NCBI GenBank assembly: GCA_017654855.1
Contig: CM030338.1
Coordinates: forward strand, 3,844,001 to 3,908,000
Length of the DNA stretch: 64,000 nt
Reading direction: 5' to 3'
DNA from: Podospora anserina
Taxonomy: Eukaryota
Each line of letters starts with the position of its first letter. The first letter of the stretch is position 1. Shown here in pieces: positions 1-64,000 of this stretch. A program made the translations under genes and the position numbers. A model generated the notes under the pieces. The model saw nothing but the letters and a program-made list of their open reading frames with translations. It was not told the DNA's origin and searched no databases.

Positions 1-36
1 GTTTCACGGTTCCCTGTGGTGGTTCGCGGTACACTT

Positions 37-1530
37 TCATCCATCATTCTGCTGCCCCATAAAGTCCTTTACAATTTCCGTGACCCTACTTCTCCTTTTA
101 ACGCGAGTCGGTGTTGCTGGTGGCGGTTGGCTAGACCGAACAGCGGTTCGCAAAGTCTGCTTCAGGTCAGTTCCTTTGACCTAAATTGTTAATTTTGCTA
201 TGAGATGAGCACCCACGAATTCTAGTAGTTCGCGCACCCCAAATCCAGTCTCTGGATCACAAAAAAAGTAGCTTGTGGCTCCAATGTCCTTTGTAATGCA
301 GAGAGGGACGAAGTCATCCGAGTCTTGCGGTTCTTGGAATGGACCGGCGGCTGCGTCTTCATCTGGATTCTTCAGTCCAACCAACACAAGGGGTACCTCC
401 GGACAATAGCTTTTAATTTCCCATGTCCACTTTCCCAGGATCGCGTCTTTAGCGGCGGTAGGATTCTCGGCGCGGAAGCACAAAAGAACTACGTCAGCCC
501 CGTTGTATGAGAAAGGTCTCAGTTTGTCGTAGTCTTCTTGTCCTGACGTGTCTTTGAGCTCAAGTTGAAGGTCGACTCCGTCTACTTGGCAACCGATGAC
601 GCAACTATCAAAGACTGTTGGGCTGTATGGTCCTGGAAGTCTGTTATATGCGAAAGCGCTGAGAAGGCGTGTTTTGCCCGCATTTCGGTCCCCTACAACC
701 ACACACTTGAACCTCGTGCGAATCGGGGGCTCTTTGAGTGGAGAGGCGGGTTGGAAAGCCTGATCTTGATTGAAGGTCAAAGTTTCGTCGATGGTTGACA
801 CAGAAGTCTCGACGTCGTGTCCTTTCCGGATGCTAGCGGAGCGGATCGAGTTGAGACGCAGACTGACGGTATCAGAGATGAGATCTTCGTCGTTTTGTGA
901 GGCAAGAGCAATCTCTTCCAGTGTCTCTAGATCGTCAATTTCGGATATCTCAACCTCAACGATATGGCGTTGTTTGAGAGCGATATCTCCGAAGCAGCGA
1001 GTCATGGCTTCAAGATCGTCGTTCAAATCTTTAAGATGCTGGATCAGTTGTGCAAAATGTTCCCTGTCCGAAATAGCCCACGAAGCGGTATTCCAAAGTC
1101 GGGAGGCTCTTTGTTGTTTCTTCCAGAAGAAAAAAGGGCGTCTTGTACCCAGGGAGCTTGAACCCAACAATTGTAGGGCTGGTGCACGATTGCTACCACG
1201 CTGCTTTGGTGGCACCAGCCCATATCGATTTCTGAGAAGCGACTCATCCTGGAATAGGTCCTTGATACACTCCAGAGTGGCTGTTACTCTTGATCGTAGC
1301 ACGGGATCATCAAGTCGTTTGTCGTACTGCTCCATGCCCATCCCCGATAAGCCACAAGCCTTGCCCCAAGAGAGTAATCGTAGCTCTTGGTTGTCGAATT
1401 TCGTCTCGAGCAGCTTAAAGTCCCTCTCCAATCGAGCTCCCCGCCGAACCAACTGATAACACCCGGCGCATGTTGTGAATAGGCCTGCCAGCCCTATCAC
1501 ACCAATAGCGAGGCCGGCCGTTTCGGCCAT
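37..1530 (-). CDS. HeLo (prion-inhibition/HET-S N-terminal-like) domain fused to a C-terminal Rho-like small GTPase domain
   Basis: N-terminus MAETAGLAIGVIGLAGLFTTCAGCYQLVRRG...LRLLSWGKACGL resembles the HET-s/HET-S HeLo start. C-terminal GDRNAGKT (P-loop), YSPTVFD and DTSGQEDYDKLRPFSY are Rho motifs. A probable last intron at 216..157 (GTGGGT...CTGAC...CAG) gives the tail TLRTAVRSSQPP...QQNDG*; the unspliced ORF would stop at 181. Confidence 0.85.
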
Positions 1531-1945
1531 TGTTGGTGGAATGTTAGTCAAACGGAGATTCTGCAAATGAAGGATGGAGCGCAGGGCCCGCAACGTTTTG
1601 TCCTCTCCTGGGTCAACTCGGACTTGACAGATTCTGGGGGGCCAAAGAAGCCGGGCAGTGCAGGGAGGCACAGCATCCCAACGTAGTATGCACCTGCTGC
1701 TGCTGCGGGGAAGCCATCGACAGTCTACCCTAACCCTGTTTTATGGGTAATTCCTATGCTGACAAAATTGAACCTTCCTCGACTCCTACAAAAGGATGTT
1801 AGGTATCTTTTAAGATCTCGTAACTATCTTTCCAAGGCGTAACAACTGTCTTTGAAGGCCTCATTATATCTTTCAGTAGGTACCCTTATCCTCACCAGCA
1901 GTCCCAGCTTTCTTACCTACGACACATCATGTCCTTCCACTGCGC

Positions 1946-3625
1946 TTATATATCACCATGCCTTTTCCCGATAGGATTCACAGGATTAAAAAATGCAAAG
2001 TGTCCAAGAGGATCGTACTTTTTCTTGAGCTGCTTGAGCTTCTTTAGCCTCCAAGGCTCATATCTGCATTAGGACCGTTAGCGTGCTACATGCTTGACCG
2101 GTCAAGGAGAAAAACATACCCGTAAAGAGCCTGAACAGGCTCATCACCATGGGCATAGTTGACGTAAGTCTTCTTTTTGCTCGAGCCGGATGCCGCCAAG
2201 TACATCTCTCGGGACCATTTCTTGGCCTTTTCGTCAAGGGTGGCATTGCCCTTTTGCCAGAATATCGCCGGTGCACTATTCCAAGGTCAGCATTGGCGAA
2301 CAGCTCTATCTGGTCGTTGTGGGACATACAAAAGCAATCTCTCCCCTCGAAGAGCAAATGCCGTGCTCTTGTCAGGAACGGCCTGGACAGCTTGCGTCGA
2401 GTATCCCTCCAGGATACAGAAGCTGGTTTGAAAGGCGGGCTCTGTCATGAGTGTGGCGGCGAACGCATCATACCACTTCCGCAGGGATTTCACATCATAC
2501 TGGTCCACATCTATCCCTCTCAACAGACGGTTTCCTTGTCCGTCGGTTTGGCATGCATACTGGTCAGCCGCGTATCCCAAGCTCGGGCTTAGCTCGGGGT
2601 AATCAACTTCCGCAGAGGAGTATGCGTCCGGCTTGAGGTCGTGAGTGTCCTTGGAAAGCTTTTTGAGCTCGGAAAAAGGGCCGTTGTAGATCCACTGGAA
2701 CTGCACTACTGGCTATTTTTGTCTGTCAGCATCAAGCCAGCTTTCTGCACTCGCTGGGAAGCCCAATTACCTTCTCTGCGTCCACCGCCGGGTTCAAGAA
2801 CCAAGTCCCCCACATCAGCAACCTCGGATCCCCCTTCCCATCAAGCTTCTTGTTTGCGTACTTGTATACCTCCTCCAACCTCTCACTCTTGAACGTAAAA
2901 GTCTCGATGCTCCATTTCGGCTCCTTGACATCATAAACCCTGTACTTCATTTCACTCACAATGCCAAAGTTGTGACCAGCGCCCCTCATCCCCCAGAACA
3001 GCTCTTTGTGTTTTTTGTCATTCACAACCACTACCTCCCCATCCGCAAGGACGACCCTCAACTCCAGCACCTGATCGGCCATCAGGCCATACTGGCCTTG
3101 AAACCAGTTATGGCCTCCGCCGAGCGCAGGGCTGACCGCACCGACGCATCCACAGCCACCAGTGCCAGTCTGTTTGCCCCTCTTCCAAAGGTAGTCAAGA
3201 ACATCTTTTGACTTCATCCCCCCTCCGATCGTCGCCCATCTGCCCGACTTATCGAGGTCGATCTTGCGATTGAGGGACGATAGGGAGATGCCAATTCCGT
3301 GGAAACGTCCCAGGCCATAATCCGAACCGTGGGTTTGGGAGAAGGCAAAGAAGGGGATTTGGTGCTGGTTGGCGTACTTTACTGATTCGGCGATGTCGCG
3401 TTCCTCGGCGACTTGGATGATGGCGGAATAGCTCGGGCGGGAGAGTTCATTCCAACGCTTTGATGCGCTCGGCCAAAGAGACGAGGAAGGCAGCAAGATT
3501 TTGGCAGTCGGGGAGAGCCTGGGTGTTAGTTCGGAGAGGATGTCCGATGGGATGGCAGTGTAGGCTGCCGCGGTGAAAGAAGAGAGCAGCACGAAGGCTA
3601 GAATTGCGAGCGAGGACGACCACAT
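1946..3625 (-). CDS. Secreted FAD-binding oxidoreductase (FAD_binding_4 + BBE-like domain), 4 exons
   Basis: Signal peptide; RPSYSAIIQVAEERDI, TGGCGCVGAVSPALGGGH, LFWGMRGAGHNFGIV; spliced C-terminus YVNYAHGDE...YGYEPWRLKKLKQLKKKYDP. Confidence 0.9.
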
Positions 3626-4278
3626 TTTGGCGGGTTTGAGATGGAATACAAAGCTTCAGCCATCGTCAACGAACACGTACGCAGACGGGCGGACTGTTAA
3701 ATAACCATTGCACGACATCGGAAGAGTATTATCGAGCTCCGAAACTACGTGTATCGGATCACATCCACTGGGCGAGAGATGCAGCTGTGGACAACCCCGC
3801 AGTGAAATAGAGCTGAGAAGAGGGACTATCGATCAATACACAGCGGAACAGTACACGACAGTCCCGAACTAATGAATCACGGAGGTTTTCGCCCCCACCG
3901 GCGAGCATCTGGCGGCTCCGATTGGAACACTGCCCGGGTGGCTTGTTGGGGGCGGTGTTCATGTCGTACTGCCATCGCTGTACCACGGCACGATTTTAGA
4001 AAGGGGTGTCATGACTCAGGCGAGGTCTCAGTTCTCAGTCTAGATAAGGTAGGCAAGGTAGGTAAAATCTTGAGGTATTGAAACTCTTGAGTCCATAAGA
4101 GAAAAAATACTAAATAACACTAGGTAGGAACGCCAAAAGACGTACCAGTGGAAGGAACCAGAACCTGACCGTAAGTAAAGCGAGTTGGTGTCTTGGTGAT
4201 GCAATAAATACATTGGCGATATTGTGCTGCTGCCCCCTTGTCCACCCCGTGCAGGGACGTGTGCCTATCAGACTGAAC

Positions 4279-4593
4279 TTAGAGAATAATGGCACCGGCC
4301 CCAACTATCACACCGGCAACGAGGAGTCCGCTACTCCTCACAATCATCTCGCTTGTCCCCGACTTTGGCTGGTCATCCTCGTCATCAGAATCCGAATCGT
4401 CGTCTCCAAAGACCTCATTGAAGCCAAAGGTCTTGTTCTTGCCGTTGATGTCGAAGCTGACACCGCCGCTGACGCTGGCTTGGAAGCCGGTATTTGTTGG
4501 GGTTGCCGTTACACCTTTGTCGGGGCCATCCTGGGCTGTGGTGAGGGTGGCAAAGAGGCCAAGGAGACTAACAAGAGAAAGGGTGTACTTCAT
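4279..4593 (-). CDS. Small secreted, probably GPI-anchored protein
   Basis: 104-aa ORF with N-terminal signal peptide (MKYTLSLVSLLGLFATLTTA), acidic linker and hydrophobic C-terminal tail (SSGLLVAGVIVGAGAIIL). Confidence 0.75.
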   Translation of the reverse strand: MKYTLSLVSLLGLFATLTTAQDGPDKGVTATPTNTGFQASVSGGVSFDINGKNKTFGFNEVFGDDDSDSDDEDDQPKSGTSEMIVRSSGLLVAGVIVGAGAIIL

Positions 4594-5149
4594 TTTGATA
4601 GGGCGATAAATAAGATCATAGGTTTGTGGTGATATTTGTAAAGAGCTTTTGTGTTGAGTGATTGTTAATTCCTACAATGAACCGAAAGGACCTTTGCAAC
4701 CCACCGTCTTATATCTCATCGGTTTCCAAGTCAAAAGTACTGCATTGATTCCAAGTTGCCCATGGCCTTGAATCTCGCCGCCCAAATGGTCGATTGTGTG
4801 ACCAGAAACAACTCGCCCACAATTTGTTTCCTTGGTCCAAACATGGGCGGCCCTCGATATTTTTGAACGGGGTATACTTTTCATCTCTTCGCCACCTGGT
4901 TGACGCGTCCCCGGCCAAGGTCGATCAGCTACACACCAGCCAAGTTATGCATAACTGTATTAGTGAAATGATTAGGACTGGTCAATAGGTAGGGCTGGCG
5001 GTTGAGGGGTGGTTGCAGAATGGTGGGTTGGGCGCGATCCGGGCCGCCATCCGGTTTCAGGAGGCAGTTGGCCGGATGACTCCACCTTTGGCCGTTGCAG
5101 GACAAAATAACTGGCACGGAACAATACCTCAAGAGATAGTTCATAGGTC

Positions 5150-5912
5150 TTAAAAGATGACCGATAGACTTAAAAGATTATTATGTGGCCTACTTTTTCA
5201 TTTTTTTTAAAATAGGTGTAAGTTGGTGTATGATGCTTTAGCTACCTAGGTACCTTGGGAAGTAACAGGTTCACAAAACGTTTATATTTTATTTTTTATA
5301 ATTAGCAATCTAGAATATATTATCGCTATATCCGGAAACGGCAGCCTTCACGACCAGGTATAGTGCGCCGTCAGATTCGCGTCCTCATACAGTCTCCCCG
5401 CGCCCGCCGCATAAATAGAGCCCCCTGCTCTCCGACGTCTCTCTCTTATATATACTTTCGACATTTTCTCCTCCCCCGTATTCCCCTTTCGCTCGGTCCC
5501 TCGCCTCCTTATTTACTTCGCTTTTCCCCTATTTTTTTCGTCTATAGCCCGCTTATTTACTATCGTCCGCGCTTCAATATTTATTTGCACTACAATAAAT
5601 ACTTTACCCTTATCTTCTTTAGCGTCTCCTAATTATACCCGTTATTATATTACTTATCGAAATTTTTTCGGCCTTCATAGTTTTTATAGTATATTTCATT
5701 TATTATAATTTTTAAACTTGACTTTAATCTCCGGCTTCGAACCTTCTTTCTTTTTTTGAGCTCCTTAAAACCTACTTCGTTTCTCTTCGTTAATGATACT
5801 ATACCTCGTCTATCTCCCTCGCCTCTACTTTCTAGCATACCTCCTTTTGCCCGAAGGTTTAGAATATTTACCTACTGAATAAATTTCCCATTCCTTTTTT
5901 TCCCCGGGTAAT
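5150..5912. repeat. AT-rich, RIP-degraded repeat or transposon relic
   Basis: Locally AT-rich and TpA-rich, no credible ORF, directly abutting an LTR-like element. Boundaries are approximate. Confidence 0.55.
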
Positions 5913-6471
5913 TGTGACGAACCCCTATCCAGAACCTCTGAAAGGGATACTGGTCGGAGGCACTTCTAAACAATCCTAGTTCGGTATAGCTAAACAGTGT
6001 ATAATAAATGGCTTGTCTCGATCACAACAGTCTAGATACCAACGATTGTAACTTATAACTATTACATACTGCGGAACTATCTATCTACACCAGCCAGTTC
6101 CTCCGTATACATAGACCTTAATCCTCCAGTGCCACAGGTAAGCCAACAGGCAAGACGGACCGTTGTGCGGAGCACGACACGCACAATCAATCGTTTGTAG
6201 AACCAATCAGGACGGGAGTAGCCTCATCTGTAGGATCATTGCCAAGAGTCAATAATCCAGGAAACCACTAGGTCTATATATACGGAGGAACTGGCTAGTA
6301 TAAATAGATAGTTCCGCAGTATATAAATTAAGTTATAATCGTTGGTATCTAGACTGTTGTGATCGAGACAAGCCATTTGTTGTACACTGTTTAGCTGTAC
6401 CGAACCAGGATTGTTCAGAAGTGCCTTTAACCAGTCTCCCTTTCAGAGGTTCTGGATAGGTGTTCGTCACA
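5913..6471. mobile_element. Palindromic TG...CA-bounded LTR-like element with ~200-bp inverted arms
   Basis: Starts TGTGACGAACCCCTATCCAGAACC and ends GGTTCTGGATAGGTGTTCGTCACA. Arms 5913-6118 and 6270-6471 are reverse complements, with many C/T and G/A differences. Confidence 0.8.
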
Positions 6472-6557
6472 ACTGTTTAGCTGCACTGAACCAAGATTGT
6501 CTGAAAGCGCCTTCGACTAGTATCCTTTTCAGTGGCTTTGGATAGGGGTCCGTCACA
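6472..6557. mobile_element. Terminal fragment of a second, older copy of the same LTR-like family
   Basis: ACTGTTTAGCTGCACTGAACC...GGATAGGGGTCCGTCACA resembles 6386-6471. Confidence 0.7.
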
Positions 6558-6838
6558 CTAGATTCCGGACTTGAATACTTTCTCGAACTAACCGCCCCAA
6601 GACTGAGACGCTAATTAGAAGGTAGATCTGCTAGGTTACCGCCCGGAGCTATGGCGCTTATGGGAGGGCGTAGTGAGGTGGAGTCGTAGGCCCACTAATG
6701 AATTTGGAGGGGGGCAAGGTACCGAGTACTTGGCTACGACCAATCGCTCCGCATTATTTAGATACCTGAAAATAGCGTTCCTGCCCTACCAAATTTGGCG
6801 GCTAGAACAGCAAATTTCATACTTAATCTATAGTTTGG

Positions 6839-8361
6839 TTACAAAATCCCCTGCTTTCTCTTCCATTTCTCCTCCCAACCAGGGTAAAATGGACTTTGTT
6901 CCAGCGTGCTCACATCCCAATCTCCCGGCACGACTCCCTCCTTGACCTGCTCATCAGCCCACCCCTTCAAGGCTTCCAGTGCCACATTCTTGACGTTCCT
7001 ATCTGACTTGTAGTCAATCAAATTCTCCTTCCCTTCGCTCAACACCTTGTGAAGTAGCGCTGGCACAAACGGCTCGTCCCTCAGCTCCTCCAGCGGAGTG
7101 AATATAGCCTTGAAGTTGAACACCACCGCCCCGCTCACCGGCAGCCTCCTCAGCGTCTGGGCATCACACCTCAGCTTCAGCTCCTTGACCGTCAGCTCCG
7201 CCGGTCGATCCGCAAAAGCACTCCGGCTCCACTTCTTTTCGTTCTCCCCTTGAAACGCGCCCACGCCAGGCGAGGAAAACATGGCTTGCCAGTCCTCGAT
7301 GCTCCATGAGGCTCTCATCACTGGCTTATCTGTTGGTAATTTGGCAAACCACCGATCAAGGGAGAACTGCATCTTATCGGCGTCGGGCACATGGGTGTGA
7401 ATCTTCTTCATTGGCTGGTCTTTGTGTTGGGCTATATGCCACCCTACGCTGCTGCACACGCTAGCCGCGCGGAGGTAATACAGACCATCTTCCTCGTTGC
7501 GGAGCATGATGGCGTAGTCTTCGGGGATGTTCTGGAAGATGACTTTCAGTGGTGGGGTAGATGTCAAGTCGGTGACAGTCTCGAGAAGGAGATTATGGAA
7601 GAGTGTGTTGTCGTTGGAGAGGTGAAAGTGGCAAGGGTATCGGCGGCAGAGGAATTGGATGAGCATCTCCATTAGTTCACGGCAGGCGAGGTCGGCCCCG
7701 GGGCCCTGGAAGAAGATCCGGTCGGGGTGCTTAGCAAACAGCTGTTGCCGGGCGGCCATGGTGGGAAGGTAGTTCTGTTCCAGCTCGATCCAAAAATCGG
7801 GGTTGTATTTCATGAGTGCTGTGCAGTAGAAACAGTGAGAATGGGGGGACAAGTCATGGAAGGTCAGGCATGCAACTGACCCATGTTCTGTGTATAATTC
7901 CACCTGAACGGTCTAAACGGCCTGAAGATTGCCCTCTTGATGTCCCATGATGGCGAAACTGGGCTCGGGTGTGGCACTCCACTCAAGCTCGCATAGTCAG
8001 GAAAACGGCCGACCAAAGAGCGGACTTCTTGGGTTGAGAAGCCGGTTGGGGTGTAAAAGTTGTCAACAGAGAAATCAGGTTTCCTGGTAGTGGTCAAGGC
8101 TCGGTTCTGCAAGACTTGTGGTGAGATCTCGGCTTGATCAGCAACGGAAAACTTTTCAAACTGGGAAAAGCTGCTGAGAATGTGTCGTCGCGAAGGAGGG
8201 AAGGTGAGTATGAATAGGTGTGGCGGTGATGCCGTCGTCCTCTTTGAGGCATGTCTGACGGAGGCTACGAGCAGCACAATACCAGCAACAGCCGCTCCGA
8301 CGACAACAATCCAGACAGGAAGGTCCGTGGCTGACAAAGAAAGAATAGTATTTGGCGCCAT
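6839..8361 (-). CDS. DUF3445 family protein (heme-dependent oxidative N-demethylase alpha-subunit-like) with N-terminal TM helix, 2 exons
   Basis: YTPTGFSTQEVRSLVGRFPDYASLSGVP...FRPFRWNYTQNM, intron, ALMKYNPDFWIELEQNY...QTLRRLPVSGAVVFNFKAIFTP. Confidence 0.8.
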
Positions 8362-11223
8362 TCTGGCCAACCTTTCCACGATGCTTGATGTTGCACGGCG
8401 TTACCAGCAAGGAGGTTCCAGACGGTTTTTGTAGCTTAGGTACGCCGTTTGTCCAACCTCCAGCCCCCGCATCCCGACCAACGTCAACATGAAGTGGTCG
8501 CCGTCGTTGACAGCCCGATGTTCCGATCCGATGCAGTTGCGCCTCATGAGGGGCAGATACCGGCCACCAACGACAGGCCAGGGACTTGTGAACTGAGAAG
8601 GGCATAAAAGTCCGATGACCATGGTTTCCATTGGATGGGAGGTGGGTGCAGAAAGGTGCGGTATCACCAACCCCGCATCAAACCTTGATAAGGCGACCCA
8701 GCTTTCTTATCAACCCAAGCAACCTTATCAGCACTTCCAGCTTGGAAACAACGTCTCAGATCGGATCCCGAGTTGTCATCGGTATGCGGGAATGATTCGG
8801 AATTTTCAGCATCTTCACTGATAGATGCAGTGATCAAAATCACATGATAGGGGAACGCCTTGCTCAAGACAGTGATGTGAGCGGAATACTTTTCTGGGGA
8901 TGAGGGCTATGATTAAAGAAAGAAAAATTACTTCTTGTTGGCACTGAATACCTACCTGTTTCTTCACAGTGACTATTTATGACCGCTTACATTGGGACAA
9001 TGCGCGGCTGCGAACATCATGAACCCTGAAATCAATGCAAAGGTATATAGCATAGGTAGGTGATGTTGAGCAGTTGGGAGAGGAGGACATTTCTGCCAAA
9101 GTCATCGTCAAGAGACGAAAACAAGAGCCATCACTAACGGCGGAACCTCCTGCCCCAACTTCAACCTTGGCCTTGTTTGATGAGGCTACCTAGGCATGTA
9201 CACTCGTCTATTTCCTCCACTAAGACTGTCTCTTGCACAGTGATCAGTACGTTCCCCTCTTCAAGGTTCCATCAACTGCCAGATACACATATGAGGTGGC
9301 TTTACACCGTCATACGCCGACTGTGACGGTGTGTCACCATTCTCTGTTGGAATACCGTAGGTAAGGTAATAGAGCTATTTGGTACTTTCAAGGCCTATCA
9401 GCTGCCTTTCGAGTGGGTTTGAGCTAGTTATCCTCCGAGACTGCAGTCTGTTGTGTTTGAGAGATGCACAGTGCTTGATCGTTTCTGAGGAATGCCCAGG
9501 GACAGTCGTCATAATTTTGGCAGCCATAGAGTGCTTGCGTGTTCCGCGGGCCATTGCAAATTGTTACGGCTATGGGAATGCTTTGGGCGGTTCTATAAAG
9601 ACTCTTGTAGATGAAAGATTGATGTGGAAGAAATGAATCATCTGCCAAGTGTCTTGGAGCCGCGCCATCAGTCGGTCTTGTTTACAGCGCGGCTGACGGA
9701 TGGGATGGTACTGCAAACACGATCGACCGTTTCGGGTCAATTTGATGACGCGTCCTATCGTATCTACGGAAATTTTTGCGGTTCATCTCTTTATCACACC
9801 TGTGGATGAACCATCAATGGTCTTCTGGTCATCGGGAAACGGGATGTGGCCGGCAAAGACAGTGTAATCAATTCTTCAATACTGCCACCAACATGTCCCC
9901 TTGTTGATGCCAGCGTCTGGTAAGGATGGTGGAGTAACTCAGCTGGAGAAGGAATGCGCCGTGGTCGGCTTCTAGCAGAATAGAAAAACGGGCCTTGATT
10001 GTTTACTTCCCCTGAGAAAAGCCGATTGGTGGTTCTACCATTTCGCCAAGACATCTGGTTCCAGGAACTGATGACCCACGACTACCAACTCCGCCGGGAC
10101 GAGGATTGTTCACTATGGAGCCGTCAAGCATTGCGTACGTCCGGCTCTGCGGGCGGCATATAGCCCTCCTGTTGGAAGACTGTTGATCCAAGACGTGATG
10201 AGATGGGTAATATGGCAATGTTGCCATCCGACACTGCTATATCATTAGGCGGTCTGTTTAGCCGCATGCGCTTATCCGCGAGATTCAGGAAACGGCACAA
10301 TGGCTCCCCAGATTCCCAGGCTTCCCAGCGTCCTGGTCGAGGGCGTTCGAGCGTTGGATGGCCCCCCTTTGATGTCACCAATCGTCACGATGTTACCACT
10401 CCGCATCGCGATCGTTCGGTAGTTAACGAACCGCTGTCACACACACTACCTAGATATCCTCCGAGGCTAGTGAGAAGCGAGTGGGAGCATTCCGTTGTGG
10501 TGTGTGACAACTGCTTGTGTTGGATGGGGAAAGGTCGACTTTGTCGAGGGAAAAAGGTGTACACCTCTCTCGTTTTCGAGTCCGTGTGACACGACCCAGC
10601 AAACCTGCACAATCAACTTTGTTTTAATTGTCGATCATTGTCTCAACTTACTCGCACCAATCGGCTGAGAAACAGGCGTTTTTGCGTGTAATAATCGTCA
10701 TATCACGATATTCTGATAATATCATAGACCTTTAACGCATCCAGCAATTGCCGCTTCTTGTCCCCTCTCGCTTAGGACAGCCTCTCCTCACTTGCCCTGG
10801 GATCAGCCGTTCTAGGAGCAGAGCCGATTGGGACATTTGCTATAGCACGTCATGTATGCGTTCTAGAATCCCTGGGCGGACTACACATTGCCATGCCCGG
10901 AGTGGACTTTTTCCAGATTGACTTACGTCTATCACTGATGCTCATGATCGTGACAAGACCTCGCGTGAACGCGGCCCCCCACATTCCCGAAGATGATGTA
11001 CCGATCGAAGAGTATTGAGATGACCAAATCAGCAAGCAGTTCACATAATCGAAGGCGAAAAGGAAAGCTCGAGGAGGGGATTCAGGTATATAACAGCCAT
11101 TCCTTTCCACTGCCAAACCTGAATTCCTCTTTCCTCATTACCCTCGGACAAGCCTCTCTGTCTTACCCTCTCAACAGTCAGACCAACCAAGCTTAACGCT
11201 CCACCCCAGCAAGCAACTTCAAG

Positions 11224-11637
11224 ATGCATCTTTCCAAGTTCTTGATCACGGCCATCTTTGCGGCCCCGTACGTTGCGGCCCTCGCCGTGCCCGTCCAGGA
11301 CGCCTACAACGGCGACATCGAGGCCCGCTACGCCGAGCCTGAGGCACTCCCCATCGCCGCTGTCGATGTCGACGCCGCCGAGGTGACCGGCATTGACGTT
11401 GACGCCGACGTAACCGACAAGGGCAAGGGCAAGAAGGGCAAGAAGGGCAAGGGAAAGAAGGGTAAGGGCAAGGCTAAGGGCAAGGCTAAGGGCAAGGGCA
11501 AAGCTAAAGGCAAGGGAAAGGCCAAGGGAAAGGGAAAGGCGAAGGGGAAGGGTCCCGCTAAGCCTCCCGCCAAGGGCAAGGGAAAGGCCAAGGGCAAGGG
11601 CAAGGGCCCCAAGGAGGAGGGTGAGGCTGCCGAGTAA
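11224..11637 (+). CDS. Secreted small protein with acidic pro-region and Lys/Gly-rich polycationic repeat
   Basis: Signal peptide MHLSKFLITAIFAAPYVAALA; DIEAR-YAEPEALP; a (KG/KA)n block; TATA-like GGTATATAAC at about 11085. Confidence 0.85.
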   Translation: MHLSKFLITAIFAAPYVAALAVPVQDAYNGDIEARYAEPEALPIAAVDVDAAEVTGIDVDADVTDKGKGKKGKKGKGKKGKGKAKGKAKGKGKAKGKGKAKGKGKAKGKGPAKPPAKGKGKAKGKGKGPKEEGEAAE

Positions 11638-11968
11638 ATAACTCGCACCCACAACTTCGAGTGATCTTCTTTGACGAAGACATGACACACAGAGGATGGG
11701 GTGAATGACTGGCCAGTCAATGGGGTGGTGTCGATTGCTTGTATTTACTTTCTACATTGCTTCCTGAAAGGCTAGTGAATGACGCGGACGACGGTCCGAA
11801 CGCCATGATGTACATTTCCACGCTTTGCGAGCGTCAGACAATCAAGAACTTCTGATGTTGCTGTGAAGTACGCAGTATCAAGATGATGATGTGATTGTTG
11901 TATTATCCAAAACGCATGCAAGTCGTGAAACGGCGTAAACACAGCCCTTGCTTGATAGATTCACTCCA

Positions 11969-13596
11969 TCAGGGATCTGCTTCGTCATCATCCGTTTCAA
12001 CTTCAACCCAGTTCAAACCCTCACAGGGCCTCTGCCAAAGCTCAGAGTTGCCGAGCTCAGCCGGGTATGTCCCGGCTACACCAAGTATGCACTCATCAAG
12101 ACCATGGATGGTCTTGAGATTGGGAAGCTTCTCTTCCTTTTGCGCCAGCAGCTCATCGACATGTGCATCAACTTGAGCAAACTTTCCCTTCTCGTAGCCA
12201 TACAACTTCAAACTCTCCAGATTCGGCGGCAAAAGATCAACAAGTCGATGCTTGAGAGTACGGATCGTGACTTTGTACTTGCATGTGTCATCGTAGCCAA
12301 GTATATTTCCAATTCTCTGTGTGACGTGTTAGTAAGCCTGTCATCCAACATCAACAGCAGAGCTCTGGGCATGATACATACAATGCTCAAGTCTGTCAAC
12401 TTGGTAAAGTCCTTCATGGAGCCAATCGACCCGCCTTCGTAGTCAAACGTGTCCGGCAAATCCACCGCATAGAGAGGCAGGTCTTCCTCCTTCTCCCCAC
12501 TGAACGATCGATCCAAATCGAGATATTTTGCATCCGGCGGAGGAGTGCGACCTCTTCCTCTTCCAGTGTCACTCTGACTACTTCCATATCTGCCATAATA
12601 GTACTCAGGGTATTCATCCTTCTGGTGCTCCAACAAGGCCGGGCGGTGCTTATCGTACTTCGAGGGATCATAGAGTCGAGCGTCCAAATCCAGAACCTGC
12701 AGGCTGTCCTTGTGCTGCAGAAGACACTTGCTCACGGTCTTGGGTTTCACGTCGTATGTATACGCGCCATCGGTGTTCCAAAGCCCGGCATTGGAAAAGG
12801 AAAAGTGAGTGAGAGCCTGGGGGATGCGGATGATGCTGCTGAGAATGGCCCCGGAGATATCAGAGTGGCCAATGGTAATTTTCGAAATGGTAGAAGAAGA
12901 CTTGGGCTGGAAGGACGTATTGTCGGGCTGATAGTCTGAGATAGCCTCGATTTTGACGGTAGAAACTGACGGCAGACGATGAAAGTAGCGAAAGAAGCCA
13001 AGGGATCTGACAGTGTCGTAATTGCACCCATCAATAAGGCAGTGATTAATGGCTTCCACATGGACAATTTCGAGTCTCTGAAGTGTGGGTTCGGTGATTT
13101 CCCCGTAGTTGTTTTGGACGAGGTACTCGTCCAGCAAGGTGCCCAGTATGAGGGTCTCCGGGTTGAAGCGGAGCCGTTTGATGTTGGGACAAAGCGAGAT
13201 AACGAGAATGGCCAGGGCCTCATGGTAGTGAGGAATATCCGGCCATCCCGAGTTCCAACGGATGCGCTTCGCTGGGGGCTCATCATCCTGGGTGTTGACC
13301 TCAGATTTCGCCTTGTCTTTCTTTCTCGGGACCCCTTCCAGGATTTTGGTTTTCATATCGTCACTGACCCCAAGGCTCTCGATGTATTTGACCACCAGTT
13401 CATGGTCCCCATCATCCAGAGCAGGATCTGGCTCGCCGTTCATGAAGTGCCCAAATCTCTGGGGAGGGTCGACGATGAACTCTTCCACCAAAAGGGCTGC
13501 ATCTGGATTTTTGAGCCAATTGAGGACGAGTTTGGAGCATCGAGTCGCATCCTCGTTACGCAGGAGGCATACTCGCTTGTAGGATGGCGATGACAT
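11969..13596 (-). CDS. Fungal leucine-rich/F-box-associated-type hypothetical protein (at least 2 exons)
   Basis: LAILVISLCPNIKRL, LQHKDSLQVLDLD, IGSMKDFTKLTDLSI, last exon MPPNLESLKLYGYEKG are typical of fungal LRR-like proteins. Start codon is uncertain. Confidence 0.6.
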
Positions 13597-13883
13597 GGCT
13601 GTCGTATTCGTCTCGATGATGTGAAGAGAGAGAGTGTTAAGAAGCCTGAGCACCTAGGTACGGAGTTTCGTAGTAAGATTGACCGGAGGTGTTTTATGTC
13701 TCTTTGCAACAACATATTGCCAACCTTCTCCTGAACCTCAACACCAGGCAGCAACTGCTAGCTTGAGCCAACCACACAGTGCTGCCTAGCAACAGTGGGG
13801 GCGGGAACATTCAACAGAGAGGTCACGTGATGGGAAATAGGGGTTTCAGGGGGAACATGCAGTTGTCCCATTGGATGCAGTCG

Positions 13884-15341
13884 TTAAAAAACATCACTGC
13901 TCCAAGTCCAGTTGTCCTCTAACCCTTTGCTGCCTATCGTGGCTCTTCCAGGATCGGACTTGGTCTTGTTCTCATCTGGTTTTGGAGACTCCGGTAATGG
14001 ATACATCCTTCCTTTGGCCCTATGCCCCTCTATTCCGGGGTCCGATATCACGGGGAGTGTTTCTGGTACCGAAAAATGAACATTCAACCTACTTCTCCCT
14101 GCATCTGGGTTCGAAGCTGAGTCGGGCGACATTGGATCAGCCGCTGGCTCTTTTTTCTGTTCTCCTTTCTCCTTGGATCTTTGCGGCGACGTTATCTGGG
14201 CTTCCACCTTGTTGCCCGCACATCCTCTTGAACAATTCCGGCAGCATTCGCATTTCCAACCCCTCTCAGGTGGTGCTGGCACAAGCCTCCACAGCCAATC
14301 CCACCACCTCTCCTCTCTTTTGAACTCCTCGGGCCTTGCATTCCACCTCCGTACTCTACGTTCCTCATCACCACCAATGGCGTAAACATTTCCTTGCGTC
14401 GCGTACCATATTGCTGCAATCATAATCTCCTCCACCACGTCCTCCTCCTCAGACGTCCTCGGGGCGTATACCAACGTCCATCCAACAGGCACTGGTAGTC
14501 GTTTTTCCATTACGCCATGAAACCAGAACCTGAATATCTTTGAGTCGTTTCCTCCCGCAAGAGGATGCCGCTGCCCCCAACCGGCCTGCAAAACAGTGCT
14601 AACATCCTCGGGATGAAGGTTGACATGCAGTGACCCATCAGCTGCGTGAATATGCGCGATCTCTCCCCCCCATTCGTCTCTCGTGTTAACCGTCCCGGCC
14701 GTTCTATCACCGATGTCCCTGAATAGTCCACGAATCCCGGCTTCCAAGAAAGACATCTTGACCCTCAAATCTCGGGATGATCTGGCCTGGAGCTTTTTTA
14801 CCATGTCATTCAGCTTGTAAAACGCGCTGGGTGGCCCTTTCTGGCTGAGCTGCCTTGCAGGTAGCCATCTACTCGTCTTTGGCCTATCTCCCTCTCTTTG
14901 TGGAAGACCAAACAGCCTGCCTCGATAGGGAAGCTCATCCTGCTTGACCTTTGGTGGTTCCAGAATGTTGTTCCATCCTGCCAAGAAGTTCCAGAAGACG
15001 AGCTGTAGCCAGCCCCCAAAGGTTGGCGGGACATCCTCCAAGGTTAAGGACTCGTATTTGTGAAAGGAAGAATAACATGACCAAACAATGCCTGAAAAGA
15101 CGTAGTACCGAAATAGCCACGAGGTTGTGAATATGGAGGTGAACCAGTAGGCCAAGACCATTCCAGCTGCGAATGTGCCGGGGGAAGGCTTGAGCCAAAG
15201 ACCGACAAGAACCGGGACTGAGGCCAGTGAAAAGTCCCATATTACTTCCTCCCAGCTGGTGTAGTGTTGCGGGGCTAGTGTCGCGGTTGCGGCGGTGGTT
15301 ATGCCAAGGACCCAGAGAGAGGGGTGGTTGAAGGTGTACAT
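13884..15341 (-). CDS. DUF5519 (luciferase-like domain) protein with N-terminal TM segments
   Basis: GEIAHIHAADGSLHVNLHPEDVSTVLQAGWGQRHPLAG...LVYAPRTSEE motif. Confidence 0.75.
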   Translation of the reverse strand: MYTFNHPSLWVLGITTAATATLAPQHYTSWEEVIWDFSLASVPVLVGLWLKPSPGTFAAGMVLAYWFTSIFTTSWLFRYYVFSGIVWSCYSSFHKYESLTLEDVPPTFGGWLQLVFWNFLAGWNNILEPPKVKQDELPYRGRLFGLPQREGDRPKTSRWLPARQLSQKGPPSAFYKLNDMVKKLQARSSRDLRVKMSFLEAGIRGLFRDIGDRTAGTVNTRDEWGGEIAHIHAADGSLHVNLHPEDVSTVLQAGWGQRHPLAGGNDSKIFRFWFHGVMEKRLPVPVGWTLVYAPRTSEEEDVVEEIMIAAIWYATQGNVYAIGGDEERRVRRWNARPEEFKREERWWDWLWRLVPAPPERGWKCECCRNCSRGCAGNKVEAQITSPQRSKEKGEQKKEPAADPMSPDSASNPDAGRSRLNVHFSVPETLPVISDPGIEGHRAKGRMYPLPESPKPDENKTKSDPGRATIGSKGLEDNWTWSSDVF

Positions 15342-15638
15342 CTTGCGCCGTCATCTCCGCCGCCAATAACAGGAGAGGCGTGAAGGGTGTCTTCTGTGGC
15401 GACTTGGATGCGATGTTGTGAAGCTCATCAAACAATTGCATGGGGTTTCAAGGTTCAAGCCATGTCTCATAAAGTCATTATGTTCTAGCCATGCGTCGTC
15501 TTTGTTGGCCCAGGTGACAGTTTTCTTTGTTCTCATCTACCCCCACACTTGCTTGGATTCAGCAAGAATCGATTCCCGCATACAGCTTGGCGCGAGATCC
15601 TTTGTTTCCACCAACGGGGATCTCCGCCATTTTCCATA

Positions 15639-16877
15639 CTACAGCTCAAACACAAGGCCAGTCTCAGGACCATAATGACCGTCTGCCAGCGCTTGCCACC
15701 CAGCCTTGTACTTCTCCAGTCCCTTCTCCCACTTGATCTCGATGGCCGGGATGGCCCCGTCACCGGCAAACCGACCCCAGGCAGCATTTTGCGCATTGTA
15801 GTAGGCCTCCGCCGATCCAAGGTTTGCGATGCCCTTCTCCCGGATCAACCCAGCGTGGACCTGGTAGACATTGCTGGCCGGATCCATGGCCTTCCCATAT
15901 AATACCGGGGGCCGAGTAGCCGAGGGGTCAGCTCCTACCAAGAGAACAGTGACATTATCTTCCCCAAACTTCTCGTCGAGAGCGGACGCCCAGGTATCAG
16001 CCGCTTGACCCCGGGCAGCAAAATTGACCAACACAATCTTCTGCCCCTTCTTCGCAATCCGCTCAATATCCTCAACCTGCTCATACAAAAGCACCTCATC
16101 AAACAGCCCCGTGCTCTCGCTAAACCCCTTTGACTTCTCCGACCCAACACCGATAACCTTCTCAGGCTGTTCGCCCTCCGGCCTGCCCTTCCTCAACTCA
16201 TGCGCAAACGACAAGCCAGTTTTCCCAGACGGCGCCAGCAAAATCACCACGGCCCCCTTGATATCCGCCTTTTTGGCATCCCAGCCATCTCCCCCAGCGG
16301 CACCAAACGGATGCGAGGGCTTGAACCCACCCTCCCAGGCGAAAACATGCTGGTTGAGCATCCACCCCGTTTGCCAGAGGGCATAAAACAACACACGCAA
16401 CCCTTTGCTCTCGTTTGACTCGTCGCCAAAGACGTGGTAACGGTTGTAAATCGGGTTGAGCCCCTTTCTCAACCCGTCGTCGGGCAGGACGACGTCGTAG
16501 TCACCCGGGACGTTCCCCTCTATGAGTTGGATCTCCTCAACTCTGGTGCCGATGGGCTGGTAACCGAACAATTCTGTTCCGACGGGAAGGGAGGGGACGG
16601 TGCTCTCTACTACTTCAGAGTAGCCCCATGCTGAGATTCGGCAGTGGGTGTCGGGAGAGACCGTGGCCGGCAGAGGCCAGACGTTCCACCACGCTAGGAG
16701 GGGATTCCCGCCGAGTTTGGCGTAAGTGAAAGTGTTTGTTGTGAGCGAGATCAGACGGGTCTGGATGCGGACTGAGGATGGGGCTGTCAAAGGGGTCGAG
16801 GGCGAGGGGGCGGGGGTGAGTGATTGGGCGGTGAAGTCGGCTTTGGAGATGATCTGGATTGCATGTGCTTCGGACAT
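15639..16877 (-). CDS. DUF2855 family protein
   Basis: ISLTTNTFTYAKLG...WWNVWP...ISAWGYSEVVES...GTELFGYQP...NPIYNRY; intronless 412 aa. Confidence 0.8.
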   Translation of the reverse strand: MSEAHAIQIISKADFTAQSLTPAPSPSTPLTAPSSVRIQTRLISLTTNTFTYAKLGGNPLLAWWNVWPLPATVSPDTHCRISAWGYSEVVESTVPSLPVGTELFGYQPIGTRVEEIQLIEGNVPGDYDVVLPDDGLRKGLNPIYNRYHVFGDESNESKGLRVLFYALWQTGWMLNQHVFAWEGGFKPSHPFGAAGGDGWDAKKADIKGAVVILLAPSGKTGLSFAHELRKGRPEGEQPEKVIGVGSEKSKGFSESTGLFDEVLLYEQVEDIERIAKKGQKIVLVNFAARGQAADTWASALDEKFGEDNVTVLLVGADPSATRPPVLYGKAMDPASNVYQVHAGLIREKGIANLGSAEAYYNAQNAAWGRFAGDGAIPAIEIKWEKGLEKYKAGWQALADGHYGPETGLVFEL

Positions 16878-17819
16878 CTTGGGCTGAATTCGGCTCGGGG
16901 GTTTTTTTTGGTGTGTATTTCCTGAGCTTTTCTTGTGAGTTGATTCGAGTCTGATAAGTCGATGCTTTTTCCTGCTTGGTGATTAAGATCCAGAGAAGAG
17001 CCAAGATTTTGAAGCTGACATGAGTCATTGGTGGGGACGGTCAGTTCCACTGTGGTAACAAGGCCTTTACATCCGCCATGTCCGGAAATTCAGCTGGTTG
17101 ATTACAGATGATACTAAATGGGTGCAAAAGATATTTCGAACCTCCCTGGACTTGCCGAGCTTTTGTTCGATGCATAGAACTGCACATCTTGCTTGCGGAC
17201 GCGCGTGCTTGCACCACCTCTTGGTGTTTTGCATTCAAATGTGCAAAACTCTGGGTTAGGGTTGTCCTCAATTTCCAGTGGTTCGATGCGCTAGACAACT
17301 AGGCACCTTACCATCACTCACCACCGCCTGACTAGCAGCTGACTAGCAGCTGGCCGAGCATTTGACTTTCTGGTGTATAAAATAGATATGAGTCAGCAAC
17401 CTGTAGAATATAAGATGTGATGGTCTTGGCTTTTGACGCTTTCGTTGGGTCTGATGGTTAGGTAGCGAGAGGGCATATTAGTAGGTAGTCGGAAAAATAC
17501 TTAGATAGATAGGTGTCAACTGTTGGTGTTGCTCAAGGGAATCTGACTGCATGATTCCACTGCTCGCCAGATACCTGTACACGCTGTGGACAAGAAAGCT
17601 GGCACTGTGAAAGGACTGAACTATGCCTCGAAGAATAGTTAATAGACTTCGAAAAGTACTTAATATGTCTTAAAATATAGTTAATAGGCCTCAAAGAATG
17701 TTGATAAGGCCTGTTTTCTGTTTGAAAGGGTGTAAGTTGATAGTCTTCATGTATTGTTCTGTCGAGAGAAATCTTTTGCCGTTTTCGGACTCGCTTGCAG
17801 GGTGTGTGGTTAATGAGCG

Positions 17820-18292
17820 TGTTACGCCCCAAGCGTAATACCCCTGTACAGGAACCACTGGGTGGTACCCGAGGTGCTGGGCACCTCAGCCAATCATTGG
17901 GCCAGGATGGAAAGACCCACCAGCCCCCGTGCAACCAATTAGGAGTTGCTCAGTCTGCTCAGTCTGCTCAGTGCGCCAAGACCACTGAGCACACTGAGCA
18001 CACTGAGCACACTAAGCAAGGTACAAAGATACTTCAGAAATATATATAGATAGTTTAATATAAATAGGGGGGAGCGCCGGGCGCTCCCCGTGTCGAGGAA
18101 TCTGATTCCTCATGCAAGCAATTCAAGTTCATTTGTCTACAATCTACTCTCAGTAGCTCTTTGTTAGAACAACCTGTTGTTGACAGTGAACCCGTGTCTG
18201 AGACGCTTGTCACAACCTTCGATCATCCTGTCATATTCACCTCTGGCGTACTGCCTTGCAGTCTGTATCCATTCCTGGTGCAGGTTGTAACA
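17820..18292 (+). mobile_element. Solo LTR (473 bp), copy 1
   Basis: TGTTAC...GTAACA termini; matches the reverse complement of 30587-31059. No target-site duplication seen (flanks GAGCG / GCACC). Confidence 0.85.
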
Positions 18293-19082
18293 GCACCCTG
18301 ACCTTATCTTATCATTCACCTGCCCTGCCCCACCGAGCCTTGCAGCCTTGCACCTTAAATTCCTTGCAGGCCAGGCCAGGCAAAGCCTTCCTTTCCTTTT
18401 TCTCTTCTTTAGCTTAGTATTTCGTCAATTGAGTGTAGCTTTGCAGCATTGTCTCTCGTTTGGCCACTTCGTGACAAGTACCATTAGATCTCTCTTTAAA
18501 AACACTTACTTTCTATACCGTGGAAGACTCCCAGGTAGCTAAGGAGGTCAGGGACCTACTTAAGAACTATACGCCGGCCGGAAAACGGCTTGCGGTAAGG
18601 ACTCTCACTAGTACTATATTTATACTGAGATCTGAGGCATCCATCCATAAAGCTGATGCGGCAAGGCACCAACAAAACGCCCACAAAGTCCAGGACGCAA
18701 AGAAAAGGCGCAAGTTAAATAGAGAAGATTCGAATTCTAAGTTTGTAAGGCTTTGTGACCTGGAAGAGGCTCGTATTGAAGGGAGGGTGGTGGAGGAAAA
18801 AGTGGTGCCCAAGGAGGATATGGAGCAGCCGGAGCCAGCCGAGCCTGTGCGGCGTAGCACACATTATCGGGTTCAAACTCGGCGTAAGAGGGAAGCAGAC
18901 AAAATGTCTGACTCTAACAGTGATTGAGCTACATTTTGGTATAACTTCCATAGAAATTGACCCAATATTGGTCTTGTTGTGGGGAGTATAAGCATTCAGG
19001 GGTAATCTCATTAAGGTTGTGTGGCTGGTGTGGGGGTGGTGGTCCATATTCGTGGGTGGGCCATTTCCTGGTCATCCAACCT
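18293..19082 (+). mobile_element. Right-end remnant of a Tc1/mariner (Fot1/pogo-like) DNA transposon
   Basis: ORF 18520-18927 (...KKRRKLNREDSNSKF...) resembles Fot1-type transposase C-termini. It ends in a 31-bp sequence GTGGGTGGGCCATTTCCTGGTCATCCAACCT(A) that is repeated at 31754. Confidence 0.55.
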
Positions 19083-19815
19083 AGTAATGGAATACCATTA
19101 CTTGACTTGCGCTTATACGCTCCTGAGATATGATGGAGTCGTCTGTTTGGTACATAAAGAACGCCCGGGAGTGACAAGGGTAACCGAGATGCTGGTCGTA
19201 GCTATGCTGTGCCAGTGACGGACTGCGCTATCGCCGTCTTCCAGCTCGAGGTCCTCTACAATGAGGCAGAGGAAACTGAGGTGGTCACGGTCTTATTGTG
19301 ACATGACGCCAACCCCCTATTATTCGTTGATTGGAAAGGTGCCGGCTGAGGATATGTTGTTATGGGCCTTCACTTGCTTCCAGATTTCAACCTTACAGCC
19401 TCTACAGAGGACGGCTAAGCGTACTGACGATAGGAGATTATGGACGGTGTTAGTGGTTGTAGACGCCACTATTGAAGACGGCCGTGGTGCCCTTGCCGAT
19501 GGTTGACGAGATGAGCGCTTTACTGCTGGGGTGATTTTTGTGAAATTGGTTATATATCATATTGTACATAACACTAGCGACAGTAACAAGAGCTTTTCCC
19601 GGTGCTAAAGAATTCTGGTTAATATCTACAGCATGCTTTGCAGCGCCTCGGAAAGAGCGGGATTTGAGCAGATACAGAGGCAATACATCCATTCATGAAG
19701 GTCTAGCAAACAGAATCTGGGTACTTTATCACCGACTGAGGTTAAATCCATCAACCTAACACTGGCAACGAAGGCATTTGATTCTGATCCTTCCCAAGCC
19801 GTGCAGCCTGAATAT

Positions 19816-20987
19816 TCAAGGGATGTATGGGATGACATCATCCGTATCCCAAGGAGCAATATAGTCGGCAGGAAGTTCCTCATCAGGTGGCACCTGATGT
19901 GCCTCAGCCCATACACGAACTGCCTCATAATTTTTGCATTTGTGTCGGGTGTTGAAATCGGGGAATGCCTGAGGTTGCTTCGTATTTGGCTGATGAGTCC
20001 ATACTTGCCCAAGCACCCCATTATCCACATTGCACATGAGCACTTGTCGAACGATATCTAAGCAATGTGCTAATAGACACACAATACGTCTTAGTACTCT
20101 GAAAATATAGGATGAGGTGCACTTGTACAGGCCAACTTACTAAGGTGACTTTTAAAGATATTTTCTTCGAGGTCAAACGCGTCATCGCCTATAGCCTTAT
20201 AATAATTGTAGTTGAAGTAAAGGGACTTGCGAACCAAATTCTAAATCCCAAGTGCTTTGGTTAGATGCTGGTAACAAGTATCCAAACATAACGTACCAGG
20301 CAATGTAAGTGGTGTAGGCCTTCCACATTCACGAAGAAACCACCTCCATATTTTTTTGCTCGTTGAACGTGGTGCTTTGTGAGCCCGCTCGCAATCCCTT
20401 CATTCTCTGGGATGATGGAGGCTCTATCTATTTCCCTGTTAGCCTTGCGTAACCCATCTCCCATTAACAATAATAACTAACACTCAATACCCAAAGCCTC
20501 CCATGCCGCGTCCACTCTGGGCGACCCTTGGAGACGATATACCACTTCTTTCATAAATGAACCATTAAAGGACGTGATTGAGTACGCGTGATCAACTTCG
20601 TTAAGCACGGGCGCTAAGTTTAGTTCATTGCCATCAGTATACTTATCCAAGAGTCAAAAATGCATAACACGCAGCAGCAGCAGTTGAACTTCTTAATTTA
20701 TAGATGAAAGTTGACTTACAGTACTGCGATGTGCGCATCGCACATTGCCGGTCCAGATCCATCTCTATTCCTTGCTGGATTTGTTGGCTGACAATAGTGG
20801 CTATTGTTATGCCAAGAATCAAGCCTAGCAGAAAGAAAAGCGACTTGATGAGTATTGATGGCAACAATGTTTGTCCTGGGGAACGACGTTGTCGGACCTT
20901 GGGGAGTAGCTCTGAACCATGATCCGAGTCGGAGTCTTCGCTTGTCCCTGCAAAGGAAATCTTGTCTTCGGACATACCTGAAGACAT
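19816..20987 (-). CDS. DUF3328 / UstYa-family oxidase A (multi-exon)
   Basis: N-terminal TM helix (LFFLLGLILGITIATIV); YRLQGSPRVDAAWEALG; VEGLHHLHCL; HCLDIVRQVLMCNVD; FPDFNTRHKCKNY. Confidence 0.9.
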
Positions 20988-21516
20988 CGTGGTGGCGACG
21001 AGGGCAATGATGCTCGTGATTGGGTATATGGGGGCCAGATAGGGGGAACGTTGGGAGGGGTTAATTGAGGGAGAAAGAAAGCAGCTGGAAGGGAAGGGTA
21101 AGGTACTTGTAATATATGCTGAAGATCTTAGCCGGAACTTGGCAGCTTTTAGCCCCTCATTGTACTTCTTGATCTACCAAGTAGGGAACCAAAAGTAACG
21201 TAGATATCTACAGGCAGGAAGTCAATAGATTATTTTTGTGTAGATTGATTAGGTACGCAGTTTTCTTCAGTGTTGTTTGCATCTAAGCACGAGAGACAGG
21301 ACTCAATTCTGCATTCAGTGAATGCGAATTACTTTATGAACCACCTCGCTAGCTAGGTAGGTATTTCTGAGAGACATGTCTGAAGCTTTGAAAAGGAATG
21401 GATAGCTGTGCGCAAATACCGCAAATGTTACTCGAGTAGACACATGAACACCAAAAAATGAAAGTGCAACACGGGTAACTCATTGGCTCCTCAGACTTCC
21501 ATGCGCTACATGTATC

Positions 21517-21968
21517 TCACATGCCAAAGAAGCGCTTGACCCCAACCACGCTCGTGTGTAGCCAAGAAGCTGAACTATCCATGGCCATAAGGTGTGCGCG
21601 GTATCCTTTCTCAAGGGAGTCAAGGTCGAGGTATCCGGGCCCCGAGGGAAGCTGATTGAACGTCAGAAACAATGAGACTCAGGAGCCAAAACCAATATAG
21701 CATACCCAGTGATTCGGGTGCTCCCATTCGAACTTCTTTTTGCCATAGGAATAGGAAGATACCCAGGCCGACCTAGTGGCCGAAGCGTCGACGGTCGGGG
21801 GAAGACCTGGCTCTCGCGTGTCGATGTCGAGTTTCTGGCGGCAGAACGCTAGTAAATAGACTTTTCTTCAAAGACTGGATGCCGAATCATTACCTCAGAA
21901 CTCATAGACGGAGCTATAGCCATGGAGGCTACGCCGGTGAAGGCTGTGGCAAAGATGAAGCCCCTCAT
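21517..21968 (-). CDS. 112-aa secreted peptide (3 exons), candidate RiPP precursor; absent from the ORF track
   Basis: Exons 21968-21894, 21834-21706 and 21651-21517; phase-0 introns of 59 nt (GTAATG..CAG) and 54 nt (GTATGC..CTGAC..CAG); start context CAACA-ATG. Protein: MRGFIFATAFTGVASMAIAPSMSSEKLDIDTREPGLPPTVDASATRSAWVSSYSYGKKKFEWEHPNHWLPSGPGYLDLDSLEKGYRAHLMAMDSSASWLHTSVVGVKRFFGM*. Confidence 0.75.
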
Positions 21969-22725
21969 TGTTGGGCAGCGTCGGTAGCAGTGCACAGTGA
22001 GAAGCAAGCAAGCACTTAGAAACAAAGAGAGGGAACCCTGTGTCCCAAAATGGGCGTATATGTAATGGGAAAGCGAGTGTGAAAGTTGAACGGCAACTTA
22101 ACTGCCGACCGCAGTATCCCAGAATGCAATACTATGTATGCAGGTAATGATGATGCGTGGGATAGGTAATATCAAGATGGTTTCGCTACTTTGACTTAGC
22201 TACTTACTCATATCGCTAGAGCTAGGCAGTGACGATGTCAAACCCCCACCTGGTCAAGTAATATAAAGAGCAATAGTCTTGGCCCCTGCAATTCCTCTTA
22301 TCATGCTGACCGCCTAAGGTCCGGTTCTTCGGGTATACCAGATGCTCGGGTTTGCCAAGTCTAACTTCCCTTTCCACGTACTGCCCCCCACCCCCTCTGG
22401 TCTCGGAACCTCCCATCTACTCCCCGTGCCGCCCTCCTTATGCTGCCCCTACTATAACTACCATGCTGATGCCTAAAGCCCGGTTATTCGGGTGTACCAG
22501 ATGCTCGGGTTTGCCAAGTCCTCCCCTCCCTTTCCCCCTCCTCCATTTGCCCCTCCTCGTCCGGATCCTCGTCTCGCCCTTCCGTTTGCCACCCCTCCCA
22601 TCCCATCCCGCCGCTTCCCCCAGCCAAGGCCCAGCCAGTACATCTCTACTCCCAATCCACGGATGCAAAGGGGCAAGAAATTTCCATGCGCCACGAGACA
22701 GTGAGAGATACCTCAAGGAGAAATC

Positions 22726-23800
22726 ATGTTCCAAAGCAGACAATATGTTCGCCTCAGAAACATAGGCCCAGACAGCACGTCAGGCGACACGGCAACCCGA
22801 AATGGCTCTGCAGCTCATCATCATAAACCTTTGCCACATTCTCTTCGCCGACCAGCCACAGCCACCATAGTATTTCTCGTCTCGATAGTTTTGAACTTCT
22901 TTTTGTTGGGAAAAGTCTTGCTCTCAAACACTGCACGGTACCGGATATTGACTTACTGTAAGTGCTGCCTCACCTTACATGATTCAGCTATGGCTGATTA
23001 ATGAATGGAATAGCTCCGGCTTTACCTGCCATTAGCCATGAACGGGTTGTTTTCTCCAGCGGTTTTGGTATTGAACAATCACCATTCCAGGGGCCACCTT
23101 CGGAGGAGAACAACAAGCTCTGGGCTGGTCTCTATGACTGTAAGTTGCGTGCTGAAAACGCTTTGCTTCCTGATGTTATGCTGAGAACTGGCTCGTTTAA
23201 AGTCGGGATCTCGAGGATTAGCGCAGACGAAGCCCGGCCAATGGACAACAAAACGCTCCCGATTCCAGGTCGAGAGGGTGGATATGTTGTCCAACTGAGT
23301 GTGTTCCATCAACTTCATTGTTTGGTAAGATTGTCCCGGCCTACATTATTTTTGCATGGTCAACCAAAGAGTAACACAGAGCGTCATTCTCAGAATCTGA
23401 TCCGGAAAGGCTTATATGGTGCTGTCGATATGACAAACGTGGACGAGCTGCTGGGCATAGAACATCTCGATCACTGTCTTGATATGCTCCGACAGAGCGT
23501 AATGGTACAGTCTCCTCACCACTTCCTATCCTGTCTTGAACAAAACATGTGATACTCAGCAGGCTAACAAGAGCTATTGCTAACCAAATATAGTGCAGCA
23601 GTGACATAACGCCAACAACATTTGCCCGTCAAACTTCCTCCTCTCCCATGAAGATTGTCGCCGAGGTCGTGCACACTTGTCGGAATTTTGCCAAGGTTCA
23701 GCAATGGGCATGGAATAGACGGCTGACAACGGAACTGGACAAAAATACGCTAGTCACCAACGATCCTCTAGGTTGGGGAACTTACACATATTCTCCTTGA
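22726..23800 (+). CDS. DUF3328 / UstYa-family oxidase B (multi-exon)
   Basis: TM helix IVFLVSIVLNFFLLG; FQGPPSEENNKLW; LSVFHQLHCL; EHLDHCLDMLRQSVM-CSSDIT; HTCRNFAKVQQWA. Confidence 0.9.
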
Positions 23801-24037
23801 ACGGGGTTTGATTGCGAGCTTTGCTGTCTGTTGGTAGAAACAACACACGCGTTTCTAGTTCAAGTATCATATGTGCCAAGTTTTATTCCATTGCCTAGGT
23901 ATTTCAATATCCATTGTCTCATCTATATTTCTCATTGACTCCCCTTGATAGCCACCAGGCTGGAGTGAGGTAAATTTATTTGTCTGTGAACATGCCATTG
24001 GCTAAACTCGAAAGTGTTTGCTTGAACTCCTGAAACC

Positions 24038-24949
24038 TTAGTCTTCTGCATACTTACCAAGTTCAGAATCATGCTTCCATACCCACTCCGATATTTGTGA
24101 GAAATTTCTGCACATGTGGCTTGTCGAGACACGAGCTTCAGGTTGCTGATCGCCAAGATCAGTGTAGAACAAGAGATCGGTGCCACTGTTGCACATCAGC
24201 ACCTGCCGTAGCAAGTCAATACAGTGATCTTGTGGTATTAGCGTAATGTACCTAACATTTGGATTGAGTTGCAGTGATTTTTGTTAACTTACCGACATGC
24301 TTCCACACAATCTCGGGGGGGTTTTGGAAAGTATCAACGTGTTTATAATAGTCTCTCCAAATGTACTTTCGAGTGATGTCCAAACAGTGGAGATGATGGA
24401 AAACCTCAACAGTGGCATAATAGTGATTGTTCACGCCCTTGGTGAGCTTTGTTGTCGGATCAAAATCCTGCAGAGTTTTGTTGTCGACAAGAATCATGGG
24501 ATCTGTTTTGGATATATCGTTGGTCAACTTCGGTAAATAAAAAACACCGTGAGATACATACGATCAACTAATTTGTTCCAAGCTTCATCGAGTTCTTTGC
24601 GCGGCTCCCCTTTATAAACGGAGGCAGCGAAAAGCTCAGCATCGAACTTCACGGGGCTGACCGTCGCTAATTGTTCCAAAGGGTCTTTGGCCTTGATTAG
24701 CATGGGTACATGTGTCGAAGTACGTAGAGCAGAAGCGGATTACTGACAACTCCCTATGAGCCTCGTTTGACGATCGCCATCGCACGACCCCAAGAACTGC
24801 GGCGAACGGAGGCCTGGCTGACGTAAAGCCCAGATATTGAGGAAGATTGCAGTGGAGAAAAGAAACACATGTAGATACACAATGCTGCTCCTCGATCGCT
24901 TAGATGAGGGCATCCCCTTATCAAACTCTTGTAGATGACGGTCGTCCAT
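24038..24949 (-). CDS. DUF3328 / UstYa-family oxidase C (multi-exon)
   Basis: TM helix YLHVFLFSTAIFLNIWAL; YKGEPRKELDEAW; VEVFHHLHCLD; HVDHCIDLLRQVLMCNSG; HMCRNFSQISEWV. Confidence 0.9.
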
Positions 24950-25891
24950 TCTCACCAATATCAAAATGATGTTGTCGATACTCGATACTGGACAGAAGCG
25001 AAGGTGGGATGGGACAATCCAAACATGTGCTGGGATCCGTCCTTGACTACCTCGGTGGGTACCTACGAGATTATGCACCATCATCTACCGACGTTGTCAA
25101 CCACACGGCCTACACCCGCGGCGTGATAATATGAGCCCGCATTTTGCAATGCGTTGCCACCTGCGGGGTGTATTAACCGGTCATCTACCCTGCCGCTCGT
25201 CTGTGGGGGAACAGCACAACACCCCGAATCTCGTTCTTTTCTTGGCACCATGACCGCAACTCAGATGGTAATTACTCCATCAACAGGGACCGTCGAGGCC
25301 TGGAGAGCGATCTTGGTAGGCGCCAGACTCGTTAGATCGTGATATAACATAGCGAAAAAGGAGATGTAATGTATTTATTTGAAGGCGACGTTGTAGCCGG
25401 TGTATGAGGCCAAATTCGGACGGCGGGGCGCTCTCTAAATTAGGATCGGACCAGCGCTGGTAATGGGACAATTTCCTAATCCAATAAATCCTGGCAATCA
25501 ATTCAATTCTCCTAAAAAATTGGGGTTGATTGGATTATTGCATATGTACAGTACGAATGAGTCACCGGGGTGAGATATGGCCTAAGAGCGCCAATCTCTG
25601 TTTTCAGTAAATACGAGCACTGACAATTGTTGAGCTTTTCCGGTGTTTTCTGTGGTACGAGGCGGCCACCAGCCAACTCAAAAAAGCCCACTTCAGCCAG
25701 GTTTAGTCATCAAACAGTACGAATGAGTGGTTTTGATCTTGTACATACAGTGCACAAATACTGTGTGCACGTATCTGACCCTTGCAACGCGCCGACTCAA
25801 TAAGCCAGTGCCAGTGCTCCAACTCCAAACATCGAACGAAAAGCAACAAAACGAAAAACACGCAATATTCTCAACGCAGCAATTCGCAAGC

Positions 25892-27370
25892 ATGACGGCC
25901 CCTTCTCACAACCACGCCAACTACCAGGCGCGCCTTGACTACATTCGGGGACTTTTGGGAGATCACTTTGGTCTTTCTAACGAGGTAAGCACTTCACAAG
26001 GCTGCAATCGAACTTGACAATATGGAGAGTCCAAGGTGGAGTCCAGTCTCCACATACCTATCTAATAATTGGTGAAATCGCAGAACATAGCGGAGACCAA
26101 GATCACACCGATTCAATACGAAGCCGACTTCCCCTTCAAATACAACAACTTCGTCTACCGCCTCGAGGTTCCCGTCGACATATCCGATGACGGTGTTGAG
26201 CTGCCGGGATGCGTCCCCATTCCTGCAGGTGCTAGGGCGTTTATAATGCGCCTCAGCAACGCTGATGCTGAGGGCATGTACCAAGAAACCCGCGTGCAGA
26301 ATGAAGTCGCTATCCTTACCCTCGCCTCGGCGGCTCTTCGCCACATCAAGCCCAACATCGTCCCCCGCGTCTTCGGCTGGGGTGGTGCTAGTCAAGGGCG
26401 TTTGGGCTGGATCTTGCAGGACTTGATGCCCGGAGTACCGCTTGATAACGTGTTTAGCCCAACCGCGTCCCTGGAACAAAAAACCGCGGTTCTGAGGCAG
26501 ATGGCGGCTATTCTGAAGGCACTACAAGACTATCCGCTTCCCAAGAGCATTCAGGGCTGGGGAGGGTTGACTTTTGACAGCAACGGTGCCATTGTCAGCG
26601 CGCCTATGCCTAGCGTCGGTGCCGGGCCATGGTCTTCCCTCGAAAATTCCTACCGAGGCCGACTCAAAGCCGCACTCGACAAGGCAGATAAAAACCCGTA
26701 TCTAAAGGGATGGCGGCCGAACGACATCAGAGACCGTGTCGATGATTTCATCGAGCGTGGCTTATCAGCACAATTCTCTGACCTGACATCTAGCCATGAC
26801 AGGGCTATTATACACGCAGATTTCAGTAAGTCTTTTGTTCAATGTAACCTCCCTAGCGCTAACCTGAAGGTAAAAGCCTCGGACAATCTCCTCCACGACC
26901 CTGCGACAGGCCTAGTCACAGCGCTCCTCGACTACGACTTCAGCACTATTCTACACCCTGCCTACGAGTTCTTCCGCTCTTTTAGTCCCAACGGCGGTCG
27001 ATTTACTGGCTGGATCGCCGACTCAGACCCAGAGGGACAAGAGTTGTTAGAACTTCGGAGAGCCAAGCTGACCGGAAAGTTTCCTTCACCTCTTCCAACA
27101 CCTAGAGAGACTCCCAATGGTCCAGGGGTTGATTGGGAACTTGCGCAGGCGTGGGAGAATGAGCTGCAGAGAATAAATGTCAAGCGGCCTAGCACCATTC
27201 AGGGCATCGACAAACTTGCTGATGTAGACGAGCTCTTGGGATCCCTGACACCCTGGAGATTGATCAATACTGACTTTCTGAGGATGAATACGGATGAGGG
27301 CCAGAGAATGGCTTTGAGACGTATGGGTGAAGAGCAGCTTGTAGCCGTGTTGGATCATCTTGGGTTCTAG
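25892..27370 (+). CDS. Aminoglycoside phosphotransferase (APH)/kinase-like protein
   Basis: YNNFVYRL, RVQNEVAIL, VPRVFGW, WILQDLMPGVPL, IIHADF, intron, DNLLHD...TALLDYDF. Confidence 0.85.
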
Positions 27371-27645
27371 AAATAATTGATAGTACGTTACGGATCGTCT
27401 TAAGCGAGCCGGCGGAATTGACATGAATATTTGCTCCCCAGCCCAGAAACCTATCACAGTACAAGTACTCCCCCCCGCATAGACGGAATGCCAAGAGGAT
27501 GTCGGCTGAAACCACATTGCTCCCTCGTGGACTGGTGTTCATTCCTCCCCTCCATTCATATACAACACCCTGCCCGCCCGTAGTTGCCCGCGCCCGTGAC
27601 ATCCGTTCCTTTCTTCATTTACATCGTTTTCCAAAAGCTTCCAAA

Positions 27646-28697
27646 ATGTCATACGCGTCCTCACAAGCGCCCCATACTCCAAAGCTCTCGGGGACACACG
27701 GGCCAACTGAACAATCCGAGGAGGTCAAACCCCACGACGTCACCACCATCTTGAATTACTTCAAAGATAATGACGATGACTCAGCCGCCATACAGAGGAC
27801 GGTCGATAGCGGAGCAGAAACATACGCCAGTAAATTCGAGCCGCAAAAAAGCGTCATCCATGACATCCGTGGTAACGAGTCTCAATACACTTTAGATGTT
27901 CAGGGATTCCAAATCGTTGGCCATGATAGCAAGGAAAAGTGTTTTCTCGATGACGAGCATGTTCGAAACATCTACTACCCCGAAACAGAAGAACTACTGA
28001 AGAAAGTGTAAGTCAACATTCTATATAGAGAAGTTTAGATAGATATATACTTATAGATGTCGGGTAAATCAGCACTGGGGCTTCCAAAGTCTTCATCTTC
28101 AACCACACCATCCGCGGCGGTCCTCTCAGCAAGGCCCACCGCCACCGCGGTCCTGTTCACCGAGTCCACATCGACGTATCATATGTCGGGGCCCACAGGC
28201 GCGTCTCTCATTATTTCCGTGATAACGAAGCCAGGCTTGCTGCTCTGCTCAAAGGACGGTACCAAATCATCAATGTCTGGCGGCCTATCAAGAATATCTT
28301 GAAAGACCCTCTTTGTGTCGCAGACGCTGGCTCTGTTCCAGAATCAGACTTGGTTCCAATCAAATTGCTTTTTCCCCCAGATGTTGTGACGGCAATGACG
28401 ACGAGTGAACCGATTCATTCCGTGATGGGGGCAGCAGCAAATCCGAAGCACAAGGTAGATAGTACGGATGGAGAGACATTTTCTGTGAGAGCGAATCCGG
28501 GGCACATGTGGTATTATCTGTATAGACAGGCGACCGACGAAGTGTTGTTGATCAAGTGTTTTGACTCCAAGACGGACGGGAGCGTAGCTCGGAGGGCGCC
28601 GCATACGGCCTTTGTGAACAAGGAGCATGAGGATGAGCCTGAGAGGGAGAGTATTGAATTGAGAACGCTCGTGTTCTATTCGGATGACACTGAGTGA
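27646..28697 (+). CDS. AsaB/CmcJ/GA4-desaturase-like putative Fe(II)/2-oxoglutarate hydroxylase-desaturase
   Basis: IHDIRG..YTLDVQGF, YYPETEELLK, FNHTIR, VHRVHID, RYQIINVWRPI, PLCVAD, WYYL...KCFDS, PHTAF, RESIELR. Confidence 0.85.
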
Positions 28698-30586
28698 GAG
28701 TTGGGGGGAGGATAAGCCCGCAGGCGGAATAGGCTGAATACAAACTTTTTTACGTATTTAAATAGCTCCAAGAAGGCGAGGGCTGGAGTCCATCGGGTTA
28801 TGGAGCGGGAAAATACACGCCAGATGTACAAACCAACACGCTCACACAACAAGGCTAATCGGCGGGATGACGGATGGATACTTAGTACATGTTCAAGAAC
28901 ACAGTGTGCGTTCTATGCTTAATCTAAGATTCATTTCGATGTGACAGGTGTGATTAACCTCAAGTTTGCTCACCCTGCTCAGGGCCTTGCTCACCCAGCT
29001 CAGGGCCCCACCCAAGGCGATGGACTGTAGGTTAGCTCAGCATCTCGGATACAGGAAAGATGATGCCTTATCAACTTGATGTAGTGGTAGTCCCCTCAGT
29101 GGATGAGAGTGAGCTACAACCATTTGTCGCAGGTTGATCAAGTTTGGCCGCTGGCGGAAGACTAACCCCGGCGCCGATGAGGGATGAGACCGGGCTGAGA
29201 GGGAGTCAGTTAGATGCCCAAGTGGACAAGTGACTGTAGTTAAGTGTGGGAGTTTAGAGACTTGCTGGAGATTAACTTCGAAGTCTAAAGTGGCGTCGGT
29301 GAGTAGCATTTGCGGCTTAGGTAAGTCGGGCGTCAAAGAACTTGTCTTATGTGTCATAAAGCATGAGTTAAATGCCTTACGCTGATGATGTGGCGTAAGA
29401 CTTAAGCTTAGCGTTTAGAGCAAGCTTTTCATTAAATGGAAAGAGTCCTGAGTCCTGATAAATATCTCCCATCCACCAAAAGATAGCCTTTCCCGACACA
29501 CCACATATATACAAACCCCCAAAGCAGCACTTCGACAAAGAAACCACCCTGGCAACGTCGAGCCAATCATGGCGCTGGAGGAACTGGAAGAGCGCGTCAC
29601 GCTAGTAAACAACATCGAAAGGACGCTAATATAAACAAATTTTCCAAGGGTTAAAGGACCGGCGAAACCTAAAGACCATCTGCTAGACGAGACATTCATG
29701 ATGCTGGTGATGGTCACCCCGTTGCCGTCGCTAAAGAAACAGAAGAAGCTTTTGGAGTAATGAGTGCGGAGTCAGTTTAAGGAGGGCTGTCCCGCATCAC
29801 GTGAAGCTTCTGACAGCTGTGGTGCCCCACCAAACCGCCAAAGCAGGTCGAGATTTGAGGTTTGCGACACAGTTGCCGAGCGCTGGGAAAGGGGCGCCAG
29901 AACGCCACATTGTAACGAGGAGGAGAAATTTCACTTCTATTTACCAAATTCTACGTTTTGAGTTGCTAATTCTAATGTTAATTGTCACTTGTGTTCCTAA
30001 AAATACGCTTGAACGACCCCTCTCTCGTCGGTTCGATACTCTCCAGTGACTCAATCGGCGAGCTTCGGCCGCAATTACCAACGCTCACCTCCAACGCCCG
30101 TCGACGCGATACAATAAGCCTTCAACGACGTGCGACCTCCCTAAGCATCCCCCCTTGGGTACTAAAACGAAGCACTTGCATTAACTCGATTAAAGAATAA
30201 GGCTGGGCGTACCGAAAGCTGGCTATGGAGGATTTGGAGGGGTCCCATCTACTTCGCCAACCTTGTCCTATCTCACACCCCCACCTGATTTCTCCGCCAT
30301 CCCACTAGAGGTGGTTGTATCGTTCAAGAGTGTCTTGAAGGCTGGGTTAAAACGAAGAGACAAACGGTACTTAATATACAAATAACGTATAAAAAGCTGG
30401 CAGTTTTTCATTATTTTTTCTCCTTCCGAGGGCAACGTTTAGATTAGAGAAGTAAGTTCGATTCAATTTATGGTTTGTTTTTATTATGCCTGAAGTTTTG
30501 AGAAGGGTTTTTATTATGCCTGAAGTTTTAAAAAGAGTTTCCATTATCTTAATTTAAAGCTAATTAAAATAATCTATCGAACTTTA

Positions 30587-31059
30587 TGTTACAACCTGCA
30601 CCAGGAATGGATACAGACTGCAAGGCAGTACGCCAGAGGTGAATATGACAGGATGATCGAAGGTTGTGACAAGCGTCTCAGACACGGGTTCACTGTCAAC
30701 AACAGGTTGTTCTAACAAAGAGCTACTGAGAGTAGATTGTAGACAAATGAACTTGAATTGCTTGCATGAGGAATCAGATTCCTCGACACGGGGAGCGCCC
30801 GGCGCTCCCCCCTATTTATATTAAACTATCTATATATATTTCTGAAGTATCTTTGTACCTTGCTTAGTGTGCTCAGTGTGCTCAGTGTGCTCAGTGGTCT
30901 TGGCGCACTGAGCAGACTGAGCAGACTGAGCAACTCCTAATTGGTTGCACGGGGGCTGGTGGGTCTTTCCATCCTGGCCCAATGATTGGCTGAGGTGCCC
31001 AGCACCTCGGGTACCACCCAGTGGTTCCTGTACAGGGGTATTACGCTTGGGGCGTAACA
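30587..31059 (-). mobile_element. Solo LTR (473 bp), copy 2, inverted relative to copy 1
   Basis: Reverse complement of 17820-18292; the ORF-track translations over both copies are identical. Flanks CTTTA / TCACG, no TSD. Confidence 0.85.
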
Positions 31060-31183
31060 TCACGGTATCTTGTGTTTACATTGAGACATCTTGTTGTGCA
31101 CTGTTTAGCTGCACCGAACCAATTGTCAGAAGTTACCTTCAACCAGTATCCCTTTCAGAGGTTCTGTACAGGGGTTCGTCACA
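31060..31183. mobile_element. Terminal fragment of the LTR-like family seen at 5913-6557, abutted by the 473-bp LTR
   Basis: CACTGTTTAGCTGCACCGAACC...CCCTTTCAGAGGTTCTGTACAGGGGTTCGTCACA is similar to 6385-6471. Confidence 0.7.
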
Positions 31184-31784
31184 CTAAGGCTTTCTTAACG
31201 AAGGATCTATTAAACGATAAGGTTTTTTTAGCCTTAAGTAAGCCGCTGTTGATTTTCATAGGCCTGTTTGTAAACCTGGGTTCCTAAGATACGGTGCCTC
31301 AGTGTAGAACGTGGAACCCCGTGCTTGTCGGACGCTTGGCGCTGGCTCATACCAGTAATGTCACGGCCTGGGTGGTAAAGTCTGAGACAAGGCAACAGTT
31401 ATACCAACCAATTGATTGAAATACTAAGGTAAAGAAGAAAAGAGGAAAAATATCACAACGGCTGTTTGCCTGCAGGGCCTTTACCACACTTCTCCTCCAG
31501 TCTGCCAGTGCCAGGCTAGTGTCAGGCCAGTGCCGTGACAAGTAAGAATGTCTTGTTCGGCATTTGCGAGATCTTCCTCGGTATATTTGGCCATTTATGG
31601 GTACCTGAAGCAAAAAAAAGAAAAAGAAATGGTCCATTTTTGACCTCTGGGGGTGGAATATAAAGTTGGGGGGGCCTTTCGGAGGTCCAGGGTTGTTGAG
31701 GGTTTAGTGTGGAAAATGGCACTGGTAAGTTCAGGCCAATGTGGGCCACCTCTGTGGGTGGGCCATTTCCTGGTCATCCAACCT
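31184..31784 (+). mobile_element. DNA transposon right-end remnant
   Basis: Ends with the same 31-bp putative TIR as 19052-19082, followed by A (..CCTA). Left boundary is approximate. Confidence 0.5.
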
Positions 31785-32401
31785 ACTTTCTATTCTTATT
31801 GAGGCACCGGATTGTTACCTTTAACGGACAGTTTATCAAGTCTTTTTTCATCGCACGAATCTCTATTACCCTTAGTGGGGCCTCCACTGCCGCAGCATAT
31901 CGTATGACTGTTGGGGACGAACTTCTAAATAGACTGGTGCCGTCGGTGGTTGATGCATCTGGGCCTCATTTAGATTGGTTAAAATGGGAAGTGAGTCAAT
32001 AGAATAGGTGTCCTGTTGCAACCGTTGGGATAGGGAGAGTGGCGAGGAAGCCGAGGGTGATTGTTTCATGACGTCGGGACTTGATGTTAGTGTCCAGGTT
32101 ACGAAGACAGAGGCGAGGGTGAGGAGCCAACAACAGATATTACCAGGGTCGTAGAAGGATGACACTAGGGACGGACTGTCATTGTGATTATCTTTCGATA
32201 CCTAGGGACGTGTTGATACTGATTCGAGACCAGTGTTGAGGAAAAGGCCGCAATGAACAAGAAGTCAAAGTATTGGAATAATGGACTTTAAAGGATTTTA
32301 CTGAGGGTTTCAGATCAGCTGATCAGAAAACCATTCTGTATTTGTTCCTGCTGGAAATTCCGGTTCCCTAAATTGAGTTAGTAGCGGTCCTGCGGTTGAA
32401 G

Positions 32402-33930
32402 ATGCAGTTGGTGGCGGTTTTCGGCGACTGTAATATTGTCTTTGATCCCAATACTACTACCTCTTCCCCAGCAGTCTTTGAGCTTGGTGCGGTCAATAAA
32501 ACTCATCTATTGGAAGCCGATCCAGATATTGCTGGAACAGGTGTAAGTTGGCATAATCTGGCTTCACGCTTGAGTGTATGAGCTAGCTGAACGATATCGC
32601 TTACAACTGCTGGTCACAGGTGCTGTGGGCGTTCTGGGGGCCCAACATTGCCATTCTGGGATTGTGTTTTCTAATTATCTTGTTCCGGATTGAGTTTCTT
32701 TACAACGAGAAATTGGATCGGTTAGTTTGTGCTTTTCTCGTACTTGGTCAATATACCTCAGTTTGCTGACATGAACATACTACTAGTGAAACGGTTTCTT
32801 GGAGGCCAATTACCACACCTGTCAAAAAGGCGTGGAGCCACGTTACTTCCGGTAGACAGACTCACAGAAGACCGGCATCAAACCAGTTGCCTGTGCATTC
32901 ACGGCGAGATACCCAGGCCCAGCACCAGGCGGTTCCCTCTGCCTCTGTAAACGTTGCGAGTTTCATTGCCGACCAGGGCCACCATGACGGTAGCATGACT
33001 ATGAAGTATTCTTCTGTAGCACCACTCCCAGCATTCTATTCACACCCAGCCTCCCCAGCTCAGCCAAACTCATTCACGCCCTACACCCCTACACCGACAT
33101 CCCAGCCCGCAAGGCCATCCACCCCTCCGTCTTTCACACCCTACACCCCTACAGCAACCTTCGAACCCTCAAGATCATCCACCCCGCCACCACCACGCAC
33201 TCCCAGTCCTCAAAAACAAGAACCATCTCCCCACACAAGTGAGGTCAACATTCCCGACACTGCCACCACCAAAACTCGTGCCTCCCCGAGACCCCGAACG
33301 AAATCCGAGATTTTGTACGACCTCTTTGAGGCTGCTCTCCTCTCCATCTCCGACTCCCAACTCCTTCTAAGCGTCGCCCAAATGATCAACTTTGCCATTT
33401 CGGGCCTCTGCACCACCTCCCGATACCATGTCAACATCGGCCTTCACCTAGTTCTCATCTCCTGCTGGAGCTGTCTCATATCCATCTCCCTTCTCCGGAA
33501 CTTCTGGAAGAACCCCGCCACAGCATTTTTCCGCGTTGCGGCACTGGCTGTGCTGATGGGGACTAGTGGAACCCTGATTTTGAGTGACCGGTATGGCGTC
33601 TTTGCTGACGCAGAGTACACGGCTGAATATCGACCTCCTCCCGTCCACGAGCGAAACAGCAGTCTCCTTTTCTTACCAGCGGCCTGCTTCATTGATAAGC
33701 AGCTTCACACCGAGACGTTCAACTACATCAAAGACCAGCCAACATTGTTGGCGGCTGTTGGTGCTGCAGATACCAAGACCATGAGGTCGGAGACGGTCCT
33801 TTGGGGCCTTATTATTCCAGTTACTATCATTTGTGTCATTGTTTCATACTTTCAGATTCTTTCTCAGCCCCCTACCACCGATATCCCAAAAGCCGTCCAG
33901 ATCTTACAGGATTATAGTATATTGCCTTGA
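32402..33930 (+). CDS. Fungal multi-pass membrane hypothetical protein, possibly 3'-truncated
   Basis: Exon 1 ends LEADPDIAGTG; later ISDSQLLLSVA...SRYHVNIG motifs and several TM helices; Pro/Ser/Thr-rich insert. Confidence 0.6.
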
Positions 33931-36457
33931 TATCAAAGATTCCAAAACCTGGGATTTGTGGCTGGGCTAGAGGGAGCAAACAACTATATACCTGAGGTGA
34001 GGGCCTGGGCTGTGCCGCAGTAATGAGCCAAGTCCAGCACAAACGCGTACGGACATCCAAGCGTGATCCAGTCGTTCAGCTGAATCCTTAGCAAAACGCA
34101 TTCCTTGCGATGGCACACAGATGATCATGATCTCGGCTTTAAAGATCGGAGTGGTAAGTGTCCAGATATATAAAGAGCTATGCTTCATAATTATTCCGTC
34201 TGAGAGCCTGAAAATACGAGCTCGATGTACCGAAGTACCTATATTTTTTACCGCCCGTTTTATTTTCGATTTTTATTTTCTGTCGGCGCTTATATGCTTC
34301 AGGTTCATTGGAAGACTGAGGGGTGTGAATGTAGAAGATAGGGAGAGAAATCTTCCTCAGTTTTTGGCAGTATGTCTTCCGAAATCTGCATTAGATTTCC
34401 CTGGAAATGACAGTCTGGGTGCATATTACTCATTTGCAGTACCAATTACCAGGTAGTTTATCCACGACGTGCTATATCATCCCTTCTTCAAGGCAAACAT
34501 CGTAGATCTTCATTACAGGTTATCCAAACAAGCTTTTGATATTCCACAAAGCCCTGACACTTGCTTTGAAATCCTTGTTATTATTACACTATCACTGTTC
34601 AACGTACCACTAACAGATCAGAAATAACGACACGTCAGGTGTAACAGTAAAATAATAGAGACAATTACTATGAATCAAAAGGCTTAAAGATGCTTGAGAA
34701 CCCACTGGGATGTCAAATAGACTTTTAGTCATACAATAGCCCTTGAAAGATGGTCTAAGGCTTTCAGCATTTCCCATCAGCATTTCTCCAACTTAATGGC
34801 TTTATTGTGCCGAACGTTTCAGATTTTCTAGACTTCAACTACAACCACATCAAACGGATGCATATATCATACACCAAGAATATCTTTTGAAGCGGGATCG
34901 TCGGCCCGACTCAGTTCACCGGCAGGCAAGACAATACACCCCTAGACGCGCTTCTGCCAGAGTTTCGCCTCATAGTGTCGTATTGACAGGAGAAAGGTGC
35001 ACCTGTAGCATAGGACCTGCATACCGGTCCTTCCCTTCCATCAATCAGTGAACAGTGGTCCTCAAGTCCTGGTTCGGTCGCTTGTTCACCGAGTCGCTCG
35101 CTTATTTTTCTCATCCCGCCCCTCCAATTCGTAGAAGTCTTCAACTAGACCTCGCCTACTCATCGGCTCCGTCTGCTGCAGCACTCCAAAGCTCTTCACC
35201 CGTAATGACAGGATCTGTCCCCAAAGCCTCGGTGATCTTCCGGAGTGAATGCGCTTTCCCAAGGAAAGATCATCCTTTTCCCGCTGCACACCACTCGAGC
35301 GTCATGGTGGCCAAGAAAATAGCACACGGAGCCAAAGGTGATCTGCCGGCCATTCCCCTCCATCCCATTTTGGTCTTTAGTCTAGGTTCTCGGTCGGTTG
35401 ACCATCCATCGACCTCCTCGCATGGTTTCAGGAGGTGTACCCTCACTGCAGAGACAGACAGCACACAACCAGATTTGTTAAAAGCAGATTCTGCACTGCG
35501 CTTACCATTGCATGCCAATCTCCTTTTTCCCACATGAAACCTTTGCCTGCCAAAAGAAAAAACCTGGAAATTCCCGTCTTCTTCAATGGTTCTTTTTCAG
35601 CCACACCCAGAATTCGATCTTCAAATGTCATCACCCGCTTACTTACCCAATGCAACTCTTGATAATTCATATCCTTTTTTCCTGCAAATTCAGCACTTAA
35701 TGGATATGTTCCAGTCTTGGAAGCACAGGATACGGTAATGATCATCACTGCCATCTCACCTCACCCGCCCACCTGGGTCGCATCAACCGCGGCCTGATTC
35801 TCGTGTGACCGACTCGGTATCTCCCGCAAAGAAATCTGACAGTCCGCGCCGCAACAGTCTGCTGTGCTTTGCGGGGTAAGAAAAGAGGTTGGGATTCGCG
35901 ATGGATGGATCAATCCCAGCAGCTCATCAGGATTCTCACTCAGCAGGCATCTTGAAAATCTCGGGGTCAATCGTCAGTTCATATCAGGAAAATCCATCGA
36001 CAATCATTTGAGCAAGGGGAACCTGCAATGACCCCTGGCACCAGACCTCCGGTGCGCTTTCCACGCCGTCTCCGAGACCTGGGGAGTGGCTCTATCTATG
36101 ACAATGCCATTTATTCGCTTTCGCCTCTGCATTCACATTACGTTACATTTTTGCATGTCACAAGTGGATCTTGAACGCCAGTCATCACCGTTGCATTTCT
36201 TCAAGTGTTTTTTTTTCCCATGAAGCAAAAAAAATGAGAAGCCTGCTGCATAGCTGTATCATCATGTGGTTATACTTTTGCTGATTCGTCCAAAAGAGCG
36301 GGTATCACCATGTGAATGTATCTAAACGACAGGAATAGTAGGTATAAAGTGTGTACGTGTATGTGGCATCCAGAAAGAACCAGAAATTGCGTGGCCTTCA
36401 TGTATTTATATCCACCCTCAAAATAGTAAAAGAAGAGAAAAGCAAAAAATCAACTTT

Positions 36458-38276
36458 TTAGTAAGAGTAGCGGAACCCCTTGTTCTCCTTGTCCGTCATC
36501 CGGGTCCACACCTCGGGCGACATGAAGGCGTCCTCATTCTCGTTGTCGGCGCGGTTATTTCGCTTCTTGTTTTGCCAGACATAGTAAAGGAAGAGGACAA
36601 AGGTGACGAGCGCGCAGCCGGCCTGGGTACCCATGACGGCGAGCTTGGCAGGGCGGTAGTCGGGGGCATCACGAGCCTGGAAGGTCTGGGGGCCGATGAT
36701 GTTGCCGAGGGAGAAGGACCCGCTGATGATGGCGGCAGCGAAGGCGCGCTTGGTCGCACCGGCAATGTTGGCGACAGTCCAGTTGTAGAAGATGGCGAGG
36801 GGGGCCACAACGGCGTTGACGAGGTAGATACCGGCCAGGATACCGTTGGTGTTGTCCTTGGGTAAGAAACTCATGAGTCCGCCCCCCACTATGGCTGGGA
36901 GAATGCAGACGATAATCCAGGCCCAGCGGTGGGACTGGAAACGGATGCCCCATCCGACCAGCAGGGTGAAGAAGATGCTCACGACACCAGAAGGTGTGTT
37001 CATAAGGGCAGCCTTCTTGGAGTCATAGCCGGGAAGGTTGCGGATGAGAGTGGCCGAGTAAGTGGTGACAACACCGCTGGAGACGGAGAGCTAAGAAAAT
37101 GTTAGCAACTCTTCACCGCAACCTAAGCACAGTAGCGAGGTATGGCTTACCAAGATGACAGCGAGGAGCAGGAGATACACCTGGGGATCAGTCAAGGCTT
37201 CCAAGATCTCCTTTCCGCGGAACTTGCGGTTCTCAACACCAGTCTGGTTGACACTGACGTGCTTCAACAGGGCAACCTTCTCATTGTCAGACATCCACTT
37301 AGCCTGCATAGGGGTGTCAGGAAGAAAGATGATGACGCAAGAGCCGACGACGACGGTGAGCAGACCGAGAGTCAAAAACATGGTGCGCCATCCAGAGAGA
37401 CGAGCGTCGGGACCCATGTGCTGGAAGCCAAACGACACAAGACCACCGATGATCTGACCGAGACCCAGACCAAGATACCAGAAGGAGAAGCGCGGCGCAG
37501 ACTCGGATTTAGTGTACCACATACTGCTGATAATCATCAAACTTGGTGCAATCGTTGCCTCGAAGATACCCAGGAAGATGCGGGAGACAAGGAGAGTCTG
37601 ATAGTTGGTGGCCGCGGCACCGCAGGCGGTAGCGGTACCCCAGAGGATCACATTGAGGCCGAGCCATTTTGCGGCAGGAACGGCTTGAAGGAACCAAACT
37701 GTAAAGTCGTGCTGTTAGTTGTGAAAGATGCAGTAGTTGTGATGCCTTGTGAGTAGGACAAGATGCAGGGGCTGCTTACTGTTGGGAATCTCGAAGCAAA
37801 GTAAAGCGACAAACAGAAAAGTTGCTGTGTTACTGAAGTCATTCCCTCCCATATTGAGGTCTTTTTGCAATCCCATTACGTTGGCGTACTTGAGGTCGTT
37901 AGCTGGCTGCATGTGGTGACTTGTGGGGTGATGCCGTGCGTCGTGGGCCGCGGCTGGCACCAATATCAACACGTGTGGGGGCATGAAAACGTACATTGAG
38001 AATGACCTTGTCCAGAAACTGGAGGGTATAGCACAAGAACATCAAGGGGACGATGCGGAAGTCGATTCTTCTTCGCAGGGCCGCGAGGTCCACGTACTCG
38101 CCGGTGCCATTGGCATTGTCTCTGTGTTGGTCGAGGAACTTCCAGGCGAGATCAACACCACCACCGTTGGAGGCGGCATCCGAGTCGACAGAACGAACGA
38201 CCTCGGGGCCGTGCTCCTTGACGTCCTTGGTGGAACTCTTGGAGTCCTTGATGCTGCCCTTCTCTGAGGACGACAT
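36458..38276 (-). CDS. MFS transporter, anion:cation symporter (Dal5/allantoate permease-like) family
   Basis: LRRRIDFRIVPLMFLCYTLQFLDKVILN-YANVMG, RIFLGIFEA, WYTKSE..PR, NIAGATKR, GNIIGPQTF...APDY. Confidence 0.9.
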
Positions 38277-39700
38277 GGTGGATGAGTGTGTGAGAGGGTG
38301 AGAAAGGGAAGTGATGAGCAATCTGGCAGAGACAGAAGGCTCGAGGAAGAATGCAAGAAGAAGGGGGGGAAGCGGGAGGGATCGGCCTAGCGGGACCGAG
38401 AGGGTGCCACTGTGCAGTGCCGAAGAGGAAAGGGTGAGGGCGGGATTTCTTCAGGAAGGAGAGAAGATCAACCGCTGAAAATGAAACATGGCACGCTCTC
38501 TCTCCCTCTCACTCTGGAGCGAGGTGCGATGTCTTTAAAAACGGCATGTTCGCCATGCAGTTGGTTCCCCCCGGTGCTGCTCCAACATATTGGACATGGG
38601 GACCGACATTGCAGGACGAGACGTCTGGATGCAGCTGATTCGATAGAGGCGTCGAAATGGGAAATAGCTGCAACAGTAACACGCACAGTGTCTCCTGTGG
38701 GGGTCAATGTATGCGGAATCTGGAGCGGAACAAGGGGTGTTTACCCTGGCGCCACCGCCAAGAGGGGTGCTCTCTGCTGGACGGAACACCTCCCCGGCTG
38801 CATCTCGAGCCAGTGCCGAGACGGCACAGCAAGAGATATTTGCTCTGCAACCTCTGCGACCCCGACACAGCGGCTGCCAGGTTACATCGCTACCATCAAA
38901 CTATGTCAACCACACCCAATCACCCCATGCTGTATCTACAGAAGAGAAGTTCCTGCAGACCACCACCCTGGCCTCCAGAAATACACTGGAAACACCGACG
39001 GACCTTTCGCGACCTGCATATTGTTCGCAGGGGAATCCAGGACGCGAACTCGGCCGGGGAGGGTGGGCTACCATTGGGATTTCTATTGCCTTCAGCCTGC
39101 AGTCAGCAGGAGCGGCCGTCAATGCAGTCGACATTCAAGCAAGGGCAAGGGCAGGCAGGGCCTGGTCGCGGTCTCTCTCTCTCAGACTCCCTCGCAACTT
39201 GGATGACAGGGAGGGAGTGCGTGTTTCGATGCAAGGGACACACTCTCCGGAGGCATCGAACCTTCTTCTCCGTCTCGGATGTTCTTATCATGCTCTCCCA
39301 CGGTTCCCACGCTGACCCCTGAGATGACGAGATGATGCTTTGTGGTCGCGAGACGGTTGACCGTTGTTGATGGCTGTACCGTTAACCAGAGGCACCGAGA
39401 AGACAACGACGGTGTAACCTTGGGTGTTTCTGGCAGCCCATGGGGATGTGAGGGGGTTTTTTCGATTGACCTTTAAACATAATCGATCTTGCTCCTCGAT
39501 GGGGAATCTCACGGCTGATCTCCCGTCGGACCCTTCACTTCTCGCTATCCTCATTCCAGCAGCTTGAGCTGCCGATCAGTCTGCCTCACTTCGCCAGACT
39601 CCCCAAACCCCCCCCCGTTCCGCTGTTCTTTCCCCCGTTCGTTCCCCAGCGTCATTGGGAAAAGCAACCGCCGTCAAGTAGACACTGGCTGTCGTACAAA

Positions 39701-40900
39701 ATGGTTTGGGTCGACAACGCAACACCGGAGGTGGACGCCATTTCCCAGTGGAGGACCATCGTCACCATCTGCGCCGTCCTCTCGTTTTTCTCCGTCGTTA
39801 TTGTCTCAGCCCGGTTATGGATTCGCGACAAAAATCATGGCCTCGCCGCCGATGACTGGATGTCAGCCATTTCCATGGTGTTTGGACTGCTTTATTCGGT
39901 CCTCTGCATCGTCCGTACGTGGTGCTTTCCCACTGCCCCTTGAGCTTCATGTGAGACCAAGACTGACTCGTATGGCTTGCGTATAGAAACGAAATATGGC
40001 CTCGGGTTACCGATCGCTCTCCGCCCCAAAGAGAACCTGCTTCCCTACAGCCGCAGCAACTTTGCTGGTCGCCCCATCTATCAGATGGGCATCAGCTTCT
40101 TCAAAGTGGCCTTGTTGATCAGTTATCTCCGACTTTTCAAGGGCACAAACCACCTCTGGTACCGAAGGGTTGTCTGGATCGCCATGTTCTTTGTCGTGGC
40201 CGGCCACTTGGGATGCTCGCTCACGCTGATCTTTGCATGCAACCCCGTTCACAAATCATGGGATCCCAGGGTCGACGGAAAATGCCTGGCGCCAGGACCG
40301 TCATTCACAGCCTATGCCATCGTCACGATTATTTCTGATGTCATCGTCGCCATCATTCCTATCCCTGTGCTCCTCCAGCTCAAGGTCAGCAGGGGCAAGA
40401 AAATCGGTCTCATCGTCATCTTCTTGCTCGGCCTCTTTACCACGCTTTGCTCCGTCTTCCGGTACATGCAAATCGACAATATCCAAAACGGCGATGGTAA
40501 TTCTACCATGCTCATCGTCTGGGGGGTCATTGAGTTCAACGTGGGCAACATGGTTTCTTCTCTCCCTTTCCTGGCGCCTATCTTCCTCCGAAAGGCCAAG
40601 GAGTACACCAGCAAGTACTCTGGTGGCAGTGGCAATGGTTACCCCAGCGCCGGGGGCAGCAATGGTCGCAAGTTGGGCGGCGGCAAGTCTGGCAGCGATG
40701 CCTACAAACTGAGCAACATTTCGAGTGGGTTGGGTCGCAAGGGCACTTTCATCTCATCCAAAGGACATCCCGGTCATAGTATGGGCAGCGAGGAGAACAT
40801 CCTCAAGGACAGCCCCGATGGATCCATCATGAAGAGTGTCACCTACAGTGTCCATGTCGATGAGAGTGAGCGACGCACTCAACGTGGGGACAGAGACTAA
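39701..40900 (+). CDS. PTH11-like (fungal rhodopsin domain) integral membrane protein, no CFEM
   Basis: VSARLWIR...AADDW, FKVALLISYLRLF, IFACNPV...WD....GKC, SDVIVAIIPIP, WGVIEFNVG; one intron near 39915-39985. Confidence 0.9.
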
Positions 40901-41887
40901 TTTGGGATATTCGAGTTTTGGTGGAGTCACAACCATCAACTAGATCTAGATGACGCTGAGACGACGCGGGATATGGTTGGAAAACTAGGTAGGCGTCAGG
41001 GAGCGAAACCTTTGCTTCTGGGAACTTTTGGACATGACTTTTGGGACTGCGGATACCAGAAAAAACAGACTTGTATTTTTTATTCGACTTATGAGCGATG
41101 TATTTTTACACAACCAAGATATGGCACAGGGCTCAGAAAGAGACCCTTTACACACCGATCAATGAAAACTTCAAATTGTGACTTTGTATCCTGGACCGAC
41201 CATAACCGGGTTTCACATGCCACGCGCGTTTTTCAAACACACCTGGGTATTTCAAAACCTCCAGCATTGCTTGTTTAACGCACCAGGTTGATTGTAACAT
41301 TGACCAATGTCATTAATATCATTATCGGTCATCTTCCAAGGAGGACTCTACCTCGACTTCTACAACCTCAAACACCACATAAACTCTGCAAAAAAAAGAA
41401 AAAAGAATTTACCCTCGAAACAAACATCTGACACCTTCATCCATGCGATCCAATCACGATCTCGTACCCTGCCATTCTTCAAGATTCGACATCGCCCCCC
41501 TATCCTTGTTTTTACACCAAAAAACTCCACCACTGCACTTCCCGCCTCTCCCCGCGCGATTTTTCCACTCCACCTCCCCTTTTTTCATTTGCCCCCCTCC
41601 GAAACGTTTCGTATCCACAGAGTCCACATTCAACGTCAACACGAACCACAGCTTAATTCAACGCAGCAGTCAGTCGCAAGCAAAGCCCAGGTTGTCAAAA
41701 TTGCTACTGTAGCAGTGACATATCAGGATTTTTTTGGGGATTTTTTTTTACAGGCTGGATTTCGGTGTTGTAGAAACTGCAACTGTGACACCCACCATTT
41801 TTTCCTTTTCTTTTCTTTTCTTTTCTTTTGTTTTACTTGTGCTATGCAATGTACGAGGTGACATCCAACTCAGCGGAGTGTGTTGTT

Positions 41888-43283
41888 CTAGACAATCAAC
41901 TTCATGGTTCCCTCATCAAACCCCACGTTCATCGCCCTCTTGCTGAGAAGTGGACTCGCCGGCCCAATCTTTTCCCATTCGTGAGCATCCAGGCAGGCCT
42001 GTCTCGAAGCAAGTACGGCAGGTCTCGTTCTCGCCACCGCTTTGTCTTCGTAGCCGTCAAGTGCAACCCTCATGTCTGTCGGGGATCCATCGAGGTGGGG
42101 GATGACAGTGTCGACAAACTCTTTGACGTCAATGATGGCGTGGTTGGCGCCTTCTCCTCTGTCTGTTTATTGTCAGCTAGGGTGGATGAGATAGGGGTGG
42201 GAAGAGCAACATACACATGGCCATCGGGTGAAGAGCATCTCCCATCAGGACAACCTTGCCAGTCGTCCGAAGGTCCTTTGGGGGAGGCCAGTCGTACAAG
42301 TCCAGGCATTTCACCTCGGTCGTCTGCTCAGGGATTGTCATGGCGAGGGACCGGAACGGCTCGGCCCATGTTGACGCAAAAGCCTTGATCAACTTGATGC
42401 TGTCAAGATTCGTCTCTGGATATGTGATCGGGGCGGCAGAGTTGAAGAAATTGTCCCGAACAGGCCATGAGACGACAATCTGGCAGGTGTAGGTGTCCCT
42501 GCCTGTGCCGTTTCCAGGGGCATCGAGTGCTTTGGTGCCTGATGTTAGCTTTGTGTGACACCACTCTCAGGGTCAAAAAAAAAAAAGGGGGCACTCACTG
42601 CTAAAGTAAACAAACGTATCATTCTCCGACGCGGCTCCCTGGAGGAAATACGGATCGAGCTTTCTCAGCGGCTCGATCTCTTCAGGCGTGCACTCAACCT
42701 TGACACCCATCAACCGGACCGGAATCTTGAACTTTTCGCTGTCGGGGAACAGCACCTGTCTCAGCCGTGAACTCCCGCCATCACAAGCAACAACCAAACT
42801 TCCCTCCTCCGACACTGTCCCATCCTCAAAATGAACTCTCACCGAACCGTCCTGCTCATCCGTTTCGAACTTGCCGGTAGCGCCCTTTCCGAACTGGATA
42901 TCCAACCCAGTGGCCAGTAACCGTCGAAACTTATCCCTGCTCACTCTGATACGCTGAGACTCATCCGCGTTTGGGGTGGAGGCCTTCAGCTCACCAGTGC
43001 TGAGGTCGTAAAAGGGAAACGTCGAAGGCCGCCCTTCTTCCACGGCGGACCGGTCGACATAGGCCTCTGGGAGACGGGAGACCAGATCGTCAGGAAGAAG
43101 AGACCGGACAGCGGGCAGTGACCAATGAAGGGTGAGGCCCCAGCCGAGACCGCGGGTGTCCAAGTCCGAGTCGCGCTCGTAGAGGCGGAAGGGGATGGAC
43201 GACTTGCGGAGGTGCTGGGCCAGGAGGAGGCCGCTTATCCCCGAGCCCACGATCAGGATGGGTTTCTGGTTGGTGCTGCCCAT
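41888..43283 (-). CDS. FAD-dependent monooxygenase
   Basis: ILIVGSGISGL, YERD, VACDGGSS, VVLMGDALHPM; multi-exon. Confidence 0.9.
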
Positions 43284-44595
43284 GTTTGCTCTGGCTGGTG
43301 GCTTTCGATAACAATCTCGCCGTCCCTTGGAAGGAAACTAATAACTGCTCCTTCTGTTTGTGTTCCTCCTTGCCTTGATATCTCCCCACGAAATGATATG
43401 CCAATATTCCCAAGTGGTCAACCTGGCATTATCATAATTCCCGCGGATCCGGTATCCTAGCACGGACTGGCGCGTGTGTGTGCAGCGTGGTGATGGCCCA
43501 ATATTCAACTGTGCTATCTGTGAAGGTGGTGGTCATTGGACCCTGGAGTGGTGCCATGGGTGTCAAGGGTTCTGGTGTTGTACTGGAATGGAATGCTTGG
43601 AAAGGGCGCAGGATTGATCCCCCCGCCGGGCCTTTCCGACCCATGGTTGCTCCTCCCCCACGATGCGACGCTGATGAGATTCAGTTGGACTGGCCGTGGG
43701 GACAAGGGGACTAAACACACCCCTGCCTTGCCCTGCGTGAATCCATGTCCAATTGTCTCTTTCGGACTCGCCCCGATGCGTGGAGCTAGCAGCCAACACG
43801 CGCATTTTGTTGATAAACGATACGAAAAATCGACAGGTTTTCTGCAATGAAAGTACAGAAGCTGCAGATAGAGACCCTCATCTCCAGTCAGGTCTGCAGT
43901 TGCAGTGACCAACATGAATCAGCTAGCGGCCTTTCGTGGTTGCACGGAACCGGACTGCTGGGATCGAGATCCGTCTTTTCTTGCTGTCGTTTGTTCTTGG
44001 TTGAGACCCTCTCTCTCTCTTTTTCTTTTTTTTTTTGCTTTTTCTTTTAGTTACCTCATGTTGGTGATGTGATAATTCTTGTGGGGGAAGAAGCTGGGCT
44101 GGAACATCAATGGTATGATGTGGAAATCCCATGGTATGATATCACACGATGTCGATGGCTTGTGGAAAAAAAGAAGAAGACGCACGAAGCGAAGTTCGTT
44201 GAGCTACTGACGCCTCTGCCGGCGCCTGGAGTGAGGTGGTGGCAGCCCTAGTTTAGATGCCGCTCTCCCGAGGAGCGTTTTTAGCTGGGCACGGCTAAAA
44301 ATGCTTGACCAACCTCCGTTGTCGGTGATTTTCTCTGGTTTCCATGACTGCAACATCAGAAATTTCCATGCTACTACCTATTGTATATCTCATCAACCCG
44401 TTACATACTTCAAACTCGGTTGTCACTGTGGCCTTTAATAGTAGCTATATGCTTGACCGGGCTTTATCAGGAGAATCCTCCCCAACTCTCAACCACGGGC
44501 AACCCGGTGATTATTCTACTTTTCAGATACCGGTAGCCTCTGTCCGCTCGGACCCTTCCCTCCGAGGTGGCTACTAGAACGGCTAGAACACAGCT

Positions 44596-45123
44596 CTAGC
44601 GACCCCTGTGGCTGATCCCGCGACGTGCCCACTCAGCAAAGGAAACGTCAGCAAGCCACCCCCGGAAAGGTCCCCCGGTCGCTGCTCTACAGTCAAATAT
44701 TGACCGAGGTGACACTGTGCTCGATGCCTGCAGACCTTGCTCCGTCAGGCCATTCCTGCTCAAGAAATTGTCAGGTTGCAGCTTCCTCTCGATTTGGCCG
44801 GGCCAGAAGCCCAAGAGGGTGTCCAGTTGTTCCTCTGCGATCACCAGGGTCTTTTCCAGAAGTTCTCGAGATCGGAGTGTGGCCAGGGCAGTCAGGTCTT
44901 TGGACATATTGAGCAAAATCCTGGCTTTCGTGGGCAACCTACGGAGTACATACCTCGGTGAATCCCCGTCCTTGCTTACCTCGGCCACCAAAATTCCCGG
45001 TTCCAGTCCCCTCCGTTCCACCTCCTCTCCCAACAGCTTCCGGTTGCGGCACCGCGAGCCGGTGTCCAGTGTATTGCTCCCGCGCAGGCCGCGGCAAACC
45101 AAGTGCATGAACCGGGACGGCAT
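44596..45123 (-). CDS. Hypothetical protein or gene fragment
   Basis: 175-codon reading frame with protein-like composition; no family recognised and start uncertain. Confidence 0.3.
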   Translation of the reverse strand: MPSRFMHLVCRGLRGSNTLDTGSRCRNRKLLGEEVERRGLEPGILVAEVSKDGDSPRYVLRRLPTKARILLNMSKDLTALATLRSRELLEKTLVIAEEQLDTLLGFWPGQIERKLQPDNFLSRNGLTEQGLQASSTVSPRSIFDCRAATGGPFRGWLADVSFAEWARRGISHRGR

Positions 45124-46170
45124 TCAAGAACTTCCCTCTGAAACAACCCTCCCCTGATGATAGGTACTTTGTGTATGCGCATAATTCGCCCACCGGGGTG
45201 CCCTGCCTTCCAATGCAGACAACGCACAAAGTGAGACGCCACAACAAGCCCATCGCCAATCTTTGGGCACAGCCATCAGAACGGTTTAGCTCCACGTCTG
45301 GACTATGTGCGAGCTGAATAGATAGGTAGACAAACTACGAATACGATGAGTAGAATTGGACTTGGGAAAGATGGGGAAGTTTGCGAGTGAGTGACCCCCA
45401 CGCTCAATACCTTACTGATAGCAGCAGCGAAAGCCGGTATTTATTGGTGGTAATCTCGGCCATCATCTTTGGAGGATTGCAGACACCTGGATGTGTGGCT
45501 TGCGAGGAAATCGCTAGCTAGAATCACATTCTGATCGAGATGATGTTGACACCCAAGACACCTACCTCGAAATATGCAATGCTTCTCAACTGTCACACCG
45601 AGAAACAGAGCTTTCAGGCGGTCTGTCGAGTGTGTGCACTTTGTTATCATACAAAGGTGAAGACGTTCCTTTAAACTCAGAAGGCTGACCAGTACCAGAA
45701 CAGCCCACGGCATGGTTGTGGCACATACACACACATCACTCTCTTGGATTTTTGCGTCCCTGACGCATATGTGAGGCGTGAATTATTAGTGTCGAACGGG
45801 GATGTCCCCTCGGTCTTGGTCCCTCTTTATCGGGACCTGTTTCCGAGAATGGGGGGTTGTTGTGCCGCAAGGTCTTTTGGTATGCATCGTTTCCATCGAC
45901 TCTGTGCCCTTTGAACTACCGAAAGGGTGGTCGCAAGTTGTATCCAGCCTGAGCTCGACGGACCTGGTGGTTCCAACGGTCATCGAAAAATGCTCGACAT
46001 AAGGGCATTGGTGTGAGGTATCCGAATATACATCTCCATTTCCCCTAATCAACACAATTTCATCCCAACTCCCTGAAAGCACGAAGAGCACATGTTCTTC
46101 ACATAGGAACACCGGAACCGATTTATTGTGTGGTCTGATGCTAGGCTCTCAGTTGCAGCAGGCCCTCCCT

Positions 46171-47501
46171 TCAGAAATTTGCATCTTGCTCGCTCGACTT
46201 GCTCAACTGCCTAGTTTCGGAGATTGCCTCGTCAATCTTTGCCATGATCCAAGACTTGTTTGTATCCTGTGATAAATTGGCCGCAAGATCTTGTAGGTCC
46301 GATAGTATTGGGATGATCCGCTTCTCGGCGTGCTCTCTAAAGCTCTGTTCGATCTCAAAGTCTTCAATAACGGGCTGATAACCTGCAACATGAGAGGGTC
46401 AGTCTCCATCGAGGGAATCAGTGTGGGGACAGTACATACTCGGCGGCGGAATGTTGTAGTTTGGGTCTTCAGGAAAGAGAATATTCCACAGAGTCTGCCA
46501 CGTCATTGTTTCTGATGCCATGTGCTCCTTGAGACTCCAGGCCTGCTCAAAGCCCACTCCATCTTCAAAACTAAACTGGCGCTCTGAAACTACCTGGCAT
46601 ATTTCTTCTGGCGGTAACTGTGCATGTGTCTCAAGCAATCCCCGACTGGTAAAAAAGACATGACATCTTGGACAGCGGTGCTCCTGAGAGTGCATCTGTA
46701 ACACATGGTCGCTATTGTAGAGCTGTCAGCCTTTGGTGGGTAATGTGGCAATCATACCTAGCAACAATACTTACACAACTAGACTGATACTATTAAATCC
46801 GTCAATAGCACAGAATTGGTAATCTCTGATATTGAACCTATGAGGATTTCGCTTTCGAAAGGGGCATGCGTAGAACACGGTCGTTCCAACTCCGTGAAGC
46901 TGGTCACCCTCCCTGCCAGGTTCCGGCATGCCGACATGTACACGAGGGTTCACGAGTTTCGGACTATCTTTATGCCTTGAAGTAGTCATTCTCGGCTCGT
47001 GGTATGAAACAGAGTGTTCGGAATGAGGATTGGAGGCGGTAATATTTGAGACTGATGGCCCCGCCAGAGCAGTGGATGTTGCCTCGGGGTCATTATCGTT
47101 TCTTGGAGAAGTTGCCTGTGGGCTTGGTGCGGACGTTTGATAGCCTCTATCACTTGTTAGTCGTCCAAGAGTGTACAGGGGGCATGTTGAGGTTTTTCAT
47201 ACGGAGCAGCAGAAAGTTGTCCCCCTTTGTACTTGTTGATATTCCATTTGCTCTTCCCGAGACGATGGACATATTGTCGACGACTGTTCGGGTTAGCAAG
47301 TACGCTGAAGATTTGATGAATTATCTACCTCGCTTACCTAGCCTTGAAGTTGTACTCTCTTTCCATGTATTTCCTTGTGGCATCAATCGTCGATGCTCGG
47401 TATTTGGCGATTATCTGGTCTTTGAGTTCCTCCCACCGAGACTCGGGGATTCTATCTGCATGACCCCGTTCTTCCCTAAAAAAATCATTGGGTCGAGACA
47501 T
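46171..47501 (-). CDS. Clr5-domain protein with fungal zinc-finger-like region (multi-exon)
   Basis: RIPESRWEELKDQI...MEREYNFKASRRQYVHRLG..WNINKY (Clr5); FYACPFRKRNP..., HRCPRCHVFFTSRGLLETH. Introns reconstructed by hand keep the frame to TGA at 46171. Confidence 0.75.
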
Positions 47502-48092
47502 ATATGATGGGCATGGAAGTCCAAAGCTACAGCAGTGGTGAAATAACAATCAAGAGCTCAACGTGATGGATGGTATTTTGCGGAATTTGGTGATCAGTGT
47601 GGCTCCATGCTTCACTCTTCCATTCGTCAAGAGGGCCCCGCTCCAAATGGAATTTGCCAAGAGGAATTGTCAGCAACACCAATTACATATCCGCGTCATG
47701 AGTCCCCTGCTGTGACCTGACGAAGGTCCGAAATCTTGCAGTACACCAATTAAATCTTCCGTGGATTCATCACATGACTGGCACTCTGTGGATTAAAAGC
47801 TCGACTGCCCCGCTCCCGTGGAATTTGGCTTGAATTTCCATTTCCCCTCTGATCAAATTCCACGAAATTCCAATTTCCATCCCGCATCCAAATGTCGAAT
47901 CACGAGAGCACCAATGACGTCGAGGTTCAGGGAACACAGTTGTCAAGAATTCTTGTTACCAAGAAGGCAGTGGTAGCTGTTTATGGTCTTGTTCTCTCTA
48001 TCGACCTGGTGTTGTCAGCGTTGCAAGAGCAACTGCCCAGTCCTCATGCTTATAAGCTGGGACGATCTGTGTAGGTCTTGACAACCATTGCC

Positions 48093-48448
48093 ATGTCTTT
48101 GTCCTCACCTTGGAATTCCATGCACTATCCTAACAACACATTGGCCGGTAGCCTCATCGCTGTCTGGCTTATCAACACCATCATCTCGTTCCTGCTCGGC
48201 AAGGAATACCTCAAACAGTGAGATTTAATCCGTACATCCTACATGCAATGCGTGATGCTGACTTGGTCGTTCATAGAAACGCCGGCAACATCACAGTGAC
48301 ATTCATTGTGGTTGCTCTGTTTTTGAACACCGTTCTTTCAACAGTAATTGACGGTGTTAGTATTATAATGGCAGCTTTCCTTGCTGGGTATGTGTGCCCT
48401 GAGATGTTGAGAGGGCTCACTGAACGGGCTGCAATGATTGGAACATGA
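48093..48448 (+). CDS. Small hydrophobic membrane protein (2 exons)
   Basis: MSLSSPW...LIAVWLINTIISFLLG, intron GTGAGA..CTGAC..TAG, NAGNITVTFIVVALFLNTVL... Confidence 0.45.
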
Positions 48449-48685
48449 GCTACGGACAAGGTGTGAGAGCTTCACGTCAATTCCCTATGTTACACGCATG
48501 TATTTTTGACAACCATTTCTTCTTCTCTTGAGCTTCTCACATAACGAATAGCATGAATTATCATATTCTATATAAGAAGCTGTCTTTACGCCCCCCCAGC
48601 CTGCTTCTATTTTTGAGCCTGTCTGACTCTATTTAATCGTCTATTAACCTATCTCGTGCTTTTGATTCTCCATGCCTATTCATGT

Positions 48686-50215
48686 CTACACCCTCGCCAA
48701 CGCTCCCTTGAATATCTCCACAAACCTCCACACATCCTCAAACCGGCAATACATCGGCACCGGAGCCACTCTAATCACATCCGGCTTCCTCGCATCGCAG
48801 ACAACCCCCTCCTCCGCCAACACTTTACTCACACCCTCCAATATCCCCTCCCTCAGCATCAAACTCAACTGAGTCCCCCTCTCGAGCGGGTTCCCCGGCG
48901 TGATGATCCTAAAAGCCTGCTCCTCCCCCTTCCTCCCAACCCCCCCTCTGATCAGCCCCTCCAGCAAGCATTCCAGATACCCCGTCAGCACCACCGCCTT
49001 ACCCCTCAACCTCTCCATATACCTCTCCCCCACCGACTCAAACACCCCCAACGCAGCACTCACACTCGCCAGGTCAATCGCACTCGGGTTGCTCAACTGC
49101 CAGCCGCTCGCCCCCTTGCTAGGCTTGAACTCCTTCTCCATCAGAAACCTAACGGACTTGTCCGCTCCATACCAACCCTCCAACCTGTCCAGGTTTTTGG
49201 AATGGTGTTTTTGGTGAAGGAACAAGCCGGCTGTCGACCCCGGTCCGGCGTTGATGTACTTGTAGGTGCACCACACCGCGAAATCGACGTTCCAGTCGTG
49301 GAGGTGGAGTGGGACATTGCCGGCCGCGTGGGCGAGGTCCCAGCCTACGCAGGGGATGCCGAGGGAGTGGGCGTGGGCGGTGATGGTTTTGATGTCGAGG
49401 AGCTGGCCGGTGTAGTACTGGATTCCGGGGAGGAGGACGAGAGCGGTGGAGGGGGCGTGCTCGGTTATGGTGGCGAGAATGGATTCGGTGGTGAGGTAGA
49501 GGTCGGGGGTGGGTTGGATTTCGATGAGGGAGGTGGAGGGGGAGAGGTTGTGGTGGCGGATTTGGGATTGGATGGCGTACTTTGTGGGGTTAGAAGTCCG
49601 GAAAAGGGAAGAATGGGAGGGAGGAGACATACCCAGTCTGAAGGGAAGGGTTTCCACTCGATGATGACTTTGTGTCTTTCTGCTGTTGGCTTGTAGAAGG
49701 AGGCCATCATGAGGTGGAGGTTGGCGGTGAGGGTGTTCATGTAGATGATCTCTTCTGGCACAGCAGCACCAACAAGGTCGACCGATTTCCTGGCACAAGA
49801 CTCGGCCAGGTCTTGCCAGCTGGACAGAGGCGAGTTTTCGAGGGTTGAAAAGTGACCGTTGACACCGATGCTGGCCCATGTTTCTAGCTGTGACTCAAGG
49901 GCTCTTCTCACAGCTTTTGGCTGAGCGCCGAGGGAGTTTCCAACAAAGTAGATGCTCTTTTCATCTTCACTGTCGTTTTCCCCTACGAGGTTGTTAGAGT
50001 CTGCTGGTTCAAGCACAGAGGGCGCAACACATACCGGGACTGACCCCATTCAGAGCCTTCTTCTTCAACGAAGTCCTTGTGGGAATATTGAATTCTTTTC
50101 TGAGGTGGCCAAGCTTGTCTTGCTGATCAAGACTTTGAGCGTATTCAAGAGTTCCCGCTTCAGCTGGAAATGACGGCTTCTGGCCGCTCCGGAAGGCTGC
50201 TGTGAGAGAATCCAT
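48686..50215 (-). CDS. BNA5: Kynureninase (PLP-dependent)
   Basis: [74 protein letters not shown]. Confidence 0.95.
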
Positions 50216-51190
50216 TGTGCCGCTGTTGACACAGAACTACAAGACTGAAACTGAAAGGGAAGATATTGTATCGACTTCCATGAGGCCATATCGCACTCCC
50301 CCTTTCTATCCCCTGTATCACTTTATACAAGTCCACAAACCGTTTTCGGAGGCCACGTGCCGTGTCACCATTTCCATGCTCCCGGGTCGGAGTGGGCCCC
50401 AGACGGGTTTCCGCGATCCGTCTTCCGCACCTTTCCGTCTTCCGCACTTCCGCAGCTCCACCATACAAACGGACGATGACGCCGATTAGGGGTCCCAAAG
50501 ACAGCAATAACAGGGCTGAAAAATTACAGAGAAATCCAAGCTGACCGACTCCAGGACCAGTTTTGCAGAATCTTGGTTGGGGTAACCACATGCTGCAATC
50601 GGGCAAAGCCCATCACAAAACGTCATCTCAATGCATCAATCCGACCCTTGTTTGCACACCTGCACGGACTCATGTCTATTGAATATTGAACTGTGCCTTA
50701 CTCCTTACCACCGACTCGACTCGACTGGATTCCCGGCCCGTGTTATATTCGTCAAACAAAAGAGCTGCCAAGACGACATCGGACGGCGGCTTACACCTCC
50801 TACCTGCACAGCATTCTGCACCTGTACGCACACCGGCCCTGCCATCTTGTTATCAAACAGAAAAAAACGCCGCTAATCTGTGCTCGGAAGGACGGACGGA
50901 GCTAGAGGCATCATACAGGTAAAACGTCACCATGATCTCGGATCATCTGGTTCGGCCCAGCTTCTGTTTGTCTGCCCAAGCCCAGTGCCAACTGCCAAAG
51001 CCGTTGTTGACCGCTGGCCCCCTTGCTGACCGATGGGGCATCTTATCGAGCCCCCGTTTCTATTTCTTCTTTACCGAGATGTTCCCCCTACTCCTGACCC
51101 TTTGCCACCCATCTCATCTTCCGCGCTCACCTGAATCTTGACTACCGCTTCTGGGTTTTGTCTCACTTCATCCAGTCTTCCGCTCTCACC

Positions 51191-52595
51191 ATGTCACCCT
51201 GCGAGCCACTGCCTGCTACCAAGGCTAATCACAGTGATGTTTCTCGCGTCCTATCAGACGACTTTGGTGTCACATCCAATGCTTTCCTTCCAGAACAACA
51301 ACCTCTCTCGAGGCTTCCAGATCAATACTATGCCCCCTGGGAAACCATTGTCTCTTCTCTTTCCTCCCACATTCAACAACAGACTCTCCGCCAGGAGGTA
51401 GACAGATTGCCAGTCCTATCAACAGACCGCCTCGCCTCAGAAGCCGAATGGAGACGAGCCTATGTTGTCTTGGGCTTCCTCACACATGCCTACGTCTGGG
51501 GAGGTGACGTTGCTTCCGAGGTCGGTATTTCACTTGAACCAGCACCACCTTACTTTGAACTGACACAACTCACAGATCCTCCCCCCACCCATAACTGTCC
51601 CTCTCCTCTCCGTTTCCAGACACCTCTCTCTTCCCCCAGTAGCCACCTATGCCGCGGTCAACCTCTGGAACTTTTCTTCGGTATCTCCAACATCCGACCT
51701 CGCTGACCTCGACTCCCTCACCGCACTCCACACCTTCACCGGCACTCAAGATGAGTCCTGGTTCTACATGGTCAGCGTCGCCATGGAGGCCCAAGGTGGT
51801 CCTATCATCCCCGTCATGCTCTCCGCCCTATCTGCCCTCCAACACCACGACCTTCCCGCCGCCACCGAGGCCATCAACGAAATCACCTCCTGCATCCACA
51901 AACTGGGGATATTGCTCGACAGGATGGACGAAAGGTGCGACCCAGAAGTGTTTTACCATCAGATCCGCCCTTTCCTAGCAGGCAGCAAGAACATGGCCGG
52001 GGCCGGGCTGGCAAACGGCGTGTTCTATGACGAGGGACAAGACGGCAAGGGAGAATGGAGACAGTACCGAGGAGGAAGCAACGGCCAAAGCTCGCTCATC
52101 CAGCTATTTGACCTCGTGCTGGGAGTTGAGCACGTCGCGCAGGGTAATGCGAGTCCGGACTCGTACTCGCGGGAGAAGAAGATGGAGAGTTTCCACAGGG
52201 AGGTCAGAGGGTACATGCCGGAGCCGCACAGGAGGCTTCTTGAGTTTGTGGAGGGGCGGTACCCAGGAGGATTGAGGAAAGGTGTGGAGGATTTGTTGGT
52301 GACACCAAGCACAGAGGGAAACGACGGTGAGAGAAGGGAGTTGAGGGAGGCGTTCACGACGGCGACCAAGGCGCTGGCCGAGTTTAGGAATAAGCACTTG
52401 CAGATTGTGACGCGATATATCGTGATCCCGTCGAGGAAGGAGAACAAGGCCAAGGGAAGTAACTTGGCGACGGCGTCATCGAGGCTGGCGGGGGATGATG
52501 ATAAGAAGCTGACGGGGACAGGGGGGACTGCACTATTGCCGTTCCTGAAGCAATCACGGGATGAAACGTTTCGCGCGGGGGATTTTTCGCGATGA
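51191..52595 (+). CDS. IDO: Indoleamine 2,3-dioxygenase
   Basis: RRAYVVLGFLTHAYVWG, FTGTQDESWFYMVS, FYHQIRPFLAGSKN, GGSNGQSSLIQ, FRNKHLQIVTRYI, GTGGTALLPFLKQSRDET. Confidence 0.95.
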
Positions 52596-53199
52596 AAGCC
52601 ATGTCATGTCAGGTCATGTCATGAAAAAAAGGAGGGAACTTTGCTGTAGGATAGCGGGGCTTGTGATATGCGGCGGGCGGCTGATGAATGTGTGTCTCGA
52701 CAAATAGAAGATGATGTTCTTGAACAAGTTCAAATGCAGAACTTTGTCTCGGCAATAAACAACCCACATCCGCGGGGTCGGGTCTCCGGTTTTTGCGGCG
52801 GGTGGCCCCCAAAGTTCCCCCCAGTTCCTTACTGCGGTAGGGCGCCGTGCAAAGTTCCTTTGATTACCCGCTTTACTGCACATCATGTTGGAACTTTTGG
52901 GGTGTGTCTCGGCCAATCACAGCCCACAATGGCTTCGCATTCGCAAGCACCACTGCCAAATATCCCACTTGCTCTGATCATGTTGCAGTAGATCTGCTAC
53001 GTAGCATTGCCATCTCACTACCGATGGATGATGGATGGCATAACCCTACTTTACCTACTTGATCAATACACATAGACATCTCCTCATTCTCATCCTTGCT
53101 GCCGTTGTCTTTTCCCTCCGCTAGCTACCTCTTCTCTTTTCTTCTTATTCCCTTTTTCTTTCTTTCTATTATATATACACTTTATACAACCACATCACC

Positions 53200-54400
53200 A
53201 TGTCATCAACAACAACAACACCAGAAACCAAGACCGTCCTGGTGATAGGCGCAACAGGCAAGCAAGGTCGGGCTTTCATCCGCTCCTTGCTCTTCCCTTC
53301 GGCAGCGTCAACACCATCATCACCCACAACGACAACCTTCCCTAGATCCCAAGCTGAAAACTGGCGCATCCTCGCCCTCACTCGAGACGCCTCTGCCCCA
53401 CCATCCCAGGCGCTCCTCGAAGAAGCCAAACAACACAATGCCAAGTCCAAAATCACGCTTGTAGAAGCCTGCCTCAACACACCTTCCACCCTCCGGACAG
53501 TGTTTGAATCGCACCCCAACATCTACTCCGTCTTCGTCGTGCTCGCCTACCCTGGACTTGGCACACCATCAACGGCCCAAAAGGAGAAAGCCCAGGGGAT
53601 CCTGATTGCAGATCTGGCAGTGGAGTTCGGGGTCAACATTTTGGTGTACAGCAGCGCGATCCCCATCGGTCCAGATCCCAGCCATGGGATCGACGAGTCG
53701 AGGAAGCAGAAGAGAGAGGTGGAGTACTACATTGAGGACTTGGGGAAGAAGAACCCCGGGCTGAAATGGATCGTGATACGGCCGGGGTTCTTTTATGAGA
53801 ACCTGGAGGGCATGTTTGGGGCGATTGGGGCGACGATGTATAGGGATGGGTTGAAGAAGGAGACGACGCTTCCGATGGTTGCGTCGGGGGATTTGGGGAG
53901 GGTGGTTGCTGGGTTACTACAGGTACGCGGTTTTGTTTGGTTGCTCTAGATGGCCCGCGTGTTTGAAATGGTTTGAGTAAACAAACAAGATGCTGACAAC
54001 GCGTAAACAGAACCCAGAGCCATACTTCAACCAGTTTCTCTGCGTCACGTCTGGCCCGATGACGATGAGAGAGGTGCTTGAGGCTCATAGACGGGCGACG
54101 GGGAAGCCGATGCCTGCTGCCCCGGGGTTTGTGGGTTGGATCCTGCTCAAGATCAACAAGGGAGCGCAGGATCTGGTCAAGGAGGCTGAAATCAACCATG
54201 CCAACAGGATGAGCGGGAAGTTGCCGACTTTTGAAGAGGAGGTTGAGCGGGCCAAGAGTGTTTGTGAGCTGCAGACATATGAGCAGTGGAAGAGGGCTCT
54301 GGCGAGCGGTGAGGGTGGGGGAGACGAGATGTCGAGGAGGGTGAGCACGAGCAGCTGGAACAACTTGTCGTTGATGAAGCTGTTGACAGGGCGGTCGTAG
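53200..54400 (+). CDS. NmrA-like NAD(P)-binding Rossmann protein (2 exons)
   Basis: VLVIGATGKQG, ILALTRD, QGILIADLA, LVYSS, WIVIRPGFFYEN. Confidence 0.9.
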
Positions 54401-55525
54401 ATCCTGACACAGGATTCCCGAGAGGTTTCCTTCGAATTCACGGTGACAAGCTGGCGCTGGGGGTGGTTCTTTGATTATCAACAAACCGGACGAGTGGGTT
54501 TGATTGTGGACGACCACATGCATTTCATATGTGTATATAGAAGCCAGTAGATATCTAGGTAAATGGGCAAACAAGGTCTTCTTTTTGATTGCTTCAACGT
54601 GCGTCTCTTGATGACTCTACTCTCGCTATATAACTCTGCCTGTTGACCCTTCTGCCGTTCCTGGGGCGTTGCTTTCGTCCTTCTCACCACTGCTCGTAGG
54701 CCAAGTTGTCCCAGTGTTATTGTGGTGTCACTGACGAAGGGGTCTCCCTGTCGTTGCAGGGACCACAGCGGCCCAGCCCGCACAGACCCACATTCACCCG
54801 TCGCGTCGTGAAAGGTGGGGTTTTTGTGTTAGAGGACTTACAGCGTACCGACCTGCTGGGAGAGCAGTTGGAGCACTGTTGACGATTTCACCTTCTGGTG
54901 GTCTGTGCTCTCCCACTCAAGTATATATGCCTGCCCATTTTCCCAGCTTCATGCTGCCCTGCTTCCTTTCCCTCTCCATCCACCGAGAAGATTCCTTTGC
55001 ATACACATGCAAAGCACCACGACCATCTTCTCGTAGTAACACCGCTCGTTAGCGTCAGCTACACTCGACCTGTCACCTTTTTACAAGCAAAGAGTCGTAC
55101 ATTTACAAGGTAAGTAGATTCCCTGCCCTCACCATTTCCCACCACAACGCGACCGACACTGCCCGCCCTTCTTCATCGCCTCGGGCCCGACATGATCCCT
55201 CTCTCCATCATCCATCCTCCTCCTCTTCTCTTCTTCCTCACCTCCTACACCTCTCCCCACCGACATCTCGAGATCGCAAGGTTGAGGTTCAAAAGTCGCA
55301 CCGGTGCCAAGGCGCGAGTCAACGTCTGGCGCAGCCCTGCCCCACCAACCCCGCCAACATCTTCACATGCAAAGTCGCGTCACCCTGGATCATTGTTTTG
55401 GTGGTTGTCAAGCCAAGTCTGAAACTTCTCACGATTTCTCGCGATCCCCACCATCATCATCAACACTATCATCACAATATTCGATATCATTCTATACAGA
55501 TCTACTGAACAACAATCATGTACAG

Positions 55526-57151
55526 ATGCCGCTACAACAAAACACGTTTGTTGTGGTGCCCAACCCTGTCACTTTCCAACAAGCGCTCGCTGTGGACGGT
55601 CCGGAGTCCAAACCTCCAATGACCACCAAGCAAGCTCAGAAGGCCTATCGGGAAGCCAATAGGCTGCCCAAAATGACGAAAGCCGAAAGGCTACGTCGGG
55701 AACGGGCCGAGCGAGAGCGCGAGCGGAAGGAGGAGGAGAAACTGAAGGCCTCGAAGAGAGCCAAAGTTCTCCGTGACAGGAAGAAGGAGAGGGACTTGGA
55801 GCTGGTGGAAGAGAGGAGGCGGCAGGGTTTACCTCTCGTTCGCGTGAGGCCGAGCCAGGCCACCCTCTCGACCTTTTTCAAGGGCAACGGGGTTTCGCGA
55901 AAGCGAGACTCTGACGCCTACCAAGCTGATCGGCCGGCGATGATGGAGGTAGAAAACAAGGAGAATCTGACTCCTGTTGGAAGCCCTTCCGAGTCGGCCT
56001 CGATCAAGAGACAGCGTTTGGGGGAGACTCAAAGCCAGCAAGATTTCTTGCAGCGCGACGAGCCTGCAGCAGCTTTCCTGCACCCATCCAACTCTCCGGA
56101 GGAGCTTCTTGAGGCTCTTATCGATGACTTTCCGACTGCCTCCCAGGCGGCTCGGGAGTTGGAAGAGCCGCTGGTGGAGACCACGGAGCCGTCACCGGTT
56201 CGCAGAGGTCCACCGGCATTCATGAAGTCCTCTCCTTTGCACCGATCGGTGTTGAAGCAGGCCCTTGCGAGCAGCCAGAGAAATCTGGCACCGCCGCTAG
56301 ACGCCCTGCCAGACCCGGTCGTCGATGACGACACCGGGTATGTTCGTCCTATCACTTCCCAAGATTTGGTGTTCTCGAGTCAGGAGGTTTGGGATCCTGA
56401 ATTCGAGGACGATGAGCCGATTTTGGTGCAAGATGGACAGAAACAACCGGACGTCGTCAGCGACCCTATCAATGACAGTTCCCCGCGTGTGCCCACGGGG
56501 AGGGTTTCATTGCCCAACCGGGCGATGGCTGATCAGATCAGTTCGGAACCGATTGGGGAGCCGTCCGCGCGAGTTGAAAGACAGACAGAAGATACGCTGG
56601 ACGGTTTTACGTACAGTCAGTTCTTCACGTCGTCCTTCAACTCTGCGGACGAGGAGGTTGGGCAGCCCCAGCCTCTCAACCCGCCACCTTGCGAGCCAGA
56701 ACCTCCCAAGCGGTCTCGGTCACCCCAACGGCTCTTTGGATCCAGCGGGAACGGGATCGCTATCCTTACGGCTAGGGCTGCAGAGCTCCAAGCCGAGGAG
56801 GAAGCGGAGGAAGAACGGCGAAAGCAGGCGGCGCTGGAGCGCGAGCGGCAGCGGCGTCTTCAGAACTTCATGGAGCGTTCGAGGGAGGAGGAGCGGCTGT
56901 TTGCTCAGCAGGCGGCTGCTACCACCGAACTCTTCACGTCACAGCACGGCGGGACGCGAAATGGGGATAGCATGGCACCGCTGAGCCAAGAGTCGGACTA
57001 CGGGGCTGACTGGACGCTCGATAACATCGAGCTGATGGACAGCTTGGTGGTTCCGGTGGAGGCTGGGTCGCAAGACTCCGATGAATATGGACCGGCTTGG
57101 ACGCTCGATAACGTCGAGTTGTTGGAGGCCCAGGTCCGCGGTAACGCTTAG
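55526..57151 (+). CDS. Hypothetical largely disordered/coiled-coil protein
   Basis: Long ORF with a basic helical N-terminal block (MTTKQAQKAYRE...RVRPSQATLSTFF) and an acidic C-terminal duplicated motif; start uncertain. Confidence 0.7.
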   Translation: MPLQQNTFVVVPNPVTFQQALAVDGPESKPPMTTKQAQKAYREANRLPKMTKAERLRRERAERERERKEEEKLKASKRAKVLRDRKKERDLELVEERRRQGLPLVRVRPSQATLSTFFKGNGVSRKRDSDAYQADRPAMMEVENKENLTPVGSPSESASIKRQRLGETQSQQDFLQRDEPAAAFLHPSNSPEELLEALIDDFPTASQAARELEEPLVETTEPSPVRRGPPAFMKSSPLHRSVLKQALASSQRNLAPPLDALPDPVVDDDTGYVRPITSQDLVFSSQEVWDPEFEDDEPILVQDGQKQPDVVSDPINDSSPRVPTGRVSLPNRAMADQISSEPIGEPSARVERQTEDTLDGFTYSQFFTSSFNSADEEVGQPQPLNPPPCEPEPPKRSRSPQRLFGSSGNGIAILTARAAELQAEEEAEEERRKQAALERERQRRLQNFMERSREEERLFAQQAAATTELFTSQHGGTRNGDSMAPLSQESDYGADWTLDNIELMDSLVVPVEAGSQDSDEYGPAWTLDNVELLEAQVRGNA

Positions 57152-57317
57152 GCGACGACTCTAGTGTTTTGTACGAATTTCTTTTTTGGATATTTGGACG
57201 ATTCATGATGATGGGCGTTGTCTACGGCGCAGCGTTATTGGTTCTTCATTGGATTGTCTTCGACTCTTGGGCTATGTAATTCTTTTGGATAATATCCTGG
57301 ACAACGGCATGCTTTTT

Positions 57318-57425
57318 TGGGGGGTTGTTTTGTACGATATTAGGTGTTGTTTGGGGGTGTTTTGTACGATATTAGGTGTTGTTTGGGGGTGCTTGTACGA
57401 TATCAGGTGTTGTTTGGGGGTGTGT
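57318..57425. repeat. Minisatellite, ~32-bp unit x3
   Basis: GGGGGTGTTTTGTACGATATTAGGTGTTGTTT repeated in tandem with few substitutions. Confidence 0.85.
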
Positions 57426-58366
57426 AAGATAGGTGGGAGGGCGGCGAAGACGGACTCTGGACCTCCACGTGGTGCCGCCTGGGAACCTGGTCTTCGTTCG
57501 CGATTGGCCCGAGCAAGCACAGAGAAACGCAAAAACTCTAGATAGGTTGGAGGTGATATGGGACAGGGGAGGTGGAAGATGGAAGATGGAAGATGGGGGG
57601 AAGGAAATGGGTGACGGATCATCTGTCATGGTGAGGGTTAGGGTTCTACCCGGCCATATCAACACAAGACAGCGCAGTGGCAAGGTCTCTTGGGAACACG
57701 AGAATGGCGCCGTGAACAACACGTATGTACGTATGGATGGCAATAGGAATCTACTAAACTTGATATCTCTTAGGGATTGCCTCACACTCTGCCGCGATGT
57801 GTCACGATGTCACTCGCTGTGGGGACTTCCGTGAAGGCCGGGTTTATGGTCGCCCTGTGTGCCCAAGAGCTTGCAACGATTGGGCAGGAATTTGAGATGC
57901 AGGCCGACGCAGGTGCGGCAAAGCTTGCCCGCGTGCCCGTGTTCCCCCTGTCGCCATGTTGGAGTCCCTCCCTCCCGAGGTGAGGCCTGAGATTTCAGCA
58001 CATCCAGGTTCCATAAGCCAGCGCCCAGAGGATAATGCAGTCATCAGCCCCCCCGACGAGAGGAGGCCACCAAACGTGCAGTCTCCCACATGCATGATGT
58101 CGCCCTGGATTTCTTCCTCAGCTTCTGCCGTTTGCTCCATCTGCCCTGCATCTCTCTCCAACCTACGCCCCGCCCTTCTTTTTGCTGATGCTCTTCTGCA
58201 CTGACCTGAACACACACCCCTGTCGCTTCCACCTACCTAGACTGTCGGGCTGAGTGTCCCGAGGCGGCACAGCTTTTGCTTGTGTCTCATCTCATCTTCA
58301 ACGACACCTCGTCCCCTTCACCGCACGTCGCGTCGCCTCAACATCCAGCAAAAACAGCACAGGAAC

Positions 58367-60688
58367 ATGACGAGGCACCACCGTCACTACCGTGAAGGCG
58401 GCCGAGATCAAGAGCCCTACGAATACGGCTGGGATCCCATCTCCATCCCTGGCGCCGCTCTCCCCCCAGTCCCAGTTGACATCCCCATCCCCGCCCCCGC
58501 CCCCTCACCACCAGGTTCCCTCGTCTCATTCACCCCACCTCATCGTGACCACGCCGATCACTCCGACAGCGGGAGCAGGAGCAGGAGCAGGAGCAGGAGC
58601 AAGAGCAAGAGCAGCAGGAGGAGAGGATTCTCGCCAACACCTTCCACCACCCCTCCCAATCCGCGCCCAGTATCGCGCCGATCCGTGACTGGCAGGTCCA
58701 TGATTGGAATGCCGACTGCAGCTACCGTCATCGGCTCTGGATACCGGGAAAAGGGCTGGGATTATGATGAAGTAGACACCCCAAGGACACCCCGTCAGCG
58801 ACACAGGGATTTTGAAAAAGGTGGTTATTTTGAAGACAGGGGCACGGCAAATCTGAAGTCGAGGTGGGACAGGACATCACAACTGCACTCTGCCGTCTTG
58901 ATACCACCGCCGTCGTCGGGATATCGCCATGCCAGGTCCAGATCTCTTTCCATATCACGAACCTCACCATCAAGCAGCGTCAGTTCCTCCCCTGAGTTCT
59001 TTGGGATAGGGGGTTTTCCTCCCATCAGGACAAGTGAGCATCGCCATCGCAAGGACAACAAACACCACAACCACCATGCCCCGTCAAAAAAGCACCACCC
59101 TCGCTCGTCACAACCACAACCTTGGTATCAGCATGATGTCGCCAGTCATTCCTCTCCCCGCGTTGCCCTTGCAGAAGCAGGTTGGCCTCTGACAACTTCG
59201 CGGCCTGTGTCACGGTCACCGCCGACTCACGAGCCGTACGTGCAAGAGTATTCTCGGTATGGACATCATGGCAGCGCTGGGCAGAACGGGAGTCGAGAGT
59301 ATCGCCCCCAACATTTCGGCGGATACGTTTCCGTTGATAATCTCCATCATTTCCCTGAAAAAAACGACCTCCGGATGGGCCTTCAACGGATGGGTCTCGC
59401 GAGCACATCCGCCTTGACCGAACCCAACACAAACCGCACCAGACGTAAAGTGACGGGGACTGCAAGGAAAAGAAGCGAATCTTCCAGTCGCGTGGCGGAG
59501 ACCGATGACGGTGTCCGTGAACGACTCCCACCCACCGGGTAAGTTATTCCCTGTTGGTTTTTGTTCATAATCCGGTCACTAACAATCATGCTCCAAGACA
59601 ACAATACAAAGAGGTCCACTGCCTTATTCTCACCTGGTCCTTTCATGACCTCCGAGCAGAGGATTACATGGCCCCGCCAGCAGCTGATTACATCTCCCTC
59701 GAAGACGAGAGCGAGCGCTTGATCAAAACCCTCAAGAACTACGGCTGGCAAGTCTCCGAGCACCATATCGACATGAACCGGCCCGTCGAAAGCACCACCG
59801 CCAGACTCAACAAGTTCTGTCAGCTGGCCTCGGACGATGTCTTGTTGGTGGTGTACTACCACGGCCATGGTTCCCTTGATGAGGACAATGAACTCGTCTT
59901 TAGCAGCCACGACCACCCGGAAAACTCCGAGTGGGCCAAGAAAGCAGCTGCTGACTTGTACTCTGAGCTGCTATCTCGCCAGAACGGAGGACACGGGCAG
60001 AACAAGGCGGCATTTGAAGCCTTGATGAAGAAGTAGTACGTTCCCTTGATTCACCTGCTGTTGCTTGTCAGTGTCGCTAACAATCACACCTTTTCACAGC
60101 GAGCGCTACCGCCCTATATCGCACCTCCCCTGGTCCACCCTCCGCCAACCCCTCCTCACCTGCCCCTCGGACGTCCTCTTCATCCTAGACTGCTGCGCCG
60201 CCGGCGGAGCCAACCTCCCTTCCTCTTCCATCCCCCAGTCCAACACCTACACCAAACACCTCTTTGCCGCCTGCGGCTTCGAGTCCTCGACGTCCGACGA
60301 CATGACCGCAACCTTGTGCAACATCCTGGATGACAACGCTGCGCAGGGCGCCAACAAGACTGTTCTGACGACAAAGAGACTGCATCAATTGATAGAGGAA
60401 AGCCTCCAAAAGAAGAACAACGGGGTGGGGACCAGCCAGCCGATTTTCAAACAGCTGCTGCCGTTGGATCCGGAAAGGAAGATACACTTGCCTAATCTGG
60501 GAAACCACCCGAAGGGGAGAGGGAGACGGAGCAGGAGGGGGAGTCAGAGCCATGCGAATATGAAGATGGTGACGGTGAATAGGAGGGGGAGCGAGGAGAG
60601 TATGAATGGGATGATGGTTCATGGGGTTCATCTTGGGATGGGGATGGTGAGGAGGGAGGGGAGCGTGAGGGGGTATGTTCTTGCTTGA
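58367..60688 (+). CDS. Caspase-like (peptidase C14 fold) protein with long disordered N-terminus, 3 exons
   Basis: YKEVHCLILTW, LLVVYYHGHG (His), SDVLFILDCCAAG (Cys), HLFAACGFE; introns near 59539-59596 and 60034-60099. Confidence 0.75.
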
Positions 60689-61824
60689 AGAAACACGGGC
60701 TTCAAAGATTCAGCGTGGATGGAGTAAGGGCAAGATTGTGTTTGAAAACTTTGTATTTGTGCGACCTTTGGGATTTTGGGTAGCAGGAAATCTTCTGGCG
60801 CGTTTATCAGCATTATTCGGTTGCATGGGAAGGGAAGGGGCATGTTCAGCTTTTGTTTTTTGTCTTTTGCGGAAGTGCAATCCAGCGCCGGCGCCAGGCA
60901 TCGCGCGGGAAAGGACGGGTTCTGTATAGGTAGCTTTCCTTGTCTGTTAGTATAAGCCAATGTGATAGTAGCATAGCATATCTTTTTTTCTTTTCTTGAA
61001 GGCAACCAGACATGATCGACTGGAAAGGTGCCCTCAGTTACTGTTCTGTCAGGGGTGAATGATGACAGTGAGCACAGGCAGTGCTCTTGTCCTGCTCTTC
61101 CTACAGCGAGTCAGCCCGGCTGGATCGTCTTATAGTGTTCCCCGGTCCACCTCGATCTCCGTGACCTCCGGGTCAGTCTACCCCCTTTTCTACCACAACA
61201 AGCTCGACGCTTACCACCACCGCCTACATCATCACCATCCAATCCCCCCACCATGGTCCCGCCAAAACCATTGTCCTCCTTTTTAAGGCCCACCCTGGGC
61301 TTTCCCCCCCTCCCCCTTTTCACCATCCCCGCCAGCCTCAACGGTTGATGATGATGACCCTTCCCCCATGAACCCACTCAGTGTATGATCTGTTTCTTCG
61401 GTTTTGCTTCCCCGGATCAAACTACTTCTCTGGTTTGTTCTCATTGTCTTGTTCTCTCCTCATCTCAGTCTCTCGTTTGATCTGTTTCTCTCACCCCGCG
61501 TTCCCCATGCAGTCCCCTCGACAGAACCTCCATCGGGACATCTAGTTCCCTTCCTCTTTTTGGTCTCCTCGCTCTGTTCAAGAGCATTCTAACCGGTACT
61601 TGGCGCACTCCCATCCACGGCTCACCTTTACGCCTCCTCTCCAGCATTCGAAACTCTATCACCCATTTCCCCACCGAGTAGCACTCAACGTGCGTTAACA
61701 ATGCAAGCTGTTCGTTTATCCCTTTCCGAAGTCCACTTGTTTAGTGTTCCCTTTGTCCGGCGGTTGTCTGCATCTCTTTTCCCCCGGTCAACACCATACC
61801 CATCACCCCCTTGCGATCTCCGTG

Positions 61825-64000
61825 ATGCCCCTCAACAACACCACGAAGCAGGCCGCGGCCGCGGCAGCAGAGGTGGAAACACCAAAGGATTCTCCAACTA
61901 GTACTACGAACGCCCAATCACCCTTGACAGACACGAGCCCTGCTCCGACGACCACAGCCAGCAGAAGGTCTTCTTCGTCCGATGGATTCATATACCCAGA
62001 CTCACCAACATTGGGCGCCACTCGGTCAAGTGGAACAGCAGGTTCAACAGGCACGAACGACGATACTGAGGAGGATAACGATAAGGGGCCCTGGGGCGTC
62101 CCGAAGGTTCACGAATCAGTAGGAATGGCCACGCCAGTTGGACAAGGTGAGTTCAACCATCCAACACTGAGGAAACCCGACCGCTGATTGTCGTACTCTC
62201 TCAGTTTACCCCTTACGGCGGAGCTCACGATTCGCCACGGCCCCTCGCACCCAGTTCAAAGCCAGCCGAACTCCGCACGACCTCCCTTTCAGCAGCAGCT
62301 GTCCCCCAGTCGAGAAAGACTTGGAAGAGCTCTATATCACAGACGAATGCATCATGAGCAGCCAAGAAGAAGAATATCATTCACCGCATCAGCCGCGCCT
62401 CGAGGCTGGGAACCTTCCCGAAACCCCCCCTGACTCGTCGTTCATCAACGACTACCAAGATTATACCTTTATGCGGAGAGCCCAGTCAAGGGGCTTGTTT
62501 GGCATGATGGAGACCATCACCGAGTACTCGGAGGAGTCCGAGTCGATCCACTGCGGTAAAGAAAAAGACGGCGAAGACGAGGTAGCTGTACACCCACCGC
62601 CTCTGGCCCACAGCTATTCTTCCATCACGGCCACCACCAATGTCTCTCGGCCGTCTACCAGACGCGGACGTGAACAAGAACCCCGCGAACCTCTGGACAA
62701 AAGTGAGCCGGAGCCACTGGCACTCGAGGACCGGCTCAACATGCAGGCCTATGTTCGTGCCATGGTCATCTACGGAGGCGGCGCTCCAGAAAGAACGTCG
62801 TCCATTCCCCAACACATCCTCTCGGCGCCAGATGATGGGTCTATTGGGAGCCTGGCCAGCATGCTCACGGCATCAGACGCCAGTCTCAGCACTGGTATCA
62901 GCACCAACCTCACAACCCAGGAGAGTGCCGTCAGTGGGAGGTTGCGTAAAGAGCTCGACCTCATTTCTTCGGCAAGAGGAGCTCCGGCTGGCCCTGGGAG
63001 TCGACCAGCAACGGCCATTGGCAACACCGGACTCCCGGGTATCGACACCTCCAATCCTTTTGCGTTTCTTGCTCCTCGATCTAGTTCTCTTGTCAGCACC
63101 TCCACCATCACGGCCTTCAAGCCAGAACCCAAGCCAAAGGCTATTTCAGAACCTACCTCAGACACCGAGGGAGAGAAGAGGGTGCCAAAGGACTACCTCG
63201 AGGGGCAATGGAACGTCACCCCCGCGTTTCCCGACGAGAGCATCCTCCAGTTCCTCCGGGAGCCATCCGAAGCGAAAGAGGGTGTCTCAAGCAACACACC
63301 CTCACCGTCCTCCTCCAACGCTACCAAAAGAAGCACAAGCACGGTGAAGCTGTCCTCGCTCAAGGAAGATGGCGGCCCTGAAGGGATCGAGACAAAGCGG
63401 GGCTCCGAAGAGACCCTGAAGCTGGAGCAGCCACCGGTACTCTCCTCAGCACTCCAAGATAATGTGCGTCGGTGGTACCTCGAAGAGGTCATGTTCACCC
63501 GCATCATCGCCAAGGCATCCGTCAGCATACGAGCCATGCCGGACATGTCGTACATGTTGGTCCCCGAGACGGTTCGAGCACAGATCCGGCGGCTGGGAGA
63601 GCCGCTCATCCAGTTTGGGTATGAGATCCAGAGGTACTGTCTCGAGTACATCGAGGGATATGACTTGGCGTGGGTGATCCTTCAGTGGCAGCAGTGCCAG
63701 GAGGGGCGGGATGATACGCCCGAGGGGAACACGAAAAGGTGTCAGAGGGACAGCGCAATCGACATGTGTGACCCCCGAGGCTCGCCGGACTGGTCGCACG
63801 CGGGAAGTAGCCAGAGCAGAGCGCGGGTCTCGACGACACGGCTCCCCGCCCAGCTTCAGCTTCCGCCGGTTGAGGAAACGCCGAGGCCTGAGAAGCTGCC
63901 TAACGCCCTAGCCGTCCAGGGATGTGACGATGTGCCACCAAACGACACCCCCAGCCTCGAGGCCGATGCTCGGTCCAACGCCCCATCCTCCACCGCAAGC
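61825..64000 (+). CDS. Hypothetical low-complexity protein, 3'-incomplete (runs off the window)
   Basis: Exon 1 MPLNNTTKQ...VGQ, intron GTGAGT..CTGAT..CAG, then a frame that stays open to base 64000 (...VRRWYLEEVMFTRIIAK...). Confidence 0.7.

Follow-up and report, generated by a model that had tools for sequence, protein, structure and literature searches.

What is made by a compact cluster of oxidase genes gathered around a small, apparently secreted protein, and could that protein be the substrate? [quoted passage not shown] A first-pass annotation of a 64-kb stretch of the Podospora anserina genome (the whole of which we refer to as the window) had proposed a dikaritin-like RiPP locus with an unusual gene set at positions 19816..28697. 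We analyzed this segment with respect to its gene structures, its transcription, and the distribution of its genes.

A transcribed six-gene locus between inverted repeats

Six spliced, transcribed genes occupy the segment: three encoding UstYa/DUF3328 oxidases (UstYa-A, UstYa-B, and UstYa-C), a small signal-peptide gene, a kinase of the APH fold, and a dioxygenase of the CmcJ/NvfI type. The limits 19816..28697 run exactly from the stop codon of UstYa-A to that of the dioxygenase. Thirteen canonical GT..AG joints within the six genes, together with a poly-A end at 27440, were found in contigs of four sequencing runs from four studies. These runs are catalogued merely as guessed RNA; the joints and the poly-A end indicate that they are transcript derived.

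UstYa-A (19816..20987, minus strand) has five exons and encodes 296 aa, or 292 aa with an alternative acceptor. Its introns lie at 20614-20719, 20436-20483 (or 20424-20483), 20241-20296, and 20070-20140; the last is present in RNA contigs of runs X1 and X2, and the others were placed from GT..AG sites, from the reading frame, and by homology to P0051. The DUF3328 profile PF11807 matched two of its exon open reading frames (ORFs), at 19816-20136 (3.7e-18) and 20261-20476 (1.2e-05), and the protein carries a hydrophobic anchor near residue 45 and the motifs HHLHC and HLTHC. UstYa-B (22726..23800, plus strand; 265 aa) has introns at 22958-23013, 23140-23202, 23324-23392, and 23504-23592, all four of which are present in RNA contigs, a PF11807 match at 22998-23552 (2.4e-22), and the motifs HQLHC and HLDHC. 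UstYa-C (24038..25084, minus strand), covered by RNA contigs of all four runs, encodes 286 aa if translation starts at the first ATG (25084) and 241 aa if it starts at 24949, with introns at 24229-24292, 24503-24561, and 24685-24747; PF11807 matched three of its exon ORFs, including 24038-24283 (5e-12) and 24252-24563 (2.4e-12), and its motifs are HHLHC and HVDHC. Across the exons of the three genes, PF11807 scored 66.6, 80.3, 46.6, and 47.6 bits (cutoff 25). Each protein has one strongly hydrophobic 19-mer near the N terminus and two HxxHC motifs, as described for DUF3328 enzymes (PMC12435403), which bind copper through an HxxHC(x)nHxxHC motif and are anchored in the membrane at the N terminus. 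Pairwise identity among the three is 32-33%, indicating that they are old paralogues rather than recent copies.

The kinase gene (25892..27370, plus strand; 442 aa) has introns at 25983-26081 and 26826-26876, ends in the poly-A site noted above, and is represented in RNA contigs of all four runs. Its product matches PF01636 (3.6e-11; 43.7 bits against a cutoff of 23.2) and contains the catalytic HxDxxxxN and DxD metal motifs, which alignment A3 shows to be invariant or almost so. The closest folds are APH(2''), choline/ethanolamine kinases, and APH(4), at a Foldseek probability of 1.00, with TM scores normalized to the target of up to 0.57 for a model with a mean pLDDT of 63. The dioxygenase gene (27646..28697, plus strand; 328 aa; intron 28008-28072, spliced in RNA contigs) encodes a CmcJ/NvfI/AsaB-type Fe/2OG enzyme. 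Exon 2 alone scores 160.5 bits against the NCBIfam profile NF041278 (cutoff 80), and exon 1 adds 53 bits over profile positions 2-88; the protein also matches the solved 2OG dioxygenase 7eus (PDB; 1.7e-23) and NvfI (~1e-13). Neither kinase nor dioxygenase has a signal peptide, so a luminal substrate would not be met directly by either enzyme.

The 64-kb window has 139 ORFs of 110 aa or more. Pfam scans of 37 of these (the longest of each region), together with 15 ORFs of the cluster, revealed no non-ribosomal peptide synthetase (NRPS) or polyketide synthase (PKS) domain. The first-pass annotation had anticipated much of this inventory: three DUF3328 genes with a transmembrane anchor and His/Cys motifs, a small secreted-peptide gene, an APH-like and an AsaB/CmcJ-like gene, and no NRPS or PKS in the window. 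Our profile searches, including the DUF3328 search it had called for, and the RNA contigs agree with it on these points.

The whole gene set is bracketed by a perfect 473-nt inverted repeat, with a left arm at 17820..18292 (plus strand) that is 100% complementary to the right arm at 30587..31059 (minus strand) and 12,294 nt between the two. RIP-like debris also borders the segment. Between the arms we recognized no protease, transporter, or regulator gene. A divergent promoter and 5′ leader region (22299..22535) separates the small gene from UstYa-B and contains two 78-nt direct repeats (22299-22375 and 22459-22535) that are 86% alike; transcript 5′ ends extend to ~22217 for the small gene on the minus strand and to ~22391 for UstYa-B on the plus strand. 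ORFs spanning these repeats (22310-22765) were considered as a gene and rejected, as they belong to the divergent promoter and to the leader of UstYa-B.

The small protein and its repeat units

The small gene (CDS 21517..21968, minus strand; 112 aa; transcript 21288-22217) is separated from UstYa-A by 529 nt and from UstYa-B by 757 nt. Spliced RNA contigs from three runs (X1, X2, and X6) define its introns at 21835-21893 and 21652-21705. An alternative splicing with a 45-nt intron, giving an 86-aa product with YLPIP and YAIL motifs, was discarded, as exons 2 and 3 are different in the RNA contigs. Exon 1 encodes a putative signal peptide, judged by eye from a hydrophobic N terminus that is kept across the family. 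Exon 2 encodes a single PTVDxTSTRxxWVSSY-type unit, which runs from its V-D start to its W-V-S-S-Y end at 21751..21792 (minus strand) and is the only one detected in a six-frame motif scan of the window. Exon 3 encodes a conserved C-terminal "follower" domain, located by motif match (HW/LPxGPxYLD...LExGY.AHLM...SW...KRF) at 21520..21651 (minus strand), with invariant G, P, L, and Y/W positions in alignments A1 and A2. AlphaFold2 models the protein as a disordered chain (mean pLDDT 49), as is expected of a pro-peptide; any helices that it places in the C-terminal domain are of low confidence. A complex prediction pairing two copies of the luminal part of a UstYa-B orthologue with the small protein encoded next to it in that species gave no verdict (score 0.00), an outcome that speaks neither for nor against binding.

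The small protein belongs to a rare family. Exhaustive HMMER searching with query P0050 yielded 26 matches at E<=1e-3, 13 of them at E<=1e-10, among 1.84 billion representatives. Family members share a signal peptide, one to five tandem units with the consensus PTVDxTSTRxxWVSSY, and a conserved C-terminal region of ~50 aa. Of 27 family proteins, 21 contain such units, 42 in all; D, R, and Y occur in every one, and W and V in 41, under a search pattern that permitted alternatives at every position. The Podospora australis orthologue has two units, and the gene in the window one. Dibasic KR or RR pairs, the sites of Kex2 cleavage, flank none of the 42 units. The basic residues that do recur are a single invariant Arg within the unit and a Lys directly after the Tyr (18/42); KR occurs only near the C terminus. 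Many members also have a His/Met-rich stretch in the C-terminal region. We gave low weight to copper binding by this stretch, as its His residues are not invariant in A1 and A2.

A metagenome scan with the small-protein alignment A2 returned 22 pattern matches, none of which was confirmed. Leads from the protein Atlas were all weak (<0.9); one was an alpha-factor-like precursor cluster at 0.78. Our literature search found no description of the small-protein family, its motif, a pairing of DUF3328 enzymes with a kinase, or new UstYa precursor families. The family is unnamed, and the gene set is probably an undescribed pathway for a modified ribosomal peptide.

Conservation of the gene set

Of 14 named species in which the family occurs, seven have the small gene co-located with a UstYa-B or APH homologue, meaning a neighboring locus tag, a shared small contig, or one fused gene model: Nemania abortiva, Xylaria telfairii, Anthostomella pinea, Gaeumannomyces tritici, Chaetomidium leptoderma, Fusarium proliferatum, and P. 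australis. Among the other seven, the genes share no more than a megabase-scale contig in two, and five are without neighbor information. The small gene lies beside UstYa genes in Sordariales, Xylariales, Magnaporthales, and Hypocreales, as well as on one metagenome contig (L001) that carries the small gene, a UstYa-B-like gene, a UstYa-C-like gene, and the APH gene in the same order as the window. Orthologues of UstYa-B at 52-63% identity occur in Xylariales, Magnaporthales, Sordariales, and Dothideomycetes, and UstYa-B and APH homologues have neighboring tags in Drepanopeziza (009585/009584) and Peltula (006831/006829). The UstYa-C-like gene adjoins APH in L001 and in a second metagenome locus, L003, where the flanking 10 kb on both sides lack the small gene.

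The dioxygenase differs in this respect. Its gene does adjoin the others, as the first-pass annotation had it in including the enzyme in the gene set, but none of 13 related metagenome loci has a CmcJ match, a weak test given that a UstYa gene was found in only two of the 13 and the small gene in one. On the sequence evidence, we regard it as a neighbor gene and only a candidate member of the pathway.

A candidate peptide pathway and its alternatives

We consider it likely, with a probability of roughly 0.6, that this is a conserved locus for the biosynthesis of a RiPP of the UstYa/dikaritin kind. This reading draws on the repeat-bearing signal-peptide family and its recurring co-location with UstYa and APH genes. 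This co-location spans several fungal orders, and it puts the original proposal of a dikaritin-like locus with an unusual gene set on much firmer ground. The proposal is nevertheless supported only in part: the dibasic Kex2 flanks, one of the features that define a dikaritin precursor, are absent. DUF3328 enzymes are described as copper-dependent oxidases acting on peptide C-H bonds, recently shown for examples such as CctR to be binuclear-copper oxidases (PMC12435403). In our reading, the precursor would enter the secretory pathway, and the three UstYa proteins may act as O2-dependent binuclear-copper oxidases, as CctR does, on the invariant W-V-S-S-Y segment, whose side chains they would oxidize or cross-link, for instance through Tyr- or Trp-based ether or C-C links or C-H hydroxylation. 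Recognition might reside in the N-terminal half of the unit (TVDxTSTR), in the C-terminal domain, or in both; the unit at 21751..21792 would then represent the core together with its own recognition half. Proteolytic cleavage behind the invariant Arg, and at the basic residues frequently found after the Tyr, could release a modified peptide of ~7-9 residues. The kinase may O-phosphorylate the peptide or product on a hydroxyl of Ser, Thr, or Tyr, as tailoring or self-protection, and the 2OG dioxygenase could tailor the product in this lineage only.

A signal-peptide precursor beside UstYa genes is one mark of a dikaritin cluster (class as defined in PMC12048977 and PMC9632046), and the locus has this arrangement. 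It resembles dikaritin clusters further in the tandem units of the family, the adjoining membrane-anchored DUF3328/UstYa enzymes with twin HxxHC motifs, the lack of an NRPS among the ORFs scanned, and a likely core rich in aromatic residues (W, Y). In contrast to dikaritins, the units here are 16 residues long, conserved over their full length, and without KR or RR flanks; there is a conserved ~50-aa C-terminal domain after the repeats and a conserved APH-fold kinase; we see no tyrosinase, methyltransferase, S41 peptidase, or transporter; and this genome has one unit. To our knowledge, no characterized dikaritin cluster has a conserved kinase partner. The Kex2-processed repeat proteins (KEPs; Umemura 2020, PMC7329392) are likewise secreted repeat pro-proteins, widespread in fungi and sometimes encoded beside DUF3328 genes, but they are defined by dibasic Kex2 sites between cores, which the present units lack, and the available part of that source mentions no kinase partner. 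The cyclochlorotine enzymes CctR, CctO, and CctP2 share the enzyme family, the motif, and a presumed O2- and electron-dependent binuclear-copper C-H oxidation (PMC12435403), yet act on an NRPS cyclopeptide, whereas here the enzymes are encoded beside a ribosomal repeat protein and no NRPS is seen. Plant burpitides, made by BURP-domain cyclases (PMC12186524; compared in PMC12435403), offer a parallel in copper-dependent cross-linking of side chains, in repeated cores with Tyr or Trp, and in a recognition sequence on each core; their enzyme fold and kingdom are unrelated, and their cores are often fused to the cyclase.

Points that we counted against a ribosomal peptide are the single unit in this genome, the lack of KR or RR flanks, the absence of the small gene at L003, the coverage of co-location in the named species (five of 14 without neighbor information and two more with a shared megabase-scale contig at most), the want of a signal peptide in the kinase and the dioxygenase, and the lack of a protease, transporter, or regulator gene between the inverted repeats. 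Conservation of the whole small protein, including its 50-aa C-terminal domain, suggests that its sequence would also fit a small functional protein. Such a protein might work whole, in secreted or luminal form, assisting the UstYa enzymes as a partner or docking factor, or its repeat region might be cross-linked in place. Consistent with this, its C-terminal ~50 aa are as conserved as the units, many members have the His/Met-rich stretch, the units are without dibasic flanks, and an accessory protein delivering electrons or Cu(I) has been postulated for DUF3328 enzymes in the work on CctR (PMC12435403). We nonetheless find a whole-protein function unlikely: the C-terminal His residues vary, the chain is predicted to be disordered, and a near-invariant 16-aa unit in one to five tandem copies is the pattern of a multi-core precursor.

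It is similarly improbable, in our estimation, that the UstYa enzymes and the kinase modify a metabolite of non-ribosomal origin, its core synthase being encoded elsewhere, as in cyclochlorotine biosynthesis, with the small gene a bystander. DUF3328 enzymes do act on NRPS products (PMC12435403), L003 pairs a UstYa-C-like gene with APH without the small gene, the kinase fold is of the small-molecule-kinase type, and Talaromyces islandicus has a kinase homologue at 50% identity (a sequence match alone). However, the scanned ORFs of the window yielded no NRPS or PKS domain, and a gene found beside UstYa genes in four orders and on a metagenome contig is unlike a bystander. That the grouping reflects no joint function, the segment being a repeat-bounded island of paralogous oxidase genes and unrelated neighbors, strikes us as very improbable. 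The perfect inverted repeats and RIP-like debris around the segment would fit this, as would contig depths that vary widely among the genes, a measure that cannot rank them; against it, gene order is kept in distant fungi, the catalytic motifs are intact, and all genes are spliced and expressed.

Returning to the ribosomal peptide, we advance one further proposal tentatively, with the odds against it: that the locus represents a new fungal RiPP class in which the 16-residue units each contain a recognition half of their own (TVDxTSTR) and a W-V-S-S-Y core that the copper-dependent UstYa enzymes cross-link, release of the peptide needs no dibasic Kex2 sites, a dedicated APH-fold kinase O-phosphorylates it, and the conserved C-terminal follower domain serves to dock the precursor onto the oxidases. 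A kinase-dependent fungal RiPP would be the first that we know of. What the locus offers is a compact gene set shared across orders, a candidate substrate that is sharply defined as the 16-residue unit, and a conserved kinase partner. It thereby opens to heterologous expression the roles of three divergent UstYa paralogues on one short peptide, recognition without Kex2-type repeats, and whether phosphorylation serves tailoring or self-protection. Homologous loci occur in plant pathogens (Gaeumannomyces, Fusarium, and Elsinoe) and in lichen-associated fungi, and the product may therefore have ecological roles.

Transcript structure and predicted enzymes of the six-gene set

We combined stop-to-stop open reading frames with Pfam searches, which resolved 19816-25084 into three separate UstYa/DUF3328 oxidase genes (UstYa-A, -B and -C), together with an APH-family gene and another two-exon gene. 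Transcript contigs from four runs, belonging to four studies, were aligned over 18300-30580 and showed zero differences from the window across the genes. Inside the six genes they show 13 GT..AG joints of canonical type, and a poly-A end occurs at 27440; these features show them to be transcript-derived, although the runs have no RNA label on record. On the minus strand, UstYa-A (20987 to 19816) encodes 296 aa; its last intron is RNA-supported and its other three were inferred from splice sites and homology. The small gene (21968 to 21517, minus strand, two introns) encodes 112 aa with a signal-peptide-like N-terminus. UstYa-B (22726-23800, plus strand, four introns) encodes 265 aa, and UstYa-C (25084 or 24949 to 24038, minus strand, three introns) 286 or 241 aa. 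Both remaining genes lie on the plus strand: the APH gene (25892-27370) has two introns and encodes 442 aa, and the dioxygenase gene (27646-28697) has one and encodes 328 aa.

In each oxidase a single N-terminal segment is strongly hydrophobic and the HxxHC motif occurs twice; pairwise identity among the three is only 32-33%. Enzymes of the DUF3328 family are O2-dependent oxidases with a binuclear copper site; they form homodimers anchored in the membrane, with the catalytic part on the luminal side of the organelle (PMC12435403). The APH protein retains the HxDxxxxN loop and DxD site of a kinase. Its predicted structure (mean pLDDT 63) is closest among solved folds to small-molecule kinases, namely APH(2''), choline/ethanolamine kinase and APH(4), with a Foldseek probability of 1.00 and modest TM scores. 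Exon 2 of the dioxygenase gene places it in the CmcJ/NvfI family (NCBIfam, 160.5 bits against a cutoff of 80), and the protein matches the solved 2OG dioxygenase 7eus at 1.7e-23 and NvfI at about 1e-13. The first-pass annotation had described anchored oxidases with His/Cys motifs, a small secreted peptide, and APH-like and AsaB/CmcJ-like genes from the sequence alone; these observations are confirmed.

The entire 12.3-kb gene set is flanked by a perfect (100%) 473-nt inverted repeat with arms at 17820-18292 and 30587-31059, and it is possible that the segment inverts or moves as a whole. Within it, 597 nt at 18487-19083 match, with 35 differences, the interior of a 4.7-kb transcript contig that is very abundant in one run; 24 of the 32 changes that could be classed by type are A or T in the window and G or C in the transcript. 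This stretch has the look of a gene fragment mutated by RIP, the gene itself lying elsewhere. Two 78-nt direct repeats (22299-22375 and 22459-22535), 86% alike and rich in CGG/CCG triplets, fall in the promoter region from which the small gene and UstYa-B diverge, as well as in the long leader of UstYa-B, and may be shared regulatory sites. Between UstYa-C and APH, contigs of all four runs match only about 40-90 nt at 25628-25717, with unrelated flanks; this short element is common to other transcripts. More spliced transcripts arise between the dioxygenase gene and the right repeat arm (29194-30580), with one joint at 30130-30195 (GT..AG) and a second, seen in a single run, at 29195-29265 (CT..GC); open reading frames in this region had no Pfam match.

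A repeat-bearing protein family and its genomic neighbors

A word-based search with exon 2 of the small gene returned two proteins: one of 143 aa from Podospora australis, in which the exon-2 unit is present twice, and a 450-aa gene model from Fusarium proliferatum, in which a small-protein homologue is fused to a UstYa-A orthologue. The fusion means that the small gene and UstYa-A are neighbors in Fusarium too, with the order and shared strand that they have in the window. With the P. australis protein as query, an exhaustive HMMER search of 1.84 billion representatives yielded 26 hits at E<=1e-3, 13 of them at E<=1e-10; we inspected 23 of these sequences. For motif scanning we used 27 proteins, comprising all hits except the weakest plus the two initial matches.

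Well-modelled members share a signal-peptide-like N-terminus, one to five tandem units and a conserved region of about 50 aa at the C-terminus. A pattern scan located 42 units in 21 of the 27 proteins, the other six being short fragments or C-terminal pieces. The consensus is P-T-V-D-x-T-S-T-R-x-x-W-V-S-S-Y, in which D, R and Y are present in all 42 units, and W and V in 41 of them, at positions where the pattern permitted alternatives. Lys directly follows the unit Tyr in 18 of 42 cases, and basic residues are frequent in the next four positions; no KR or RR pair flanks any of the 42 units in the 27 proteins. An intron after 'HW' separates the repeats from the C-terminal domain, and several database models read through it. 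The AlphaFold2 model is disordered (mean pLDDT 49), and the only helices, at the C-terminus, are of low confidence. In the window there is a single unit and a single C-terminal domain. A re-annotation of P. anserina lists among its new transcripts a chromosome 1 member of 165 aa, with three exons and three units, for which no function is given (PMC9801653). We found no description of the family in the accessible literature, which mostly excludes subscription journals, and an earlier description is possible.

Fungal context was read indirectly, by comparing locus tags and contig sizes across three homologue lists. In 7 of the 14 named species with a family member, a UstYa-B or APH homologue has a neighboring tag, shares a small contig or is fused: Nemania abortiva (tags 240114/240115, with an APH homologue on a contig also of 248,937 nt), Xylaria telfairii (531544/531546, three genes together on a 135,266-nt contig), Anthostomella pinea (133480/133470, the latter APH), Gaeumannomyces tritici (GGTG_04771/04772), Chaetomidium leptoderma (29571/29572), F. 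proliferatum (the fused model) and P. australis (both proteins on one 10,200-nt contig, whose assembly may break at flanking repeats there too). Consecutive JGI-style numbers suggest adjacency, short of proof. In Bombardia and Pseudovirgaria the genes share only a megabase-scale contig. Neighbor information covered these nine species, the other five with a family member being Nemania serpens, Xylaria arbuscula, Elsinoe ampelina, Annulohypoxylon sp. and Podospora pseudocomata. Independently, UstYa-B and APH homologues have neighboring tags in Drepanopeziza and Peltula.

Scanning metagenomes with APH sequences, aligned, as the query gave 13 loci. One 7.1-kb contig (L001) carries APH, UstYa-C-like and UstYa-B-like genes and the small gene, truncated at the contig end, in the order of the window with only APH inverted; it also has the 'HW' intron. 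At a second locus (L003, 8473-11490), a UstYa-C-like gene is divergent from APH, as in the window, and no small repeat gene lies within 10 kb on either side; this oxidase-kinase pair may be a module of its own. The remaining 11 loci showed APH alone, several being short or having an APH only about 48-54% identical, a possible paralogue.

Judged from these comparisons, the conserved core appears to be the small repeat protein, UstYa oxidases and the kinase. None of the 13 loci, of which two carry a UstYa gene and one the small gene, gave a CmcJ hit; we regard the dioxygenase gene as an expressed neighbor and only a candidate pathway member.

Assignment to a probable dikaritin-type pathway

Three features define dikaritins (PMC12048977, PMC9632046): the precursor has a signal peptide, its tandem repeats have kexin sites between them, and a DUF3328 gene lies nearby. 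The locus shares the signal peptide, judged from the hydrophobic N-terminus, and the nearby DUF3328 gene; the small-gene family has tandem repeats, but not in the Kex2 sense. Neither a kinase of the APH type nor a conserved follower domain is known from a characterised dikaritin cluster.

Because the catalytic part of DUF3328 enzymes is luminal, a precursor with a signal peptide would meet the oxidases there, and we therefore favor a dikaritin-type RiPP pathway, at a probability of roughly 0.6. Against this reading we counted the single unit in the window's gene, the absence of flanking Kex2 sites, the strong conservation of the C-terminal domain, the L003 pair that lacks a precursor, the predicted cytosolic location of the kinase and dioxygenase, and the segment's lack of recognised protease, transporter or regulator genes. 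The first-pass proposal of a dikaritin-like locus is sharpened and partly supported: we found a repeat-bearing family co-located with UstYa and APH genes, and its units have no flanking Kex2 sites. For the proposed pathway, we infer the chemistry, cleavage sites and kinase substrate. The invariant W-V-S-S-Y segment would be the candidate core, recognition could depend on the part of each unit upstream of it, on the C-terminal domain or on both, and the peptide might be released via the invariant Arg and the downstream basic residues.

Other genes and elements of the window

Outside the cluster, the longest open reading frames were scanned with Pfam (37 of the 139 that reach 110 aa; four were checked a second time). 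Neither these nor the cluster frames showed an NRPS or PKS domain, in line with the first pass. The scan identified HeLo/Ras, FAD-oxidase, HODM-like, luciferase-domain, DUF2855, MFS, fungal-rhodopsin, kynureninase, IDO and NmrA genes. A single frame at 181-1740 joins HeLo and Ras/Roc GTPase domains, as is typical of genes for non-self recognition in fungi. At 48686-52595, genes for kynureninase and indoleamine 2,3-dioxygenase, both of tryptophan catabolism, lie close to one another; an NmrA-like gene lies at 53125-53949 and an FAD monooxygenase at 42573-43337. A MITE-like structure with 144-nt inverted arms (92%) occupies 5912-6472, and a related 48-nt piece lies at 31136-31183, just outside the right arm of the 473-nt inverted repeat.

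What the first reader, a model, noticed from the sequence alone, without database searches (positions are those of the whole stretch)
21517..21968. Hidden three-exon secreted peptide gene between DUF3328 genes: candidate non-repetitive RiPP precursor
The ORF track misses this gene because each exon is under 60 codons. Hand splicing at two canonical phase-0 introns (59 and 54 nt) gives an uninterrupted 112-aa protein. It has a signal-peptide-like N-terminus and an acidic/Pro spacer, then R-SAWVSSYSYG-KKK-FEWEHPNHWLPSGPGY... and a C-terminal KR-FFGM. Established: dikaritin precursors have a signal peptide and usually Tyr-containing cores released at Kex2 dibasic sites, normally as tandem repeats. 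Here there are no repeats, but a Trp/Tyr-rich segment (SAWVSSYSYG) sits between R and KKK, and a second aromatic segment follows. Inference: this is a single-core or heterogeneous-core precursor that repeat-based genome mining would miss.
Basis: partly seen in the sequence, partly recalled or inferred. Interest (0 to 1): 0.85.

Follow-up and report, generated by a model that had tools for sequence, protein, structure and literature searches.

The report
Peptide-precursor-like gene among UstYa oxidases
A real, spliced and transcribed 112-codon gene for a small secreted protein sits among three copper-oxidase (UstYa) genes of a Podospora fungus and is probably the raw material for an undescribed modified peptide, though no product has been seen.

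Summary
The three exons (21968-21894, 21834-21706, 21651-21517, minus strand) join across GT..AG introns of 59 and 54 nt into a 112-aa ORF. Assembled transcripts from 3 of 3 RNA-like runs carry exactly these two junctions, and the DNA control does not. The model is letter-identical to a public "hypothetical protein" of Podospora pseudopauciseta, so the gene is not unannotated.

It lies among three UstYa/DUF3328 genes, each with a membrane helix and two HxxHC motifs. It founds an unnamed Sordariomycete family with three parts: a signal peptide, 1-3 copies of a unit TVDxxxTRxxWVxxY, and one conserved ~45-aa C-terminal domain. Close relatives carry the unit twice. Small gene and A-type UstYa are adjacent in 5 of 5 named genomes where the neighbour could be read.

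My best reading (0.6) is the substrate of the neighbouring oxidases, a dikaritin-like RiPP precursor of atypical build.
- The family is repetitive.
- KKK is not conserved, and no KR/RR site flanks the unit.
- The "second aromatic segment" is the start of a conserved follower-like domain.

No product, cleavage site or modification is known. I rate it a new variant of a known kind, interest about 0.6.

The parts
21894..21968 (-). Exon 1 of the small gene: ATG at 21968, 25 codons, signal-peptide-like N-terminus
   Evidence: translation; joint 21834>21894 in X1, X9, X10; hydrophobic core, Kyte-Doolittle 1.88 over 11 residues
21835..21893 (-). Intron 1, 59 nt, GT..AG, phase 0
   Evidence: skipped in 3 of 3 RNA-like runs, present in the DNA run X15
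21706..21834 (-). Exon 2, 43 codons: variable spacer, then the single unit TVDxxxTRxxWVSSYSY, a KKK linker, and the start of the C-terminal domain (..HW)
21652..21705 (-). Intron 2, 54 nt, GT..CTGAC..AG, phase 0. Several public models read through it (HW followed by VY..), which places an intron at the same spot in relatives
   Evidence: (P0005, P0016, P0020)
21517..21651 (-). Exon 3, 44 codons plus stop: conserved C-terminal domain (LPxGPxYLDxDxLExGYxAHLM...W...KR-FFGM)
21302..22163 (-). Extent of the assembled transcript (749 nt after splicing), giving about 195 nt of 5' UTR and about 215 nt of 3' UTR
   Evidence: table 8, X1 record 1
19816..20987 (-). UstYa gene A: 294 aa, 5 exons, membrane helix, HHLHC and HLTHC motifs. 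It lies directly downstream of the small gene on the same strand
   Evidence: PF11807; 4 joints; model; 100% identical to P0022, QC763_700840
22726..23800 (+). UstYa gene B: 265 aa, 5 exons, membrane helix, HQLHC and HLDHC motifs. It is transcribed divergently from the small gene
   Evidence: (4 joints in X1, X9, X10)
24038..25084 (-). UstYa gene C: 286 aa by the longest ATG (a later ATG is possible), 4 exons, membrane helix, HHLHC and HVDHC motifs
   Evidence: (3 joints in X9, X10)
22312..22520 (.). Two copies of a 50-nt direct repeat (92% identical, 159 nt apart) in the divergent promoter shared by the small gene and gene B. Possible shared control element; this is inference only
25892..27370 (+). 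APH-like (phosphotransferase-fold) gene: 442 aa, 2 introns, no signal peptide. Possible cluster member
   Evidence: (PF01636). A 46%-identical ORF lies 350 bp from a degenerate small-gene copy in metagenome locus L002
27646..28697 (+). CmcJ/NvfI-family oxidoreductase gene, two exons, start approximate. Possible tailoring enzyme
   Evidence: NF041278, 160.5 bits on the second exon; X10 contig from 27560

Best explanation
The gene encodes the substrate (precursor peptide) of the three neighbouring UstYa/DUF3328 oxidases. It would be a dikaritin-like, ribosomally made and post-translationally modified peptide of unusual build.

Shown:
- The mRNA is spliced as predicted and is found in the same RNA assemblies as genes A, B and C.
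- The product has a signal-peptide-like N-terminus, no cysteine, and no confident predicted fold.
- It belongs to a conserved family made of a signal peptide, 1-3 copies of a unit TVDxxxTRxxWV(S/T)(S/K)Y, and exactly one conserved ~45-residue C-terminal domain.

Inferred:
- The pre-protein enters the ER.
- There the membrane-anchored, lumen-facing UstYa enzymes oxidise the Trp/Tyr-bearing unit. A 2025 paper (abstract read) showed this enzyme family to be binuclear-copper, O2-dependent. The likely chemistry is side-chain ether or C-C macrocycles or hydroxylations, as in ustiloxin, asperipin and phomopsin.
- The single-copy C-terminal domain, with one predicted helix, serves as a follower or docking element.
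- An unidentified protease, not a classical KR-directed Kex2 cut, releases the product.
- The CmcJ/NvfI oxygenase and the APH-like protein in the same repeat-bracketed 12-kb block may tailor the product or protect the cell.
For: 1. The gene is real: junctions are seen in 3 of 3 RNA-like runs and 0 of 1 DNA run, and the model is identical to a public one.
2. Context: three PF11807 genes lie within 3.2 kb, each with a membrane helix and two HxxHC motifs. Among the stop-to-stop ORFs of 90 aa or more that I sent to Pfam (146 of 216 listed, plus 4 shorter ones; the longer of overlapping frames, chosen by eye), none hit an NRPS or PKS family. No other repeat-peptide gene turns up in 15-32 kb.
3. Linkage: small gene and A-type UstYa are neighbours in 5 of 5 named genomes where this could be read. 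These are the window (identical to P. pseudopauciseta, tags 700835/700840), P. bellae-mahoneyi (same tags), P. australis and Triangularia setosa (consecutive accessions on contigs of equal recorded length; inference), and Fusarium proliferatum, a different order, where annotators fused the two into one 450-aa model in the same order and strand as here.
4. Copy number: only the unit varies in number, and it has expanded independently. There are 2 identical units in P. australis and T. setosa, 2 in Nemania abortiva, 3 in N. serpens, 2 in Anthostomella, 3 in the P. anserina paralogue of PMC9801653, and 4-5 in the L001 pseudogene. The C-terminal domain is always single. This is the behaviour of multi-core precursors.
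5. Conservation is in two blocks, the unit at 0.57-0.66 and the C-domain at 0.54, separated by free-running linkers at 0.19-0.23.
6. The mature part has no Cys in any of the 8 models (P0010's single Cys lies in the signal peptide). The mean pLDDT is 46.9 and the Atlas model scores 0.41. It is peptide-like rather than a folded effector.
7. Both metagenome copies seen without UstYa neighbours carry in-frame stops, which fits joint decay.
Against: - No product, mass, cross-link or cleavage has been seen; the reading is entirely contextual.
- The window's protein has one unit, not repeats.
- No KR/RR site flanks the unit in 8 of 8 full-length models. The only conserved KR lies 5-9 residues from the C-terminus.
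- The strongly conserved C-terminal domain is not a feature of known dikaritin precursors and could mean the protein has a function of its own.
- Four of the five linked genomes are one family (Podosporaceae), so independent support for linkage amounts to two lineages.
- For 8 further named members the neighbours could not be read: Xylaria, Gaeumannomyces, two Nemania, Anthostomella, Annulohypoxylon, and the P. pseudocomata and P. anserina paralogues.
- L001 and L002 show no UstYa in the DNA held. For L001 that is 9.6 kb upstream but only about 300 nt downstream, which is the side where gene A would lie.
- DUF3328 enzymes also serve non-ribosomal and polyketide pathways (PMC12048977, passages read).
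- The APH-like and CmcJ-like proteins lack signal peptides, so a role on a lumenal peptide is doubtful.
Confidence: 0.6

Rival explanations
1. It is a classical dikaritin precursor exactly. Kex2 cuts at R and KKK and releases a single 10-residue core, SAWVSSYSYG, and a second core follows.
For: There is a signal-peptide-like N-terminus, a Tyr/Trp-rich segment and UstYa neighbours. The P. anserina paralogue in PMC9801653 has KK after each unit. P0016 has GKKD.
Against: KKK matches about 1 of 8 other sequences, and the linker is the least conserved stretch at 0.19. The Xylaria and Fusarium members have no basic residue there. The residue pair before the segment is T-R, not dibasic. No KR/RR flanks the unit in 8 of 8 models. 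TVDxxxTR, which this model treats as a throw-away spacer, is the best-conserved stretch at 0.66. The 'second core' is a single-copy domain conserved across four orders.
Confidence: 0.08
2. It is a small secreted protein with its own function, such as a signalling peptide, a cell-surface protein or an interaction factor. It merely lies beside the UstYa genes and is not their substrate.
For: The C-terminal domain is conserved across Sordariales, Xylariales, Hypocreales and Magnaporthales. A conserved KR lies near the C-terminus, as in pro-protein processing. Family copies occur without UstYa in the DNA held for L001 and L002.
Against: Order and strand relative to A-type UstYa are kept between Podospora and Fusarium. 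The small gene shares a divergent promoter region with gene B and occurs in the same RNA assemblies. The unlinked copies are pseudogenes. Copy-number change is confined to the Trp/Tyr unit.
Confidence: 0.2
3. It is an accessory partner of the UstYa enzymes, for example a lumenal scaffold, a copper-handling helper or a chaperone. The true substrate is encoded elsewhere.
For: The C-domain has conserved His, Trp and Tyr residues (HW..GYxAH). DUF3328 enzymes need copper and electron input (PMC12435403, abstract). The lichen survey states that many UstYa clusters have no recognisable precursor (PMC12048977, passages).
Against: An accessory protein gives no reason for repeated independent multiplication of the TVD..WV..Y unit. 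The first His of GYHAH is Arg in the window's own protein. No other candidate precursor, NRPS or PKS is among the ORFs I screened across the 64 kb.
Confidence: 0.1
4. It is not a functional gene: a chance ORF within a spliced non-coding transcript.
For: The short exons are missed by ORF scans, and the model has low predicted structure.
Against: Fifteen family hits were found with exon 3 alone, down to E 1.4e-11. Members occur in four orders with the reading frame and intron place kept. The public model is identical.
Confidence: 0.02

Closest known systems
Dikaritin precursors (UstA of ustiloxin, AprA of asperipin-2a, PhomA of phomopsin, VicA of victorin). Features taken from passages of PMC7329392, PMC9233826 and PMC12048977.
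   Same: ER signal peptide, a Tyr-bearing unit, gene placed beside several DUF3328/UstYa genes with double HxxHC motifs, and a unit copy number that differs between relatives.
   Different: There are 1-3 units rather than many. No KR/RR Kex2 site lies after each unit. A ~45-residue single-copy C-terminal domain is as conserved as the unit. No tyrosinase or methyltransferase family was hit in the ORFs I screened; the nearest transporter (MFS) lies about 15 kb away.
GigA, precursor of the epichloecyclins (PMC10540207; abstract and passages read).
   Same: A small secreted repeat protein with no Pfam domain, in a compact cluster with a DUF3328 cyclase. It has few (four) imperfect 27-residue repeats whose number varies by strain, each a core plus a 'follower' stretch whose processing is unknown.
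   Different: GigA repeats carry LxKR kexin sites and the cluster holds its own kexin and a SET methyltransferase. There is no sequence likeness, since no Pfam or Atlas link was found. GigA has no conserved C-terminal domain like the one here.
'Predicted CDS 3' of Podospora anserina (chromosome 1, 165 aa, 3 exons) in Table 3 of PMC9801653 (section 10 read).
   Same: Same family: signal peptide, three TVDxxSTRxQ(W/C)VSS(Y/H) units, the same C-terminal domain and a three-exon structure. It was found only through RNA-seq re-annotation.
   Different: It is a paralogue at another locus (its P. pseudocomata counterpart is P0013), not this gene. The paper assigns no function beyond 'signal peptide, transmembrane domain' and does not mention UstYa or RiPPs. 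I could not read its neighbours.
Plant BURP-domain (burpitide) precursors (PMC12186524, abstract from the search listings; the rest recalled).
   Same: N-terminal core repeats rich in Trp/Tyr, followed by one conserved C-terminal domain. Copper-dependent side-chain cross-linking, and a recognition sequence that guides the cyclase.
   Different: There is no BURP domain (0 Pfam families at E up to 1 for 6 of 8 members, and only sub-threshold noise for 2). The C-domain here is about 45 residues, too small to be the enzyme. The copper enzymes are separate UstYa genes.

Membership tests
Dikaritin / Kex2-processed repeat precursor (KEP type) | N-terminal ER signal peptide | tested here: met
   Heuristic test only, as no SignalP was available. 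The N-terminus is M-R/K followed by a 15-17-residue hydrophobic run and A-S-M-A-I-A-P-S, conserved in 9 of 9 N-terminally complete models. InterPro called a signal peptide on the P. anserina paralogue (PMC9801653 Table 3).
Dikaritin / Kex2-processed repeat precursor (KEP type) | Tandemly repeated core sequences in the precursor | tested here: not met
   The window's protein has 1 unit and no tandem repeat in the gene. At family level the feature is partly met: 5 of 15 models that include the N-terminal part have 2-3 units.
Dikaritin / Kex2-processed repeat precursor (KEP type) | Dibasic KR/RR Kex2 site bounding each core | tested here: not met
   In 8 of 8 full-length models the only conserved KR lies 5-9 residues from the C-terminus. 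One model has one extra KR. The window's KKK is not conserved.
Dikaritin / Kex2-processed repeat precursor (KEP type) | Tyr (or another aromatic residue) in the core | tested here: met
   W and Y of WVxxY are kept in 14 of 15 models that include the unit.
Dikaritin biosynthetic cluster | DUF3328/UstYa genes with two HxxHC motifs next to the precursor gene | tested here: met
   PF11807 hits of 46.6-80.3 bits on exons of three genes, against a cut-off of 25. Each model has two HxxHC motifs and a membrane helix. The nearest gene is 530 nt away.
Dikaritin biosynthetic cluster | Tyrosinase, methyltransferase and peptidase or transporter genes (original five-gene definition as quoted in PMC12048977) | tested here: not met
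   No such Pfam family was found between 17.8 and 31 kb. An MFS gene lies only at 36.5-37.7 kb. Later definitions drop this requirement.
Dikaritin (as a compound class) | A side-chain macrocyclised peptide product derived from the core | not testable with these tools
   Needs mass spectrometry or NMR of cultures or of a heterologous host.
BURP-domain fused precursors (burpitides) | C-terminal BURP domain with CH motifs | tested here: not met
   No BURP hit was found. The mature protein has no Cys.

The most novel reading that the evidence does not exclude
This would be the first fungal RiPP family in which a conserved, single-copy C-terminal follower domain, rather than Kex2-delimited repeats, presents one to a few 15-residue Trp/Tyr units to a set of three copper-dependent UstYa oxidases. 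The product could be a large multiply cross-linked peptide that includes the TVDxxxTR residues, or even the whole ~90-residue chain. If so, many 'orphan' UstYa clusters may have low-copy precursors of this kind that repeat-based and KR-based mining cannot see.
Probability: 0.3. Interest if true: 0.8.

Novelty: new variant of a known kind. Interest (0 to 1): 0.6.

Why it matters
UstYa/DUF3328 genes are very common in ascomycetes. Current mining finds their peptide substrates only when these are highly repetitive, KR-delimited proteins. The lichen survey read here says outright that many such clusters have no identifiable precursor and may hide single-core ones (PMC12048977).

This locus offers a concrete, transcribed, conserved candidate of that missing kind. 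It comes with a family-level signature, the unit plus the C-terminal domain, that can be searched for. It sits in the Podospora anserina species complex, where gene deletion and crosses are routine, so the question can be tested directly. If the C-terminal domain proves to be a docking element, it would be the first recognition module described for this enzyme family.

Tried and rejected
- **Whole-genome search of the window's own genome:** none is held.
- **Protein-protein docking of the small protein with UstYa A (complex prediction):** never ran. There is no result of any kind.
- **AlphaFold2 of the small protein** (P0001 with 17-row alignment A1): mean pLDDT 46.9, with one helix at 109-123. 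This is too poor for a fold search, so none was run.
- **AlphaFold2 of UstYa A** (10-row alignment A3): mean pLDDT 44.3, with only the membrane helix confident. Unusable.
- **ESM Atlas:** no feature hit, and all structure rows had TM under 0.5.
- **Pfam on 8 family members:** nothing above noise.
- **PDB sequence searches:** 0 hits for the APH-like protein and for the UstYa profile.
- **RNA holder listing:** no RNA holder is listed as such. The RNA nature of X1, X9 and X10 is the tool's guess, which I back with splice and poly(A) evidence.
- **Metagenome scan:** A2 gave 4 loci. L003 and L004 match only 19 residues and no family protein hit them at E 1e-3 or below, so I dropped them. L001 and L002 are pseudogene-like copies.
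- **Two of the 17 hits** (P0017, P0019) are unrelated repeat proteins, judged by eye, and were dropped.
- **Literature searches:** motif strings found only the P. anserina re-annotation paper. Searches on DUF3328, UstYa and dikaritin(s) found no description of this family as a precursor. One search was wasted on an author-name prefix. Subscription papers and bioRxiv supplements were not visible, and the KEP tables of PMC7329392 (supplement) were not opened.
- **Earlier notes of this scan:** nothing relevant was found (one search failed).

Full report
**1. The observation**

On the minus strand an ATG at 21968 opens a 25-codon exon that ends at 21894. An intron of 59 nt (GTAATG..CAG) follows, then a 43-codon exon (21834-21706), a 54-nt intron (GTATGC..CTGAC..CAG), and a 44-codon exon that ends with a stop at 21517. 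Spliced, the reading frame is open for 112 codons. Unspliced, it meets stops in both introns. My first script had exon 2 one base short and one search corrects it.

**2. Transcript evidence**

- A search of public runs with 21380-22080 listed 14 runs (13 studies) holding 0.74-0.77 of the sampled words. Six further runs (2 studies) held all of them.
- I laid four of these on 18000-28000: three of the partial holders from three studies (X1, X9, X10) and one full holder (X15) as a DNA control.
- All three partial holders have one contig each that joins 21651 to 21706 and 21834 to 21894. X15 crosses the region in a single 6.6-kb contig without joints.
- The tool only guesses that X1, X9 and X10 are RNA. 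I accept this for three reasons. All 15 joints listed across the 10 kb have GT..AG on the strand of the gene they fall in. None of them is in X15. One contig ends in a poly(A) loose end at 27440.
- The X1 contig runs from 21302 to 22163. I see no ATG upstream of 21968 within it.
- Contig depth cannot rank expression, so I claim only that the spliced mRNA exists and that it occurs in the same assemblies as the neighbours' mRNAs.

**3. Public annotation**

- The spliced product is letter-identical to P0033, a 112-aa "hypothetical protein QC763_700835" of Podospora pseudopauciseta.
- My RNA-based model of the downstream UstYa gene is 100% identical over 294 aa to QC763_700840 (P0022).
- The window therefore comes from that species or something indistinguishable from it at these loci. 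The gene is hidden from a naive ORF scan, but it is not unannotated.
- In the cluster listing, P. anserina S mat+ and P. comata have the UstYa orthologue (PODANS_7_840) but no entry for the small gene. This fits the gene being missed in the older annotations. It is not proof.

**4. Surroundings**

- *UstYa genes.* Pfam finds UstYa (PF11807) on exons of three genes. The RNA joints give full models: A (19816-20987, minus, 294 aa), B (22726-23800, plus, 265 aa) and C (24038-25084, minus, 286 aa). Each has one strongly hydrophobic 19-residue stretch and two HxxHC motifs. The three are only 25-34% identical to each other.
- *Arrangement.* The small gene lies 530 nt upstream of A on the same strand. 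It is divergent from B across a region of roughly 560 nt that holds a 50-nt direct repeat.
- *Further genes.* Beyond C lie an APH-fold gene (25892-27370) and a CmcJ/NvfI-family oxidoreductase (about 27646-28697).
- *Bracketing repeat.* The whole block sits between two perfectly complementary 473-nt copies of a dispersed repeat (17820-18292 and 30587-31059; about 8-fold depth in X15).
- *Screen for other pathways.* I sent 146 of the 216 stop-to-stop ORFs of 90 aa or more listed, plus 4 shorter ones, to Pfam. I took the longer of overlapping frames, chosen by eye. None hit an NRPS, PKS, tyrosinase or methyltransferase family. No other repeat-peptide gene appears in 15-32 kb.

**5. The family**

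*Searches.*
- Exon 2 against the 5.8-billion-protein set found two longer proteins among 5 candidates.
- P0001 as query found one more among 438 candidates.
- Exon 3 against 1.8 billion representatives gave 17 hits at E of 1e-3 or below. Fifteen are family and two (P0017, P0019) are unrelated repeat proteins, which I dropped after reading them.

*Membership.* Named members come from:
- Sordariales: Podospora and Triangularia.
- Xylariales: Xylaria telfairii, Nemania serpens, N. abortiva, Anthostomella pinea and Annulohypoxylon sp.
- Magnaporthales: Gaeumannomyces tritici.
- Hypocreales: Fusarium proliferatum.

All are labelled hypothetical. Four of the ten looked up have no name. Seven models of 49-102 aa are exon-3-only gene calls.

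*Architecture.* The alignment shows:
- a conserved signal-peptide-like start;
- a variable spacer;
- one to three copies of TVDxxxTRxxWV(S/T)(S/K)Y;
- a variable linker;
- one C-terminal domain, HWLPxGPxYLDxDxLExGYxAHLM...W...KR plus 4-9 residues.

*Unit counts.* Of 15 models that include the N-terminal part, 14 have at least one strict unit, 5 have two or three, and one (Annulohypoxylon) has only decayed units. The orthologues in P. australis and T. setosa differ from the window's protein essentially by an exact tandem duplication of a 31-residue stretch containing the unit. A P. anserina paralogue printed in Table 3 of PMC9801653 has three units, each followed by PPKK. That paper lists it as a new RNA-seq-derived CDS with a signal peptide and no function (section 10 read).

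*Conservation.* Measured as identity of eight other sequences to the window's protein, with the near-identical P0001 left out:

| Segment | Mean identity |
|---|---|
| Signal peptide | 0.44 |
| Spacer | 0.23 |
| TVDxxxTR | 0.66 |
| SAWVSSYSY | 0.60 |
| GKKKFE linker | 0.19 |
| C-terminal domain | 0.54 |

*No known family or fold.* No Pfam family matches and there is no Atlas relative. The mature part has no cysteine. Predicted structure is poor: mean pLDDT 46.9 with one helix, and 0.41 in the Atlas model.

**6. Linkage to UstYa**

- The Fusarium proliferatum entry P0002 is a 450-aa model. Its first ~90 residues are the small protein and its remainder is an A-type UstYa (37% identical to A). 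The two genes are therefore adjacent there, in the same order and on the same strand as here.
- Locus tags 700835/700840 pair them in P. pseudopauciseta and P. bellae-mahoneyi.
- Consecutive accessions on contigs of equal recorded length (10,200 and 14,429 nt) pair them in P. australis and T. setosa. This last step is inference.
- That makes 5 of 5 genomes where I could read the neighbour, but only two independent lineages.
- For eight other named members I had no access to context.
- Two metagenome loci hold family copies without UstYa in the DNA held.
- L001 has 4-5 units and two in-frame stops. It sits about 300 nt from the contig end on the side where A would lie.
- L002 has a stop in the C-domain and no recognisable unit. 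It lies 350 nt upstream of an APH-like ORF that is 46% identical to the window's. That recurrence is the only hint that the APH-like gene belongs to the system.

**7. Mechanism**

- *From papers.* Dikaritins are made from secreted repeat proteins cut by Kex2 and cyclised through Tyr side chains by UstYa/UstYb-type DUF3328 proteins (passages of PMC7329392, PMC9233826 and PMC12048977). DUF3328 proteins are membrane-associated, homodimeric, binuclear-copper, O2-dependent enzymes built on the HxxHC..HxxHC motif (PMC12435403, abstract only). They also act in non-ribosomal pathways.
- *My inference.* The small protein enters the ER. There the three oxidases act on the Trp/Tyr unit. The C-terminal domain helps recognition, and an unknown protease releases the product.
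- *Strongest argument for substrate.* Across lineages the only part that changes in number is the unit, repeatedly and independently, while the C-domain stays single.
- *Strongest arguments against.* There is no product. There are no KR/RR sites around the unit (8 of 8 models). And the C-domain, unusually well conserved for a precursor, could carry a function of its own.

**8. Verdict**

- The gene is real and the junctions are as predicted.
- The RiPP-precursor reading is the best available (0.6), but it is contextual.
- In the literature I could search the family is not described as a precursor. The one paper that prints a member gives no function.
- I rate it a new variant of a known kind, with moderate-to-high interest. 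It gives a searchable template for low-copy precursors of orphan UstYa clusters in a genetically tractable fungus.

Noticed in passing
17820-18292 and 30587-31059: Two perfectly complementary 473-nt copies of a dispersed repeat (about 8-fold depth in DNA run X15) bracket the 12.3-kb block. That block holds the three UstYa genes, the small gene, the APH-like gene and the CmcJ/NvfI gene. Each copy contains short 9-nt tandem arrays. This could allow inversion or mark a recently moved block.
   Followed up: partly
25892-27370 (+); L002:4536-5831: An APH-fold (phosphotransferase) gene of 442 aa with two introns and a poly(A) end near 27440. A 46%-identical ORF lies 350 nt from a degenerate copy of the small gene in an unrelated metagenome contig that has no UstYa genes. 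This suggests a conserved association of unknown meaning.
   Followed up: partly
about 27646-28697 (+): A two-exon CmcJ/NvfI-family oxidoreductase gene (NF041278, 160.5 bits on exon 2) inside the same repeat-bracketed block. It is not detected by Pfam.
   Followed up: partly
22312-22361 and 22471-22520: A 50-nt direct repeat (92% identical, 159 nt apart) in the divergent promoter region between the small gene and UstYa gene B.
   Followed up: no
L001:9641-10195: A metagenome copy of the family with 4-5 units and two in-frame stops, the highest unit count seen. It looks like a pseudogene.
   Followed up: partly
184-1740 (-): An ORF combining a HeLo (prion-inhibition and propagation) domain with a Ras/Roc GTPase domain. 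This is an unusual cell-death-type architecture.
   Followed up: no
2735-16982: A run of enzyme genes: FAD_binding_4 (2735-3655), HODM_asu-like haem-dependent N-demethylase (6842-7912), luciferase-domain protein (13887-15350) and DUF2855 (15642-16982). It may be a separate metabolic cluster.
   Followed up: no
42576-53946: Kynurenine-pathway-like grouping: an FAD monooxygenase (42576-43337), kynureninase (48689-49894), indoleamine 2,3-dioxygenase (51098-52592) and an NmrA-like protein (53125-53946).
   Followed up: no
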